A stretch of 58,858 bases of DNA from Bacteroidia bacterium (lineage in GTDB: Bacteria; Bacteroidota; Bacteroidia; Bacteroidales; GWF2-35-48), in NCBI GenBank assembly GCA_016212695.1, contig JACREX010000147.1:1-58858 (forward strand). The letters are read 5' to 3'. Numbering within the stretch: the first letter of the stretch is position 1; each line of letters begins with the position of its first letter. Made by a program: the position numbers and the translations under genes. Below, piece after piece: positions 1-58,858 of this stretch. The notes beneath the pieces are model-generated. The model did no database searches and had not been told where the DNA came from. It saw only the letters and a list, made by a program, of their open reading frames with translations.

Positions 1-577
1 AAGGAACTGTTTGCGGTGGTTCGAGTTTTATGGTCTTTGTGCCGGATTTAGTCTGGATTACAACAGGTGTTACTCCAGTTTTGGGAATTGTAAAGATTCG
101 GGGCTTTGGGCAGGTGTCTGTGATTATGGTTTTTGGGAGTTGGTTCTTGGGACTTGGTTCTTGGTTCTTGGCGCTTGGTTCTTGGCTCTTGGTTCTTGGT
201 TCACTTCGACTGCGCTCAGTGCATGCTTGGGACTTGGTGCTTGGTTCTTGGTTAGGATTATTGGTGCATTGAATGAAGAGGAAAGATAAAAGGAAAAAGG
301 AGAAAGATAAAAAGAAAAACAATATCGAGTGTCGAAGTGAAAAGCGCCGATGGGATATATGAGTTGCCCCGTCCTGAATTGCCCTGCCCTTTAGGGCGGG
401 GTACCAAAGCGCAGCCTCTCTGTATCGGCGCTGCACGCTGGAATGCAACCATGAAACACCCCTGCTCAATGCAGCGCAAAGGGAAAAGGGTAAAATGAAT
501 AACGAATATCGAATATCGAATAACGAATGCGATGCATTGAGCCTGTCGAAATGTAGAAGTATTTTATAGTTGTTCAT
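1..577 (-). CDS. Partial gene (5' part; runs off the left edge), probable lipoprotein/secreted protein, possibly a periplasmic sensor; N-terminus invaded by repeats
   Basis: Manual translation: ATG at 577, in-frame stop just upstream (590-592), no stop down to the edge. MNNYKILLH...LFFFLSFSFFLLSFLFIQC-TNNPNQEPSTK...PKTIITDTCPKPRIFTIPKTGVTPVVIQTKSGTKTIKLEPPQTVP. Absent from the ORF track because its stop is outside the window. Confidence 0.7.
   Translation of the reverse strand, partial: MNNYKILLHFDRLNASHSLFDIRYSLFILPFSLCAALSRGVSWLHSSVQRRYREAALWYPALKGRAIQDGATHISHRRFSLRHSILFFFLSFSFFLLSFLFIQCTNNPNQEPSTKSQACTERSRSEPRTKSQEPSAKNQEPSPKNQLPKTIITDTCPKPRIFTIPKTGVTPVVIQTKSGTKTIKLEPPQTVP
140..252. repeat. 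Degenerate heptamer tandem array (TTGGTTC)n with an embedded REP-like insert
   Basis: Repeated ttggttc/ttggctc/ttggcgc/ttgggac units, interrupted by cttcgactgcgctcagtgcatg at about 204-225. Confidence 0.85.
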
Positions 578-685
578 GACCGTAAATTTTTATTTGAAAA
601 TTGGTTTTAAAGATAGAGATTTAAATATAAAAAAAAAACAGAGCGAATAATATTTAACATTAATATATTTTTAAATTAAATACAT

Positions 686-805
686 GAGTCCACTCTGAAA
701 AGTCCGATATTTGGGAATGATGGAAAAATGGAATATCGGGAAAGCCCATAATTCCAACATTCCATTATTCCAATTCATAAAAAAATTACTTTTCGGAGCA
801 GGCTC
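686..805. mobile_element. MITE-like element with 18-bp imperfect TIRs and a 6-bp flanking direct repeat
   Basis: GAGTCCACTCTGAAAAGT ... ACTTTTCGGAGCAGGCTC (14/18 complementary), ATACAT on both sides (680-685, 806-811), internal inverted octamer arrays TGGAA.../...TTCCA. Confidence 0.8.
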
Positions 806-813
806 ATACATCG

Positions 814-821
814 TATATTTG
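814..821 (+). promoter_or_regulatory. Bacteroidota -7 promoter box
   Basis: TATATTTG matches TAnnTTTG and lies about 45 bp upstream of ATG 866. Confidence 0.45.
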
Positions 822-865
822 CAGAATAAATGAACAGTTCAATATTAACATTAAATTAAAATAAA

Positions 866-946
866 ATGGCAGGACTAACTTATGCACAAAAGTTCTCATT
901 TGTAGAGACCATAACAGAAATCTTATCGCAAAACAAGCTTTTGTAA
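866..946 (+). CDS. 26-aa small ORF or truncated gene (MAGLTYAQKFSFVETITEILSQNKLL)
   Basis: Preceded by a -7 box and an A-rich Bacteroidota-style initiation region (ttaacattaaattaaaataaaATG). Confidence 0.35.
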   Translation: MAGLTYAQKFSFVETITEILSQNKLL

Positions 947-960
947 CAGTCCAGCAACCA

Positions 961-1007
961 TTTGGACTTGTCCGGCAAGTGTTTGTACTTGTCCGGCAAG
1001 TGTTTGG
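961..1007. repeat. 21-bp tandem repeat x2.2 containing an imperfect palindrome
   Basis: tttg(g/t)acttgtccggcaagtg at 961-981 and 982-1002. Confidence 0.85.
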
Positions 1008-1069
1008 TGAGGAAAGGAAGGTTTTGGGCTTGGAAAAATTCTCAAAGTGAAATATTGCAGCTAATTTTT

Positions 1070-2428
1070 TTATTTAAACAGGCGGAAAATATCATTCCCG
1101 ATCACAAGCGCCATGAGCGTTAATAAAATAACCATACCGGCGATCTGAACCCGTTCCATAAATTTATCGGAAAACTTTCGCCGGGTAATTGCCTCGATGG
1201 TTAAAAAAATCACGTGCCCGCCATCCAATGCGGGAATGGGCAATATATTCATGAAAGCAAGAATCATTGACAGCAGCCCCGTAATAGACCAGAATTTTCT
1301 CCAGTCCCACTTACTGCCATAGATCTTTGCAATCCCGATAGGACCCTGAATTGACTCGGATACTTTCTCTTTGCCCTGAAATATTTTCTTCAGGCCTTTT
1401 GCATTGGCAACAAGGGTTTCAAAGGCGTCGGCATATCCGAATTTAAGAGCGCTGAAAAACGTATATGACTTTAGCGGATAGGGAGGCTTTGTGGGCGCTA
1501 TACCAATCATTCCAACAGAATCTACATTAATATATAATTTTACAAATTGCTTATTCCTTTCAATAGTCATGCATACGGATTTCCCTGCGTTTTCAACTAA
1601 AATTTCCCTGAAATGGCCAAAGCTTTCTATTAAGGTTTTGTCCACATAAATAAATTTATCTCCCTTTTTAATCTGCGCCAGGTACGCAGGAGTTATGATC
1701 CGCTGTTTGCGAGCTATTCGTTCCGGATAATCTTCATAAACCAATAATACGCTGTCTACGGAAAAGCTATAATTATCAAAATCTATAAATGAGCCTTTAT
1801 ATTTTTTCATCACCATCCTGTAAAGAGTGTCCGGAACAATGATGCCCGTGCGAAGGCCTTTTCTTTCGATGGTCACGGTTGCCCCAAAAAGAACTCTTGT
1901 TGATACGATATCTTCGAATCGTTCAATTTTTTTTCCATTAATCGTTATAATCTTATCGCCTGGCTGAAACCCGATTTTCCGCGCCTGTTCATATGCATAA
2001 ATCCCGTCTTTAACCGATTCGTTGGGTAAATACTGTTTAGTGTAAAACAGCAGTATGCAGGAATAAATAATAACACCCAGTATTACATTCATCAGCACTC
2101 CGCTCACCATCACAATAAGCCGCTGCCAGGCGGGGCGTGAACGGAATTCCCAGGGTTGCGGGGGTTTTTTCAACGCTTCGGTATCCATGGATTCATCAAT
2201 CATCCCGGCAATCTTTACATACCCGCCCAGCGGGAGCCAGCCAATGCCATAATCTGTGTTTCCTTTTTTAATACTGAAAAATTTAAAACCCCATGCATCG
2301 AAAAAAAGATAAAACTTTTCTACCCTGATACCAAAAGCCCGCGCCGCCATATAGTGACCCAGTTCGTGCAATATAACCAATATGGATAATCCCAGTATCA
2401 ACTGGGCTGCCATTACTAATCCGTTCAT
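1070..2428 (-). CDS. rseP: RIP metalloprotease RseP (M50, PDZ)
   Basis: HELGH zinc motif, GWLPLGGYVKIAGM, NILPIPALDGG; adjacent to dxr. Confidence 0.95.
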   Translation of the reverse strand: MNGLVMAAQLILGLSILVILHELGHYMAARAFGIRVEKFYLFFDAWGFKFFSIKKGNTDYGIGWLPLGGYVKIAGMIDESMDTEALKKPPQPWEFRSRPAWQRLIVMVSGVLMNVILGVIIYSCILLFYTKQYLPNESVKDGIYAYEQARKIGFQPGDKIITINGKKIERFEDIVSTRVLFGATVTIERKGLRTGIIVPDTLYRMVMKKYKGSFIDFDNYSFSVDSVLLVYEDYPERIARKQRIITPAYLAQIKKGDKFIYVDKTLIESFGHFREILVENAGKSVCMTIERNKQFVKLYINVDSVGMIGIAPTKPPYPLKSYTFFSALKFGYADAFETLVANAKGLKKIFQGKEKVSESIQGPIGIAKIYGSKWDWRKFWSITGLLSMILAFMNILPIPALDGGHVIFLTIEAITRRKFSDKFMERVQIAGMVILLTLMALVIGNDIFRLFK

Positions 2429-3591
2429 TAATTTACTTTGTTTTTAATTAAACTCAACGCTAATTTCCGGGCTTCATTATCCGACTCGACATAATCCTGA
2501 TACGATGGATTCTGAATATTTGATATAGTGTGCATGGTCTTTTCAATAACATCAGGTATATCGAAAAACCCAATCCTGTCTTTAAGAAATGCCTCTACTG
2601 CTATTTCATTTGCCGCATTTAAAACACATGGCATGTTTCCTCCTTTTCTCAATGCCTCGAAAGCGAGGGCAAGGTTTGGAAATTTTTTCATGTCCGGTTG
2701 TTCAAACGTAAAACTCTTATAATTCATAAAATCAAAACGGGGAAAATCAGACGTCAGCCTGTTGGGAAAACCAAGCGCATACTGAATAGGTAATTTCATA
2801 TCGGGCAGGCTCATCTGGGCTTTTATCGATCCATCCTGAAACTGAACCATAGAATGAATGATTGATTGCGGATGGATGATCACCTGTATCTGTTCCGGTT
2901 TCATATTAAAAAGCCAGCGCGCCTCTATTGCTTCTAGGCCTTTATTCATAAGCGTAGCAGAATCGATCGTTACTTTTGCGCCCATATTCCACACAGGATG
3001 TTTCAATGCGTCTTTTGAAGACACATAAAATAACTCCTCAATTGACATCTCTCTGAAGGGGCCGCCGGAAGCCGTGAGATATATTTTTTCGACCGGATTG
3101 TGATATTCGCCAACTAAGCATTGAAAAATAGCCGAATGTTCCGAATCAACCGGAAGGATTACCACCTGATTTTCAGAAACGATTTTATTAATTAATTCGC
3201 CCGCTACCACTAAGGTTTCTTTATTTGCCAGGGCAATATCCTTGCCTGCTTCAATGGCTTTTATTGCGGGAAGCAGTCCGGCATAGCCCACCATTGCCGC
3301 CAATACCATATCTATCCCGGACATACCGGCTATCCGGGCCAATGATTCCTTGCCTGCAAACACTTTGATATCGCGCTTCGACAGCGCTTCTTTAACCTCT
3401 TTATATTTTGATTCATTAGCAATAACTACCGTATTCGGATTAAATTTCAGAGCCTGCTTAATAAGCAATTCAGAATTATTATTAGCGGTCAGCGCTTCTA
3501 CTTCAAAAATATCAGAATGGCTTGCAATTACTTCTAAAGCCTGGATTCCGACAGAACCTGTAGAACCGAATATTGCAATCTTTTTCTTCAT
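2428..3591 (-). CDS. dxr: 1-deoxy-D-xylulose-5-phosphate reductoisomerase
   Basis: GSTGSVG, LANKETLV, PVDSEHSAIFQ, MGAKVTIDSATLMNKGLE. Confidence 0.97.
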   Translation of the reverse strand: MKKKIAIFGSTGSVGIQALEVIASHSDIFEVEALTANNNSELLIKQALKFNPNTVVIANESKYKEVKEALSKRDIKVFAGKESLARIAGMSGIDMVLAAMVGYAGLLPAIKAIEAGKDIALANKETLVVAGELINKIVSENQVVILPVDSEHSAIFQCLVGEYHNPVEKIYLTASGGPFREMSIEELFYVSSKDALKHPVWNMGAKVTIDSATLMNKGLEAIEARWLFNMKPEQIQVIIHPQSIIHSMVQFQDGSIKAQMSLPDMKLPIQYALGFPNRLTSDFPRFDFMNYKSFTFEQPDMKKFPNLALAFEALRKGGNMPCVLNAANEIAVEAFLKDRIGFFDIPDVIEKTMHTISNIQNPSYQDYVESDNEARKLALSLIKNKVN

Positions 3592-4457
3592 TAAAAAACT
3601 ATATAATTTTCCGGATTCAGGGGCAGTCCGTTATACCAGAGTTCAAAGTGCAGGTGCGGGCCTGTTGTCTGTTCTCCGGAATTTCCTAAAATGGCTATAG
3701 CTTCTCCCGCCCTCACATGTTCGCCCACTTCTTTCAAAAGCCTGTAATTATGTTTATATACCGATAATAAATTATTATCATGCTGTATCTGTATCACATA
3801 TCCTGTCTCTAATGTCCATTCAGCCATCACAACCGTACCATTCAGGGTGGCGCATATCACCTGGTTTTCTGCAGAAACTATATCCGTTCCGTAATGATCC
3901 TGCGACGGGCTGAAATGGTTAGACACCATTCCTTTTAAAGGAGGGAAAAACTTAAGTTTATTAATATCCGTACCCGACTTACGCACATCGCTCATAGAAA
4001 TTGTATACCGCTCTTCCTGTTCAATCTGGCTCACAAATAAAGAATCTTCTGTTGTTTTCTTAAAATTTAATTTGGAATGATCCACTTTCCCCTTTTTTGC
4101 CGTATCCCTTTCGAGCGGTACGCCGCCATTCATAATAATTTTAAGATTCTCCATATATTGTTCCTGTTGGCGGAGAAGCTGCTCAATGGAATCTGTTTTT
4201 AACGTATTCATAAGTAATGTGCGCCGCATGACAGGATCTGCATACCCGGGTATAAATTCACGTATGGGAGTAAAAATAATCAGGATGGCAACAATAGCTG
4301 CAATCAGCGTAGCTAAGAATCCCACGAGCGAAAAAAAAGACATCCTGGAAATATTCTGAACCCATACCTCTTCCAATGTACTGTAATTGTATATGGTAAT
4401 ACGATATTTCAGTTTCAGCCTGTCCCAAAATTTTCTTTTCTTTTTCGGAGCCGTCAT
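3591..4457 (-). CDS. M23 family metallopeptidase with N-terminal TM segment
   Basis: HYGTD and HLHFE motifs; usual Bacteroidota M23-dxr-rseP order. Confidence 0.9.
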   Translation of the reverse strand: MTAPKKKRKFWDRLKLKYRITIYNYSTLEEVWVQNISRMSFFSLVGFLATLIAAIVAILIIFTPIREFIPGYADPVMRRTLLMNTLKTDSIEQLLRQQEQYMENLKIIMNGGVPLERDTAKKGKVDHSKLNFKKTTEDSLFVSQIEQEERYTISMSDVRKSGTDINKLKFFPPLKGMVSNHFSPSQDHYGTDIVSAENQVICATLNGTVVMAEWTLETGYVIQIQHDNNLLSVYKHNYRLLKEVGEHVRAGEAIAILGNSGEQTTGPHLHFELWYNGLPLNPENYIVF

Positions 4458-4507
4458 TCTATAAAATTCTGACCTTTAACTTTCTGTTTTTATACTGCAA
4501 ACGGTTA

Positions 4508-4515
4508 CAAATTTA
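4508..4515 (-). promoter_or_regulatory. -7 promoter box for the M23-dxr-rseP operon
   Basis: Minus strand TAAATTTG about 50 bp upstream of the start codon. Confidence 0.5.
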
Positions 4516-4531
4516 ACTTTTATTGAACAGA

Positions 4532-4632
4532 CATTGTCAAATTGTTATATTGCTAAATTGTTATAAATCAATCATTAATAATCTATGTGATAATTAAAAT
4601 AACCATTTAACAATGTCAACAGTTTAACCATT
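4532..4632. repeat. Inverted pair of octamer arrays (ATTGTTA-type / TAACCATT-type)
   Basis: cattgtca aattgtta tattgcta aattgtta, a spacer, then taaccatt taacaatg tcaacagtt taaccatt. Confidence 0.75.
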
Positions 4633-4732
4633 TAAAGTATAACTATATAAACTGACAAACCTACATGATTTTTTTGAAAAACACAAATGACAATAATCGG
4701 CCCGATGTGTCGAAAAATCTTCAAAATGCAAT

Positions 4733-4740
4733 TATATTTG
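4733..4740 (+). promoter_or_regulatory. -7 promoter box for recO
   Basis: TATATTTG 19 bp before the ATG. Confidence 0.55.
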
Positions 4741-4759
4741 TCGTATAAACATTCCTTAT

Positions 4760-5488
4760 ATGCTTGGAAAAACCAGAGGTATTGTATTGCGTCATATAAA
4801 ATATTCCGATACTGGTATTATTGCACATATATATACTGAACAGTGGGGAAGACAGTCGTATTTTATTAAAAGGGCGCATGGTAAAAAATCAAAAATCAAA
4901 GCCAATTATTTCAGCCCGCTTTTTTTGCTCGAATTAGAGGTTTCCAATAAAACAAAAAGAGAATTACAGGTTATCACCGAAGCAAAAATTTCCGATCCCT
5001 TAACCGCTATCCCGTTTAACATAGTTAAAAGTTCGCTGGCTATTTTCATTTCTGAAGTTCTTTATAAATCCATTAAGGAAGTAACGCCAAATCCTGAACT
5101 GTTCAATTTTTTATACAATTATATACTGCTGCTCGATAAAGAAGAAAAGGGATTACAAAATTTCCATATTATTTTTCTTATGCAGTTGACAAAATACTTA
5201 GGATTTTTTCCAAACAATAACTACTCGGAAACGAATATTTTCTTTGATATGGCCGATGGCCGGTTTACCTCGCTGATGCCCAATCATTCCTATTTTTTGG
5301 GCAGGGAAACAAGTCCTTATTTTTCAAAACTTATAGATACCGCTTATAAGGAAGCGGTGAATTTTAAAATTACAAAATCATTGCGTAATGAACTTCTCTC
5401 TAAGCTAATTCTTTATTACAAGGTACATCTGATTTCTTTAAACGAAATCAAATCTTATGAAATACTGAAAGAGGTTTTCAGGAGATGA
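4760..5488 (+). CDS. recO: DNA repair protein RecO
   Basis: KTRGIVLRHIKYSDTGIIAHIYTEQWGR N-terminal OB-fold signature, LTKYLGFFP, 242 aa. Confidence 0.92.
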   Translation: MLGKTRGIVLRHIKYSDTGIIAHIYTEQWGRQSYFIKRAHGKKSKIKANYFSPLFLLELEVSNKTKRELQVITEAKISDPLTAIPFNIVKSSLAIFISEVLYKSIKEVTPNPELFNFLYNYILLLDKEEKGLQNFHIIFLMQLTKYLGFFPNNNYSETNIFFDMADGRFTSLMPNHSYFLGRETSPYFSKLIDTAYKEAVNFKITKSLRNELLSKLILYYKVHLISLNEIKSYEILKEVFRR

Positions 5489-5501
5489 TAAAAAAAATTC
5501 T

Positions 5502-8500
5502 TTATTTTTTCAACAATAATTTTTCTAATGCTTCTATTCTTTTTTGCAGGTCGTCAATTATTTTTTGTTGTTCATCGCTTTTTTTCTTTTGCTTTTGTGC
5601 TTCTTTTAATAACAAAACCGATAAAAGTGGGTATTGAACGGCATCAGGAATAAGCTTTTCTGAAGCGCTTCCTTTGATTACATCTTTTTCTATTGCAAAT
5701 ACAGCAAGTTCAGGAATTGCTTCGGCTACTTCTTCGGCAATGAGGCCAAAAAAACGCTGTGTCTTGCTGTCGCTTTCATTAATACTATTATAGGATACAG
5801 GCCTTAGTTTATAAATATTTTCCGTATTAATCTCCAAATCTGTAATGTTACTTTTATATCTTTTTGAAGATGTACTTCGGAGTATCTGGCCTGTTGAAAG
5901 AACAACCATGTTGGCGGCACTGGCAGAAGTAGCCGCATAAGCTCCCTGACAAAAAAATGTAGTAACAAAAGCGTCTCCTATACTCACCTGATTGCTTGCG
6001 GTTATCGCAGCATTATAACCTAAAGCAGTGGAATTGGAATAATTTATTCCATCAAAGAAAGCATAAAACCCTAAAGCGGTATTATTGCTACCATACATGT
6101 TATTAAAAAGCGCTGCTACTCCATCTGCGGTATTGTTGTTTCCATTGATATTTGATAAAAGTGCAGCATATCCGTTGGCGGTATTGTAGTTTCCTATGGT
6201 GTTAGATTGAAGCGCATTCATTCCGTTGGCGATATTGGAGTTTCCTGTGGTGTTGGAATAAAGCGCCTGAAATCCGCTGGCGGTATTTTGGTATCCTATG
6301 GTGTTGGAAAAACCTGTCTGAAAACCAACAAATACGTTGTAGTCACCATTATTGGTATATCCTGCCTGATAACCATTAGCTACATTATAGACTCCTTCTG
6401 TGTTATAATAAAACGCCTGATAACCAATAGCTACATTATTTATTCCTCCTATGTTATTATAAAGTGCATGATAACCATTAGCTACATTATTTGTTCCTCC
6501 AGTATTAGAGTATAAGGCATAATAACCATTTGCGGAGTTGCCCATTCCTGATGTATTGGAATAACCTGCATGATCGCCAATGAACACATTGTAGTCTCCA
6601 TTATTGATATATCCTGCATAATAACCAAGAAATACATTTTGTTTACCGGTTGTATTAGAATAGCCACAGTTATCGCCAAGAAATATATTGCCTCTACCAC
6701 TTGTATTGAAATAACCGCAGTTATCTCCAATAAATATATTGCTGTAACCACTGGTGTTGGAATATCCGGCTTTGTATCCGATAAAATAATTATTATATCC
6801 TGAGGTATCGGAATAGCCAGCCTGATACCCGATAAATGAATTGTATTTCCCTGTATAATTCAGAGAACCAGAAAGGCTGTAACCGGCATCATTCCCGATA
6901 AAATTATTTGCAGGATTGATATAAAAAAAATTGTTTGTTGTAGATTTGGTGGAACTTTTACCGCTAACAGCAAAGCAACCCTTGTTTTGAGATTTTGCTC
7001 CGCCGGGGTCTTTCACCCAGAAATGCACGCTGTCTTTGTAAACAACCATAGCGGTTTGTCCATTCTGGTCTTTAATTTCAAAAATAGGAGAAGTGGCAGG
7101 AAGAGATGCATCAGCGACAATCTGTACCTTTCCCGAAGGAGTGGTGGTGCCGATACCGAGATTAACGCCATTTTGGTATATGACAGAATTATCCAAACCG
7201 GTTGCAGAAACAAATTTCGGAATATAATTAGCCGTTCCGTCAGAAGAACCTATTGCAGGAGTTTGCCATGAACCAAACCCATTGGCATCGGAAGTCAATA
7301 CTTTTCCGGCAGCTAATGTTCCGCCATCATCCATCCGGATGTTTCCTATTACATCTAAAGCCGCCTGCGGATTTGCAGTACCGATGCCAAGCATGTTCGA
7401 GGAATTGTTCCAGGAAAAGAGATTGCTGGAAGTAACCGATGATGTCCCGTTCCAGAATGTAATTTTGTTTGATGCACCGGAACCTGTAACCATGCCTGTA
7501 TGCGAGTGGTCGCTCCTTGCTGAAGTATTGGCAGAACCATTTCCATCAAAAGAAACAGCCCAGTCTGAAACAGCGGCAGAAGCGTTGTAAGCAGCGCCTG
7601 TCAATCCTGTTCCCGGAGAAAGTAATGCATGGCTGTGCGCAGGTAAATCAGCGGCAACCAATAATCTGAACGAAGGTGTTCCGGCAGTTCCATCCGGCGC
7701 TGCAAAAAATGTATTGGCAGCCTGTGATGCAAATGTTGCAGTCAATGTGCCTGATGAAATAACAGGCGAGTTGGCAATCGTAAAAACAGAAGGCATAGAT
7801 AAACCAACACTTGTTACAGTCCCTGAATTCGGCGTACTCCATGTCGGAATTGCAGAAATTCCCGCTGAGGTTAGCATTTGCCCGGATGTTCCAAGCGATA
7901 AGTCATTTATCTGCCCGCTTCCGTTTGAATAAAATAGGTTCCAGTTATTTGCCGAATGATCGCTCACAGATGTCATGGTATGCGATTGGTTATGCAATTG
8001 TGTATGTGTGTGGTTCCCTTCAGCTATCGTACTGGCTGAAGTCCCAAACTCAGCGCTGAAAACATCGCCTGTAAGAGATAATCCTGTTCCTGCGGAATAC
8101 GTAGTATTATTATCTGTTGAATTAATGGTAAAATTCGGATACGTTCCCGTTACCATTGTTGCGCCTGTGCCGTTTAAAGTAATCGCCTGATCGGGATTTG
8201 TGTTGGTAATGGTAAAATCAGGATACGTACCTGTTACAGATATTCCATTACCATTGGTTAAAGTTACAAGCTGGTTTGGCAAAGTGTTTTTAATCGTGTC
8301 GTTCGAAATACTTATCCCGATTCCCGCTTTGTAATTACCCGGCGAATACAGCGCATATGGAACAGAAAGCAACTGGTTTGTGCCCATTACCGAGTAATTA
8401 TTCCCTGCGTTAATATCTAATTCAACTTTGATGTAATAGGTATTGTTTCCCCAGTCTATCGTAGAAAAATTACCGGACGGATTTGTGCCATTACCAACTT

Positions 8501-8732
8501 CTAAGTTCACCAAACCAAAGGGATTGGTAGTTGCAGAATGTTCCTCTGAATATACAGATAAGCCTGTAGAACTTCCCTGCAGAATGTTTATCCTGAAACT
8601 CACATTCTGGTTTGGAATTATTGTACCACTGCTGTTACGCACTACGGCCTGGTAGCTGAAGGCATTAGGCGATTGTGCAAATATTGTAGCACTAATCAGC
8701 ATACTGATAAGAAAAACTAAAAACTTTTTCAT
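5502..8732 (-). CDS. Secreted trimeric fibre/adhesin with C-terminal S74 intramolecular chaperone (paralog 3, last in operon)
   Basis: Start refined to MKKFLVFL (8732) with a signal peptide; YQAVVRN...LLSVPYALY N-domain; HxH motifs; ~14-aa N.A.GY.AL..N..G repeats; SSKRYKSNI and a terminal coiled coil. Confidence 0.8.
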   Translation of the reverse strand: MKKFLVFLISMLISATIFAQSPNAFSYQAVVRNSSGTIIPNQNVSFRINILQGSSTGLSVYSEEHSATTNPFGLVNLEVGNGTNPSGNFSTIDWGNNTYYIKVELDINAGNNYSVMGTNQLLSVPYALYSPGNYKAGIGISISNDTIKNTLPNQLVTLTNGNGISVTGTYPDFTITNTNPDQAITLNGTGATMVTGTYPNFTINSTDNNTTYSAGTGLSLTGDVFSAEFGTSASTIAEGNHTHTQLHNQSHTMTSVSDHSANNWNLFYSNGSGQINDLSLGTSGQMLTSAGISAIPTWSTPNSGTVTSVGLSMPSVFTIANSPVISSGTLTATFASQAANTFFAAPDGTAGTPSFRLLVAADLPAHSHALLSPGTGLTGAAYNASAAVSDWAVSFDGNGSANTSARSDHSHTGMVTGSGASNKITFWNGTSSVTSSNLFSWNNSSNMLGIGTANPQAALDVIGNIRMDDGGTLAAGKVLTSDANGFGSWQTPAIGSSDGTANYIPKFVSATGLDNSVIYQNGVNLGIGTTTPSGKVQIVADASLPATSPIFEIKDQNGQTAMVVYKDSVHFWVKDPGGAKSQNKGCFAVSGKSSTKSTTNNFFYINPANNFIGNDAGYSLSGSLNYTGKYNSFIGYQAGYSDTSGYNNYFIGYKAGYSNTSGYSNIFIGDNCGYFNTSGRGNIFLGDNCGYSNTTGKQNVFLGYYAGYINNGDYNVFIGDHAGYSNTSGMGNSANGYYALYSNTGGTNNVANGYHALYNNIGGINNVAIGYQAFYYNTEGVYNVANGYQAGYTNNGDYNVFVGFQTGFSNTIGYQNTASGFQALYSNTTGNSNIANGMNALQSNTIGNYNTANGYAALLSNINGNNNTADGVAALFNNMYGSNNTALGFYAFFDGINYSNSTALGYNAAITASNQVSIGDAFVTTFFCQGAYAATSASAANMVVLSTGQILRSTSSKRYKSNITDLEINTENIYKLRPVSYNSINESDSKTQRFFGLIAEEVAEAIPELAVFAIEKDVIKGSASEKLIPDAVQYPLLSVLLLKEAQKQKKKSDEQQKIIDDLQKRIEALEKLLLKK

Positions 8733-8843
8733 AATTCTAAATTTATTTGTTAATTTATTTATTTGATGATGTTCCGATGGATAATTTAATATTGGCAATC
8801 TCTGCTTTTAAATTGTCGATTTCCTGAATTTTGGATTTTAATA
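8714..8843. repeat. 130-bp direct repeat, copy 1 (gene end, spacer, gene start)
   Basis: 129/130 identical to 11553-11682; offset 2839 bp. Confidence 0.93.
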
Positions 8844-11571
8844 TAGTGTTATCACTTTTTAAAATCGTGTTATCGGATTTGAGTTGTGAATTTTCATTTT
8901 TCAATGTTTCGATTTCTTTTTCCTGGTCGTTAATTTTATTATTAAGTGATTTCACAGCTTCCAGAAGAATTGGTGTGAACTTTTCATATGCAACGCTTTT
9001 ATATCCTTCATTGTCTGTAGTAATCAATTCAGGGAATATTTCTTCTATTTCCTGTGCTATTACACCTATCTGGTGGCCTTTAGGAAAATTTTTATCAACG
9101 AATTCCGAATATTTCCAATCATAGCAGACACCTCTGAGTTTACATATTTTTTCAAGTGAGTTTTCAAGGGTAAGGATATTTGTTTTATATCTTACATCAG
9201 ACCAAGTAGCAGAGCCAGCAGTAATTGTAGCGCCATTTGCCCATATTGTGCCCCCGACCTCGAGAGTATACGTTGTAGGCATTCGGTTGATACCTACTCT
9301 GTCGCCTGAAAAGTCGCCTCCAATCAAAGGTGTAGCGCTTGAGGAATTTTCAATATACAGTTTATTAGAGCCTGTTTCATTAAAGCCTGCTTGGTACCCT
9401 ATAAATACATTGGAAGAGCCGCTACTGAGATTTCCAACTTCATAGCCTATATAAGTATTATAATTTCCTGTAGCGTTGTTCTCAGCAGCGAATGTACCTA
9501 TATAAGTATTATACGAACCTGTAGTAGTCCAACGTCCGGCAACATGACCAAAAAATGAGTTTCCATACCCGTTTGCTGCAGCGCCAGCCCAATTTCCGAT
9601 ATATGTATTTTGTGCGCCATTAGTATTTGCAGCGCCGGAATATGTACCCATACACACATTTGAACTCGCAGTAGTATTCGAATATCCTGCATAGTAACCA
9701 ATAAAAATATTATAATGACCAAGAGTATTTGAATAACCACTATTATTTCCCAAGCAAACATTTATAGTGCCAGTTGTATTATTTCGACCTGCTCCATTTC
9801 CAATAAATGCGTTAAAAAAACCAGATGTATTAGAAAACCCTGTACTATCGCCTATAAAAATATTGCTGTATCCATCGGCATTATTATATCCTGTTTTATA
9901 TCCTATAAAATAATTTTTAGAACCTGCTGTAGTTTTGTATCCGCTTTTATAACCGATAAACGAATTATATAAACCGCTGGTAACAGATTTTCCCGCTTCA
10001 TGCCCGATAAAATAGTTATTTGGCGTTAATTGCATATAACTGGTTTTGCTTGAGGCTCCGATATTTTTTACACCAAATCCCATTGTCGTGTCGGTAGTAT
10101 AAATTCGTGTACTGTCAGAATTTATTAACAAAAAATTATTCGTAAATGCTTTTGTAGAACTTTTCCCGCTAACAGCAAAACAGCCTTTGTTCTGTGCTTT
10201 ACTTGGGTCGTCTTTTACAAAAAAATGAACGCTGTCCTGATAAACCACCATTACGGTTTTCCCTGTTTTGTCTTTTATTTCAAACAAAGGTTCCGTATCA
10301 GCCGCGCTTGAGTCAGCCTGTATTTGTAATCTTCCGGAAGGGACAGTTGTCCCAAGGCCAATTCTCGTTCCATTTTGAAACATCAAAGAATTCCCTAAAG
10401 AATTTGAAGAAATAAATTTAGGAATATAATTCGTATCTCCGTCTGAAAAACCTATTACTGGGCTTGACCATATGGCATTACCCAAAGCATCGGATGTTAA
10501 AATTTTGCCTGAACCTTCGCTATCGTCGGTGATTCGTAAGGTACCATTCAGATGCAATGAAGTAGTTGGGCTTGATGTTCCTATTCCTAAGCGTGAATTG
10601 GCATTATCCCAGAACAAATTAGTATTGCCTCCGAATGTTCCATTATTGTTGAATTGTATATTTCCATTTGATCCGCCTGCAGTATAATCCGGATGCGTGT
10701 GATTGCCTTCCGCTATTGTTCCGGCGCTTGTTCCAAAATCTGCGCTGAAGGTTGTTCCATTCATACTTAAACCTGTCCCGGCCTGATACATTGTATTGCT
10801 GTCTGTCGAGTTTATAGTAAAATTCGGATACATACCCGTAACCGTTGTCGCTCCTGTGCCTGATAAAGTAATGGCCTGATCGGGCTCTGTATTTGTGATG
10901 GTTCCTCCCGTAATATCAATTCCTGTTCCTGCATTATAGGTTGTGTTACTATCTGTGGAATGTATGGTGAAACTCGGATACGTACCCGTTACCGTTGTTG
11001 CGCCTGTGCCTGTTAAAGAGATGGTCTGATCAGGGTTTGTGTTGGTAATGGTAAAATCAGGATATGTGCCCGTGACGGATATCCCGCTGCCATTAGTTAA
11101 TGTTACCAACTGGTTTGGCGAAGTATTTTTAATCGTGTCGTTTGAAATACTTATCCCGTTTCCCGCTTTGTAATTGCCGGGCGAATACAGCGCATACGGC
11201 ACAGATAGCAACTGGTTTGTGCCCATTACCGTATAGTTATTCCCTCCGTTTATATCCAATTCAATCTTGATGTAATAGGAATTATTTCCCCACTCTATCG
11301 TTGAAAAATTACCGGACGAATTTGTGCCATTTCCGACTTCGAGGTTTACCAAACCAAAAGGATTGGTAGTTGCAGAATGTTCCTCGGAATATACAGAAGC
11401 GCCTGTAGCGCTTCCCTGCAGAATGTTTATCCTGAAACTTATATCATGGTTTGGAATAACTGTACCGCTGCTGTTACGCACTACAGCCTGATAATTGAAG
11501 GCATGGGGGGATTGTGCAAATATTGTAGCACTAATCAACAAACTGATAACGGAAACTAAAAACTTTTTCAT
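8755..11571 (-). CDS. Secreted trimeric fibre/adhesin with S74 domain (paralog 2)
   Basis: Start refined to MKKFLVSV (11571); same N-domain; N.FIG..AG repeats; WSDVRYKTNI; coiled-coil tail. Confidence 0.8.
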   Translation of the reverse strand: MKKFLVSVISLLISATIFAQSPHAFNYQAVVRNSSGTVIPNHDISFRINILQGSATGASVYSEEHSATTNPFGLVNLEVGNGTNSSGNFSTIEWGNNSYYIKIELDINGGNNYTVMGTNQLLSVPYALYSPGNYKAGNGISISNDTIKNTSPNQLVTLTNGSGISVTGTYPDFTITNTNPDQTISLTGTGATTVTGTYPSFTIHSTDSNTTYNAGTGIDITGGTITNTEPDQAITLSGTGATTVTGMYPNFTINSTDSNTMYQAGTGLSMNGTTFSADFGTSAGTIAEGNHTHPDYTAGGSNGNIQFNNNGTFGGNTNLFWDNANSRLGIGTSSPTTSLHLNGTLRITDDSEGSGKILTSDALGNAIWSSPVIGFSDGDTNYIPKFISSNSLGNSLMFQNGTRIGLGTTVPSGRLQIQADSSAADTEPLFEIKDKTGKTVMVVYQDSVHFFVKDDPSKAQNKGCFAVSGKSSTKAFTNNFLLINSDSTRIYTTDTTMGFGVKNIGASSKTSYMQLTPNNYFIGHEAGKSVTSGLYNSFIGYKSGYKTTAGSKNYFIGYKTGYNNADGYSNIFIGDSTGFSNTSGFFNAFIGNGAGRNNTTGTINVCLGNNSGYSNTLGHYNIFIGYYAGYSNTTASSNVCMGTYSGAANTNGAQNTYIGNWAGAAANGYGNSFFGHVAGRWTTTGSYNTYIGTFAAENNATGNYNTYIGYEVGNLSSGSSNVFIGYQAGFNETGSNKLYIENSSSATPLIGGDFSGDRVGINRMPTTYTLEVGGTIWANGATITAGSATWSDVRYKTNILTLENSLEKICKLRGVCYDWKYSEFVDKNFPKGHQIGVIAQEIEEIFPELITTDNEGYKSVAYEKFTPILLEAVKSLNNKINDQEKEIETLKNENSQLKSDNTILKSDNTILKSKIQEIDNLKAEIANIKLSIGTSSNK

Positions 11572-11682
11572 AATTCTAAATTTATTTGTTAATTTATTTA
11601 TTTGATGATGTTCCGATGGATAATTTAATATTGGCAATCTCTGCTTTTAAATTGTCAATTTCCTGAATTTTGGATTTTAATA
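11553..11682. repeat. 130-bp direct repeat, copy 2
   Basis: 129/130 identical to 8714-8843. Confidence 0.93.
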
Positions 11683-14600
11683 AGGTGTTATCATTTTTTA
11701 AAATGGTGTTATCAGATTTTATCAATGTATTTTCCTTTTCGAGATTTTGAATTTTATCATTTAGTTCTTCAATCATTTTCTGCTGTTCCTGCACTGCTTT
11801 TACCAGAGGAACTGTAAATTCTGCATAACGCAAACCATAATAATCTCTTTCATTTTTTGGTTTGTCCACACCGCTGAAATCAAAACCAAGTTCATTGGCT
11901 GCTTTTTCAACATCCTGTGCAACAAATCCTGTTTGCAGTATGGATTCCTTTATTTTTTCAGCGTCAAACAATCGTAACGAATCGGGGGTTTGTAAAAATT
12001 CAGCCAGTTGATTCATATCTAAATGATAGGTTATCGGTTTAAGTTTCATGATAAAAGCAAGGCCCGGCACATTTTCGGCAACATCTTTTTTGAATCGTTT
12101 ATCGGAAAGATTTGTCCATGCCGCATAGCCCCCTATACTGGTAACGGAATTGTTGCCTACTCTGACCTGATTGCTGGCAGTAATGGCAGCGCTGTTACCT
12201 AAAGCAGTGGAGTTTGTATAAGAAGTAGAAACCGGAGAAAAGAATGCTCCGAATCCAAGAGCAGTATTATAATCACCGGTATTGTAATATAATGACCACC
12301 GCCCAATTGCAGTATTTCCATAACCTATACCATAATACATAGCTTGGTCTCCAATTGCAACATTAGAGTTTCCGGTAGTATTACTATACAAAGCAGCATT
12401 TCCTTCGGCAACATTTGAATTACCGGTTGTATTAGAATACATAGCCTGGTAACCGTTAGCTGTATTTTTAGTACCCGTTGTATTAGAATACAAAGCCTGA
12501 TAACCATTTGCAACATGGTATCCTTCAGTATTATTATAAAGCGCCCGATAGCCATTTGCAACATTGTAATTTCCTGCGCCTCCGGTATTAAAATAAAGCG
12601 CCTGATAACCATTAGCAACATTGTTTATTCCTGTTGTGTTTGAATAAAGTGCAAAATAACCATTTGCGGTATTGCCCCATCCTGATGTATTGGAATAACC
12701 TGCCCTGCTGCCAAGGAACACATTGTAGTTTCCATTATTTGTAAATCCTGCAAAAAAACCAAGAAATACATTTTGGTTACCGCCTGTATTTGTGTATCCA
12801 CAACTGTTTCCAATAAAAACATTGCTCTCTCCGGTTGTATTATCCCGGCCTGCCTGGTAACCCATAAATGAATTGTTAGCGCCCGAAGTATTTTGTCTCC
12901 CGGCTTCATACCCTAAGAATACATTGTAGTTTGCATTATTAGTGTATCCGGCATAATAGCCAAGAAATACATTATTATTTCCTGTTGTATTTGTATAACC
13001 CGCCCTGTATCCAAGAGCAACATTCTCATTACCTGAAGAATTACTGTAAAGCGACTGATAACCCATAGCAATATTCCTGTTGCCTGAACTGTTACCTCGT
13101 ATAGCTTCAACACCCACAGCTACATTATATGTCCCAACGGAATTGTAATACAATGAGTTATTCCCCAATGCAACATTATATTCACCGCCTGTATTATATG
13201 CCAGCGACTGATTACCAACAGCTACATTGGAACTCCCTGTATTGGAAATTCCCAAAGCATTTGAACCAACTGCCACGTTACTCTGCCCGTTGCTGTTCCA
13301 GCCCGCAGAATAACCAAGAAAAGTATTGGAGCTGCCATCAATATTATTTTTCCCTGAATTATATCCGACAAATACATTATAATAACCGCTTGTTGTAGCC
13401 AGACCGGTTTCATAACCCATGTAATTATTGTACATACCCGTAGTATTGGCGTTACCCGATTTATATCCAATAAAGTAATTATCAGGAGTAAGTTTCATAT
13501 AACTTGTTTTTGAAGAGACACCGATATTTTTTATACCAAATCCCATTGTCGTGTCGGTAGTATAAATTCGGGTGCTGTCAGGATTTATTAATAAATAATT
13601 ATTGGTAAAACTTTTTGTGTCGCTTTTACCGCTCACTGCAAAACACCCCCTGTTCTGCGCTTTGGCGCCACCCGGGTCTTTCACGAAAAAATGAACGCTG
13701 TCTTTATAAAGCACCATCACCGTCTGCCCGCTTTTGTCTTTTACTTCAAAAATCGGTTCATTATCTAAGGCCGCCAAGTCCTGCTGTATCATGAACCTTC
13801 CCGAAGGCGTGGTGGTGCCGAGCCCGATATAATTTCCATTTTGATATAACAGGGAATTGTCTAAAGAGTTTGCGGAAATGAATTTGGGAATATAATTGGT
13901 ATTACCGTTTGAAGAACCGATTGCCGGAGTTTGCCATGAGCCTACCCCATTGGCATCGGATGTGAATATTTTACCTGCTCCTTCAGAGTCGTCGGTGATT
14001 CGTAAGGTACCGTTCAGATGCAATGAAGCAGTAGGGTTTGATGTTCCTATTCCAAGTCGTGAATTGGCATTATCCCAGAACAAATCAGTATTGCCTCCGA
14101 ATGTTCCATTATTGTTGAATTGCACATTTCCGTTTATTCCGCCTGCCGTATAATCTGAATGAGCGTGATTGCCTTCTGAAACCATACCGGCGCCTGTTCC
14201 GAATACAGCGCTAAAAATGTCGCCTGAAAGCAATAATCCTGTTCCTGCCGAATACGTAGTATTATTATCTGTAGAATTAATGGTGAAATTCGGATACGTA
14301 CCTGTGACCGTTGTTGCGCCCGTACCGTTTAAAGTAATCGCCTGATCGGGATTTGTGTTGGTGATGGAAAAACCGGGATATGTGCCCGTTATGGAAATCC
14401 CATTCCCATTGGTTAAAACTACCGTTTGATCCTGGGCGGTATTAATGATCTGGTTCGAGCCATTAATATTGATACCTGCTCCTGCGCTGTAGGTGGTATT
14501 ATTGTCTGTTGAATTAATAGTATAATTCGGATACGTACCCATGACCGTTGTTGCGCCTGTGCCTGTTAAAGAGATGGTCTGATCGGGGTTTGTGTTGGTA

Positions 14601-15136
14601 ATTGTAAAATCAGGATATGTGCCTGTGACGGATATCCCGCTGCCATTGGTTAATGTTACCAACTGGTTTGGCGAAATGTTTTTAATCGTGTCGTTCGAAA
14701 TACTTATCCCGTTTCCCGCTTTGTAATTACCCGGAGAATACAGCGCATATGGCACAGAGAGCAACTGGTTTGTGCCCATTACCGTGTAATTACTTCCACC
14801 GCTTATGTCTAATTCTATCTTGATGTAATAGGAATTGTTTCCCCAATCAATCGTGGAAAAATTACCTGACGGATTTGCGCCATTGCCTACTTCGAGGTTC
14901 ACCAACCCAAACGGATTGGTAGTTGAAGAATGCTCCTCGGAATACACAAGCGAACCCGTGGAACTGCCTTGCAGAATGTTTATCCTGAAACTTACGTTTT
15001 GGTTTGGAATTACATTGCCACTGTTATTACGCACTATGGCCTGGTAATTAAATGCGTGCGGAACTTGCGCAAAAATATTTTCACTACAGCTTGCACAGAT
15101 AAAACAAAGGACGAGGGGTATAAAAATTGCTTTCAT
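11594..15136 (-). CDS. Secreted trimeric fibre/adhesin with S74 domain (paralog 1, first in operon)
   Basis: Start refined to MKAIFIPL (15136); same N-domain; longest 14-aa repeat tract; LSDKRFKKDV; coiled-coil tail. Confidence 0.8.
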   Translation of the reverse strand: MKAIFIPLVLCFICASCSENIFAQVPHAFNYQAIVRNNSGNVIPNQNVSFRINILQGSSTGSLVYSEEHSSTTNPFGLVNLEVGNGANPSGNFSTIDWGNNSYYIKIELDISGGSNYTVMGTNQLLSVPYALYSPGNYKAGNGISISNDTIKNISPNQLVTLTNGSGISVTGTYPDFTITNTNPDQTISLTGTGATTVMGTYPNYTINSTDNNTTYSAGAGININGSNQIINTAQDQTVVLTNGNGISITGTYPGFSITNTNPDQAITLNGTGATTVTGTYPNFTINSTDNNTTYSAGTGLLLSGDIFSAVFGTGAGMVSEGNHAHSDYTAGGINGNVQFNNNGTFGGNTDLFWDNANSRLGIGTSNPTASLHLNGTLRITDDSEGAGKIFTSDANGVGSWQTPAIGSSNGNTNYIPKFISANSLDNSLLYQNGNYIGLGTTTPSGRFMIQQDLAALDNEPIFEVKDKSGQTVMVLYKDSVHFFVKDPGGAKAQNRGCFAVSGKSDTKSFTNNYLLINPDSTRIYTTDTTMGFGIKNIGVSSKTSYMKLTPDNYFIGYKSGNANTTGMYNNYMGYETGLATTSGYYNVFVGYNSGKNNIDGSSNTFLGYSAGWNSNGQSNVAVGSNALGISNTGSSNVAVGNQSLAYNTGGEYNVALGNNSLYYNSVGTYNVAVGVEAIRGNSSGNRNIAMGYQSLYSNSSGNENVALGYRAGYTNTTGNNNVFLGYYAGYTNNANYNVFLGYEAGRQNTSGANNSFMGYQAGRDNTTGESNVFIGNSCGYTNTGGNQNVFLGFFAGFTNNGNYNVFLGSRAGYSNTSGWGNTANGYFALYSNTTGINNVANGYQALYFNTGGAGNYNVANGYRALYNNTEGYHVANGYQALYSNTTGTKNTANGYQAMYSNTTGNSNVAEGNAALYSNTTGNSNVAIGDQAMYYGIGYGNTAIGRWSLYYNTGDYNTALGFGAFFSPVSTSYTNSTALGNSAAITASNQVRVGNNSVTSIGGYAAWTNLSDKRFKKDVAENVPGLAFIMKLKPITYHLDMNQLAEFLQTPDSLRLFDAEKIKESILQTGFVAQDVEKAANELGFDFSGVDKPKNERDYYGLRYAEFTVPLVKAVQEQQKMIEELNDKIQNLEKENTLIKSDNTILKNDNTLLKSKIQEIDNLKAEIANIKLSIGTSSNK

Positions 15137-15217
15137 AATTTTTTTGATTAAAGGTATTTCTTTGTAAAGATACTGGAATTTTATATAAAAAAAATCAAAA
15201 ATGTTTGTCAAGCAAAT

Positions 15218-15292
15218 AAGTACTTAGAGTAAGCTATAGTTTGGAGTACTTAAAGTACATTAGGCACTCAAGGCGCTCCAAATTTTAGGCAA
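15218..15292. repeat. Inverted degenerate ~9-mer arrays (GTACTTAAA / TTAGGCAC type)
   Basis: gctatagtttggagtacttaaagt is imperfectly complementary to actcaaggcgctccaaattttagg. Confidence 0.6.
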
Positions 15293-15350
15293 GTATTAAA
15301 AAAATAAAATTTTAGGGTGCAATAGTATAATTGGCTTTTATTTATTAAAT

Positions 15351-15366
15351 TGGCACAAGACTTGAC
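15351..15366 (+). promoter_or_regulatory. Putative sigma54 (-24/-12)-like site upstream of lon
   Basis: TGGCAC-AAGAC-TTGAC versus consensus TGGCAC-N5-TTGCW, with a non-consensus -12 element. Confidence 0.45.
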
Positions 15367-15494
15367 AAAAAGGGGGGCACAAAGTTTTGAGAATTACAGG
15401 CAGATAAAGGGAATTGCTTATCTGTCATTCCTGTTTTTAAATAATGTAATGATAAACAGAGTGTCAATTTGTCTGTTTTAAAAGGTTTGACATT

Positions 15495-17948
15495 ATGAGT
15501 TCTGAAATTAATATGGGTTTTTCCGGCATTCTGTTTGGCGATCTGTCCGCCAATACGGAGATAATACCAATTGGCGCCGATGAAATAAAAGATTTTAACA
15601 GTAAAATTGAAATTCCTGATACGCTATCCATCCTGCCGCTGAAGAACACGGTTCTTTTTCCGGGAGTTGTATTGCCCATCAGTGTCGGAAGGAATAAATC
15701 CATCAAACTTCTCAGAGATGCTTACAGAGAAAATAAAATTATCGGAACTGTTTCGCAAAAGGATGTATATGTAGATAACCCGGAGATTAAAGACCTGAAT
15801 ATGGTGGGCACCGTGGCGCAGATATACAAAATCATCGAAATGCCTGACGAGTCTACAACCGTGATAATACAAGGCCTGAAGCGATTCAGGATAGACGAGA
15901 TTATTTCTGATGATCCGTATTTCAAAGCCCGGATAACCAGTCTCGAAGATATAAATCCCCCGGAAAAAGATAAGGAATATGAAGCCCTGGTGGCATCCCT
16001 GAAAGACCTGTCGTTAAAGATCATTCAGTTGTCGCATCATATCCCTCCGGAAGCCTCGTTTGCCGTAAAAAATATTGAGAACTATCCGTTTCTTATAAAT
16101 TTTATCTGTTCGAACAGCGATATAAAACCTATCGAAAAGCAGAAGTTGCTCGAAACCGATGATTTAAAAATCCGTTCAACGCTGCTGCTTGAATATCTGT
16201 CGCACGAACTTCAGATGCTGGAGTTGAAAAATAATATACAATCTAAAGTCAATGTAGAGATAAACAAACAACAGAAAGAATACCTGCTTCACCAGCAGAT
16301 GCGGACGATCCAGGAAGAGCTTGGCGGAAACCCGCTGGAGAAAGAAGCTGAAGAGATTAAGATCAAAGCGAAAGAAAAAAAATGGAAACAGGAAGTGGCA
16401 AAGCATTTTGAAAAAGAACTGGAAAAACTTCAACGGTTAAACCCGGTTGCCGGAGAATATTCCGTTCAGTTGAATTACCTGCAGACCTTACTGGAAATGC
16501 CATGGAATGAATATTCGGAAGATAAATTCGACCTGAAAAATGCAGAGAAGATTTTAGATGAAGATCATTTCGGGCTTGAAAAGGTAAAAGAACGAATTCT
16601 TGAGCATCTCGCCGTATTGAAACTGAAGGGCGATCTGAAAGCCCCGATAATATGCCTTTACGGACCTCCCGGAACAGGAAAAACATCACTCGGAAAATCC
16701 ATTGCCAAAGCGCTGGGACGAAAATATGTGAGAATGTCGCTGGGCGGACTTCACGATGAAGCCGAGATACGCGGGCACAGAAAAACATATATCGGCGCTA
16801 TGCCGGGCAGGATTATGCAGAGTATTAAAAAAGCAAAATCTGCAAACCCGGTTTTTGTTCTTGACGAGATTGACAAGGTGGGTAATGATTTTCGCGGCGA
16901 CCCGTCGTCTGCCCTGCTCGAAGTATTAGATCCGGAGCAGAATTCGGCATTTTATGATAATTACTTGGAGATTGAATTTGATCTATCAAATGTAATGTTC
17001 ATTGCTACCGCCAACACCACTACCACCATTGCCCCCGCTTTGCGTGACCGGATGGAAATCATCAATGTTACCGGGTATATTGTGGAAGAAAAAATTGAAA
17101 TCGCCAAACAGCACATCATCCCGAAGCAGTTGGAAATACATGGATTAAAGAAGGATCAACTTGTATTCAATGATAAAATTATTGAGAAAATCATTGAACA
17201 GTACACACGGGAATCCGGCGTAAGGGAGCTTGAGAAAAAAATCGCAAAAGTTATCCGCAAGCTTGCAAAAAAAATAGCTTTCAACGAAAAATTCAATAAA
17301 AATTTTAGCGCAGGTCATTTTAAAAATATTCTGGGAACGCCGGAATATTTCAGGGAGGCATACCAGGGAAATGAATTTGCGGGAGTTGTAACCGGCCTTG
17401 CATGGACGGCCAATGGCGGCGAGATTTTATTTATCGAAACAAGCGTCAGCAGGGGCAAAGGCAATCTCACGATAACCGGAAACTTAGGCGAAGTGATGAA
17501 GGAGTCTGCGGTGATTGCCCTTGAATATATCAAAGCGCATGCGGATCTGCTGAACCTGCCCGGGAAGATTTTTGAAAACTGGAATTACCATGTACATGTG
17601 CCGGAAGGAGCCATTCCGAAAGACGGCCCCTCAGCAGGAATTGCCATGGTTACTTCGCTGGCATCGGCATTCACGCAACGAAAAGTGAAACCGCATGTTG
17701 CCATGACCGGCGAGATCACGCTTCGCGGAAAAGTGATGCCTGTGGGCGGAATCAAAGAAAAAATCCTGGCGGCAAAACGCGCCGGAATAAAAGAGATCGT
17801 AATTTCTGAAGAAAACAAAAAAGACATTGAAGATATCAAAGCGATTTACCTTGCAGGTTTGAAATTCCTATATGTAAAAACCATCATGGATGTGCTGAAT
17901 ATTACCCTGATGAAAGAGAAGGTGAAGAAACCGGTTAAGTTTATTTAA
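15495..17948 (+). CDS. lon: ATP-dependent protease La
   Basis: LON N-domain, Walker [22 protein letters not shown], catalytic KDGPSAG. Confidence 0.97.
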
Positions 17949-17998
17949 CGCTTTATCGGGAACATCTTTTATACTTCAATTGGTCATAAATTAAGATT

Positions 17999-18141
17999 TA
18001 TACTAAAAACGGGATAAATTATCGCATTTTGAAAAGTTGGTAGTAGTAGTTGGTAGTTTGCAGTAACAGAGCGACTACCAACTACCGCTACCATCTTCCA
18101 ACTCATATTTTGTTGCGGAAATTTACACCATCTGCAGTATA
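17999..18141. mobile_element. TATACT-ended MITE-like element, copy A (cargo GGTAGT/ACTACC arrays)
   Basis: TATACTAAAAACGGGATAAATT ... AATTTACACCATCTGCAGTATA imperfect TIR with TA at both ends. Confidence 0.7.
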
Positions 18142-18254
18142 ATACAAAAGAAATTTATAGCAAAGCAAAGTATATTTGGAATTTAATTTTTTTTAATATT
18201 TTTACATATCTTTTTTATGTATTCTGAATTCCGTAAAGAATAATAATTTGAACT

Positions 18255-18860
18255 ATGGCTGATCTGCACAGTTTTTATAAAAAAGGAGTTACCGAGGCAG
18301 GATGCGACGAGGCCGGAAGAGGCAGCCTGGCAGGCCCTGTATTTGCCGCTGCCGTTATCCTGCCTAAAAATTTCAAATATGCCCTGATAAATGATTCTAA
18401 AAAGCTAAGCGAGAGCGACCGGTATGAATTAAGAGAGATCATAGAAAAAAAAGCGCTGGCCTTTTCTGTAGCCATGGCAGATAATCAAGAGATCGACAAG
18501 ATTAATATTTTAAAAGCCTCTATTCTTGCGATGCACCGGGCTCTTGACAAACTGAAAACAAAACCCAAACACCTGATTATTGACGGCAACCAGTTCAGGA
18601 ATTATAAAAAAATACCACACACCTGTATTGTCAAAGGAGACGGGTTATATTTATCCATTGCGGCAGCATCCATTCTTGCAAAAACTTACAGAGACGACTA
18701 CATGAATAAACTCCACGAAGAATATCCGGATTACGGATGGGATGAAAATAAAGGCTATGCTACAGAAAAACACAGGGCTGCCATTAAAAAACACGGCATA
18801 ACGTCGTATCACCGGAAATCATATAAGCTGCTCGAAACCCAACTGTCGTTTAATTTTTAA
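18255..18860 (+). CDS. rnhB: Ribonuclease HII
   Basis: GCDEAGRGSLAGPV, NDSKKL, VKGDG..SIAAASILAK. Confidence 0.96.
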   Translation: MADLHSFYKKGVTEAGCDEAGRGSLAGPVFAAAVILPKNFKYALINDSKKLSESDRYELREIIEKKALAFSVAMADNQEIDKINILKASILAMHRALDKLKTKPKHLIIDGNQFRNYKKIPHTCIVKGDGLYLSIAAASILAKTYRDDYMNKLHEEYPDYGWDENKGYATEKHRAAIKKHGITSYHRKSYKLLETQLSFNF

Positions 18861-21800
18861 AATATTTCCCGGTTATTGTTATCAATGCTTTAATGTCTAT
18901 AGGCTTTGATAAATATTCATCACAACCGGCAGCAACACATTTCTCTTTATCTTCAGCCATGGCATACGCCGTCTGGGCAATTACCGGCAGGTCTTTGCGG
19001 AATCCCTTAATGATTTTTGTGGCTTCAAACCCGTTCATAACAGGCATCTGTATATCCATCAAAACGATATTGATGTGTTTGTTTTTCTGGCAGAGATCAA
19101 TGGCTTCCTGTCCGTTTTCCGCCCGCAATATCTGTGCATTGGTTTTTTTCAGGAGCACCTTTAAGTATTGAAAATTCACATGGTCGTCTTCCACGATCAG
19201 TATCGTTTTATTTTTCCAGTCGGGTTCTTTCGGAATATCCTGTTTCTCTTCCCCTGTATTTTTTGAAGAAACAGAGAGCGGCCTGTAGGGCAGATAAAAA
19301 GAAAATTTTGAGCCGGCTCCGGTTTCTGATTCCAGCATCATATAGCCACCCATGAGTTTGACAAGGCTTTCTGAAATGGCGAGGCCCAGTCCTGTTCCTC
19401 CGTAATGTTTGGTGGTGCTGTCGTCTGCCTGGCGGAAACGGTCAAAAATTATTGCCTGTTTTTCTTTAGAAATCCCAATGCCGGTGTCTTCAACATAAAA
19501 ACACAGCATATCGTTTTCAAGGGTATATCCGAATTCGATAAACCCTTTTTCAGTAAATTTAACGGCATTACCGATAAGGTTTGTAAATATCTGTTTTAAC
19601 CGGAAATCATCCATGAAAACAAAACTTTCTTTGTGAGATAAGGAAGTGCGCGCCCTGAGTGAAACGTCCTTTTTTTCTTTAAACGTAATATCCGACTCGA
19701 AGATGCTGTAAAGTTCAAGGACGATAGCATTTAAAGAACATTCGATATTGTTTATTTTGATCTGCCCGGCTTCGATTTTGGAGATGTCTATAATATCGTT
19801 GATAATATTTAACAGGTCTTTTCCCCGTTTGCTGATGATATCAATGAATTCGTTCCGCTTATAAGCAGACAGCCCTTCGTCTTTGAGCAATTCGGTGAAC
19901 CCGAGAATGGCATTCATCGGCGTACGGATTTCGTGCGACATGTTTGCAAGGAACGCCGTTTTCAGGCTGTCTGATTCCAATGCCCGTTCTTTTGAGCGGA
20001 CGATTTCTTCATTTCTGATCTGTTGCGCGATAGCGCCGCCAATCGAATTTGCTAAGTTCTTCAACAGGTTTTCTTCTGCCGTAGTCCATTTCCTGTATTT
20101 TGAATCATCCGAAAAACTGATGAATCCCCAGAATTTATTTTCTATGAAAACAGGAATGAGCAGGATAGATAAAATATTTTTTCTTTCAAGAAATTGCTGT
20201 TCTTTAAACGGCATGTCCTTTGAAAGTCCTTTAATGATTTCGCCTGAATCAAGTATGGTCCACCATCTGTCGAGGCCGTTTTCAGCATAGGAGATATTTT
20301 TATAGTTGGGATTATCTGTTATAAAAGAAGTAAGAGTCCATTCGAATTTCTGGTTGATCATTTTGTGCTTTTTCCCATCCTCATGATTTTTGAAAATACA
20401 GATATACGTTATTCCAAGCGTCTTTCCAATAATATCAAGAGACTTAAAAATGGCATCATGAAACTGTTCTTCGGTGAGCAATATTCCGGCTGCCTGGTTA
20501 ATGCCTTTTAATAGCCTGTCGGTAGAAATAAGGTGTTGTTCGGTAAGTTTCCGTTCGGTAATATCCTGTATAATGCCGTAAATTACGTCTTTCTCGAATA
20601 ATTTGGCATGAACTTCCATATACCGGATTTCTCCGGATGCATATTTTATTCTGTACTCAAAGGGTTCCCGGGGCGAGCTTTTTTCATTCAGGTTTGTTGC
20701 AGCCTGGAATTGTTTTAATATGACCGGGATATCGTCGCCGACAATAAATTTTTCAGCATATTCAAACAACGACATGGTGACGGGCCTGGCGCTTATGGTA
20801 TCTATGCCGAGCAGCAACTGGTGTTCTTTGCTCAGGGTTATTTCTCTTTTGATAATATCAAGTTGCCAACTGCCGATTTTTGCAATCTGGTAAACTTCGC
20901 CGAGCTTCCGTTCGTTCTCTTTTATTTTTTGTTCGTTTTTCAGCCGGGCGGTAATATCCCGGATGGTGGCAATAATGAATTTTTCTCCTTTAATAGGGAG
21001 AGCCTTCAAAATAATTTCCGTATCTATCAGCGTATTGTCTTTCTTTTTATGTTTCCAGTAAAAATACTGAGGTTCAACATTCAGCGCCGCCTGTATTTTC
21101 TCATTAGCCGCCTCTGTTGATTTTCTTCCGTCCGGTTGAAATATCGGCGACAGATCGGCAGGATGCCTGCCTATAATATCTTCGCGGCTGCATCCGAAAA
21201 TTTCACAGGATGCGTTATTGCAATCAAATATATTTTCTTTGAGAATAAAATAACCTTCCGTAGAACTTTCAAATAAAATATGATATTTTCCTTCGCTTTC
21301 AAAAAGTTTCTCATTTACCTTTTGAATATTGATATTGCGTGAATGCAGCTCTTCGTTGATAGACCGGAATACTTCGTTCTGCGAAGCGATCTCCTGCGTT
21401 TTTTCCAAGAGTTTGTGTTCGCCCCATTGTATTTTGAGTTCGTGAAGTTTTATTTTCGTAATATCGTCGAAAAGCGCAACCACATGTCCGTTTTCCGGGC
21501 AAAAAAGCGACAGGTAGAGCCATTTGTTCAACACCTCGGAATAGACCTCTGTTTTTTGGGACAACCCGGTTACAGCGGTTTCCCCGAGCAGGCCGATCCA
21601 GTTAAATTTATCTTCTCTGATTCCAGGCAGCACCTCCGTAATGTTTTTCCCGATAATTTCTTTTTTGCCAGACCCGATGAGTTTTTCAAAGTTTTCGTTA
21701 ATCTCAATAAACATTAAATCAACAGGTGATTGCTTGCCGTCCGTAATAACCTTCAGGTGAGAGAAGGGAAGTGATAAATGTTCTATAAATAGACTATATT

Positions 21801-21900
21801 TCTGCCGGTATAGGGTTTCTGCAGATTTCAACGCCTTGATTTTTTCTTCCATGTCGGAAATTTTTTTCAGGTGCATTTCATTTTTTTTATCAGCAGCCAT
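18850..21900 (-). CDS. Hybrid sensor histidine kinase (PAS x3, GAF, HisKA, HATPase, REC), no TM segment
   Basis: FLANMSHEIRTPMNAI, NLIGNAVKFT, DTGIG, GGTGLGLAI, LMDIQMPVMNG; ATG start at 21900; 11-bp convergent overlap with rnhB. Confidence 0.92.
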   Translation of the reverse strand: MAADKKNEMHLKKISDMEEKIKALKSAETLYRQKYSLFIEHLSLPFSHLKVITDGKQSPVDLMFIEINENFEKLIGSGKKEIIGKNITEVLPGIREDKFNWIGLLGETAVTGLSQKTEVYSEVLNKWLYLSLFCPENGHVVALFDDITKIKLHELKIQWGEHKLLEKTQEIASQNEVFRSINEELHSRNINIQKVNEKLFESEGKYHILFESSTEGYFILKENIFDCNNASCEIFGCSREDIIGRHPADLSPIFQPDGRKSTEAANEKIQAALNVEPQYFYWKHKKKDNTLIDTEIILKALPIKGEKFIIATIRDITARLKNEQKIKENERKLGEVYQIAKIGSWQLDIIKREITLSKEHQLLLGIDTISARPVTMSLFEYAEKFIVGDDIPVILKQFQAATNLNEKSSPREPFEYRIKYASGEIRYMEVHAKLFEKDVIYGIIQDITERKLTEQHLISTDRLLKGINQAAGILLTEEQFHDAIFKSLDIIGKTLGITYICIFKNHEDGKKHKMINQKFEWTLTSFITDNPNYKNISYAENGLDRWWTILDSGEIIKGLSKDMPFKEQQFLERKNILSILLIPVFIENKFWGFISFSDDSKYRKWTTAEENLLKNLANSIGGAIAQQIRNEEIVRSKERALESDSLKTAFLANMSHEIRTPMNAILGFTELLKDEGLSAYKRNEFIDIISKRGKDLLNIINDIIDISKIEAGQIKINNIECSLNAIVLELYSIFESDITFKEKKDVSLRARTSLSHKESFVFMDDFRLKQIFTNLIGNAVKFTEKGFIEFGYTLENDMLCFYVEDTGIGISKEKQAIIFDRFRQADDSTTKHYGGTGLGLAISESLVKLMGGYMMLESETGAGSKFSFYLPYRPLSVSSKNTGEEKQDIPKEPDWKNKTILIVEDDHVNFQYLKVLLKKTNAQILRAENGQEAIDLCQKNKHINIVLMDIQMPVMNGFEATKIIKGFRKDLPVIAQTAYAMAEDKEKCVAAGCDEYLSKPIDIKALITITGKYFKN

Positions 21901-21928
21901 CCTTTTAAAATCAAAAGAGATAAACACT

Positions 21929-22075
21929 TAAAGTTTGTCTATAAACCGTAATTTTGAAAATCTGCATTTGCCCCAAACCCTGAAGGGAGTGCAGATTTTC
22001 AATGACTTTCCCTTTAGGAATCAAGGGCAAAAAAGTCATTGAAACTATTTTTAGCGAATTTATGGACAGACACTA
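21929..22075. mobile_element. MITE-like element with ~17-bp imperfect TIRs and two internal hairpins
   Basis: TAAAGTTTGTCTATAAA ... TTTATGGACAGACACTA; stems TGAAAATCTGCA/TGCAGATTTTCA and TTCAATGACTTT/AAAGTCATTGAA. Confidence 0.7.
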
Positions 22076-22175
22076 CATAGTAGTGAATAAAAACAAAAAT
22101 AAGCGATTATCCTGAAATAATTCATTATTTGCCGGAATTTTTATTAATACACAATATTAGCAGTTCTGCAGACGA

Positions 22176-22348
22176 GATACTCCCGACAAGTCGAGGCAGG
22201 AATTTATACATTTTGTAATCGGTGTTCGGTTATCGGTTATCGGTAGTTTCTCTTGACTACTGATTACCGCTTACTGATTACTGATTACTGATTACCGGCA
22301 CCTGATTACCCTTTGTAATATGTATTATTTTATACCAATCTGAGTATA
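22176..22348. mobile_element. TATACT-ended MITE-like element, copy B (cargo GGTTATC/CTGATTA heptamers; REP inserted in the left end)
   Basis: gATACTc[ccgacaagtcga]ggcaggaatttatacattttg ... atgtattattttataccaatctgAGTATA. Confidence 0.62.
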
Positions 22349-22440
22349 ACCTGATGATACGGGGATATTTTTTTGACGGAACAGATTAATCTTTTAATTT
22401 TGAGATCTAACAAAAAGGCATATTGCTGAATAGTGTATTC

Positions 22441-23307
22441 ATGAAGCGTATTGTTTATTTTATATTTTTATTTACGGTTTACTGGTTTAAAATAACGCCG
22501 TTTCGTGTTTTATATCTCCTGTCCGGAATTTTATACTTTGCCCTTTATTATATCGTACGGTACAGGAAAGAAATTGTTATTTCAAATCTGCGTTGTGCAT
22601 TTCCTGATAAAACGCCAGATGAAATTATGTTGACCGCCAAAAGATTTTACAGGCATCTGGGCGACATTACCCTTGAAAGCATAAAAGGATATACTCTCGG
22701 CCGGTCTGCGGTACTGAAACGCTATACCGTAGCAAATCCGGAAATATTAGAAAAATATTATCATGCCAGTAAAAATATTATCTGCCTTGCAAGCCATTAC
22801 GGAAACTGGGAATGGGGAGTTCTTGCCGTTGCCCCTCAGGTAAAATATACTATGGTTTCCCTTTATAAACCCTTATCGAATCTGTTTGTTGAAAAATTTA
22901 TTGCGGCAAAGCGTGCCGGTTCCGGAATGAAAATGGTTTCGATATATGATACAAAAAAGTCGTTTGAATTGGTAACAGAAAATCCCACCGGCTTTATAAT
23001 GGCTGCAGATCAATGCCCCTCGAATATTGAAAAAGCTATATGGGTGCGATTCCTTGATAAAGATACAGCCTGCCTGCATGGCGCAGAATATTACACAAAG
23101 AAATATAACATGCCGGTTCTCTTTTTTGACGTTCAAAAACGCAAGCGGGGGAATTATATCCTTACTATTAAAGAAGTCTATAAAGATCCCGTGAATGCAC
23201 AAAATGGCGAAGTCACAGCAGCGTACATGAAATTGCTGGAACAAAGCATCCGGGAGCGGCCGGAATACTGGCTCTGGTCGCATAAAAGATGGAAACATTC
23301 CAGATAA
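22441..23307 (+). CDS. Lipid A late acyltransferase (LpxL/HtrB-like lysophospholipid acyltransferase)
   Basis: HYGNWE, ADQ.P and WLWSHKRWK motifs. Confidence 0.9.
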   Translation: MKRIVYFIFLFTVYWFKITPFRVLYLLSGILYFALYYIVRYRKEIVISNLRCAFPDKTPDEIMLTAKRFYRHLGDITLESIKGYTLGRSAVLKRYTVANPEILEKYYHASKNIICLASHYGNWEWGVLAVAPQVKYTMVSLYKPLSNLFVEKFIAAKRAGSGMKMVSIYDTKKSFELVTENPTGFIMAADQCPSNIEKAIWVRFLDKDTACLHGAEYYTKKYNMPVLFFDVQKRKRGNYILTIKEVYKDPVNAQNGEVTAAYMKLLEQSIRERPEYWLWSHKRWKHSR

Positions 23308-23348
23308 AAAAAACATAAAATAATTTACTGGGGAAAGTATATTGTATC

Positions 23349-23909
23349 ATGGATTTTATCACAATTTTTCTTATTTCCGTAGGCTTGTGTTTTGATACCT
23401 TCGCTGTTTCCATTTCCATCGGGCTGATGAAAAAAAAAATCCGTTTTTTCCCGGCAACCCGTATCGCCTTTTCTTTCGCATTCTTTCAGGCCCTGATGCC
23501 TCTGCTTGGCTGGGCTATCGGTATACGGGTGAAAGAATTTGTTTCAGAAATCGATCACTGGCTGGCTTTTATCCTATTGGCTTTGATTGGCGGAAAAATG
23601 ATATATGAAAGCTTAAAAAAAGATCATGAAAAGAAAAATTTTGATCCTTTAAATCTATGGGCGCTTATTGGAATGTCTGTTGCAACCAGCATAGACGCTT
23701 TTATTATTGGCATCAGTTTTGGTTTTATTAATGTCAACATCATTTTTCCCATTATCGTTATAGGATGCGTTACTTTTTTTGTGGCCATGCTGGGAATACT
23801 TTTCGGTAAAAAAACAGGAGGCGTTTTCGGAAAAAAAATGGAAATCATCGGGGGACTGATTCTTTTTGGGATCGGGTTGAAAATACTGATTGAGCATTTA
23901 TATTTTTAG
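23349..23909 (+). CDS. mntP: Manganese efflux pump MntP family
   Basis: Duplicated DTFAVS / ATSIDAF motifs, DHWLAF, six TM segments. Confidence 0.9.
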   Translation: MDFITIFLISVGLCFDTFAVSISIGLMKKKIRFFPATRIAFSFAFFQALMPLLGWAIGIRVKEFVSEIDHWLAFILLALIGGKMIYESLKKDHEKKNFDPLNLWALIGMSVATSIDAFIIGISFGFINVNIIFPIIVIGCVTFFVAMLGILFGKKTGGVFGKKMEIIGGLILFGIGLKILIEHLYF

Positions 23910-23953
23910 CTAAAAATAATGCACATTAAAAATGCAATTTATCCGTTCATAGT

Positions 23954-24193
23954 TATATTGCAACCGGGATAAATTAGTACATTTTGAAAAGGTCGTTGGT
24001 TTACCTGCTTGCCGCAGGCAAGTAGTCAGAGCGGCTAGTTTGGTTTTAGGTTAAAGGTCTTGAGTAAGTACCATTATCCACCTGCCTGCCGGTAGGCAAG
24101 GTTGACTTTTAACCAAACCGGTTGCCCAAACCAAAAACAAAAGACTAATTTTTATAGTTAAAGAAAGTAAGGTTTTAAACCGTTTTAAGTATA
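23954..24193. mobile_element. TATACT-ended MITE-like element, copy C (cargo GGTT/AACC arrays plus two CCTGC REP palindromes)
   Basis: TATATTGCAACCGGGATAAATTAGTACATTTTGAAAAG ... TTTTAAACCGTTTTAAGTATA; left end homologous to that at 17999. Confidence 0.7.
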
Positions 24194-24194
24194 T

Positions 24195-25601
24195 ATGAGC
24201 AAATGTAAACTAATAGTTTTAATGATTTTCATTATCTGCGGCCCGGTGTCATTCTCCCAGAATGTTACTGTTTCCGGTACAGACAAAGAATGGTCAGGGA
24301 AAGAACTTCTCTTTTATACATATTCTGACCAGATCACTTATATTCCGGATACTTTGTGCAGATGTAAAATCAATACTGCCGGAGATTTTTCATGTTCTTT
24401 TATCCTGCACGAAACAAAACCCGTCTATGTTTTGCTGGGGAAATACATAGGCGTATTATATGCCGAACCCGATAAAACCTACCAAATACAATTTCCTGAA
24501 AATAAAGAAAAAACAAAAGCAGAGTTGCTGAATCCCTATTTTGAAGAAGAACAGATTTACCTGGATATTGAGAATGCCACAAAAAATGAACTGAATAATC
24601 TCATCAGAAGGTTTGACAGAATGTATAATGATTATACCAGTTCACGGTTTTATGAGATATATAAGTTTGCTAAGCATTCAGGGGTTGATTCTGTAATTAC
24701 ATTTATGGATACAACGGTTGCTTTTAAGGAAAATAAATATTTCGATAACTATAAAAAATACAAATTTGCTCATCTCCGGTATTTTGCTTACATCCGGCAT
24801 GAGAATGTACTTACTAAGGAATATTACAGAAACCAGCCGATTTTATATAACAACACAGCATATATGAACCTGTTCAACCAGGCCTATGACAATTACTTTA
24901 AATATTATGCCAAAACGCCCGAAGGTGCGAACCTGCCGATAAATATTGCCAAATCAAAAAGTGTTAGAGAGATTAAAAAAACGCTTTCGAAAAATATGGC
25001 GCTTGATAATGACGACCTGAAAGAATTCGTTATTTTAAAAGGCCTGCACGATGCTTACTTTTCCCATGATTATAAAGAAAGCGTTTTACTGCAGACCCTT
25101 GATTCCTTATGCCTGCAAACGGCAAACCCCGAGCATAAAAAAATCGGAGAAAACATCAGGAAAAAGATTTTGCAATCCGTAACCGGCAGTTTTACCCCGT
25201 CATTTGAGTTGTATGGTACGGACAGCGCGCTCTATCGTTTATCGGATTTCAGGGGTAAATATGTTTATCTCTGTTTCTGCAATACCCTGAGTTATGCCTG
25301 CAGGGAAGAATTTGAACTGCAGAAAAAAATGTTTGAAAAGAACGACCCTACCCTTGAATTTATAACCATCTTCACGGATGAGGATACGAAAAAAATAAAG
25401 GATTATGTTAAAAAGAACGGGTATAAGTGGCTCACTCTTTCTTCAGGCAGTCATCCCCAGATTACTAAAGAATACAATGCAAAAGTATCGCCATCATACT
25501 ATCTCATAGACCCCAATGGAAAGCTGATCGTATCTCCGGCAAAGACCATGAAAGAAGGATTCGAGGAATTTTACCACAAATCGTTTAAAGAAAAACCATA
25601 G
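24195..25601 (+). CDS. Secreted TlpA/redoxin (thioredoxin-fold) family protein, SxxC variant
   Basis: Signal peptide; C-terminal LSDFRGKYVYLCFCNTLSYAC and PSYYLIDPNGK. Confidence 0.8.
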   Translation: MSKCKLIVLMIFIICGPVSFSQNVTVSGTDKEWSGKELLFYTYSDQITYIPDTLCRCKINTAGDFSCSFILHETKPVYVLLGKYIGVLYAEPDKTYQIQFPENKEKTKAELLNPYFEEEQIYLDIENATKNELNNLIRRFDRMYNDYTSSRFYEIYKFAKHSGVDSVITFMDTTVAFKENKYFDNYKKYKFAHLRYFAYIRHENVLTKEYYRNQPILYNNTAYMNLFNQAYDNYFKYYAKTPEGANLPINIAKSKSVREIKKTLSKNMALDNDDLKEFVILKGLHDAYFSHDYKESVLLQTLDSLCLQTANPEHKKIGENIRKKILQSVTGSFTPSFELYGTDSALYRLSDFRGKYVYLCFCNTLSYACREEFELQKKMFEKNDPTLEFITIFTDEDTKKIKDYVKKNGYKWLTLSSGSHPQITKEYNAKVSPSYYLIDPNGKLIVSPAKTMKEGFEEFYHKSFKEKP

Positions 25602-25602
25602 T

Positions 25603-25634
25603 TATACTATGAATGGGTTAAATTATTACATTTT
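25603..25634. repeat. Solo left end of the TATACT-family element
   Basis: TATACTATGAATGGGTTAAATTATTACATTTT aligns with the left ends at 17999 and 23954. Confidence 0.55.
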
Positions 25635-25662
25635 ATTTTAAGGGATCCTGTTTCTGGTATAT

Positions 25663-26853
25663 TTATGCCATAACCCGGTGAATCCCGGAATTGCATAATG
25701 TTTTTAAAATTTTTACCGGATATTTGAAGCGGTTTGTTAATATCATGGCGGCAATGATGTAGGGTTTATATCCTGCCTCGATATAGGTTTCGATCCTGTA
25801 TTTTTCAAATATTTTTGCCGACACTTCGCCTTCTCTGCATGAAACATCGGTGATATCTGCCGGCAGACAATGCATATACAGCGCTTTGCCTCTTTTAGTA
25901 ATCTTCATCTTTTTTTCATCGCATTCCCAGTTTTTAAATTTTGCATTATTTGCAAGGCACTGTTTTTCGAGATCTTTTAACCCTTCTTTATCTCCGGCCT
26001 GCAATAACTTGGTTCTTTTTTGCATCACGCTGTATGGAGCCCAGCTCTTGGGATACACAATGTCTGCATTCTTGAAAGCCTCCTCCATACTGTTGGATAC
26101 TTTGAATTTTCCGCCGCTGGCCTTTGCATTTTTCTTTGCTGTTTCAACAACATCCGGAATCAATGAGTATCCTTCGGGATAAGCTAATTCCACTTCCATT
26201 CCAAAGCGGGTCATCAGTCCAATAATACCCTGCGGAACAGAGAGAGGTTTTCCATAACTTGGCGAATATGCCCAGGTCATGGTGATTTTTTTCCCTTTTA
26301 ATTTATCGAGCCCGCCGAAATAATTTTTCAGGTGCAGCAGGTCGGCCATGGATTGTGTGGGGTGGTCAATATCGCATTGTAAATTAACAATACCGGGCCG
26401 TTGAGCGAGGACGCCCTTTTTGTACCCTTCGTTCAGCGCTTCTCCGACTTCGAGCATATAGGTATGGCCGGCGCCCAGGAACATATCGTCGCGGATGCCG
26501 ATAATATCGGTCATGAACGAAATCATGTTTGCCGTTTCACGAACTGTTTCGCCGTGTGCAATCTGCGATTTTGCTTCATCCAGATCCTGTACTTCGAGAC
26601 CTAATAAATTGCAGGCGCTTGCAAACGAAAAACGGGTGCGGGTGGAGTTATCCCTGAAATTTGAAATAGCCAGGCCGCTGTCGAAACATTTTGCTGAAAT
26701 ATTATGGTCTCTTAACTGTTTCAACGCTTCTGCAACATAGAGAACAAGCTCAAGTTCATTTCTTGATTTATCCCAGGTGAGTAAAAAATCTTTCCCATAA
26801 AGGTTCGCTTTTGTGGATTTAACCTTTTTTAAAAGAGCAGAAAAATTATTCAT
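25663..26853 (-). CDS. ygeW: Knotted carbamoyltransferase YgeW
   Basis: FRDNSTRTRFSFASA, NLQCDIDHPTQ, WAYSPSYGKPLSVPQG, YMHCLPADI. Confidence 0.93.
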   Translation of the reverse strand: MNNFSALLKKVKSTKANLYGKDFLLTWDKSRNELELVLYVAEALKQLRDHNISAKCFDSGLAISNFRDNSTRTRFSFASACNLLGLEVQDLDEAKSQIAHGETVRETANMISFMTDIIGIRDDMFLGAGHTYMLEVGEALNEGYKKGVLAQRPGIVNLQCDIDHPTQSMADLLHLKNYFGGLDKLKGKKITMTWAYSPSYGKPLSVPQGIIGLMTRFGMEVELAYPEGYSLIPDVVETAKKNAKASGGKFKVSNSMEEAFKNADIVYPKSWAPYSVMQKRTKLLQAGDKEGLKDLEKQCLANNAKFKNWECDEKKMKITKRGKALYMHCLPADITDVSCREGEVSAKIFEKYRIETYIEAGYKPYIIAAMILTNRFKYPVKILKTLCNSGIHRVMA

Positions 26854-26884
26854 AAATTATATTTAAAATTATACGAAAGAAAGA

Positions 26885-28072
26885 CTAAATTAAATACGCA
26901 TATGCTGCATAAAATGCGGATGCTGCAACCAAATCGCTCACCGGAACTTTTTCATCCGGGGCATGAGCCAGCACTTCGTTGCCTGGACCAAACCCGATAG
27001 TCGGGATTTTATGAATACCATTGGTTGCAATACCGTTTGTGGAGAATGTCCATTTATCTACTTTAGGTTTTTTGTTAAACAGACCTTCAAAGGCTTTTAC
27101 ACCCGTCTGCACAGCGTGTTCTGACTCTTCGATTTTCCAGGTGGGGTAATATTTTTCCATGCCATAGCGCAACCCGGTGTAAGCTACTTCATCGTAATAA
27201 AGAACTTCAACCGTTGCATCCATGCCCTTTATTATTTCTTGTATTTCTGCCACTGCAGACTCTTTGGTTTCGCCCCATGTCAACCGTCTGTCGAGATGAA
27301 ACTGTGCATAATCGGCAACAGCGCACAATGAAGGGCTGCCCGATTTTATTTCAGAAATGGTAACGGTTCCTTTGCCAAGAAATTCATCAGATTTTAACCG
27401 TTCGTTTAATTTTTCAATTTCAAGAGCTGCCCGTGCTGCCATGTAGATTGCATTTTTACCTCTCTCCGGCGCGCTTCCATGACATGATACTCCTTTGAAT
27501 TTTACTACGATCTCCATTCTGCCTCTGTGTCCCCTGTAAATATTAAGGTTTGTAGGTTCTGTGCTGATCACAAAATCAGGTTTCAGTTTTTCTTCTTCAA
27601 TAAGATAATTCCAGCAAAGGCCATCGCAGTCTTCTTCCATTACTGTTCCGGTTACATATATTGTTACATCACGGTCAAAGCCCATTTCTTTAAGAATTCT
27701 TCCGGCAGTAACCGCAGCAGCCGGTCCGCCTTCCTGGTCAACGGTTCCGCGTCCTAAAACAAATCCCTCTTTAATGTCGCCGCAGAAAGGATCGAATGTC
27801 CAGTTTGCAATATTGCCAACATCCACTGTATCCATGTGGCCATCAATAGCAAGAATTTTTTTGCCATTGCCAATTCTTCCGATAACATTACCCAGTCCGT
27901 CGATGCCCACTTCGTCAAAGCCTGCCTCTTCCATCTGTCTTTTCAGTTCAAGTTGAACATCCCGCTCCTGCAAACTCACTGATTTTATCTTTACAAGTTT
28001 TGATAAATTCTGTGCTGTGTAATCTTTATATTTTTCTGCAAGGGTATTGATCTTTTGAAAAATTTCAGTCAT
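26885..28072 (-). CDS. ygeY: YgeY-family M20 metallohydrolase
   Basis: DGHMDTVD, GRGTVDQEGG, EEDCDG, YRGHRGRME, DKWTFSTNG; start refined to MTEIFQK; adjacent to ygeW. Confidence 0.9.
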   Translation of the reverse strand: MTEIFQKINTLAEKYKDYTAQNLSKLVKIKSVSLQERDVQLELKRQMEEAGFDEVGIDGLGNVIGRIGNGKKILAIDGHMDTVDVGNIANWTFDPFCGDIKEGFVLGRGTVDQEGGPAAAVTAGRILKEMGFDRDVTIYVTGTVMEEDCDGLCWNYLIEEEKLKPDFVISTEPTNLNIYRGHRGRMEIVVKFKGVSCHGSAPERGKNAIYMAARAALEIEKLNERLKSDEFLGKGTVTISEIKSGSPSLCAVADYAQFHLDRRLTWGETKESAVAEIQEIIKGMDATVEVLYYDEVAYTGLRYGMEKYYPTWKIEESEHAVQTGVKAFEGLFNKKPKVDKWTFSTNGIATNGIHKIPTIGFGPGNEVLAHAPDEKVPVSDLVAASAFYAAYAYLI

Positions 28073-28089
28073 AATATTTATAGTATTTC

Positions 28090-28243
28090 GGGCGTGTAAA
28101 AAATTAAAGTTTACTTTTACATTAATTATGAATATCGAACCGTAGAATTTTGAAGTAATATCACACTTCGGCATTCATTATTCAGTGTTCATTATTCGAT
28201 ATTTTTAAGTTTAAAATGACAATGTTATTTCTAAACAAATACT
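28090..28243. mobile_element. MITE-like element with inverted GAATATC/TTATTC heptamer arrays, copy 1
   Basis: GGGCGTGTAAAAAATTAAAGTTTAC...TTAATTATGAATATCGAA...TTATTCGATATT...TTTAAAATGACAAT; homologous to 58719-58858. Confidence 0.7.
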
Positions 28244-28373
28244 TATAACGTAAGAATTTCTGATCCTGTTTGTTTTATAAAAACAAAAATAATGAAATTT
28301 TTATAAACCGAAAGTTGAAGGCTATACATGGCTCGATTTCTAAATAAAAGTTTAAAAAAATTAAAAATGTATT

Positions 28374-28521
28374 GTCTGAAATCCCGGCACTGGCGCCATT
28401 TTGCACACTTCTATCATCAGCATACTTGCCTGCTGCCTGCCTGCCGGTAGGCAAGCAAGCAGGTATGCGTAGCATTAGCTTTATCAATCCCTGCAAAAAT
28501 GCGGCTTGCACGATTAGGTGT
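28374..28521. repeat. attC-like site 1 (degenerate ends) with nested REP
   Basis: Arms cattttgca/tgcaaaaatg; 28413-28514 is 100/102 identical to 30000-30101; lies a few bp from the ALDH stop. Confidence 0.65.
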
Positions 28522-28526
28522 TCGTA

Positions 28527-29894
28527 TTAAAGCCTCATTAATCTTTTTAACCATGTTAGTTTTTTTTCTGTATTTGGTGGATATCTTAAATTAGGTTCTA
28601 ACCAAAATGGTTTGTCAATAATACTTTTAAAATGAGAAAATGCAATAAATCCGGCATAGCCGTGATAATTACCAAGCCCGCTGTTTCCAATACCGCCAAA
28701 TGGTAAATTGCTATTAGTAATATGCATCATGGCATCATTTACTGCTCCTCCGCCAAATGATATATCCTTCAATAATTTATTTTTAATAGCAATATCGTTT
28801 GTAAAGATATAGCAAGCTAACGGTTTAGGTCTATATTTTATTTCTAAAATGGCATGATTCAAATCGGAATATGAAATTACTGGTAGTATTGGGCCAAATA
28901 TTTCATCTTCCATTACTTTGTCATCAAAAGTCACATCTGTTAATATTGTTGGGGCGATATAACGCTTTTGAAGATCGACTTCGCCACCATAATATATTTT
29001 CTTTTTATCAATTAATTCGATTAAACGATAAAAGTTTCGTTCGTTTATAATTTGAACATAATTGTTGTTTTCAAATGAATATTCAAATTTCCGGATGTAG
29101 TCTTTTAAGTGAATAAGAAATTCTTTTTTAACAGCTTCATCTACCAATATATAATCAGGAGCAATACATGTTTGGCCAGAATTTAAAAATTTTGCCCAAA
29201 CTAAACGCTTTGCAGATTCTTTTAGGTTACAATTCATAGTAACTAATGCAGGACTTTTCCCTCCTAATTCAAGTGTTACAGGTGTCAGATTTTTTGCTGC
29301 TGCTTGATATATAATTTTGCCAACCGGACTACTTCCGGTAAAAAATATTTTGTCGAAATTTTGTTTAAGAAGCTCTGTGGTTTCAAGTATTCCTCCTTCT
29401 ACTACTATCATGAATTCCGGAGAAAAATTTTCATTAATTAGCTTTGCCATTATTGCACTTGTAGCAGAAGGAATTTCGCTGGGCTTTAGAACAACTGTAT
29501 TACCTGATGCAATTGCAGCTACTACTGGAGAGAGTGATAGTAGATAAGGATAGTTCCATGCTCCAATAATCAAACATACTCCTAATGGTTCAGGAATAAT
29601 ATAACTTCGCGCTGGTAGATTTATAAGATTAGTTTTAGTTCTTCTTCGTTTAGCCCATTTGGGCAGTTTATTTATAAATTCATCAATTTCATGGTAGATA
29701 AAACTCAATTCTGTCGTGTAGGTATCAAATTCAGATTTCTTAAAATCACTATAAATCGCCTCATATAAAGCCATTTCATAACCCATTACAACAGACTTGA
29801 GCTTTACTAATTGTTTAATTCTAAAGACAACATCTTTGGTTTGATTAGAATTGAAATAATCAGTTTGATTTTTTACGATTTCATTATAATTCAT
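28527..29894 (-). CDS. Aldehyde dehydrogenase (class 3 / fatty or aromatic aldehyde type), cassette-like
   Basis: AWNYP, FFTGS, LELGGKSP, NSGQTCIAPDY, EIFGPILP; visibly more AT-rich than neighbouring core genes. Confidence 0.93.
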   Translation of the reverse strand: MNYNEIVKNQTDYFNSNQTKDVVFRIKQLVKLKSVVMGYEMALYEAIYSDFKKSEFDTYTTELSFIYHEIDEFINKLPKWAKRRRTKTNLINLPARSYIIPEPLGVCLIIGAWNYPYLLSLSPVVAAIASGNTVVLKPSEIPSATSAIMAKLINENFSPEFMIVVEGGILETTELLKQNFDKIFFTGSSPVGKIIYQAAAKNLTPVTLELGGKSPALVTMNCNLKESAKRLVWAKFLNSGQTCIAPDYILVDEAVKKEFLIHLKDYIRKFEYSFENNNYVQIINERNFYRLIELIDKKKIYYGGEVDLQKRYIAPTILTDVTFDDKVMEDEIFGPILPVISYSDLNHAILEIKYRPKPLACYIFTNDIAIKNKLLKDISFGGGAVNDAMMHITNSNLPFGGIGNSGLGNYHGYAGFIAFSHFKSIIDKPFWLEPNLRYPPNTEKKLTWLKRLMRL

Positions 29895-29957
29895 ATGATT
29901 TTCAATTTTTACAAAGTTGCATTAGATTTCTGAACTCAGGCAGGCTTTGCTCAACTG

Positions 29958-30111
29958 GTTTCTAACGGTACTCGCATAGGCGACGTGCCACATACAATAA
30001 TCATCAGCGTACTTGCCTGCTGCCTGCCTGCCGGTAGGCAAGCAAGCAGGTATGTGTAGCATTAGCTTTATCAATCCCTGCAAAAATGCGGCTTGCACGA
30101 TGTCAGGGGGC
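29958..30111. repeat. attC-like site 2
   Basis: GTTTCTAAC ... central ATCATCAGC[REP]ATTAGCTTT ... GTCAGGGGGC. Confidence 0.7.
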
Positions 30112-30144
30112 GTTTTATTAATCGTGAAATTTATTATTATAGAA

Positions 30145-30777
30145 TCAAACGTACTCTTTAACTTTTATTTGTATGAATTGTTTTATTTCATCCCAAGAAC
30201 ATTTTTTTAAACACTTTGGGCTAATGTCATTCTCTGCATCTTCAAAATATGTGAGACTTTTTATCACATAAAAATTATTGTAATTAGAGAACTTTTGCTC
30301 AAAGGATGAAATCATCTCTTTTAAAGTATATTCCTGTAAGAGAAAATAAATATCGTAGAAGTCTTTTTTTGCTCCTCTATTTGCAATAGCTGCTAATTTC
30401 ATCGGAATTATATCTTCCTTAGATAATAAGCGAATCCCATCAATATTTAATGGAGGATTTATTAATTGGTAAGAATATTTTACTATATCTACTTTGATAT
30501 AATTATTTGAATTCTCAGGATAAGCTATTTTTTGATTAAGTCCTCCTTTATTTTCTGATACATCTTGCAATTGATAATGTTGTTCTAATAGCATTCTTAT
30601 TTCTGATGGATTAAATATTTTATCTGTGAATAAATCCAAATCAACGGATATTCTATGTCCTAATTGTAAACCTAAAGCAGTTCCACCGACTAAATTAAAA
30701 TCTGTCAGAAAATATTGCTGCATTAAGCTCTTTAATAATTCCAAAGTTCTTTTGTCGATGGCGGTATATTGTAGCAT
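30145..30777 (-). CDS. Nucleotidyltransferase AbiEii/AbiGii toxin family protein
   Basis: LVGGTALGLQLGHRISVDLDLF, MKLAAIANRGAKKDFYDIY. Confidence 0.88.
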   Translation of the reverse strand: MLQYTAIDKRTLELLKSLMQQYFLTDFNLVGGTALGLQLGHRISVDLDLFTDKIFNPSEIRMLLEQHYQLQDVSENKGGLNQKIAYPENSNNYIKVDIVKYSYQLINPPLNIDGIRLLSKEDIIPMKLAAIANRGAKKDFYDIYFLLQEYTLKEMISSFEQKFSNYNNFYVIKSLTYFEDAENDISPKCLKKCSWDEIKQFIQIKVKEYV

Positions 30778-31016
30778 TTGAACTCAGTTTTTGATATATT
30801 AAAATAAATACTGCAAAAATTTAATGTTTTTTGGTCTAAATATCTCATCTTAATAATTTCCTGTTTTATTCTCTCTAAACCATAATAACTCTTTAATTCC
30901 TGCCAATCTTTTATAGTACCTCTCAATAATACACGATTAATGATGAATTGAGAATATTTTTGATAGTCAATATTATTAAAATCCACGTCCCAAAATAATG
31001 AAATATCAATGTTCAT
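30732..31016 (-). CDS. DUF6922-like small protein, probable antitoxin partner
   Basis: SLFWDVD...FIINRVLLRGT..DW..L...YG pattern; overlaps the toxin gene by 46 bp. Confidence 0.75.
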   Translation of the reverse strand: MNIDISLFWDVDFNNIDYQKYSQFIINRVLLRGTIKDWQELKSYYGLERIKQEIIKMRYLDQKTLNFCSIYFNISKTEFKCYNIPPSTKELWNY

Positions 31017-31095
31017 TTTATAATATTTTTAAGTCTTTAAGTATTACTATAGCTGACTTGTACAAAGATAATTATAATATTGTTATTTTCAAAAT

Positions 31096-31215
31096 GCCCC
31101 CTAACGGCCCGCTGGCAGGCGACGTGCCACACACCATAAATCATCAGCGTATATCCGCCAGTTGGCGGATTAGCTTTTCAATACGTGTGGCATTTTTCTT
31201 ATGCTTTGGTTATTA
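31096..31215. repeat. attC-like site 3 with a different central REP (ATCCGCCAGTTGGCGGAT)
   Basis: GCCCCCTAAC ... tgccacac/gtgtggca arms ... GGTTATTA; left arm homologous to that of site 2. Confidence 0.7.
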
Positions 31216-31305
31216 ATCCTCCGTTGTTTCTGTATCAATAGGAAATCTGATATTATTTATTTGTATTATTAATTTGTCCCCAAATACTACTCTTTTATTC
31301 AAACT
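31213..31305 (-). pseudogene. 3' remnant of a probable third cassette gene cut by IS200
   Basis: Open ...LNKRVVFGDKLIIQINNIRFPIDTETTED* whose stop abuts the TAAC of site 3; upstream sequence is the IS left end. Confidence 0.4.
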
Positions 31306-31859
31306 TAAAAAACCACCTTCAAAGAAGGTGGTCATGTTTTTAATAGCTTTGCTCAAAAATAAATATGAGCAAATATAAGAAAATATCACACGTAATCTAT
31401 TATCATGTTTTTCATATAGTATGGACACCAAAATATAGATACAGAGTATTATCAGGTCCCCTAAAGGAATTTGTAGAAGAGTCCGTCCGAATGCTATGTG
31501 AGTGGAAAAGAGTAGAAATATTGGAATTAAATATACAACCAGATCATGTTCACATTGTAGTATTTGTAGAGCCGAAGTTGTCAACATCAAATTTCATGGG
31601 GATCTTAAAAGGTAAGACTGCCATAAAAATATTTAAAAGTTTTCCAGGGTTGAAAAAGAAACCATACTGGGGAAATCATTTTTGGTCAAGAGGATATTGT
31701 TCAAGTACTGTCGGTTTAGATGAGGAGAAAATAAGAAAATATGTCAAATACCAAGAAGAACAGGAAAAGTTATATGAACAGGAGCAAGGGTCATTCGATT
31801 TTTGAGCCCTATGGGCTCTTTCTCACAAAGCCACCTTCTAAGAAGGTGGATTCTTTACT
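31306..31859 (+). mobile_element. IS200-type element (IS200/IS605 family, tnpA only); ends approximate
   Basis: Matching subterminal hairpins ACCACCTTC-AAA-GAAGGTGGT (31312-31332) and CCACCTTC-TAA-GAAGGTGG (31831-31849), plus GAGCCC-TAT-GGGCTC. Confidence 0.88.
31365..31805 (+). CDS. tnpA: IS200/IS605 Y1 HUH transposase
   Basis: HIVWTPKYR, PDHVH (HUH), FWSRGY, IRKYVKYQ (catalytic Tyr). Confidence 0.95.
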   Translation: MSKYKKISHVIYYHVFHIVWTPKYRYRVLSGPLKEFVEESVRMLCEWKRVEILELNIQPDHVHIVVFVEPKLSTSNFMGILKGKTAIKIFKSFPGLKKKPYWGNHFWSRGYCSSTVGLDEEKIRKYVKYQEEQEKLYEQEQGSFDF

Positions 31860-32260
31860 TCGTAATCAAAAAATTTATAATTTTTTTTTGCAAAGGCAAC
31901 AATATGTCCGTCCGGATCGCTGACATAAGCTACGCAGTCGCCCCAGTCGCGCGGAAGGGGTTCGCTCACTGCTTTTGCGCCGGCATCTATAGCTCTTGTA
32001 AAACAAGATTCAACTGCATCCACATACAGGTACAGCTCGCACCTGGGAATACCGTTTCCCGCAGAAGGATGAGGCGTTTTATCCTGCAATATTTTGGCAA
32101 TGCTTTTTTCTGGCATAAGGCCTAATTTGCAGTCGCCGGATAATTGAAACTCTGTCATCCCGGGAACATCCAGAACCGGGTCTGACTGTAGCGCCTGTTT
32201 GTAAAAATTCCTGCTTTTCTGCTGGTCTGCTACATACAGGATGAATTCGATTTTTGTCAT
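31838..32260 (-). CDS. VOC/glyoxalase family protein
   Basis: ILYVADQQKSRNFY, CELYLYVD, RDWGD.VAYVSDPDGH. Confidence 0.85.
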   Translation of the reverse strand: MTKIEFILYVADQQKSRNFYKQALQSDPVLDVPGMTEFQLSGDCKLGLMPEKSIAKILQDKTPHPSAGNGIPRCELYLYVDAVESCFTRAIDAGAKAVSEPLPRDWGDCVAYVSDPDGHIVAFAKKNYKFFDYEVKNPPS

Positions 32261-32264
32261 AGTA

Positions 32265-33155
32265 TTATTTTAAAAACCTAAAACTTTTCAGTTGAGATAT
32301 CATCACGCCGGCAATTACAATTATGATTCCTGCTGTTTTTTGAAGTGTGATTTCTTCTCCTATCACAAAGAACGAGAATATCACGGTAAAGATGGGAATG
32401 ATGTTCACAAAGATGATGGATTTTACCACGCCTAATTTTTTCACGCTGTATGTATAAAAAATATAAGCAAGCGACGAGGCAAAAATTGCCAGGAAAATGA
32501 TTGAAGAAATTGCTTTTAGATTGTGGTCTGCCTGCACAAATCCTTTTGCATCGAAGGCCAGGAACAGGGGCAGGAAATACGCTATGCCGAAAATATTCTG
32601 ATAGGTAATAATTGAGACAGCATTGTATTTCGAAGATATTTTTTTCAACACAATGGAATAAAAAACAGCCGAGAAAACAGCGATAAATAACAGGCCGATC
32701 CCAACAGGAGAAGCCGATATGGAAAGGCCGCTGACAGAGATCACGAAGTATATGCCGGCCATGGATAAAATAATGCCGAGCAGGTTCATGACGGTTATTT
32801 TTTCCTTCAGGAAATAGAAGGCGGCAATGGGCGAAAAAAGCGGAATGGTAGAAATGATTACCGATGCCGTGGTGGGCGATACCCGCTGCAATCCGAACGA
32901 TTCGCCAAGAAAATATAACAGCGGCTGGAACAAAACCAATAGCAGAAAATGTTTGATGTCTTCACGTTGGAGTTTTTGCAATTGCTTCACCGATGTGAGC
33001 ACAATTACCAGCATTGCAGAAGAAAGGATCAGCCTGATGAAAATAATTGTGATCGGTTGATAGGTCTGCAGGGCTATCTTGCTCCATACAAACGAAAAAC
33101 TCCAGAAGATCATCGAAAGGGTTACGCAGGCGTATGTCTTGAAAGATTCGTTCAA
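32265..33155 (-). CDS. DMT/EamA family transporter
   Basis: Ten hydrophobic segments, FWSFSFVWSK, internal two-fold repeat. Confidence 0.9.
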   Translation of the reverse strand: MNESFKTYACVTLSMIFWSFSFVWSKIALQTYQPITIIFIRLILSSAMLVIVLTSVKQLQKLQREDIKHFLLLVLFQPLLYFLGESFGLQRVSPTTASVIISTIPLFSPIAAFYFLKEKITVMNLLGIILSMAGIYFVISVSGLSISASPVGIGLLFIAVFSAVFYSIVLKKISSKYNAVSIITYQNIFGIAYFLPLFLAFDAKGFVQADHNLKAISSIIFLAIFASSLAYIFYTYSVKKLGVVKSIIFVNIIPIFTVIFSFFVIGEEITLQKTAGIIIVIAGVMISQLKSFRFLK

Positions 33156-33160
33156 AGGGT

Positions 33161-33637
33161 TCAGGATTTTATCAGTTCTTCGATCACCCGCAGCGACAGG
33201 TTAGTTTCAAATCCTTTGCCCTGCGCAAATTTCAGGAGCTTTCCCATAAGCTCGTATTTGTTTTTTGCAGATACATTTTTTAATTTGCTTTTGATCTCTT
33301 TTTTCAGAACGCCGAGGTAATCTTTATCATCAATACGGCCGAGCGCCGAGTGAATGATTTCGCCGGGAATGGATTTTTCTTTCAGCGCATATTCAATCTT
33401 TTTTTTCCCCCATTTGTTAAAGCGGAATTTGTCGTTTACAAAAGCATTGGCATAGCGGGTTTCGTCTATGTATCCCTCTTTTATTAAGAGTGTAATAACC
33501 GCATCAAACTGTTCGGAAGAAAGGCTCCATTCTTTCAGTTTATGTCTGATTTCAGAAGTGCATTTTTCCCGTCCGCTGCATAATTTTTTTGCTTTTTTCA
33601 GCGCTTCTTTTACATCTGTCGGTTTGGTTTTTTCCAT
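33161..33637 (-). CDS. recX: Regulatory protein RecX
   Basis: CSGREKC..EIRHKL, YIDETRYANAFVNDK..FNKWGKKKI. Confidence 0.9.
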   Translation of the reverse strand: MEKTKPTDVKEALKKAKKLCSGREKCTSEIRHKLKEWSLSSEQFDAVITLLIKEGYIDETRYANAFVNDKFRFNKWGKKKIEYALKEKSIPGEIIHSALGRIDDKDYLGVLKKEIKSKLKNVSAKNKYELMGKLLKFAQGKGFETNLSLRVIEELIKS

Positions 33638-33645
33638 TTAAAAAA

Positions 33646-34512
33646 TTATTGCCGGATACCCCGGATCATCCTGTATTTCCCGTTGAGATCTTTTTTCAGT
33701 TCAATATCTTGGAACCCTTTTTCAAGGAGCAGGAGTTTTACATCCATATACAGGTACTCGTTGAGTTCAAAATAAATCCTGCCGTTATTTTTCAGGTGTT
33801 TGGTTGCAAAATCGGTAATCGTCTGGTAAAAGATCAGGGGATTATCGTTGGGCACGAACAATGCGGTCGCAGGTTCGTAATTCAGCACATTCGGCCTCAT
33901 CTGTTGTTTCTCGCTTTCCCTCACATATGGCGGGTTGCTTACGATGATGTCGTAATTGTTGTCGAATTTCTGAAGCGGCCAGTTGAGTATGTCGCCCACA
34001 AAAAAATTCACTAATGAATTATGTTTGAACCCATTTTCTGTGGCAAGGGTGATTATTTTTTCGGATATATCAAAGGCATCCACTTTTGACCGGAAAATAT
34101 TTTTGTTCAGCGCAACGGCTATGCAACCGCTGCCGGTTCCGATATCAAGAATTTTTACAAGCCGGCTACCGGTTTCCTGGATGATCCAGTCCACAAGTTC
34201 TTCGGTTTCCTGGCGCGGAATCAGTACGTCGGGCGTAACCGTAAATTCAAGATTGTAAAATTCCGTTTTTCCGAAGATATACTGAATCGGTTTGTGATTT
34301 TTAAGCTGACAGGTAATATCGCGTATTTTATGCCAGCCCTCGTCCGGGATTTCTAAGTTTGAATTAGCATACAGGTCAACCTTGGAGTAGCCCAGCGCTT
34401 CTTCAAAAATCATATAAATAAAATTCTGAATTTCACGCTCTGGATATAAGCCTGCCAGTTCTTTTTTAATGAAATTGCTGATCCTGTTGATGGTATTTTG
34501 AGAATTATTCAT
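33646..34512 (-). CDS. prmC: Release factor glutamine methyltransferase
   Basis: PIQYIFG, VLIPRQETEEL, LDIGTGSGCIA, VSNPPY. Confidence 0.95.
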   Translation of the reverse strand: MNNSQNTINRISNFIKKELAGLYPEREIQNFIYMIFEEALGYSKVDLYANSNLEIPDEGWHKIRDITCQLKNHKPIQYIFGKTEFYNLEFTVTPDVLIPRQETEELVDWIIQETGSRLVKILDIGTGSGCIAVALNKNIFRSKVDAFDISEKIITLATENGFKHNSLVNFFVGDILNWPLQKFDNNYDIIVSNPPYVRESEKQQMRPNVLNYEPATALFVPNDNPLIFYQTITDFATKHLKNNGRIYFELNEYLYMDVKLLLLEKGFQDIELKKDLNGKYRMIRGIRQ

Positions 34513-34546
34513 TTATTTTGAATTAAGATTTGATTTAAAAACAAGA

Positions 34547-34675
34547 TGGTACACTGACCTGCCTGCCGCAGGCAAGTAAAACTGATTGTACTGATTTGGA
34601 CTGATTTTTTTCATTTACAACAGATTCATTTATATTATCAGTATTATCAGTCGCATCAGTAAAATCAGTGTACTA
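34547..34675. repeat. Inverted nonamer arrays (ACTGATT / ATCAGT) with a nested CCTGC REP
   Basis: tggtacactga[cctgcctgccgcaggcaag]taaaactgattgtactgatttggactgatt ... atcagtattatcagtcgcatcagtaaaatcagtgtacta. Confidence 0.8.
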
Positions 34676-34717
34676 TTATTGTACTATTATTCCCTTTTCA
34701 AAAATAAAAAAATTAAA

Positions 34718-35770
34718 ATGGATTTCAGCACAGAACATAAAAAATATATGCAACGCTGCCTTGAACTGGCATCCGGCGGACTTGGCAATACCGCCCCCAA
34801 TCCCATGGTCGGCTGTGTTATCGTGCATGATCATAAAATAATCGGGGAAGGATATCATATCAGATATGGCGAGGCTCATGCCGAAGTGAATGCCATAAAT
34901 TCGGTTAAGCAAAAAGCATTGCTTGAAAAGTCAACGTTGTATGTAAATCTTGAACCTTGTTCTCATTATGGAAAGACGCCTCCCTGCTCTAACCTGATTA
35001 TTGAAAAAAAAATACCGTATGTAGTGGTGGGATGTATCGATACCTTTTCACAGGTTTCGGGGAATGGCATCCGCAACTTAAAAAATTCCGGGTGTAAGGT
35101 AATCGTCGAGGTACTGCAGGACGAAAGCAGGGAACTGAACCGCAGGTTTTTTACATTTCATGAGAAGAAAAGGCCTTATGTGATTTTGAAATGGGCGCAG
35201 ACCGTAGATAATTTTATTGATAAGATACGGAAAATAAATGCTGTGAACGAACCTACACGGATCACTAATGATATTTGTAATATATGGGTTCATAAATGGA
35301 GGGCAGAAGAAGACGCATTCATGGTCGGAACAAATACAGCTATTAACGACAACCCCCGGCTTACAACGCGGGAATGGGCCGGAAAAAATCCGCTCCGTGT
35401 GGTGTTGGACAAAGACCTGAGGATACCTTTAACGTATCATATTTTTGATCAGAGCGCCCCAACGCTGATTTTTACAAATAAAAAGGCAATCTCAAAAAAA
35501 AATATTGAGTATTGTAAAATTAAGGTTGGAAAAAATATGCTGAGAAATATTCTAACGGAATTGCATGCCCGGAACATTCAATCTGTGGTGGTTGAAGGAG
35601 GGGCGCAATTACTGAATAATTTTATTGAAGAAAACCTCTGGGACGAGGCAAGGGTATTTACAGCCGATACTCTCTTCTATAAAGGGCTGTCCGCTCCTAA
35701 AATCAATGGAACCATCATTGCTGAAGAAAAAGTGGGAAATGCAGTGTTAAAAATTTTCAGAAATACGTGA
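34718..35770 (+). CDS. ribD: Bifunctional riboflavin deaminase/reductase RibD
   Basis: PNPMVG, HAEVNA, LEPCSHYGKTPPC, VEGGA; start refined to ATG 34718. Confidence 0.96.
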   Translation: MDFSTEHKKYMQRCLELASGGLGNTAPNPMVGCVIVHDHKIIGEGYHIRYGEAHAEVNAINSVKQKALLEKSTLYVNLEPCSHYGKTPPCSNLIIEKKIPYVVVGCIDTFSQVSGNGIRNLKNSGCKVIVEVLQDESRELNRRFFTFHEKKRPYVILKWAQTVDNFIDKIRKINAVNEPTRITNDICNIWVHKWRAEEDAFMVGTNTAINDNPRLTTREWAGKNPLRVVLDKDLRIPLTYHIFDQSAPTLIFTNKKAISKKNIEYCKIKVGKNMLRNILTELHARNIQSVVVEGGAQLLNNFIEENLWDEARVFTADTLFYKGLSAPKINGTIIAEEKVGNAVLKIFRNT

Positions 35771-36778
35771 ATTTTTTTCATATGCAAGGTTCAACCGATG
35801 CAGCACATTTTCCGGCTTAATGCTCCGTATGCAAACGCAGTCTTTTGTTTTCCGGCAGTCGTTACACTTTTTATCCAGCACAAGGTATTCGGCGTTTAAC
35901 CCTACGGGTGCCCATCGCTTAGGATAAATAGGTTTCATGGGTGCATAAATACCAAGCGCATATTTTCCCAGTGCAGCCGCAATATGAAGGGGTCCGGTGC
36001 TTGCGGCAACCATGCCGTCTGTTGAATTTATAAAACCTATCAATTCCCGGAGATCAAACTTCCCGGTGAGGTCGGTAATTTCTGACTGGTATTTTTCTAA
36101 AAACCCGCTGATAATTTTTCCTTCGTCGCTGGTTCCTGTGATAAATATTTTGAATTTATCTTTTGGCAGAATTTCAATGAGAGCGGAAAAATTAGCAAGC
36201 CCCCACTCGCGGGCGCTGCCTTTCGATTTAGGATGAAGTATCAAATTGAATTTACAGGGATCAATCAGGTTTTGATAATCAATAGCGGCTGGTTCTTTAA
36301 CAGATAAACCATAGTATGAAGGGATATCGGAAAGCAGAAAATTATTTTTTATTCCCAGGGCTGATAGTAATCCTAAATTAAGCTGCGATTCGTGCAGGTC
36401 GGATTTTTTACGGCTCAGGTTGATTATTTTATTGCAATACAGCAAATGGTGCGTCCTTCTGCTGGTTCCTGCCCTTACCGGTATTTTGGCCAGGAAGGCT
36501 AATCTTGATATTTTCCGGTTTGGAAAAACATGAATAATAGCGTCGGCTTTAAGCGATCTGAAAAAAGTAAGTTGAGATTTTTTAGGCATGGCAAGGATAG
36601 ATTCCCAGTCGATGAAATCATTTATGTTTTCTGATGCGTCAATAAGAGGCTTCGTATATTTTTTTGCAAAGAAAGAGATTTTGCAGTGTGGATATAATTT
36701 TTTTAAAACGCCGGCGACCGGCAGCGTAAGCGCCACGTCTCCGATATTATCAACCCTGCTGATGATTACATGATTCAC
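35747..36778 (-). CDS. Glycosyltransferase family 9 (heptosyltransferase-like)
   Basis: RVDNIGDVALTLP, DLTGKFDL, STGPLHIAAALG. Confidence 0.9.
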   Translation of the reverse strand: MNHVIISRVDNIGDVALTLPVAGVLKKLYPHCKISFFAKKYTKPLIDASENINDFIDWESILAMPKKSQLTFFRSLKADAIIHVFPNRKISRLAFLAKIPVRAGTSRRTHHLLYCNKIINLSRKKSDLHESQLNLGLLSALGIKNNFLLSDIPSYYGLSVKEPAAIDYQNLIDPCKFNLILHPKSKGSAREWGLANFSALIEILPKDKFKIFITGTSDEGKIISGFLEKYQSEITDLTGKFDLRELIGFINSTDGMVAASTGPLHIAAALGKYALGIYAPMKPIYPKRWAPVGLNAEYLVLDKKCNDCRKTKDCVCIRSIKPENVLHRLNLAYEKNSRISENF

Positions 36779-36784
36779 AAAAAA

Positions 36785-38974
36785 CTACCGATCAATTTCG
36801 TAATACTGGTCTGTTGAGCCTACAATCTTGAATTCAGTTCTCCTGTTCTTTTCGCGGCCAGTGGGATTATCTGTGCCATCGGGATTGGTATTGCGTGCAA
36901 TCGGTTGCGATTTCCCATATCCTTTTGAAATAAGCCTGTCTATTGTAATGCCTTTGCTGATTAAGTATTTCACTACATTATCTGCTCTTTTCTGTGATAG
37001 CTTCAGGTTATATGCATCCGAACTGACCGAATCGGTATGCGCGGATATTTCAACAACAATCTTCGGCATTTTCGTCATGGTGGTCAAAACAAATTTATCA
37101 AGATAATCCAATGCATCCGGTGTCAAATCGGATTTGGCGAATTCATATGTAATATTCTTCAGAACGATGGCTTCTTTTTCTTTGATTATTTTTCCGGTAT
37201 TATCGGCCATTACTTTCATGTAAACAGCATCTAATTTTATGGTATCCGATTTGGTTATATTCCATGTTGACACATTCATGCGTTTGTTATCGTAACCATA
37301 ATTTTCAATTCTCACAATGTAACTGTTTCCCTGTTCAAGGTTGAAGGAATATTCGCCTTTTGAATCAGTGCCGGTATTGCTGATAAAAACGGAATCCCGG
37401 GTATTTTCTTTGATCATGAAAAGCGAAACTAATTTATTCCCCAGGAGCGTAACCGTATTTGTATCAATTTTATTTTTATCAATATTGACAAATTCGGAGT
37501 TTGCAGATTTTGTAAGCAGTTTAAACAGGCTGCTGTCTTTAACGGCAAACAGGGTCCCTTTCGCTACGATTTTGATAAGATCCGGCGCCTGGAATGTATA
37601 CAGGTCGTCGCAGCAGGTAACATTTCGCAAGGTCACTCCGCCGGCCCTGTTGGATGCAAAAAATCCTTCGCCTTTGGTTTTTGATAAGACAAAATATATA
37701 TCGTCTGCGCTCGAATTTATCGGATAACCTAAGTTTTCGGGCCGGGTCCAATTTTTTTGTTCGCCGATGGTTTTATATACATCCAGCCCTCCAAAGCCGG
37801 GGAGCTTGTCAGAACTGTAATACAAGGTTCTGGTTGGAATATCGTAGTACGGAGTTAATTCCTCTCCGGGAGTATTTACCAGTTTTCCCATATTTTTTAC
37901 TTCGCTCCATGTTTTTGTTTTTTTATTGAAAACAGAAAACCAGAGATCCATCCCTCCCAAACCTTCGGGCCGGTCGGATGTAAAATAGAGCACTTCCTGT
38001 CCGGTCCGGGAATCGGTTCCCAAAGCCGGCATGGTGGATGAGTATTTGCGTAGATTGATGGGTTTGGGAAGCATTTCCGGAGGCATCCAGAATTCGTCGC
38101 TGTCTTTTTTACTAACATAAATCGCACAGACCGGTTTGTTTTTCCAGTTTCTCACACAATATGTGAAATAGAATTTTTTCCCGTCCGGCGAAAAGGCTCC
38201 GTTGCCAACATCCATTTCGTCGTCGTTAAACGGGCCCGGATAAGCGATACCGCCCCGCCACTCGTTTTTTATTTTCCTGGCTACATAAAATTTTCTGACC
38301 GGCCTTTTTGCCGTATCATCCGTATTGTAAAAAGGGACGGAATCCTTTTTTAGCGCCGCATAAATAAAAGAGGTTTCGTTAACCGGTATGGGAGAGAATT
38401 CAATATTCGCTTTATTAATCGAGGTATCGAGATGTGTTACGATAACTTTGTTTTTTGCCTTGTTCCATACCGTATCAATATAGCTCTGGGCGAGTTCGCA
38501 TCCCGTTACTTCCGCCTTAGAAAGGTTTTTATAAAATTTCTCATCCTTCTGCCCCCTGTATTCTTTTCCGAATTTCATATAATTCTGCACAGCTTCCTTA
38601 TATTTTCCGTTCATTTTTTGCATAGTCGAATAATAATATAAAGCAAGCGGAAAATCTTTGGGCGCGCCTTCATAAACTTTTTGATAATACGTTTCGGCAT
38701 TCACATAATCCCTCGATCTTCTGTACAGTTCGGCCAGCTTATATGTGATTTTGAAATTTTTGGGTTTTTTCCGGCAATAGGTTTCATAGTAATCAATGGC
38801 GGTGTAAATATCCCCGACCCGTTCGGCATTTTTCCCAAAGCGTTTCAACCGCCAGGGTTTCATGGATTTTGACTGCTCGGCCGGTTTTTCAGAAGATGTA
38901 GCGTAGGGAATGTATAGAAAAATGAATGTGATAATGAAAATAACCTGTAATATTTTTTTGAATGGATGCTTCAT
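36785..38974 (-). CDS. OmpA-family protein with TPR and PD40 repeats (PorE-like)
   Basis: TPR N-terminus, YFTSDRPEGLGGMDL repeats, ISAHTD..LSQKRA..GYG..NRRTEF OmpA_C domain. Confidence 0.88.
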   Translation of the reverse strand: MKHPFKKILQVIFIITFIFLYIPYATSSEKPAEQSKSMKPWRLKRFGKNAERVGDIYTAIDYYETYCRKKPKNFKITYKLAELYRRSRDYVNAETYYQKVYEGAPKDFPLALYYYSTMQKMNGKYKEAVQNYMKFGKEYRGQKDEKFYKNLSKAEVTGCELAQSYIDTVWNKAKNKVIVTHLDTSINKANIEFSPIPVNETSFIYAALKKDSVPFYNTDDTAKRPVRKFYVARKIKNEWRGGIAYPGPFNDDEMDVGNGAFSPDGKKFYFTYCVRNWKNKPVCAIYVSKKDSDEFWMPPEMLPKPINLRKYSSTMPALGTDSRTGQEVLYFTSDRPEGLGGMDLWFSVFNKKTKTWSEVKNMGKLVNTPGEELTPYYDIPTRTLYYSSDKLPGFGGLDVYKTIGEQKNWTRPENLGYPINSSADDIYFVLSKTKGEGFFASNRAGGVTLRNVTCCDDLYTFQAPDLIKIVAKGTLFAVKDSSLFKLLTKSANSEFVNIDKNKIDTNTVTLLGNKLVSLFMIKENTRDSVFISNTGTDSKGEYSFNLEQGNSYIVRIENYGYDNKRMNVSTWNITKSDTIKLDAVYMKVMADNTGKIIKEKEAIVLKNITYEFAKSDLTPDALDYLDKFVLTTMTKMPKIVVEISAHTDSVSSDAYNLKLSQKRADNVVKYLISKGITIDRLISKGYGKSQPIARNTNPDGTDNPTGREKNRRTEFKIVGSTDQYYEIDR

Positions 38975-38994
38975 TTTAAATAATGGATTTCACT

Positions 38995-40014
38995 TTAATA
39001 TCTGTCACACGGTATCGCTTTATTGGGTGTTATAGTGCTTGGTGCCGTATAAATAACAGATATTTCAAAAGCGCCTCGGCTTTGAGTGGCTGCTTTCAGT
39101 TCGGAAATATTCAGGTCATAGCTGAACCCGATATCAAAATCATGATAATTCAATCCGGCGACAAAAAACACGGCATCCATATTCCTGTTATACCCATTTC
39201 TTGCATAGCTGCCAATCCAGAATGAATTTAGTTTAAGAAAATTTGCAGGCAGAACATATCCGATATTAGCTCCCGCAACAATATCGTTCGCATTTTGCAT
39301 ATTCATGAAAAGCGCTTTGGGCGCGGCATAGAACTGCTTGGTGATATTGAATTTCACTTCTATATGGAAAACCTGCCTCATGGGCAATTGGTTGTTTGAA
39401 GACAGATACGATTCTTTCGGTTGTGTAAGATGATACATGGCAAATCCCACCTGCGGCTCGAACCGTTTGAATTTTTTGCTCCAGAGAGCGCCTGCATTTA
39501 GATCAAAATACGAAGGTTGTTCGGTGCTGCCCGGTTCATTGCTTAACAAGTTTGAGTTAAATTGTCCGATGGTGATATCCCATTGTGCCGGATACGTCTG
39601 GCCGCTGAGAGAATAAGACTTCATAACATATCCGGCCTGGATGCCGAAATGCAGGGAATTAAAATCAGCGAGTTTTTTATGATATGCAAAAGAAAGATAA
39701 AATTTATTTGCCACCAGGTCAATGTTCCCGGATTTATCATTGATATAATTGATTCCCCAACTGAAATTTTCAGTGTAAATATACCACTGGTGATCGAACC
39801 CCAACGATTGCGTAATATATGGAACAGAGATGGATTTCCATTGGGAACGGTATATGCCCATGGCCCGCCAGTCTCCGTTACAATATCCTGTTAATGCCGG
39901 ATTCAGGGCAAGAGGGGCGGCATAAAATTGTGAAAAATGAATATCCTGCGAAAAGGAGTTTTTTCTCACAAGCATCAATACTGCAAGGAATACCAATAAA
40001 AAATATTTTTTCAA
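38995..40014 (-). CDS. PorP/SprF family T9SS outer-membrane protein
   Basis: QDIHFSQFYAAPLALNPALTG, YRSQW, GFSYD..S.L, GAFEIS; TTG start at 40014 or 40032. Confidence 0.9.
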   Translation of the reverse strand: MKKYFLLVFLAVLMLVRKNSFSQDIHFSQFYAAPLALNPALTGYCNGDWRAMGIYRSQWKSISVPYITQSLGFDHQWYIYTENFSWGINYINDKSGNIDLVANKFYLSFAYHKKLADFNSLHFGIQAGYVMKSYSLSGQTYPAQWDITIGQFNSNLLSNEPGSTEQPSYFDLNAGALWSKKFKRFEPQVGFAMYHLTQPKESYLSSNNQLPMRQVFHIEVKFNITKQFYAAPKALFMNMQNANDIVAGANIGYVLPANFLKLNSFWIGSYARNGYNRNMDAVFFVAGLNYHDFDIGFSYDLNISELKAATQSRGAFEISVIYTAPSTITPNKAIPCDRY

Positions 40015-40034
40015 TTCAACTGTATTTTGCAAAC

Positions 40035-40083
40035 AAAAATAGTATTATTTTTACAAAATTAAAAAATAGTATTACTTTTACAA
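40035..40083. promoter_or_regulatory. 22-bp direct repeat x2 in the divergent promoter region
   Basis: aaaaatagtatta(t/c)ttttacaa at 40035-40056 and 40062-40083; overlaps the minus-strand TATTTTTG -7 box. Confidence 0.65.
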
Positions 40084-40106
40084 TAAGTTAAAAAATTAAA
40101 TAGCCG

Positions 40107-43100
40107 GTGAAAGACAGAATTTATCTCATATTTCTTTTTGTATTCTTTTTTTCTGTTTCGTTAAGAGCTCAGGTTACAGCGTCTTTCTCTGCATCCCAGA
40201 CAACGGGTTGCGGCAATCTTCCTTTGGTTAATTTTTTCAATATGTCAACAGGTTCCGGATCATTATCATATGTATGGAATTTCGGAAACAGTAACACATC
40301 TGTTTTACAGAATCCATCTACAAGCTATCCGAATCCGGGCGATTACCTTGTTGTATTGACTGTAACTAACGGTACACAGAGCGATACTGCTGCGGCCATG
40401 ATTCATGTATATAATATTCCTACTGCTATTTTTACATCAGGTAATCATGACGGATGTATTCCGCTTACTGTAAATTTTCAGGATGGCTCCACAGTTACCG
40501 GATCTACAATTATTCAATGGCAGTGGTATTTTGGCGACGGGTATGAATCCAATGATCAGAATCCGGTTCATATGTATCAGACAGCAGGCAGCTATCCGGT
40601 TTCATTACAGGTTACGGATGCGCACGGTTGCGTTTCCACAACCTATAACCTGTCTGATTATGTTCATGCCACGATTGTCCCTGTCATCCAGTTTACATCC
40701 GATTATACAAGTTATTGCCTTGTACCGCTCACTGTGAATTTTACCAATACCACGGTGGGATCAACCGCCCTGACCTACAACTGGACCTTTGGCGACGGTG
40801 GAACATCAACCTTACAGAATCCTTCACATACGTATGTTGATTCGGGTTTCTATGATGTGTCTTTAACTGTTATTGACCAATATGGCTGTTCAAATGATAC
40901 AACTATTACCGACTACATGGACCTTACTATCGTAACCGCATCTTTTTCGGTAGTTGAGGGCGATACGGTTTGCCAGAACCAGATGGTGCATTTTAACAAT
41001 ACATCCGGCGTACCAGGCTGGTGGATTTATGGCAATGGCACAAGCGGAACATTAGATTCAACAATATACCCGAATACCGGAAACGTTACCGTTACGCTGA
41101 TCGCCGCGCCGGGAACACCCTGTGCCGATACGATCTCCCGGAATATTGTTGTCATTGCGCCTCCCATCGCAAATTTTTCTCTCGACGATGAATACGGCTG
41201 CAAGGTGCCACATACCGTTCATTTTACTAATCAGTCCACGGGGGCTGTTTCGTGGGCATGGGCTTTTGGAGACAATAATACTTCTGCCGTTCAGAATCCA
41301 ACAAATATTTATAATACCCAGGGAACTTTTATTATAAATCTGGCCATAGCCAGTTATTACGGTTGCCGGGCCGCTCATTCCGATACCGTTTATATTGAGT
41401 TCCCGGTTGCCGATTTTTTGAATGATACAAATATGGGCTGTAAACCGTTGCCCGTACCCTTTACCAACAGCAGCCACTGCAATACAACTTTTGACAATAT
41501 ATCTTCATATATCTGGACTTTTGGCGACGGGGGCACATCAATACTACAGAATCCCACGCACACTTACACGCAGCCCGGAAATTTTTGGGTACGCCTGACC
41601 ATTACAACTGCGCATGGATGCACGGCCAAAGATTCATTAATCGTTAACGTGGGCTCGCACCAGCATCCGGGATTTGTTCTGGATAATTATATTATCTGCG
41701 CTCAGGACACCATAAAATTTACAAATACATCAACCGATAGAGACACGATCGATTATTACAACTGGTCGTCATCGAGTCCTGTCATATTCGGAAGCGACAC
41801 AATCCCTCTGCCTCCGACCATTGTTAGAAATACTGTTGATACCGGTTATATGAGTATTCAACTGATCGTAGGGTACAATGGATGCAAGGATACCCTTATT
41901 GACAGCATTTATGTAAACGGCCCGATAATAAAAACCCGGTCTGTTGTTACTTCTTTGATGAACTGTAATAATCCGTATCAGTATTTTATGACAACTGTCA
42001 CACAGGGCGTCCAGTACTGGGTATGGAACTGGAGAGACTCTTCGCTTGTTGATACAACTATTCAAGATACCATTATGCATACTTTTCCGGTATCAGAGCC
42101 AAGCACTCCCGATAGAATGGTGTTAATATATGCCGTAAACGATACTACCGGTTGCATATATAAAGACAGCATCTTGGTTCATCCGAAAGATATTCATGCG
42201 AATTTTGACTCGATGGCATGGCACGATACGATTTGTTATACCCCGAATTTGTTTACTGCAAGCAGTTTTAAAGATGCATTTTTCTGGAACTGGAATTTTG
42301 GCGACAATACACCGGCTACAGGGTGGGGCGGCAACATGGTAAGCCACGTGTATGATACATCCGGAACTTTTACTGTCTGGCTGTATGCAAAATCCGAAGT
42401 GCAGAACGAACTTCAGTGTGTGGATTCCGTTTCGAGGCAGGTTCGGGTATTTAAACCTGAAGTCGAATTTAGGGCAGACACATTAATCGGTTGCGCACAA
42501 TCGCCTATTACCGTACCTTTTCATAGCCAGGCATTTTCGAATGATATCGGCCTTATGGCCTGGTTATGGACTTTTGGAGACGGCCAGGTTGCAACCGATA
42601 CATTTGTTACACACTCGTATCCAATAGCAAATTATTATACCGTATCTTTGCAGGTTACCGATTCATTAGGTTGCATCAACTCATTAACAAAAAATAATTT
42701 TATCGCCTCCCTGTCAGTAACGTCTGATTTTAATTCTCCCGATACCATATATTGCACAGGTGAGCCGGTTTCTCTTAATTCAACTTCATCTTTTGGCACG
42801 CCTACTGATGCTGCATACCAGCCAATACATTGGTTATGGTATTTTGGAAACGGCGATTCCAGTCTGGTTCAAAACCCAATGATGTCTTACCCGGTAAAAG
42901 GAGATTATGATGTTACGCTGATTGTATATGATACGCTGGGATGTTCAGACACGCTGATAATAACAAATTATCTGCAGGCGCAAAGTATAAACGCTCAATT
43001 CCGGCTGGTGTTAAATGGCGTTTATGTTTTTTCCGATTCTGCGGTTTCTGTTGCTGATACTAATTGCTATCCGGTTCAGATAGGGTCGCATAATTTAACA

Positions 43101-44546
43101 AATCAAACCCTGACTGAATATAATCCCACTTATATTTGGGATTTTGGCAACGGAGGATCTTCCATTTTGGAAACGCCCAGTTTCAGTTATGTTATGCCGG
43201 GAACTTATTACCTGACTATGCAAACAACCACGTCGCATGGATGCATTGATAAAGACACGATGATTATTCAGGTGGGAGGCCCCTGGGCGGAAATTATTTT
43301 AAGCGACAGTATGATCTGTAAAAGCGATACGGTTGCATTTAATATTACTGATACAATTTCTATTAGTTCCGTGTCATGGAATTTTGGCGATGGGTATGCC
43401 AGTACAAATTTTGCTCCTCAGCATCAATACAGCTATTATCCTGATACCGGGTATTTTGTTGTTACGCTGAATGCTTATTCCGGCTCATGCCAGATGTATC
43501 CTGCAAAAACCGATACGATACATGTTATTGATGTTATAGCCCGTTTTAACAGGGGCAACCAGGATGCAGATACATCGGAATGTCAGCCGTACACTATTTA
43601 TTTCTTCAATCTTTCTACAGGCGCTGATTTATGGAGTTGGAATTTTGGCGATGGAACAACATCAAATACCCAGTTTCCTCCTCCGCACTTATTTGTTAAT
43701 GCCAACCAAAGCAATATGGTTTATAATGTATCCCTGATTATTGCCAGTAGTATAGCCGGTTGTAAAGATACCGTCATAAAACCCGTGGTCATCTATCCCA
43801 CACCGGATATAACAGTTTCAAATGATACGTTAATCTGTATTGGCGGTAATGCCAGCCTGCATGCAACCGGAGGATCCGGCATACTGTGGAGCCCGGTTCA
43901 GGGATTGAGCAGCGCTACATCTTATGACCCGGCAGCGGGGCCGACATTGACAACAAATTATCATGCATTGATTGCAAGCATGTATGGTTGCCAGAATACG
44001 GATTCTGTTATGGTACAGGTTCAGCAAATGCCTACATGGATAAACCTTCATGATACAACTATTGTTATCGGCGAAGTTGTGAATATTTCTTTTGATGTGG
44101 ATCAGAATAATATTTCTTATCAATGGACTCCGGATTATCACCTTTCCTGCACCACTTGCCCGAATCCTGTTGCACAACCGTTGCATTCCACGGAATATAT
44201 AATCAGGTTTGTTGACAGTTCAGGATGTTTTGTACGCACAGATACTATACGTATTAATGTTGACGCTAATTTTTCAGTTGCTGTTCCAACTGTTTTCACT
44301 CCCAATGGAGATACTCATAATGATACTATATATGTTAAAGGCTGGGGAATAAAAAGAATTAAAAAGTTTTCGATATACAACCGGTGGGGGCAGTTGATGT
44401 TTCAGACAGATGACATCCATGTTGGATGGGATGGAACCTATAACGGCCAGAAACAGCCGCCGGATACTTATACCTATTTTGTAGAAGTTGAACTTCTTGA
44501 TGAAACTACCATGAGCAAAAAGGGAAACTTTAGTTTACTGCGATGA
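40107..44546 (+). CDS. Multi-PKD surface protein with T9SS type B (gliding-motility-associated) C-terminal domain
   Basis: Many W.FGDG PKD repeats; VPTVFTPNGD.HND..IYNRWG..WDG..KG..LLR terminus. Confidence 0.92.
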   Translation: MKDRIYLIFLFVFFFSVSLRAQVTASFSASQTTGCGNLPLVNFFNMSTGSGSLSYVWNFGNSNTSVLQNPSTSYPNPGDYLVVLTVTNGTQSDTAAAMIHVYNIPTAIFTSGNHDGCIPLTVNFQDGSTVTGSTIIQWQWYFGDGYESNDQNPVHMYQTAGSYPVSLQVTDAHGCVSTTYNLSDYVHATIVPVIQFTSDYTSYCLVPLTVNFTNTTVGSTALTYNWTFGDGGTSTLQNPSHTYVDSGFYDVSLTVIDQYGCSNDTTITDYMDLTIVTASFSVVEGDTVCQNQMVHFNNTSGVPGWWIYGNGTSGTLDSTIYPNTGNVTVTLIAAPGTPCADTISRNIVVIAPPIANFSLDDEYGCKVPHTVHFTNQSTGAVSWAWAFGDNNTSAVQNPTNIYNTQGTFIINLAIASYYGCRAAHSDTVYIEFPVADFLNDTNMGCKPLPVPFTNSSHCNTTFDNISSYIWTFGDGGTSILQNPTHTYTQPGNFWVRLTITTAHGCTAKDSLIVNVGSHQHPGFVLDNYIICAQDTIKFTNTSTDRDTIDYYNWSSSSPVIFGSDTIPLPPTIVRNTVDTGYMSIQLIVGYNGCKDTLIDSIYVNGPIIKTRSVVTSLMNCNNPYQYFMTTVTQGVQYWVWNWRDSSLVDTTIQDTIMHTFPVSEPSTPDRMVLIYAVNDTTGCIYKDSILVHPKDIHANFDSMAWHDTICYTPNLFTASSFKDAFFWNWNFGDNTPATGWGGNMVSHVYDTSGTFTVWLYAKSEVQNELQCVDSVSRQVRVFKPEVEFRADTLIGCAQSPITVPFHSQAFSNDIGLMAWLWTFGDGQVATDTFVTHSYPIANYYTVSLQVTDSLGCINSLTKNNFIASLSVTSDFNSPDTIYCTGEPVSLNSTSSFGTPTDAAYQPIHWLWYFGNGDSSLVQNPMMSYPVKGDYDVTLIVYDTLGCSDTLIITNYLQAQSINAQFRLVLNGVYVFSDSAVSVADTNCYPVQIGSHNLTNQTLTEYNPTYIWDFGNGGSSILETPSFSYVMPGTYYLTMQTTTSHGCIDKDTMIIQVGGPWAEIILSDSMICKSDTVAFNITDTISISSVSWNFGDGYASTNFAPQHQYSYYPDTGYFVVTLNAYSGSCQMYPAKTDTIHVIDVIARFNRGNQDADTSECQPYTIYFFNLSTGADLWSWNFGDGTTSNTQFPPPHLFVNANQSNMVYNVSLIIASSIAGCKDTVIKPVVIYPTPDITVSNDTLICIGGNASLHATGGSGILWSPVQGLSSATSYDPAAGPTLTTNYHALIASMYGCQNTDSVMVQVQQMPTWINLHDTTIVIGEVVNISFDVDQNNISYQWTPDYHLSCTTCPNPVAQPLHSTEYIIRFVDSSGCFVRTDTIRINVDANFSVAVPTVFTPNGDTHNDTIYVKGWGIKRIKKFSIYNRWGQLMFQTDDIHVGWDGTYNGQKQPPDTYTYFVEVELLDETTMSKKGNFSLLR

Positions 44547-44566
44547 AGGAATTTTAATGTAATAAC

Positions 44567-44595
44567 AAAAAAGCAGGTGTCGAGCCTGCTTTTTT
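44567..44595. terminator. Bidirectional intrinsic terminator
   Basis: AAAAAAGCAGG-tgtcgag-CCTGCTTTTTT between convergent genes. Confidence 0.85.
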
Positions 44596-44596
44596 G

Positions 44597-47500
44597 TTAT
44601 TGTAGTATTAATTTTAGAAGATTTCTTTTATCTCCTTTACATATTTTTAATAAGTACACGCCCCTAGGTAAATTTTTCACATCAATGATTTCCTTATTTA
44701 TATTATGTATTATCTTCTTAGTCATAACGGCTCCTGTAATATCTGTAATTTCAAAAAATGATTCTTGTTGGAGTATTTCAGAGAACTCAATTGTTAATTT
44801 ATTTTTTGCAGGATTGGGATAGACGGTGATAAAACCATCGTCTTGTTCCATTGTAAGAATACCGACATTATCATCAACATAAATCGAATCGGTTGCATAA
44901 CATCCATGAATATTTCCAACAGTGACAAAATACCATCCGTATGCATTTACGCTGATTTGTTGAGTGCTTTCACTTGTAGACCATAGATAACTGTCAAACC
45001 CGGAACCGGCGTCAAGGGTTGCAGGCAGCGCTGTATGCAATGTGTCAGGAGTTAAATTAACAGGAGGCAGCGGATGAACCAGTACAATTATACTGTCTGT
45101 ACTGCTGCACCCTGAAGTATTCGTAACCGTAACGGTAAAAACAGTATTTGACGTAGGCGATACAACTATATTGGGTTGGTTATCGCCATTGCTCCATTGA
45201 TATACCGTTCCTCCGCTTGCCGTAAGAGAAACGCTGTTGCCCACGCAAATGGTAGTATCATTGCTTAGGGTAATAACCGGCGAGGGCGATACTGAAACCA
45301 GCAATGAGTTTGAAATAGTTCCGGTTCCGCAAGCATTAATTCCTTTTACGGCGAGCATTACATTTCCAAAATATGTGGGACTCCATGAAACGGCTGCTGT
45401 TAAGCTATCGCCGGTAATTGTTCCTGCACTGGATGGTAAAAGATACCAGATGTATGAAGTAGCGCTAGGGGCTCCCTGCGTTGTGTAAGAGGTAACTGTA
45501 GTGTCATTCGTACAAACCGATGTCGGCCCGGTTGGCGTTCCGGCTATAGAAGGAATTTGGTTTATTATTATATGAACGCTATCAGCCGCAGTACAGTTAT
45601 TGGCGCCTGTTACGGTTACATAATATACTCCTCCGGTTGAAACATTAATTACGTTTGTCGTGTCGCCAGTATTCCATAAATATGTTATGCCGCCGCTTGC
45701 AAAAACCGCCACTGTATCACCGTAACAGAATGTTGTGTCAGGCCCTGCAGATGCATTTACAAAATAAACCACGACACTTACTGTATCTGAATTATGACAA
45801 CCGTTTCCATCTGTTACCGTAACCATATAATCTGTGGTATTTTGAGGAGCAACAGATATGGTAGCCAAATCTTCTCCCGTGCTCCAGTGATATAATATTC
45901 CTCCGGTTGCCGTAAGAGAAGTATCGTTTCCCCTGCATATAGAGACGTCATTTCCTGCATTGGCAACAGGCAATGGGTTTACAAAAAGATGAATGCTGTC
46001 GCTTGCAGTGCAGCCATTACTATCATATACGGTAACATAAAATATTCCCGCTATTGTAATGAAAATATCTGCTGTGGTATCGCTATTGTTCCATAAATAG
46101 GTAACGCCTCCGCTTGCCGTAAGATGTGCGGTATCGCCAAAGCAGATGGTCGTATCCTGTCCCGCCTCCGCAATAGGCGAAATATTAAAATTAACAGTTA
46201 CGCTGTCAGTAGAAAAACATCCGGTTGATCCGGTTACGGTTACAAAATATATTCCCGCAATAGTAACACTTATTTCTGAAATTGTGTCACCCGTATTCCA
46301 CGCATAAGATGTTCCTCCGCTGGCCAAAAGGATTGCAGTGTCTCCATTACAAATCGTAACATCCTGTCCCGCCTCTGCGTCAACAAAATTGACAACTACC
46401 AAAACCGTATCAGAATTGTGGCATCCGTTATTGTCGGTAGCCGTTACGATATATTCTGTTGTATTAAACGGTACGGTATAGATTGTTGAAATCGTATCTC
46501 CTATGCTCCACACAAAGTGAATACCTCCGGTAGCCGAAAGAAAGGCGGTATCATAACGGCAAATGGTTACATCAACTCCTGCGTCTGCCAGGGGCAAAGG
46601 ATTTATTGTTACGAGGATACTGTCATAGGAATAGCAACCAATATTATCAAAGACTGTAACATAATAATAAACATCGGAAGCAGGGCTCACATCAATTCCT
46701 TGAGTGGTTTCGCCTGTATTCCAGAAATAGGTAACACCTCCGCCAGCCAGCAGATGAGCCGTATCTCCAAAACAAACGGCAATATTATTCCCGGCCTCGG
46801 CAATAGGTAAATTATGAACTGACAATGGCAATGAAAACGATTCTGTGCATCCGTTAGAGCCGGTTATTGTAACACTAAACGGACCCGCAATGGTAACATA
46901 AATAACTGAATCCGTAGCGCCTGTATTCCAACTGTAGGAAGTACCGCCGGTTGCCGTGATAGTGGCAGTATCTCCCGTGCAAATAGCCGTGTCGCCGGAA
47001 ACCGAACCGCCGGAATAATTCACTATAACAAGAACACTGTCCCTGTCAGAACAACCCAAAATATCAAATACTGTGACCTGATAAGCTGTTGAGGAATCCG
47101 GGCTGACAGATATGGATTGAGTGTTTTCATTGGTACTCCATAGATATGAAATACCCCCTGATGCATTCAGTATCGCTGTGTCATACCTGCATATTGCCAA
47201 ATCATTTCCCGCAAAGGCAGAAGGGAGAGGGTTAATAGTAATGAGAACTGTGTCGGTATTGGAACAAGCATTCATGTCTGTGACAGTAACAATATAGGCA
47301 CCTCCTGTAACAACCGGATTCAGAGCATTGGTAACATTATTGCTCCAGAGGTACGAAACGCCGCCGCCGGCATAAAGCATGGCAGTATCATTCTGACAAA
47401 CTGAAGTATCATTTCCGGCATATGCAATAGGTAAACTTAGTACCGTAACAGTGAGGCTGTCGTTTTTCGAACATCCCTGGGGACTGGTAATTGTAACAAA

Positions 47501-50350
47501 ATAAGTAGTTGTGATTGATGGAGAGACCGAAATATTTTGGAACGTCTCTCCTGTACTCCATGAATAACCCGATCCTCCATGCGCTGAAATCTGAATGGTG
47601 TCTTTGAAACAGATCGCTGTGTCGGATCCTGCTCCTGCTGCATCGGCAAACAGGTTGACAGTAACCGTATCACTGTTACTGCAGTTGTTCGCATCTGTTA
47701 CTGTAACTGAATAATCAGCAGTTGCAACAGGATTGACACTGATCTGTTGTGTATTTTCTCCCGTACTCCATGAATAACTGATACCGCCTGTTGCATTAAG
47801 CAAGATGGTTGATCCGATACAAATTATTGTGTCGCTACCGGCAAAAGCGGCAGGCAGAGGATTAATGGTAACAATAACCGTATCTTTATTTGCACATCCG
47901 TTTGAGCCTGTAACTGTAACATAGTATATGTCTGCGATCGTAACAGGATTCTGTGAAACATTAACACCATTGCTCCACTGATAAGAAATACCGCCTGAAG
48001 CATGAAGAAAAGCCGTGTTACCAAAACAAACAGCAGTGTCGGATCCCGCATTGGCATTGGGTAAGCTGAGAATATTTACGATTACGCTGTCGGTATCAGT
48101 ACAGTTATTGGCGCCTGTAACTGTAACATGGAAAATGGTACTGGCCGATGGAGTCACAACAATAATCGGGTTGGTTTCTCCTGTTGACCAGGAATATGAA
48201 TTTCCGCCGCTTGCATGAAGAATGACAGAAGAACCCTGACATACTGTTGTGTCGGGTACTGCAACAGCAGTTATTGTAATAACAGTCACAACAACAGTGT
48301 CTGTTTTTGAACAGTTATTGGCATCAGTCGCGGTTACAATGTAATCAGATGTTGTATTCGTGGAAACAGTTATTTGCTGCAAAGTTTCTCCTGTGCTCCA
48401 GGAATAAGACGTGCCTCCTGAAGCTGTTAATGTAGCCGATGTTCCTATGCAAATAGTATCGTCAATTCCGGCATTGGCAACCGGAAGGGGATTTACTGTT
48501 ACCACAACGCTGTCAATGCTGCTGCAGTTTCCGGCATTTGATACAGTAACACGATATATCCCGGCAGTAACAACATTATTGGAAGCCGTATTAATCCCGT
48601 TGCTCCATTGATATATTGTTCCGCCGCCGGCAAGCAGGTGGGCCGTATCGCCTGAGCAAACTGCGGTGTTGGGCCCTGCTTCTGCAACAGGGTATTGATA
48701 AACAGAAATATTTGAACTATTGGTAGTGCCCGTAACTACAGGGCTTGATGACACAATCCTGATCCTGTAGCCTGTGCCTGCAGGAGTGATTAAAGGAATT
48801 GTCGCATGAATGGTTCCTGCGTTTGACCCGTTTAATGTTCCAATATCAACAGGCGATGCAAAACTGCCTGTAGCATCGGAAAGCTGGGCTGTAAAAATAT
48901 TGCCGCTGTCGAAAACGCCGAAAATAGTAAAGGGGACATCAATGGCTGATCCCACGCAATAGACGAGCGGAGTAATTGTTCCGGTGAAAATTCCATATAA
49001 ATCGAGAATTTCAATATGCCCGTGTTGAAGTACGGTTGATAATGTTGTAAAAGTTGAATCAATAACTTCTACGGGAGTCGGTGAGTTAATAAAATTCAGA
49101 TCAGTATGTTGTCCGATAGTGCCATTGACTGTGAATTTCACGGCGAATATTATGGAAGAATCAACTTTGTCTTGTCCTGCCAAAGTGAGGTCGTACCATG
49201 AAAAAGTGAGTTTTCCGTTTGCTGTCTGCGATGTGCCGAAACTACTTGCATCCATGCCGGGCAATCCGAACTGCTCCACGCTGAGGTATGATACAAGCGA
49301 CTGGTCAAACTGAATAGTCCCCTGCAAAGAAATGATGTTGTAAAAATCTTTTACACGGACCGGAACCACCACCTGTGAGGCCGGAGCTGCGGCAATAGAA
49401 TCTATAATGAGCGTTACAGTTCCGGATGGATTTCCGGTGATATTTACTTTACCGTTTGTTGAATTATATGGAATAGCGGACAAGCTTGTATCAACGAATT
49501 CAAGAGGAGTAACAGAATTAGTAAATGAAATATCAGAATACTGCCCCGCATTTCCGGCTGCATTAAAACGAATGGCGAAAAGGGCCGTATTATCCGGTTT
49601 TGTCTGCCCGGCAAGCGTCTGATCCGACCAGGAGAATGTGAGTTTTCCTGTTGACGTTTGTGTAGTACCGAAATTGCCGGCGCTCAACCCGGAAAGGTTG
49701 AATTGTTCAACATTCATGAATGATGCCACGGCAGGATCAAATTCAATGGTCCCCTGCATGGAAACTATGTCGGTGAAATTATCTACTCTAACAGGAACGA
49801 CAACCTGGGTTCCTGTTAAAGTATTAACAATATCTGCTTTGATAGTAACTCCGCCCGGGCCGGTTCCTGTTATTTGTATTAGTCCAGGAGATGTGGTATA
49901 AGGAACCGTATTAAATGTGATATCAACAAACTCTACTGCTGCAACAGAACTTGTGAGGCTCACCGAAGAGTTTTGTCCGGTATTTCCGGTAAGCTGAAAA
50001 CGCAGGGCAAAAACCACTGAATTGTCGGCAAGAGATTCACCTGATAAATCGCTGTCGAACCAGGAAAATGTAACTTTTCCGTTTCCTGCCTGAGCAGCGC
50101 CGAAATTTGAACTGTTCAGCCCGGGAAGATTATATTGTTCAGTTCCGGAAAAAGTTGCAACAGCCGGGTTGAACTCGATGGTCCCCTGCATGGAAAGTAT
50201 GCCTGTGAAATTTTTTACCTTTGCGTGAATCACCACCTGCTGTCCCTGTGATCCGCTAACTGTATCAAATGTTAAAATCACATTCGATGAAAAAACCGGG
50301 TAAAATGGGATTATAAATAACAGGATTAATAAAGATAATTTTGTATTCAT
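44597..50350 (-). CDS. T9SS type A cargo with three N-terminal cohesin-like domains and an Ig-like repeat stalk
   Basis: Three ~140-aa repeats (V.VPVRV.NF..I.S.QGTI.FDP...GK.TFSW...F...F); many AG.DT..C.G....L.ASGG..Y.WS repeats; VYPNPA...GVYLLKI CTD. Confidence 0.85.
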   Translation of the reverse strand: MNTKLSLLILLFIIPFYPVFSSNVILTFDTVSGSQGQQVVIHAKVKNFTGILSMQGTIEFNPAVATFSGTEQYNLPGLNSSNFGAAQAGNGKVTFSWFDSDLSGESLADNSVVFALRFQLTGNTGQNSSVSLTSSVAAVEFVDITFNTVPYTTSPGLIQITGTGPGGVTIKADIVNTLTGTQVVVPVRVDNFTDIVSMQGTIEFDPAVASFMNVEQFNLSGLSAGNFGTTQTSTGKLTFSWSDQTLAGQTKPDNTALFAIRFNAAGNAGQYSDISFTNSVTPLEFVDTSLSAIPYNSTNGKVNITGNPSGTVTLIIDSIAAAPASQVVVPVRVKDFYNIISLQGTIQFDQSLVSYLSVEQFGLPGMDASSFGTSQTANGKLTFSWYDLTLAGQDKVDSSIIFAVKFTVNGTIGQHTDLNFINSPTPVEVIDSTFTTLSTVLQHGHIEILDLYGIFTGTITPLVYCVGSAIDVPFTIFGVFDSGNIFTAQLSDATGSFASPVDIGTLNGSNAGTIHATIPLITPAGTGYRIRIVSSSPVVTGTTNSSNISVYQYPVAEAGPNTAVCSGDTAHLLAGGGTIYQWSNGINTASNNVVTAGIYRVTVSNAGNCSSIDSVVVTVNPLPVANAGIDDTICIGTSATLTASGGTSYSWSTGETLQQITVSTNTTSDYIVTATDANNCSKTDTVVVTVITITAVAVPDTTVCQGSSVILHASGGNSYSWSTGETNPIIVVTPSASTIFHVTVTGANNCTDTDSVIVNILSLPNANAGSDTAVCFGNTAFLHASGGISYQWSNGVNVSQNPVTIADIYYVTVTGSNGCANKDTVIVTINPLPAAFAGSDTIICIGSTILLNATGGISYSWSTGENTQQISVNPVATADYSVTVTDANNCSNSDTVTVNLFADAAGAGSDTAICFKDTIQISAHGGSGYSWSTGETFQNISVSPSITTTYFVTITSPQGCSKNDSLTVTVLSLPIAYAGNDTSVCQNDTAMLYAGGGVSYLWSNNVTNALNPVVTGGAYIVTVTDMNACSNTDTVLITINPLPSAFAGNDLAICRYDTAILNASGGISYLWSTNENTQSISVSPDSSTAYQVTVFDILGCSDRDSVLVIVNYSGGSVSGDTAICTGDTATITATGGTSYSWNTGATDSVIYVTIAGPFSVTITGSNGCTESFSLPLSVHNLPIAEAGNNIAVCFGDTAHLLAGGGVTYFWNTGETTQGIDVSPASDVYYYVTVFDNIGCYSYDSILVTINPLPLADAGVDVTICRYDTAFLSATGGIHFVWSIGDTISTIYTVPFNTTEYIVTATDNNGCHNSDTVLVVVNFVDAEAGQDVTICNGDTAILLASGGTSYAWNTGDTISEISVTIAGIYFVTVTGSTGCFSTDSVTVNFNISPIAEAGQDTTICFGDTAHLTASGGVTYLWNNSDTTADIFITIAGIFYVTVYDSNGCTASDSIHLFVNPLPVANAGNDVSICRGNDTSLTATGGILYHWSTGEDLATISVAPQNTTDYMVTVTDGNGCHNSDTVSVVVYFVNASAGPDTTFCYGDTVAVFASGGITYLWNTGDTTNVINVSTGGVYYVTVTGANNCTAADSVHIIINQIPSIAGTPTGPTSVCTNDTTVTSYTTQGAPSATSYIWYLLPSSAGTITGDSLTAAVSWSPTYFGNVMLAVKGINACGTGTISNSLLVSVSPSPVITLSNDTTICVGNSVSLTASGGTVYQWSNGDNQPNIVVSPTSNTVFTVTVTNTSGCSSTDSIIVLVHPLPPVNLTPDTLHTALPATLDAGSGFDSYLWSTSESTQQISVNAYGWYFVTVGNIHGCYATDSIYVDDNVGILTMEQDDGFITVYPNPAKNKLTIEFSEILQQESFFEITDITGAVMTKKIIHNINKEIIDVKNLPRGVYLLKICKGDKRNLLKLILQ

Positions 50351-50402
50351 AATTTTTTTTCAGGTCTAATGTTATTGAATTTATTTTGAAATGAAAACCT
50401 GT

Positions 50403-50435
50403 AAAAGCCACGCCATTGAAGGCATGGCTTCTTTT
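50403..50435 (-). terminator. Intergenic stem-loop (weak terminator or stabiliser) between the two giant genes
   Basis: Minus strand AAGCCATGCC-ttcaat-GGCGTGGCTTTT immediately after the stop codon. Confidence 0.6.
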
Positions 50436-53400
50436 TATCGGATTACCACCATCTTCTTCATCCCCGTAAACTTATCAGCCTGCATCTTTACAATGTACGA
50501 TCCGCTGCCGGTATTACAATCCCATGTAACCTGATTCATCCCTTTTGCATAATTATCTGTAAACTGTTTAACCGTTTCGCCGAGATAGTTGAGAATTGTG
50601 ATAGTAACTTTTTCATCTTTTGGTAATACAAAACTGATGTTTGTATAATCGCTGAATGGGTTCGGATAGTTCTGTAAAAGCGCGTATCCGCAGTTTTCAT
50701 GTTGCAGCAAAGCGGTAGCATTTTCAATAGTAATACTTGAATTACCGCTGATGATGTCAAGCGTATTCAGGTTGTTGTCGTATGCTTCCGCAAGGGTTGA
50801 CGAAGAATTAATCGAAATCTGTGCTTGTGTTCCGGCATTGCCCATCACATTAAATAAAAGTTCAAAGGCAACAGATCCATCCGGTAGCGTAACGCCATTA
50901 AGATTTTCTGTGCTCCATAATGCCGTGAGTATTCCTTCGCCTGTCCTGTTTGTCCCGAAGAAATTTGTAAGTGCAGAATTATTTGTGCCAACATAACTTA
51001 GCAGTGACGGATCCCAGGTAATGGTAAACTGATATCCGCTGACAGCATTGAAATTTTCAACTTTCACGGGAACTGTAATCAGATTTCCTTCTGGAGCAGT
51101 AACACTTTCCATTGTAAACGTAACACTGCCTGTTTCGCCAGATTTTGAAATGGATGCGTTCCAACTGTTATTTACGTCTCCGAGTTTCGCTGCCACAAAA
51201 TTCTGGTCGGTCAATACAGAAATATCACTGTAGGATCGTGAATTTTCAAACGGGAAAGGATTCATTACATCGGTAAACGAGAAATCAGAATTGACAAATT
51301 TCCATAATGCTCCGTTCGGGAACGTAGTTGATGTCTGCAACACAACAGAACGCATCAGCACAAGATCGAGCGAGCTAACCGAAGAAGAAGCATTCACGTC
51401 TGCGGCAATAATTTTGTAAGCCGAATTCAGTGCTTGTGTTCCGAGAATGTGACGCTGCGTTAAAATAATATCAAGCGTGGTGATGCCATTGCTGGTATTC
51501 ACATCATTGTTTTTATCAGGGGTGATGGTATAGCTCTGACCGTCGTTTACGCTGAACAGGTACTGTCCGTTGGTAGTGGTGGAATAGGTTTGGGTGGTTC
51601 CTCCAGCGCATGTAAGCGTAACTCCTGGAACTGCCACGCCGGTTTCTGTGCGGACAATACCGCTGACATTAACAACGGCCGGCGTGGATGAAACGGTCAC
51701 ACTGACTGTTCCCGCAGTACTATTGCATCCGTTCACACTGGCAACTACCGAATAAGTTCCACTCATAGTTTGCTGTGCATTGGGTATGCTTGGATTCTGC
51801 AAAGCAGACGTAAAAGAATTAGGACCTGTCCATGAATAAGAAGCGCCTGCAACAGTGCTTGCATTAAGCTGTATGGTTCCATTAAGCATTACCGGTGAAT
51901 TGCTGGATGCAACCGGCGCTCCCGGCAATGGATTCACGGTAACATTTACGGTATTGGATGTTGCGCTGCAACTGCCGCTTGTAACAACTACATAATAGCT
52001 GCCTGTTGAACTTACCGTAATGGCCTGTGTTGTCTGCCCTCCGGGCGACCATACATTTCCCGTAGAGCTGCTTGAAGTGAGAATAACAGAATTTCCGGCA
52101 CAGAAGGTGGTTGGCCCGCCGGGTGTTACTGTGGCAGCTACCGACTGGCTTATGGTGAAATTTGTATTGCTTTCATCCATTACCGTGGGGCTGCTGAAGT
52201 CTTTTATTTTGACTTTGCACTGTGTTGATGAAACATTGGGAACTGTCCATGCATAGGTGCCGCTTAGAGTATTATAATTGCTTACAATAGTTGTCCATGT
52301 TGCGCCATTATCTTTGGTGTAATCAATAGTATAATTATTGGAAGTGGAAACAGAATTCCATGTGATGTTCATGGTATTGCAGCCTGTTAGAGTTTCTCCG
52401 CCGTTTGGCGCTGTCACTGTGATGGTGGCGGCAGGAAGGCCTATGGCAAATGTTGCATTGCTCTGGTCGGTTTTGCAGGTATTGAGATTATCGGTGATTT
52501 TTATAAGGCAGTTTGAAGAACTTGCAGATGGAACCGTCCATGAATATGTATTATTCGTGATGGTCTGATTGAAGACGATATTTGTCCAAGCGCTTCCATT
52601 GTTGGTTGAGTAATCAATGTTATAACTGTTCGATGCGCCCAGCGATGTCCATGTGATACTATAAGATCCTCCAACCGTAAGACTTTCTCCACCGTTAGGC
52701 GTTGCCACGGTAATAGCCGGTTTTAATGTAAAAGTGGCATCGCTCACATCGGTTTTGGCAGAATTTCCGGCATCGGTTACCCGCACAAGACATAGTGTGG
52801 AAGGGGTGTTTGGCATAGCCCAGTCATAAGTGATGCTCCCCGTTCCTCCGGCGCTGTAACTTGATGTGATGGTGCTCCATGTGCTGCCGTTGTTGGTTGA
52901 GTATTCAATCTTATATGTACCGGAACATCCGCCTGCAGTCCAGTGTATCGAGGTTTGCGTGCATACGCGCCACTCTTCGCTGCCATTGTCGCCGTTGGGC
53001 GAAGAAATCACCAGCGCAGGATTAATGCTGAATACGGCATTGCTCACATCGTACACTGAAGGATTATTATATTCCGTAACTTTTACCAGACACTTGTTGG
53101 AGTAAATAGCCGGAATGGTCCATGAATAGGTGCCATCGTTTTCAGTAACGCTGGCAATAGGCGACCAGGTTAATCCGCTGTCGGCAGATAAATACAGGCT
53201 CACATAGGTTCCGTTGAAATACTGGTTTGTCCATGTTATACTATAGGATGAAGCATAATATAATGTATTGCCCCCGTTAGGTGTGAGCAGTTGCGGCTGG
53301 GCCGGAGTAACCGTGAAAGAGGCATTGCTCACATCGTACTTGCAGGTATTATTATAATCTTCAACTTTGATTAAATAATTGCTTCCCGGCGAGTTTGGAA

Positions 53401-56400
53401 TAGTCCAGGAAACAGAGTGGGCAGAAGTATAAGAATTAATACTCGTCCATGTTGATCCATTGTTGCTCGAATAATAAACAGCGAAATAAGTCGAACCCGG
53501 ATCAGAAACCCAACTGATGGTTTGCGATGTGGCTACCTGCCAGCTTTCTCCGCCATTGGGCGATGTTACAATCACATCATCGTTCGGCTTCATGGTAAAT
53601 GTTGCATCGCTTGAATCAAATGCCGAGGGATAATTTACGTTCTGCACTTTTATTCTGCAATTACCCGAAAGGGGCGATACGGTCGGGATCGTCCAGTTGT
53701 AGCTTGAACCGGAAGCAGAACTTGTAATGAGGTTCCAAGCAGCGCCGTTATTGGTTGAATAATAAATTTTATAAGATCCACTCAATCCCCATGAATTCCA
53801 TGTTACAGACTGAGTGTTGCATGCTTCCAGGTTCTCGCCCCCGTTCGGAGCGGTAACAACTAAAGAAGGAATGGCAATGGTAAAGTTCGCATTGCTCACA
53901 TCATAGGTTGTGGGATTATTATATTCACTCACCCTTACCAAACAGTTTACAGAAGGGGCATTGGGAACAGTCCATGAATAAGTGCCGTCGTTCTCTGTTA
54001 CATTAATTATTTGCGTCCAGGATGTACCGTTGTTGGTCGAGTAATCTATAGCAACAAAACTCGAAGTGAGATACCCGCTCGACCAGGTAATATTATATGC
54101 GGTGCCTACATACCATGTAACTGCTGTATTTGGGCTGTTAACCGTAATGTAAGGAGTCGGAGGAGCAATGGTAAAGTTTGCATCTGATATATCATAAATG
54201 CAACTGTTATAATAATCTTCAACTTTCACCAGATTCTGTGTGCCCGGATAATTGGGAATGGTCCATGCATAGGTATGACTTGAGGTGTAAGAGTAAAGCG
54301 AAGTCCACCCTGTTCCATTGTTCGTGGAATAATATACATTATAATAAGTTGACGTTGGTTCAGTCACCCATGTGATGTTCTGCGATGTGGCCACCTGCCA
54401 GTTTTCACCGCCATTGGGAGCGGTTACTATGATATCGGTATTTTTCACAAGAGTAAATACGGCATTGCTGGAATCTTTATAAGCGGCATTGCCATTGTCT
54501 GTAACTTTAACCAAGCAGTTTGCAGAATTAATGCTGGGAACAGGATTCCACGTATAGCTTCCGCTCGAAGCGCTGCTTGTGATCGTTGACCACGAAGAGC
54601 CATTGTTAGTTGATAATTTCAAATTAAATGAATTGGATGTTCCCGCATAATTCCATGTAATGCTTTTTGATGAGCAGCCTTTCCAGCTTTCGCCGCCATT
54701 GGGCGAGGTAACGGTGATATAGGGAACAGCAATGGTAAAGTTTACATTGCTTACATCAAAAGTTGCCGGATTGTTATATTCACTCACCCTTACTAAACAA
54801 GTTGCCGAAGGAGCATTGGGAACAGTCCACGAATAGGCGCCGTCGTTCTCTGTCACATTAATTACCTGTGTCCATGATGTTCCGTTGTTGGTCGAGTAAT
54901 CTATAGCGACAAAACTCGAAGTGAGATATCCGCTCGACCAGGTGATATTGTATGCATTGCCCACATACCAGGTAACTGCTGTATTTGGGCTGTTAACCGT
55001 TATGTAAGGCATTGGAGGAGCAATGGTGAAGTTTGCATCCGAAAGATCATATATGCAACTATTGTAATAATCTTCCACTTTCACAAGGTTCTGTGTGCCC
55101 GGATAATTGGGTATAGTCCATGCGTAAGTATGACTTGACGTATAGGAGTAAAGCGATGTCCATCCTGTGCCATTGTTGGTGGAATAATATACATTATAAT
55201 AAGTAGAGGTCGGTTCTGTCACCCATGTGATATTCTGCGATGTGGCCACTTGCCAGTTTTCACCGCCATTGGGAGCAGTTACAATGATGTCGGTATTTTT
55301 CACAAGAGTAAACACAGCATTGCTGGAATCTTTATAAGCCGCATTGCCATTGTCTGTAACTTTAACTAAGCAGTTTGCAGAATTAATGCTGAGAACAGGA
55401 TTCCATGTATAGCTTCCGCTTGAAGCGCTGCTTGTGAGTGTTGTCCACGAAGAGCCGTTATTGGATGATAATTTCACATTAAATGAATTGGATGTTCCGG
55501 CATAACTCCATGTAATACTTTTGGAGGAACAGCCCTTCCAGTTTTCTCCGCCATTGGGCGAGGTAACGGTGATATAGGGAACAGCAATCGTAAAGTTTAC
55601 ATTGCTCACATCATAGGTTGTCGGATTGGTATAGTCGCTTACCTTTACAAGGCAATTTGCCGAAGGTGTATTCGGAACATTCCATGAATAGGCGCCGTCG
55701 TTCTCTGTTACCGCAGCAACATCTGTCCATGTTGAACCATTGTTTGTGGAATACTCAATTTTCACATACGTTGCAGTTACGTATTGGGTAGACCAGGTAA
55801 TATTGTAACTATTGCCCACATACCAGGTAACTGCCGTATTCGGGCTTGTCACGGTGATCACCGGCGTTGGAGGAGTGATGGTAAATACCGCATTGCTCAC
55901 ATCAAATTTGCATGTATTATTATAGTCTTCCACTTTTACTAAATTCTGCGTTCCCGGATAGTTGGGAATGGACCAGGAATACGTATGGTTTGACGTATAG
56001 CTTATAAGCGATGTCCACCCAGTACCGTTATTGGTCGAATAATAAACATTAAAATAAGTAGAGGTCGGCGCAGAGACCCACGTTACAGTTTGTGATGTTC
56101 CAACCTGCCAGTTTTCGCCTCCGTTAGGAATGGTTACAATTACATCCGTATTGGGAGTAATGGTAAATACGGCATTGCTGGAATCAAGAACCGCGGGTGT
56201 GCCATTGCTGATTACTTTTACTAATGCAGTTGCAGATGAAATGCTCGGCACAGGATTCCATGAATAAGAGCCGCTGGTTGCCGAAGCGCTGAGCGTTGTC
56301 CATGCAGCGCCGTTATTGGTAGAATATTTAACCGTAAAACTATTGGTAACGCCGGCATAATTCCATGTGATGCTTTGCGTGGAGCATCCGTTCCAGCTTT

Positions 56401-58207
56401 CGGTTCCATTAGGCGCTGTAACGGTAATGTATGGCGCGGCGATCGTAAATGCCGTATTGCTGACATCATAAGTAGAGGGAGTATAATAATCGCTGACTTT
56501 GACAAGACATTGTGTTGACAATGTGTTTGGAACAGTCCATGCATACGTGCCGTCATTCTCTGTTACGGCAGCGACATCTGTCCACGTAGAACCATTGTTT
56601 GTGGAATATTCTATTTTAACATACGAAGAAGTGACATACTGTGTTGTCCATGTAATGTTGTAACTGTTGCCCACATACCAGGTAACTGCCGTATTCGGGC
56701 TTGTCACGGTTATTACAGGAGTTGGAGGCGAGATGGTGAAAACCGCATCGCTGATATCATATTTGCAGGTGTTGTTGTAGTCTTCCACTTTCACTAAATT
56801 CTGCGTTCCCGGATAGTTGGGTATAGTCCATGAATAGGTATAGTTTGACGTATAGCTTGTGAGCGATGTCCACCCTGTACCGTTATTGGTTGAATAATAA
56901 ACATTGAAATACGTTGAAGTCGGCGCAGAAACCCATGTTACAATTTGCGATGTACCCACCTGCCAGCTTTCTCCCCCGTTTGGAACCGTAACTATCACGT
57001 CCGTATTGGGAGAAATGGTAAATACAGCATTACTTGAATCAACAGTAGCGGAGTTTCCGGTATCATATACTTTAATCAGGGCTTGTGTTGATGAAACATT
57101 CGGAACAGGGTTCCAGTTATAGCTGCTGCCCGATGCGGATGAGGTAATGGTTGTCCATGTAGAGCCGTTATTAACCGAATATTTTATGGTGAATGATGTG
57201 CCGGTTCCCCCGGAGTTCCATGTAATGGTCTGGGAATAACAACCGGTGAGCGTCTCGCTGCCGTTTGGCGCAGTAACCGTAACAAAAGGCGGAGCAATGA
57301 TAAAATTCACATTGCTAATATCATAGGTGGCCGGATTTCCCAGGTCGGTAACTTTTACCAAGCATTGTGTTGACGGTGTATTGGGTATGAGCCATGAATA
57401 CGAACCGGAATTGGTGGTATTGGTTACAACAGGCACCCAGCTTGTGCCATTATTGGTGGAGTAGTCAATTTTAATGGCATTGGAGGTAACCCACTGCGAT
57501 GTCCAGGTGATGTTGTAAGTTTTCCCCACATACCAGGTGACATTTGTATTGGGCGAGGTAACTGTGATTACCGGCGTTGCGGGAGTAATGGTGAACAGGT
57601 TGTCGCTGATATCGTACATGCAGGACGTATTGGTATGATCCTGAATTTTTATGAGGCACGATGTGGAAGGATTGTTAGGCACGCTCCAACTGTAGGTGCC
57701 GTTTGTGATATTTTGGTTGTTGACAATATCCGTATAGGAAGCGCCTCCGTTGAGCGAATATTTTATATCGTAATAATTGGTGGTGCCGGAAGCCACAAAT
57801 GTGACCGCCTGTGTGCTTCCGCCCTGCCAGGTTTCACCTCCGTTAGGGGTAATAAGCAACAGGGGCGCAGTGATAGAGAATGTGGCATCGCTCACGTCGA
57901 AGGTTGCCGGGGTATTTGAATCAGTTACCCTCACTAAGCAGGATGTTGACGACACATTGGGAACTGTCCACGTATATTGGTAATTCGTGATATAAAGCCC
58001 GCTGGTGACCGATATCCACGACGAGCCGTTGTTTACGGAATAGTCAATGGAATAATTGTTCGATACCCCCGATGCGTTCCACGTAATTATTTTCTGCGTG
58101 CATCCCGGCCACACTTCGCCGCCATTGGGCGCTGTGATGGTGATGGTTCCTGCAAATAATGCCAATGACACAAACATTAATCCGAGTAAAAGATAAAATT
58201 TCTTCAT
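50435..58207 (-). CDS. Giant T9SS type A cargo: 21 Ig-like repeats, dockerin-like module, cohesin-like domain, CTD
   Basis: Signal peptide; 21 'V..PNGGE/PNT...YSTNNG..W...Y.W..P..CLVKV' domains; NGITTLDI / AADVNASSSVSSLDL; cohesin-like ITVPVKVENF..YQFTITWDP; QNYPNPFS CTD. Confidence 0.87.
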   Translation of the reverse strand: MKKFYLLLGLMFVSLALFAGTITITAPNGGEVWPGCTQKIITWNASGVSNNYSIDYSVNNGSSWISVTSGLYITNYQYTWTVPNVSSTSCLVRVTDSNTPATFDVSDATFSITAPLLLITPNGGETWQGGSTQAVTFVASGTTNYYDIKYSLNGGASYTDIVNNQNITNGTYSWSVPNNPSTSCLIKIQDHTNTSCMYDISDNLFTITPATPVITVTSPNTNVTWYVGKTYNITWTSQWVTSNAIKIDYSTNNGTSWVPVVTNTTNSGSYSWLIPNTPSTQCLVKVTDLGNPATYDISNVNFIIAPPFVTVTAPNGSETLTGCYSQTITWNSGGTGTSFTIKYSVNNGSTWTTITSSASGSSYNWNPVPNVSSTQALIKVYDTGNSATVDSSNAVFTISPNTDVIVTVPNGGESWQVGTSQIVTWVSAPTSTYFNVYYSTNNGTGWTSLTSYTSNYTYSWTIPNYPGTQNLVKVEDYNNTCKYDISDAVFTISPPTPVITVTSPNTAVTWYVGNSYNITWTTQYVTSSYVKIEYSTNNGSTWTDVAAVTENDGTYAWTVPNTLSTQCLVKVSDYYTPSTYDVSNTAFTIAAPYITVTAPNGTESWNGCSTQSITWNYAGVTNSFTVKYSTNNGAAWTTLSASATSGSYSWNPVPSISSATALVKVISNGTPAVLDSSNAVFTITPNTDVIVTIPNGGENWQVGTSQTVTWVSAPTSTYFNVYYSTNNGTGWTSLISYTSNHTYSWSIPNYPGTQNLVKVEDYNNTCKFDVSNAVFTITPPTPVITVTSPNTAVTWYVGNSYNITWSTQYVTATYVKIEYSTNNGSTWTDVAAVTENDGAYSWNVPNTPSANCLVKVSDYTNPTTYDVSNVNFTIAVPYITVTSPNGGENWKGCSSKSITWSYAGTSNSFNVKLSSNNGSSWTTLTSSASSGSYTWNPVLSINSANCLVKVTDNGNAAYKDSSNAVFTLVKNTDIIVTAPNGGENWQVATSQNITWVTEPTSTYYNVYYSTNNGTGWTSLYSYTSSHTYAWTIPNYPGTQNLVKVEDYYNSCIYDLSDANFTIAPPMPYITVNSPNTAVTWYVGNAYNITWSSGYLTSSFVAIDYSTNNGTSWTQVINVTENDGAYSWTVPNAPSATCLVRVSEYNNPATFDVSNVNFTIAVPYITVTSPNGGESWKGCSSKSITWNYAGTSNSFNLKLSTNNGSSWSTITSSASSGSYTWNPVPSINSANCLVKVTDNGNAAYKDSSNAVFTLVKNTDIIVTAPNGGENWQVATSQNITWVTEPTSTYYNVYYSTNNGTGWTSLYSYTSSHTYAWTIPNYPGTQNLVKVEDYYNSCIYDISDANFTIAPPTPYITVNSPNTAVTWYVGTAYNITWSSGYLTSSFVAIDYSTNNGTSWTQIINVTENDGTYSWTVPNAPSVNCLVRVSEYNNPTTYDVSNANFTIAIPSLVVTAPNGGENLEACNTQSVTWNSWGLSGSYKIYYSTNNGAAWNLITSSASGSSYNWTIPTVSPLSGNCRIKVQNVNYPSAFDSSDATFTMKPNDDVIVTSPNGGESWQVATSQTISWVSDPGSTYFAVYYSSNNGSTWTSINSYTSAHSVSWTIPNSPGSNYLIKVEDYNNTCKYDVSNASFTVTPAQPQLLTPNGGNTLYYASSYSITWTNQYFNGTYVSLYLSADSGLTWSPIASVTENDGTYSWTIPAIYSNKCLVKVTEYNNPSVYDVSNAVFSINPALVISSPNGDNGSEEWRVCTQTSIHWTAGGCSGTYKIEYSTNNGSTWSTITSSYSAGGTGSITYDWAMPNTPSTLCLVRVTDAGNSAKTDVSDATFTLKPAITVATPNGGESLTVGGSYSITWTSLGASNSYNIDYSTNNGSAWTNIVFNQTITNNTYSWTVPSASSSNCLIKITDNLNTCKTDQSNATFAIGLPAATITVTAPNGGETLTGCNTMNITWNSVSTSNNYTIDYTKDNGATWTTIVSNYNTLSGTYAWTVPNVSSTQCKVKIKDFSSPTVMDESNTNFTISQSVAATVTPGGPTTFCAGNSVILTSSSSTGNVWSPGGQTTQAITVSSTGSYYVVVTSGSCSATSNTVNVTVNPLPGAPVASSNSPVMLNGTIQLNASTVAGASYSWTGPNSFTSALQNPSIPNAQQTMSGTYSVVASVNGCNSTAGTVSVTVSSTPAVVNVSGIVRTETGVAVPGVTLTCAGGTTQTYSTTTNGQYLFSVNDGQSYTITPDKNNDVNTSNGITTLDIILTQRHILGTQALNSAYKIIAADVNASSSVSSLDLVLMRSVVLQTSTTFPNGALWKFVNSDFSFTDVMNPFPFENSRSYSDISVLTDQNFVAAKLGDVNNSWNASISKSGETGSVTFTMESVTAPEGNLITVPVKVENFNAVSGYQFTITWDPSLLSYVGTNNSALTNFFGTNRTGEGILTALWSTENLNGVTLPDGSVAFELLFNVMGNAGTQAQISINSSSTLAEAYDNNLNTLDIISGNSSITIENATALLQHENCGYALLQNYPNPFSDYTNISFVLPKDEKVTITILNYLGETVKQFTDNYAKGMNQVTWDCNTGSGSYIVKMQADKFTGMKKMVVIR

Positions 58208-58718
58208 AGCGTTTAGGTTTAAAATATTACTAAATCTTTTTGGGTTACTTTAAATAAAATGAAATGTAAAACTACAAAAAAAAAGATAAAGAAAAAAATA
58301 GCTGAATATTATTTTGAGGCACCGGCTCGCTCGTTGCAAACGAGTGACCAATATCATCAGGTTAAAAATGATATGATGGATATGAGATTATCCCGAATGG
58401 ATAAAATATCAATAACCCCGATACATCGGGGTGGTAATAATGAAGACATCCGTTCAACCCATCAAGGGTTGAATTTTCGGTTTATTAATTTACCGCCGGT
58501 TATTCAATCATATTCAAGCCTTACAGGCTTTATTTAATGACATTGAACGAGAGACAGCCTATGCCGCGGTAAAAATGCAGAAACCCGAACATTTTAAAAC
58601 TCAGCGTTTGGCCGGATTCCGTTTCTGAAACTGATTATGTTTTAATATATATTTCTATACCTGTTTCCCATCGGCGCCTTCGGGAGCCTCAGTCGCCTTA
58701 TACTCCCACATACCTTTA

Positions 58719-58858
58719 GGGCTTGTAAAATATTAAAGTTTACAATTGCTTTAATTATGAATATCGAATGTCGAACCGCAGAATGCCGAACTTTTACGCA
58801 CTTCAGAATTCGTTATTCGACGTTCGTTATTCGATATTATTAACTTTAAAATGACAAT
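58719..58858. mobile_element. MITE-like element with inverted heptamer arrays, copy 2 (cut by the window edge)
   Basis: GGGCTTGTAAAATATTAAAGTTTAC...TTAATTATGAATATCGAA...TTATTCGATATT...TTTAAAATGACAAT; homologous to 28090-28223. Confidence 0.7.

What the first reader, a model, noticed from the sequence alone, without database searches (positions are those of the whole stretch)
1..577. Hidden edge ORF whose N-terminus and signal peptide are built from stacked in-frame repeat elements
Seen: a minus-strand frame is open for 192 codons from ATG 577 to the window edge, although it crosses about six repeat inserts. These are a CTTCGAC-type REP (HFDRLNA), the TTATTCG/GATATTC heptamer family also found at 28130-28200 and 58760-58840 (HSLFDIRYSLF), a GCCC-TTTA-GGGC hairpin (YPALKGRA), a pyrimidine-rich heptamer tract encoding the hydrophobic LFFFLSFSFFLLSFLF before IQC, a (GAACCAA)n tract (NQEPSTK-type linker) and a second REP (CTERSRS). 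The last ~45 codons look like ordinary protein. Established: palindromic repeats inside coding sequences are known, e.g. Rickettsia palindromic elements. Inference: here several unrelated repeat families accumulated in frame and one supplies the signal-peptide h-region, i.e. repeat DNA recruited as an export signal.
Basis: partly seen in the sequence, partly recalled or inferred. Interest (0 to 1): 0.72.

Follow-up and report, generated by a model that had tools for sequence, protein, structure and literature searches.

The report
Repeat-built leader on a membrane sensor
The open frame at the window edge is the start of an ordinary Bacteroidota membrane-sensor gene cut by the assembly, and its first ~147 codons are spelled largely by the genome's own dispersed DNA repeats, which likely overwrote and lengthened an export signal that the protein family already had.

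Summary
The last 49 residues match the N-terminal signature of Reg_prop/Y_Y_Y membrane sensors. Synteny with a same-genus genome places the gene's PP2C (SpoIIE) tail on contig C216, so the gene is real and its middle is unassembled.

ATG577 has a normal start context; the TTG/GTG alternatives score poorly. Two paralogues (C13, C14) keep the frame through different repeat stacks.

The h-region has only modest 7-nt periodicity (P≈0.02), and the 10 homologue N-termini examined already carry a 14–41-residue signal, so the repeats replaced a signal rather than created one. The pattern is genus-wide: 87 of 383 heptamer arrays lie in long ORFs, and a PorP gene has an 88-residue repeat leader with a single possible start. 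Precedent exists (Delihas 2007; intragenic REPs), and this scan noted repeat-coded signals in several other genomes. Translation and cleavage are untested.

The parts
2..577 (-). 5' part (192 codons) of a Reg_prop/Y_Y_Y membrane sensor gene, cut by the contig start
575..597 (-). ATG start with A-rich upstream context; 44th percentile of training starts, matched by 1.6% of internal ATGs
528..553 (-). REP-type half (HFDRLNA); 528-542 is also an inverted arm pairing with 464-478
496..528 (-). TTATTCG/ATATTCG heptamer tract (HSLFDIRYSLF), leading into a first, weaker hydrophobic stretch at residues 24-38
428..477 (-).
382..401 (-). CCCCGCCC-N4-GGGCRGGG hairpin (YPALKGR); 30 copies in the genome
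331..341 (-). third REP-like half (TTCACTTCGAC), inverted partner of 200-210
275..322 (-). pyrimidine-rich tract with modest period-7 structure encoding the main hydrophobic stretch (residues 86-101)
266..274 (-). IQC; Cys104 aligns with the post-hydrophobic Cys of homologues (atypical lipobox, Gln at -1)
226..253 (-). GAACCAA-family heptamer tract 1 (linker)
200..225 (-). REP-type element (ACTERSRSE) in the linker
146..202 (-). GAACCAA-family heptamer tract 2 (linker)
2..148 (-). conserved pre-propeller signature (P-x-I-x-DTCPKP...IQT-x-x-G-x-x-x-I-x-L-x-PP), 41-55% identical to 5 homologues

Best explanation
The frame is the N-terminus of a membrane sensor with a beta-propeller/Y_Y_Y input and, by synteny, likely a PP2C-type (SpoIIE) phosphatase output, and it is likely translated from ATG577 through about 147 codons made mostly of REP hairpins and heptamer tracts. 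Shown: the open frame, the repeat families, the family signature and three paralogous starts. Inferred: repeats that are dispersed across this genome land in, or expand within, regions of low constraint, and they persist where the frame stays open. T-rich heptamer strands read as Phe/Leu/Ser/Ile and so can take over the h-region that the family already had, while A/C-rich strands read as polar linker. The 84-residue front end would stay in the cytoplasm as an overgrown, neutrally drifting n-region. Residues 85-103 would target the protein to Sec, and the protein would then be either lipidated and cleaved at Cys104 or held by this stretch as an uncleaved anchor, with the propeller in the periplasm.
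For: Signature hits in G044 at E 2.8e-10 to 2e-7, in proteins with Reg_prop+Y_Y_Y. In same-genus G002, rseP is followed directly by a DUF218 gene; in G000 the DUF218 orthologue on C216 is preceded by a 5'-open SpoIIE tail at the contig end. Three orphan starts (C64, C13, C14) match three orphan tails (C216, C17, C221). C14 pairs with C221 by independent synteny, and C221 shows Reg_prop+Y_Y_Y+SpoIIE. ATG577 scores at the 44th percentile of training starts; TTG469, TTG448, GTG436 and TTG322 score at or below the 5th. C13 and C14 also start at well-scoring ATGs in frame, C14 through an unrelated 5' end. The paralogous variant in run X1 differs by a net -6 nt. Independent case: the PorP gene on C74 has an 88-residue repeat leader with one ATG at the 93rd percentile and no other ATG/GTG/TTG before the conserved mature Gln. 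Leader drift is neutral-looking: 3 synonymous vs 11 non-synonymous codon changes between C64 and C13.
Against: No expression, proteomic or signal-peptide-predictor evidence. The middle of the gene is not assembled, so the link to C216 rests on synteny. Openness of codons 1-103 alone is only a 1-in-20 event (157 of 3000 shuffles; 555 of 12120 gap windows). About 29% of simulations with 26 random substitutions leave the frame open, so conservation between C64 and C13 (22 differences) is weak support. The 428-477 element is open in the same reading in its 4 other copies too (read by eye). Gln at -1 of the Cys occurred in 0 of 103 heuristic lipoprotein candidates in this genome. Genes with N-terminal heptamer arrays were not significantly enriched for hydrophobic N-termini (11 vs 6, Fisher p=0.22). 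The h-region periodicity is modest.
Confidence: 0.68

Rival explanations
1. Translation starts downstream (TTG322 or a non-canonical codon), so 577-323 is a structured 5' leader and only the h-region and linker repeats are translated.
For: Homologue signals are 14-41 residues. Di Nocera et al. (PMC3733652, passages) caution that many N-terminal REPs may be extragenic through mis-annotated starts. The region folds more stably than shuffles (z -3.87).
Against: TTG322 scores at the 5th percentile and would leave no n-region. The equivalent codon is absent in C13 and C14, whose last ATG/GTG/TTG before the h-region is GTG at codon 48, scoring at the 8th and 15th percentiles. The C74 PorP leader has no alternative start.
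Confidence: 0.12
2. The copy is a recent, decaying duplicate; the frame is open by the stop-poor nature of the repeats and the protein is not exported or not made.
For: C64 and C13 are 89% identical over 423 nt, including upstream DNA; the C216 and C17 tails are 94% identical; no purifying selection on leader residues; two hydrophobic stretches could confuse topology; the gene is absent from this position in G002.
Against: All three paralogues are open from a good ATG, C14 with a separate 5' history and a tail only 64% identical; the C221 half is an intact 858-residue frame despite several repeat inserts.
Confidence: 0.13
3. The heptamer tracts act as slippage-driven on/off switches, as in Neisseria opa leaders (mechanism recalled; raised by earlier scan notes).
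For: A 7-nt unit changes frame on gain or loss. One search lists one joint 141→182 'skips 40, between: not known' in run X1.
Against: The tracts are degenerate, not perfect; the joint may belong to a paralogue with other letters between; no frameshifted copy was seen among the three starts.
Confidence: 0.05

Closest known systems
Yersinia RU-2 repeat fused to YPO1552 (Delihas 2007, PMC2759123; passages read)
   Same: [quoted passage not shown]
   Different: One element of about 30 codons there; here about five families are stacked over ~147 codons, in a multi-domain sensor with three paralogous versions.
Intragenic GTAG/CGTC REPs and Rickettsia RPEs (Di Nocera et al. 2013, PMC3733652; passages read)
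   Same: REP singles, dimers and clusters lie in frame, encoding 20-30 and up to 43-82 residues, often at protein termini or linkers; CGTC repeats are reported from Bacteroidetes.
   Different: The passages read do not describe mixtures with heptamer tracts or supply of an h-region. I did not match the window's REPs to the paper's consensus figures.
Bacterial heptamer simple-sequence repeats (MacGregor 2015, PMC4679880; Rehm et al. 2015, PMC4692102; passages read)
   Same: Period-7 arrays are strongly over-represented and mostly intergenic; mixed heptamer families occur in Bacteroidetes.
   Different: Those papers treat them mainly as non-coding ('signal peptide' has 0 occurrences in both main texts); here 87 of 383 lie in long ORFs, several as h-regions.
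Bacteroides hybrid two-component sensors (Reg_prop + Y_Y_Y; PMC3243724, passages; PDB 4a2l, 3v9f, 3ott)
   Same: Same periplasmic propeller/Y_Y_Y input, shown on the paralogue C221 and on homologues.
   Different: The output is a SpoIIE/PP2C domain, not kinase-receiver-AraC, and the protein carries a pre-propeller signature and a very long leader.

Membership tests
Reg_prop/Y_Y_Y membrane sensors | Reg_prop repeats and Y_Y_Y domain in the same protein | tested here: inconclusive
   Met in homologues carrying the same N-terminal signature and in paralogue C221; this copy's middle is unassembled, so not shown directly.
Reg_prop/Y_Y_Y membrane sensors | Subfamily N-terminal signature before the propeller | tested here: met
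   41-55% identity to 5 homologues over 49 residues; E down to 2.8e-10.
Reg_prop/Y_Y_Y membrane sensors | Cytoplasmic output domain after a membrane helix | tested here: inconclusive
   SpoIIE tail on C216 (E 9e-10) is linked by synteny only.
Bacteroides hybrid two-component systems | Kinase, receiver and AraC DNA-binding domains in one chain | tested here: not met
   The two tails scanned as SpoIIE for the other copies and the synteny-linked tail are all SpoIIE.
Sec/SPII lipoproteins | Hydrophobic h-region directly before a Cys | tested here: met
   Kyte-Doolittle 11-mer up to 2.57 over residues 85-104; a Cys follows the h-region in 6-7 of 10 homologues.
Sec/SPII lipoproteins | Canonical lipobox with a small residue at -1 | tested here: not met
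   FIQC has Gln at -1; 0 of 103 heuristic candidates in this genome do, though homologues L006 and L022 also have QC.
Sec/SPII lipoproteins | Cys within about 15-40 residues of the start | tested here: not met
   Cys is residue 104 from the best-scoring start.
Sec/SPII lipoproteins | Lipidation and cleavage | not testable with these tools
   Needs a predictor or an experiment.
Intragenic REP/RPE-type elements | Dispersed multi-copy palindromes, mostly intergenic, some in frame | tested here: met
   169 copies (44 in long ORFs), 30 copies (4) and 7 copies (2) for the three hairpin families.
Intragenic REP/RPE-type elements | GTAG or CGTC terminal tag and cognate RAYT transposase | not tested
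   No search for tags or RAYT genes was run.
Phase-variable coding repeats (opa type) | Perfect tandem units with copy-number variation that shifts the frame | tested here: inconclusive
   Tracts are degenerate; only contigs, no raw reads, were available.

The most novel reading that the evidence does not exclude
In this Bacteroidales genus, export leaders are a sink for selfish repeats. They grow to 60-104 residues made almost wholly of stacked REP hairpins and heptamer tracts, the repeats rewrite the h-region again and again (different families in sister paralogues), and leaders are swapped by recombination at a shared repeat, yet Sec still accepts them. This would be a natural series showing how signal peptides are rebuilt from non-coding DNA.
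Probability: 0.5. Interest if true: 0.55.

Novelty: new variant of a known kind. Interest (0 to 1): 0.4.

Why it matters
If the frame is translated, it shows how permissive export signals are: unrelated non-coding repeats can replace an h-region and add more than 80 residues in front of it. The three paralogues and the PorP family give ready-made matched pairs for testing this with reporter fusions. It also matters for annotation, since such starts are easily called too late or missed. The principle itself (repeat DNA as signal peptide) was already proposed in print, so the gain is in extent and testability.

Tried and rejected
Pfam on the 192-residue fragment gave only sub-threshold hydrophobicity hits. 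A word-based search with residues 145-192 among longer proteins found nothing. The exhaustive search gave 8 hits, of which 3 are true relatives (P0006, P0008, P0009) and 5 are repetitive proteins that I set aside. An exact 24-mer scan of metagenome contigs found no extension, and no contig of the genome overlaps positions 1-120. No RNA holder was listed. Rfam gave only a chance hit at E 0.99. I first took C221 as this gene's continuation and rejected it when synteny tied C221 to C14. A motif from the loose end at position 69 is not in the assembly. The signature was not found in same-genus G001 or G002 with these queries; it matched 7 of 401 genomes of the order, G000 included. A predicted pairing of the start region with the 428-477 element differs between paralogues and was not pursued. 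My first hairpin and CTTTTAT patterns were too strict and were redone; the pattern was written with the window's tract in view, so its 6 hits are not an unbiased count. Paper searches found no report of heptamer-coded signal peptides in Bacteroidota; the library lacks most subscription journals, and no supplements were read.

Full report
Observation. The window is the whole of contig C64 of a 4.03-Mb, 259-contig genome. The only listed run that holds it is a groundwater metagenome, and its relatives are labelled Bacteroidia. The minus-strand frame from ATG577 is open for 192 codons to the contig start. The TTATTCG units are also at the two other window sites cited. I add a GCGCTGCA-N34-TGCAGCGC element at 428-477 (7 copies) and a third REP half at 331-341. 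Period-7 structure is strong in codons 17-32 and 108-147 (0 of 5000 synonymous recodings reach it) but modest in the hydrophobic tract at codons 86-101 (P=0.022; 0.005 against codon-order shuffles). The frame is more open than chance, but not overwhelmingly so: 23 of 3000 shuffles for codons 1-147 and 157 of 3000 for codons 1-103.

Identity of the gene. The last 49 residues matched three loci in G044, the only one of 60 relatives with a hit, and a profile matched 6 of 400 other genomes of the order. Four of these proteins were scanned against Pfam: all have Reg_prop repeats, three reach Y_Y_Y, and two have PAS and kinase domains. The genome holds two further truncated starts of the same gene at the ends of C13 (89% identical over 423 nt) and C14. 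Contig depths in run X1 fit three copies: about 49 at 81-120 against 15.9 for single-copy DNA. There are three matching orphan tails, on C221, C216 and C17. In same-genus G001 and G002 the RNA-methyltransferase gene is followed by a DUF4159 gene; in G000 these lie on C221 and C14 with the sensor halves between them, so C221 belongs to C14. In G002, rseP (M50+PDZ) is followed by a DUF218 gene; in G000 that gene lies on C216 directly behind a 5'-open SpoIIE tail. The window gene therefore most likely ends on C216. The C216 and C17 tails are 94% identical and C221 is 64% identical to them, matching the relatedness of the starts. C221 shows the architecture Reg_prop, Y_Y_Y, SpoIIE, with solved relatives among Bacteroides sensor domains and a serine phosphatase. 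The link is by synteny; the middle of this copy is not assembled.

Where translation starts. A start-context matrix trained on 843 unambiguous starts against 15,562 internal ATGs puts ATG577 at the 44th percentile of the training starts, reached by 1.6% of internal ATGs. TTG469, TTG448, GTG436 and TTG322 are at the 0-5th percentile, and there is no other ATG before Cys104. C13 and C14 have in-frame ATGs at the 58th and 52nd percentiles. C14's first 33 codons are unrelated in sequence and contain other REP halves, and they join at the 428-477 element. The variant contig in run X1 covering 201-399 differs by 24 substitutions and a net -6 nt; by hand, the nine listed substitutions at 231-283 create no stop and keep IQC. 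Against over-reading this: C64 and C13 differ at only 22 of the first 246 nt, with 11 non-synonymous and 3 synonymous codon changes, and 29% of simulations with 26 random changes stay open. The 428-477 element is also open in the same reading in its four other copies (by eye).

Was a signal created or replaced? The ten homologue N-termini examined (nine in the alignment, plus L022) all carry a hydrophobic signal ending 14-41 residues from the first Met, at a Cys in six or seven and at AQ or GQ in the rest. A Gln after signal cleavage is typical of Bacteroidetes (PMC5837995, passages). The closest homologue, L006, reads KYSLFILLFLFIQCNNN, against LLSFLFIQCTNN here. So the family already had the signal. 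What varies is the DNA that spells the h-region: a TTTTATC-like tract in C64, TTATTCG units in C13 and C14 (20 of 21 period-7 matches), and weaker heptamer traces in two G044 homologues (16 and 15 of 21; the other six 6-12). A similar 53-nt stretch sits on C98 outside any long ORF, and related tracts spell h-regions on C116 and C176. The leader also holds an earlier, weaker hydrophobic stretch (residues 24-38); in C13 the two begin with the same 11 nt, consistent with two arms of one repeat family or with a duplication. FIQC is not a canonical lipobox (0 of 103 heuristic candidates have Gln at -1), so an uncleaved anchor remains possible.

Genome context. Period-7 arrays number 383, against 9-46 for periods 5, 6, 8, 10 and 11; 87 lie inside ORFs of at least 150 residues, which cover 84% of the genome, so arrays are depleted in genes but common in absolute terms (a few of the 87 are protein-level repeats rather than heptamer elements). 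Of 81 arrays in ORFs with an ATG start, 18 begin in the first 45 codons (expected 9%, p=3.5e-4, the window's own included), but those genes were not significantly enriched for hydrophobic N-termini (p=0.22). Several h-regions are plainly heptamer-coded and end in a Gln site (C230, C62, C245, C26, C15). The PorP family is an independent control: of 35 leaders listed, 26 from other genera are 17-40 residues, while 3 of 9 from this genus are 63, 70 and 88 residues, with REP and heptamer content in the two longest. The 88-residue C74 leader has one ATG at the 93rd percentile and no other ATG, GTG or TTG. The paralogous sensor half on C221 carries further in-frame heptamer and hairpin inserts in its mature domains.

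Mechanism. Shown: frame, repeats, family, paralogues, start scores. Inferred: repeats spread through low-constraint DNA and survive in genes when the frame is kept; T-rich strands give hydrophobic residues and can overwrite an h-region, and A/C-rich strands give polar linkers; the long front end is a passive cytoplasmic n-region; residues 85-103 direct export. I put this at 0.68, a downstream start at 0.12, a decaying duplicate at 0.13 and phase variation at 0.05.

Comparison and novelty. [quoted passage not shown] Di Nocera et al. 2013 (PMC3733652, passages) report in-frame REP clusters of up to 82 residues and warn about mis-called starts. Heptamer arrays in Bacteroidetes and other bacteria are described as mainly intergenic (PMC4679880; PMC4692102; passages). 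Six searches found no paper on heptamer-coded signals in Bacteroidota; supplements were not read. Earlier notes of this scan describe repeat-coded signals in at least five other genomes (unchecked). The finding is a real, extreme variant of a known kind: interest 0.4.

Noticed in passing
G000:C74:19106-20350 (−), L044: PorP/SprF gene with an 88-residue leader of stacked REP and heptamer repeats and a single possible start; its paralogue on C62 has a 29-residue heptamer-coded signal and the G002 orthologue L075 a 70-residue one.
   Followed up: yes
G000:C14:2-289 (−), L010: Paralogue whose first 33 codons are unrelated to those of C64/C13 and join at the GCGCTGCA element, suggesting recombination at the repeat; a weak DUF2442 gene lies just upstream.
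   Followed up: partly
G000:C98:~880-990 (−): A 31-codon mini-ORF that reads like a lone signal peptide and shares the window's h-region DNA (85% over 53 nt); possibly a relic or a free repeat copy.
   Followed up: partly
window 141-182 and 69: Run X1 shows a joint skipping 40 nt with unknown letters between, and a contig that diverges at position 69, probably one of the other paralogues.
   Followed up: partly
many G000 contigs (C168, C17, C134, C162, C172, C104, C81, C169): SpoIIE-like tails repeatedly carry heptamer inserts at the same two or three loop positions.
   Followed up: no
window 721-772: A further heptamer-like inverted repeat upstream of the gene, shared with C13 and present at high summed depth in run X1.
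   Followed up: no
window 22219-22295, 28100-28230, 58740-58858: Other heptamer arrays in the window, the last two arranged as inverted pairs.
   Followed up: partly
window 5502-8798 (−): 1098-residue secreted-looking protein whose tail resembles an intramolecular-chaperone domain (label recalled, not scanned).
   Followed up: no

Follow-up and report, generated by a model that had tools for sequence, protein, structure and literature searches.

Cohesin-dockerin pairs are the glue of Gram-positive cellulosomes, and the question raised by the locus analyzed here is what such modules do on two adjacent giant genes that encode secreted surface proteins without recognizable enzymes. The genes lie within the window, that is, the whole stretch of 58,858 nucleotides that was analyzed. 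A preliminary description interpreted the product of the second gene as a scaffoldin-like hub that docks up to three 21-domain rods, each of which could chain further to give a branched network. The reading that we favor, tentatively and with a probability of about 0.4, is that the two genes form a conserved, enzyme-free T9SS module for a surface fiber, in which the dockerin of the released first protein (P0001) plugs into the tip cohesins of the second one (P0002).

Cohesins and a dockerin on two T9SS-secreted giants

P0001 (50435..58207; 2590 aa) and P0002 (44597..50350; 1917 aa) are neighboring, co-oriented ORFs on the minus strand, as are all their modules described below, and are separated by a gap of 84 nt (50351..50434) with a weak hairpin at 50412-50428. 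Another hairpin with a 20-bp stem (44558..44604), common to P0002 and a convergent PKD gene, was predicted by a consensus scan and is likely to be a bidirectional terminator. Hydrophobic leaders are visible at the N-termini of both translations. According to the ORF, its translation, Pfam and NCBIfam, the leader of P0001 is followed by a rod of 21 tandem repeats of about 90 aa (aa 22-2019; 52151..58144) that resemble Kre9_KNH, Reelin_subrepeat-B and DUF7362 (70.7, 35.8 and 32.5 bits, respectively, in the whole-protein Pfam scan); a self-HMM resolves exactly 21 domains of 102-127 bits each, the number originally proposed. Two Ig_7-like/HYR-like domains (aa 2025-2178; 51674..52135) connect the rod to the C-terminal part and are matched by the Ig_7 self-HMM built from P0002 (34.4 bits at aa 2025-2097 and 9.2 bits at aa 2098-2178). 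Next comes a module that we denote X-Doc (aa 2170-2354; 51146..51700), a CarboxypepD_reg/SdrD_B-like beta-sandwich into which a type I-like dockerin with two Ca-loop/helix repeats (51350..51508; PF00404, phmmer) is apparently inserted, then a cohesin in cis with this dockerin (50765..51124; PF00963, Foldseek, VIA) and, finally, the T9SS type A C-terminal sorting domain, or CTD (50444..50668; Por_Secre_tail 36.2 / 44.2 bits, TIGR04183 35.6 bits).

In P0002 (ORF, translation and Pfam), the cohesins are at the opposite end of the protein. The leader precedes three cohesins, namely cohesin 1 (49934..50275; PF00963 43.5 bits for the cut-out module and 42.6 bits genome-wide), cohesin 2 (49439..49846; 48.5 and 47.9 bits), which shares 35% identity with that of P0001 (E 3e-23), and cohesin 3 (49085..49417; 45.8 and 45.4 bits). 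These are followed by one domain of about 100 aa, a stalk in which 17 Ig_7-like repeats span aa 554-1830 except for a gap at 1603-1690 (44861..48691; Pfam Ig_7 81.5 bits, 17 domains by self-HMM) and a type A CTD (44606..44824; Por_Secre_tail 50.8 / 58.2 bits, TIGR04183 38.9 bits). The preliminary description had arranged the cohesins, the dockerin and the stalk in the same order, and the Pfam coordinates fall within the ranges that it gave.

All four cohesin modules score far above the PF00963 cut-off of 24.1 bits (43.5-48.5 bits, with 43.7 bits for that of P0001), these calls being made by Pfam on cut-out modules whereas the whole-protein scan listed no Cohesin. The Dockerin_1 (PF00404) cut-off of 22.9 bits is exceeded by the P0001 dockerin whether it is cut out (28.5 bits), scanned as part of the whole protein (24.8 bits) or located in the genome frame (32 bits). 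The model of the P0001 cohesin superposes on the nine-stranded jelly-roll of solved cohesins (VIA, Foldseek), with Foldseek TM values of 0.74-0.80. In VIA, the best 20 rows are all cohesins (Z 17.0-11.7; 4ums_A 17.0 with rmsd 2.3 over 139 aligned residues, 4dh2_C 16.9, 1ohz_A 15.5) and everything else is at or below 10.3. Given this gap, a carbohydrate-binding module (CBM) or a generic beta-sandwich is ruled out for the P0001 cohesin, the one module to which the fold comparison applies; cohesins 1-3 of P0002 are assigned by sequence.

The dockerin contains the duplicated segment characteristic of type I, a 12-residue Ca loop and a helix, twice, and matches solved dockerins in phmmer (8x39_A, E 2.8e-5; 4uyq_B, 5.6e-4; 5nrk_B, 0.011), with the alignment to 4uyq_B extending across both repeats. 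Both Ca loops read D1-x-N3-x-S5-...-D12. Among 30 homologs, the second loop is nearly invariant (D1 in 30/30, N3 in 28/30, S5 in 26/30 and D12 in 30/30), and the first is degenerate, with D1 in 22/30, G7 and D12 in 30/30 each, and variable positions 3 and 5. The AF2 model of the cassette (the X-Doc-cohesin-CTD tail) has three helices in this region, at residues 75-86, 94-100 and 110-120. Judged by sequence and, for the P0001 cohesin, also by fold, P0001 and P0002 are thus T9SS cargo without enzymes that carries true cohesins and a true dockerin.

Both CTDs are above the cut-offs of Por_Secre_tail (27 bits) and TIGR04183 (23 bits), as expected from the earlier assignment of type A CTDs to the two adjacent co-oriented genes. 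The genome (a 4.03 Mb assembly, 90.5% complete) encodes T9SS machinery, with SprA at 2669.7 bits (cut-off 200) and GldM at 316.8 bits (cut-off 180), as well as at least 150 type A CTDs, and PorP/SprF is encoded within the window (146.5 bits). At E<=0.01, no catalytic family (Pfam, NCBIfam) and no CBM family (Pfam) was found in P0001 and P0002, in line with the previous failure to recognize a catalytic domain. Dockerin-bearing enzymes were not found in this 90.5%-complete genome either, the sole dockerin match of the assembly being non-catalytic P0001. With neither dockerin enzymes nor a CBM, the cellulosome reading is ruled out.

Conservation of the gene pair and spread of the C-terminal cassette

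The profile search across the assembly yielded four cohesins and one dockerin, all in P0001 and P0002; this closed set in a 90.5%-complete genome with a T9SS counts in favor of a two-gene fiber module. The same pair is present in one of the two genus mates (G002), and the other one (G001) has 0 dockerins and 0 cohesins; cohesins and X-Docs thus co-occur in this genome and G002 and are jointly missing from G001. A second, divergent locus of G002 consists of cassette genes followed by a gene with an N-terminal cohesin. A match spanning three cohesins was obtained in 10 loci, and in each of them the co-oriented gene directly upstream encodes 9-22 copies of the P0001-type rod repeat (21, 21, 21, 14 and 12 in the five frames that are not clipped by the locus end) and a terminal X-Doc-cohesin-CTD tail. 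The conservation of this gene order in the 10 loci and in the genus mate argues for a link between P0001 and P0002, although the adjacency may reflect mere co-regulation of two surface fibers. Where N-terminal-cohesin proteins have no cassette within 10 kb upstream, an X-Doc is encoded elsewhere in each of the nine genomes (1, 1, 1, 20, 21, 17, 23, 16 and 22 X-Docs). Among orthologs, the X-Doc is the best-conserved part, with 47-62% identity compared to 32-49% for the cis cohesin.

The cassette itself is not specific to this pair but recurs as a fixed tail at the C-terminus of thousands of Bacteroidota proteins, with 2,045 representative clusters at E<=1e-30. Of the 355 proteins collected, 223 contain 228 full copies, in which the dockerin-plus-cohesin part comes just before the CTD and is followed by a median of 94 residues. 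The passengers are unrelated to each other and include Peptidase_M43, GH18, HYR, lectin and LRR domains. Among the carriers are the cultivable Botryobacter, Adhaeribacter, Pontibacter and Portibacter. Near-full-length matches occur in at least 12 genomes among the matches listed in the phylum-wide search with the entire cassette as query, the larger figure of 138 of 301 genomes reflecting mostly CTD-only matches (query residues 337-421) rather than cassettes. Most cassette proteins have no multi-cohesin gene next door, which argues for a cassette function independent of P0002. Other relatives include a protein with 12 cohesins, one without a cohesin whose Dockerin_1 scores add up to 74.6 bits and in which five query stretches are matched, and one that ends in an X-Doc without a cohesin or CTD; at the level of sequence, these variants suggest binding between proteins. 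Full-text searches that linked cohesins and dockerins to T9SS or Bacteroidota retrieved no account of this cassette or of the two-gene arrangement, a scope that does not extend to Peer et al. 2009 and supplementary tables, where such proteins may be listed.

For the sandwich of the X-Doc, CarboxypepD_reg matches over profile positions 2-54 of 82 at 25.4 bits, below the cut-off of 32.3, and SdrD_B matches the sandwich half in a paralog at 36.1 bits (cut-off 29.7). In the AF2 model, five strands are followed by three helices and three more strands, most blocks having pLDDT >90. From this order, the dockerin appears to be inserted within the beta-sandwich; the fold-search rows span residues 187-335 of the cassette model, outside the X-Doc. 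The X-Doc and its own cohesin are predicted to form one rigid body (pTM 0.89, mean pLDDT 93.4, with pLDDT 75 for the linker block at residues 181-190), and the model that includes the CTD has a pTM of 0.78. The predicted packing may use a face other than the dockerin-binding one.

Two further analyses addressed contacts of the X-Doc. A complex prediction for the X-Doc (185 aa) and the three P0002 cohesins (431 aa), made with 30-row alignments and without controls, gave ipSAE values of 0.02 and 0.02 compared to a mark of 0.32, an outcome that speaks neither for nor against binding. In mean-field DCA of the 228 cassette copies (Meff 221), the leading pairs are gap artefacts; after removal of 29 gappy columns, 27 of the 70 leading pairs connect the X-Doc with the cohesin, below the chance expectation of about 51%, and these pairs cluster on hub columns 203, 230 and 291 and involve mostly the sandwich, not the dockerin helices.

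A released rod, a locked foot or independent fibers

The C-terminal location of the CTDs implies that, in an anchored P0001, the dockerin would be cell-proximal and that the P0002 cohesins would be at the distal tip of the 17-domain stalk, so that the hub model would require release of P0001. Under the favored reading, P0002 would be the anchored stalk, its CTD fixed to the outer membrane and its 17 Ig-like repeats raising three cohesin sockets at the tip. P0001 would be a 21-repeat rod with the C-terminal dockerin held in the X-Doc beta-sandwich and its own cohesin directly after it, the X-Doc most likely resting on this cohesin as a compact unit. Cleavage of the CTD would free P0001, and its dockerin could then bind the paralogous tip cohesins of P0002 in a Ca2+-dependent manner, with up to three rods per stalk. 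The strong conservation of the X-Doc and of the second Ca loop speaks for this reading, as do the second locus of G002 and the X-Docs encoded elsewhere in the nine genomes, and the degenerate first Ca loop speaks against it. From the sequences, the recurring pair of genes in related bacteria probably builds a surface fiber, with the binding itself putative. Of the original hub proposal, the docking of rods on a stalk gains from the conserved rod-then-stalk gene order and loses from the wide spread of the cassette and the rigid unit predicted in cis; the branched network found no support.

The rigid unit makes binding within the chain a serious rival, because the dockerin may be permanently occupied in cis, which counts against a hub. 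Within a cassette, dockerin and cohesin could bind each other, or the X module could pack on the cohesin, to form a rigid, Ca2+-stabilized base beside the T9SS anchor, a pedestal rather than a connector, with the P0002 cohesins binding something else or being inert spacers. Such a foot would fit the fixed module order directly before the CTD in the 228 copies of the cassette and the variety of unrelated passengers that it supports. However, the modelled packing may avoid the dockerin-binding face, the conserved gene order would have no explanation, and the three conserved paralogous cohesins of P0002, like the 12-cohesin and dockerin-only relatives, would be left without partners; on balance, we consider this explanation rather unlikely.

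With one plug and one socket per cassette, P0001 could also chain with itself, the dockerin binding the cohesin of the next P0001 molecule head-to-tail or by domain swapping, so that rods polymerize, with P0002 as an optional primer or site of branching. By the same principle, many cargo proteins could be cross-linked in the genomes that encode 16-23 cassette proteins. The predicted intramolecular unit, however, favors binding in cis over swapped binding, and anchored cassettes would all be membrane-proximal, so that any chains would lie along the surface instead of projecting outward, making this the least probable of the explanations considered. SdrD B domains carry EF-hand Ca sites, and the dockerin-like element could, accordingly, be no more than an insert that binds Ca2+ and has a structural role in an SdrD_B/CnaB-like domain, as the SdrD_B match of the paralog might indicate; P0001 would then be a separate rod, and the tip cohesins of P0002 would adhere to a foreign ligand, such as a protein of another cell or a polymer. 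Such a build, with an anchor, a stalk of repeats and tip domains at the N-terminus, agrees with the definition of fibrillar adhesins in the part of the source that gives it (PMC8286594). Nevertheless, the alignment with solved dockerins over both repeats, the score above the Pfam cut-off, and the joint presence or absence of cohesins and X-Docs in every genome examined for both make two independent adhesins improbable.

A broader version of the favored reading, which we regard as speculative and unlikely as a whole, is a phylum-wide, T9SS-coupled cohesin-dockerin code apart from cellulose. In this code, the cassette would be a self-latched connector that opens after CTD removal, and the dockerin would then engage paralogous cohesins on stalk or scaffold proteins with 1 to 12 sockets. 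Released cargo, here the 21-domain rod, would be re-captured into defined multi-protein surface fibers, and P0001/P0002 would be the minimal closed example, consisting of a single plug, a single latch and three sockets at the tip. Regardless of the mechanism, the cohesin-dockerin parts reside here on type IX-secreted, non-catalytic surface giants, and the tail is shared by thousands of uncharacterized Bacteroidota proteins. Provided that the binding indicated by homology does take place, the modules could represent a general route by which these Gram-negative bacteria assemble or re-capture secreted surface proteins. The present genome, with its one dockerin and four cohesins, is a minimal test case, and the pair could yield new orthogonal plug-socket pairs for protein engineering.

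Relationship to known cohesin-dockerin systems and fibrillar adhesins

The partners of CipA are the multi-cohesin anchoring scaffoldins SdbA and OlpB. Clostridial CipA anchoring (3kcp, 4fl4, 5k39) resembles the arrangement proposed here in that a long non-catalytic protein bears, toward its C-terminus, a dockerin next to a beta-sandwich X module and the cell-anchored partner has several cohesins; the P0001 cohesin is also similar in fold to cellulosome-anchoring structures (VIA Z 16.0 for 3kcp_A and 12.0 for 5k39_A). The differences are substantial: the clostridial anchor is SLH rather than a Gram-negative T9SS CTD, and the system described here lacks enzymes, a CBM and enzyme-binding cohesins. 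Moreover, the order of modules is X-Doc then cohesin instead of cohesin-X-Doc, the dockerin apparently interrupts the sandwich instead of coming after it, and it is type I-like by sequence whereas that of CipA is type II.

Cohesins and dockerins outside cellulosomes, sometimes on one polypeptide, were reportedly noted by Peer et al. in 2009. The P0001 cohesin resembles such non-cellulosomal cohesins in VIA (A. fulgidus 2xdh, Z 15.5; C. perfringens 2vo8, 14.2, and 2w1n, 13.9), those of the C. perfringens GH84C/GH33 proteins being represented by 2w1n, 2vo8 and 2o4e. These modules, however, are found on enzymes or small proteins, in contrast to the T9SS cargo and the fixed pre-CTD cassette described here.

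A putative cellulosome-like system has been described in silico in 'Ca. Stygibacter' (Cloacimonadota) by Williams et al. 2021 and, in the portion of that article dealing with it, includes a scaffoldin with CBM2/CBM3 and enzymes that bear the dockerins (GH18, GH57, peptidases S8 and C25; PMC8542988). By comparison, the evidence presented here is likewise purely in silico, but the sole dockerin belongs to a non-catalytic rod protein, and the Pfam scan detected no CBM in the pair. Another non-cellulosomal pair of adjacent giant genes, Cag_2038 / Cag_2037 of Chlorochromatium, for which binding has been modelled only (AF3), is similar in that one protein combines 18 Ig-like domains with a dockerin at the C-terminus and, in its neighbor, an Ig-like stalk carries an N-terminal cohesin (bioRxiv 10.64898/2026.03.19.712371). 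It differs in belonging to Chlorobiota, in T1SS export with an RTX end, and in the alginate-lyase/epimerase-like domain of the cohesin protein; as far as that part of the preprint goes, the pair has one cohesin, compared to three plus one here, and no dockerin-cohesin cassette (bioRxiv 10.64898/2026.03.19.712371).

Finally, in the relevant part of their paper, Monzon and Bateman 2021 list Por_Secre_tail and CHU_C as Bacteroidetes anchors of fibrillar adhesins (PMC8286594), which share with the proteins described here the combination of an anchor domain, tip domains and a long stalk built from Ig-like repeats (PMC8286594; PMC9210967). P0002 fits this build, with its CTD anchor, 17 Ig_7-like repeats and three N-terminal cohesins, and P0001 has an anchor and a stalk without a distinct tip domain. 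Cohesin and dockerin are absent from the main text of both fibrillar-adhesin papers (PMC8286594; PMC9210967). What sets the present pair apart from these adhesins is that the tip domains are cohesins and that the expected ligand is encoded next door.

Domain content of the P0001-P0002 gene pair

The two giant T9SS cargo proteins P0001 (50435-58207; 2590 aa) and P0002 (44597-50350; 1917 aa) are encoded by co-oriented minus-strand genes with a spacer of 84 nt; a hairpin with a 20-bp stem, shared with a convergent gene, lies past the pair. Both proteins start with a hydrophobic leader and, as the preliminary description held, have a type A T9SS sorting domain (CTD) at the C-terminus, scoring above the cut-offs for Por_Secre_tail (36.2 bits for P0001 and 50.8 for P0002; cut-off 27) and TIGR04183 (35.6 and 38.9 bits; cut-off 23). 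The '21-domain rods' of that description were recovered as well, with exactly 21 rod repeats of ~90 aa each in P0001; P0002 contains 17 Ig_7-like repeats. Also in agreement with that description, no catalytic family (nor any CBM) was detected in either protein at E<=0.01 in Pfam and NCBIfam.

When excised pieces were compared with Pfam, PF00963 matched the single P0001 cohesin (43.7 bits) and three P0002 cohesins (43.5, 48.5 and 45.8 bits; cut-off 24.1), and Dockerin_1 matched the P0001 module that follows a sub-threshold CarboxypepD_reg-like half-domain (28.5 bits; cut-off 22.9). The four cohesins and one dockerin lie approximately where the preliminary description had placed them (51125-50725, 50285-49005 and 51520-51160, respectively). 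The full-length hmmscan against Pfam did not report Cohesin in either protein at E<=0.01; given the 43-48 bits of the excised domains, standard annotation of giant proteins this rich in repeats will overlook them.

In the AF2 model of the 421 C-terminal residues of P0001 (mean pLDDT 88.2), the cohesin superposes on solved type I, II, III and non-cellulosomal cohesins (Foldseek TM 0.74-0.80); in VIA-align, the top 20 rows are all cohesins (Z 17.0-11.7), with the next entry at 10.3. The dockerin is similar to solved dockerins in phmmer (8x39_A, E 2.8e-5; 4uyq_B, 5.6e-4; 5nrk_B, 0.011), with alignments spanning both repeats. Both Ca loops read D1-N3-S5-D12; among 30 homologues, loop 2 is nearly invariant and loop 1 is partly degenerate. 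A nearly invariant K-L-G-D-V-N-N-S-W motif directly past the last X-sandwich strand (window ~51166-51192; cassette residues 170-178), in which K172, G174 and D175 do not vary among 50 sequences, echoes the D-V-N-x-S signature of both loops and may be a third Ca site.

A widespread X-Doc-cohesin cassette

The dockerin is part of X-Doc (P0001 aa 2170-2354), which combines it with a small beta-sandwich. The secondary structure of the cassette models (five strands, three dockerin helices, three strands) suggests that the dockerin is inserted within the sandwich. X-Doc and cohesin modelled alone (50-row alignment) gave a mean pLDDT of 93.4 and a pTM of 0.89; such a pTM for two loop-joined modules implies that AF2 sets X-Doc and its own cohesin as one rigid body, in a contact that may or may not involve the canonical dockerin-cohesin interface.

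A search for the last 421 residues of P0001 among longer proteins produced 227 matches (7,997 candidates scored); among the 120 matches listed, 113 span at least 90% of the query, with 29-48% identity. The passengers of the cassette are highly diverse and include Peptidase_M43, PKD, HYR, C-type lectin, P_proprotein, GH18, metallophosphatase, LRR, cadherin, LamG and SBBP. X-Doc plus cohesin (335 aa), run exhaustively with phmmer against 1.84 billion representatives, matched 11,886 proteins at E<=1e-3, of which 7,914 also pass E<=1e-10 and 2,045 pass E<=1e-30. Among the 355 proteins collected, 223 contain 228 full cassette copies, followed by a median of 94 residues, that is, the CTD. By sequence comparison, the P0001 tail is thus a widespread cassette.

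Conservation of the pair and genomic setting

Among 40 relatives, the three-cohesin protein was found only in the genus mate G002; it is absent from the other genus mate, G001, and from 38 other families of the order. The upstream gene in G002 (2595 aa) has the same X-Doc-cohesin-CTD end, and the census comprises 3 dockerins and 8 cohesins in G002 and none of either in G001. A scan of genome contigs with a single protein as the query yielded 19 loci. In all 10 loci with a match across three cohesins (41-58% identity; MAGs of Bacteroidales, Bacteroidia and Marinilabiliales), a cassette-ending gene is located immediately upstream on the same strand, so that the pairing seen in the window is conserved in G002 and throughout these loci. 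The upstream genes share 47-61% X-Doc identity and encode 9-22 rod repeats of the P0001 kind (21, 21, 21, 14 and 12 in the five frames that do not run off the locus); one locus contains an additional single-cohesin gene between the pair.

The remaining nine loci, six from Saprospiraceae-type MAGs, encode one or two cohesins, with no cassette upstream within 10 kb at any of them; X-Doc modules are present elsewhere in all nine genomes (1, 1, 1, 20, 21, 17, 23, 16 and 22). The Saprospiraceae-type MAGs (G342-G347, via L029-L034) encode 16-23 X-Doc modules each, in ORFs of ~265 to 5,700 aa, a large expansion compared to one copy in the source genome, G000.

A second G002 locus contains divergent paralogues in the same order, cassette genes followed by an N-terminal-cohesin gene. 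In this locus (L035, G002:C80:1-16283), three genes are co-oriented, in the following order: one of at least 895 aa that ends with X-Doc, ~190 unrecognised residues and a CTD; one of 3091 aa that ends with X-Doc-cohesin-CTD; and one of at least 1413 aa in which an N-terminal cohesin precedes Ig_7/SprB repeats.

The G000 assembly (4.03 Mb, 259 contigs, 90.5% complete) contains exactly four cohesin matches and one dockerin match, all in P0001 and P0002. Since its sole dockerin is on P0001, this whole-assembly census includes no dockerin-bearing enzymes, nor any other dockerin-bearing T9SS cargo; a cellulosome was rejected on these grounds. The T9SS machinery includes SprA and GldM, and at least 150 matches exceed the Por_Secre_tail cut-off (150 scored of 336 candidates), an unusually large cargo set in which only two members have cohesins or a dockerin.

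Directly adjoining the pair, a typical type B cargo module (36785-44546) consists of a plus-strand gene (40107-44546; 1479 aa, 10 PKD domains, type B CHU_C sorting domain) and, divergent from it on the minus strand, genes for PorP/SprF (38995-40032) and a TPR/PD40/OmpA protein (36785-38974). Farther away, three tandem minus-strand genes (5502-15211; 1098, 960 and 1205 aa, with a 44 nt overlap) have C-terminal Peptidase_S74 domains (endosialidase intramolecular chaperone; 39.6, 61.4 and 31.9 bits) as their only recognised feature; they are tail-fibre-like, on a bacterial contig.

Possible modes of assembly and the nearest known systems

PorU cleaves off type A CTDs, after which the cargo either becomes attached through its new C-terminus to anionic LPS or is released. 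Given this C-terminal processing, the plug of an anchored P0001 would lie beside the membrane and the P0002 sockets at the distal end of the stalk, a separation that we roughly estimate from domain counts at some tens of nanometres. With such a separation, the earlier proposal that P0002 is a scaffoldin-like hub for P0001 rods, which is plausible but unproven, fits best with release of P0001 followed by re-capture on the P0002 tips; the associated idea of a branched network is speculative.

The reading that we tentatively prefer, with a probability of roughly 0.42, is a two-part fibre: X-Doc would rest on its own cohesin before docking, and P0001, once released, would be re-captured by the cohesins at the P0002 tips. 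A purely intramolecular 'foot', the main rival, is consistent with the predicted rigid body and appears somewhat less likely. Three cassette-family matches of the exhaustive search with unusual architectures (P0225, P0255 and P0316) suggest, by their domain composition, binding in trans: one (3,228 aa) combines 12 cohesins with 13 SprB repeats and a type B CTD of the CHU_C family; the next (1,389 aa) has a CTD and no cohesin (summed Dockerin_1 74.6 bits, five matched query stretches); and the last (1,423 aa), possibly truncated, terminates in X-Doc and has neither cohesin nor CTD. That P0001 and P0002 are independent adhesins seems improbable. Self-chaining of P0001, which has both partner modules, is more doubtful still.

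Full-text searches for cohesin and dockerin with T9SS or Bacteroidota found no description of the cassette or the pair, although supplements and Peer et al. 2009 may list some; full-length annotation missing such modules may account for this. Dockerins have been reported in rumen Bacteroidetes (PMC6487960), and the main text of two fibrillar-adhesin surveys mentions neither module (PMC8286594, PMC9210967). As a cohesin-dockerin module of T9SS cargo, the P0001-P0002 pair is real and conserved, lacks enzymes and is uncharacterised. Its nearest precedents are two in silico proposals: for Chlorochromatium, two neighbouring giants, one with a dockerin and one with a cohesin, modelled with AF3 (bioRxiv 10.64898/2026.03.19.712371), and for Cloacimonadota, a multi-cohesin scaffoldin that has a CTD (PMC8542988) and whose partner dockerins, unlike the one in G000, are borne by enzymes.
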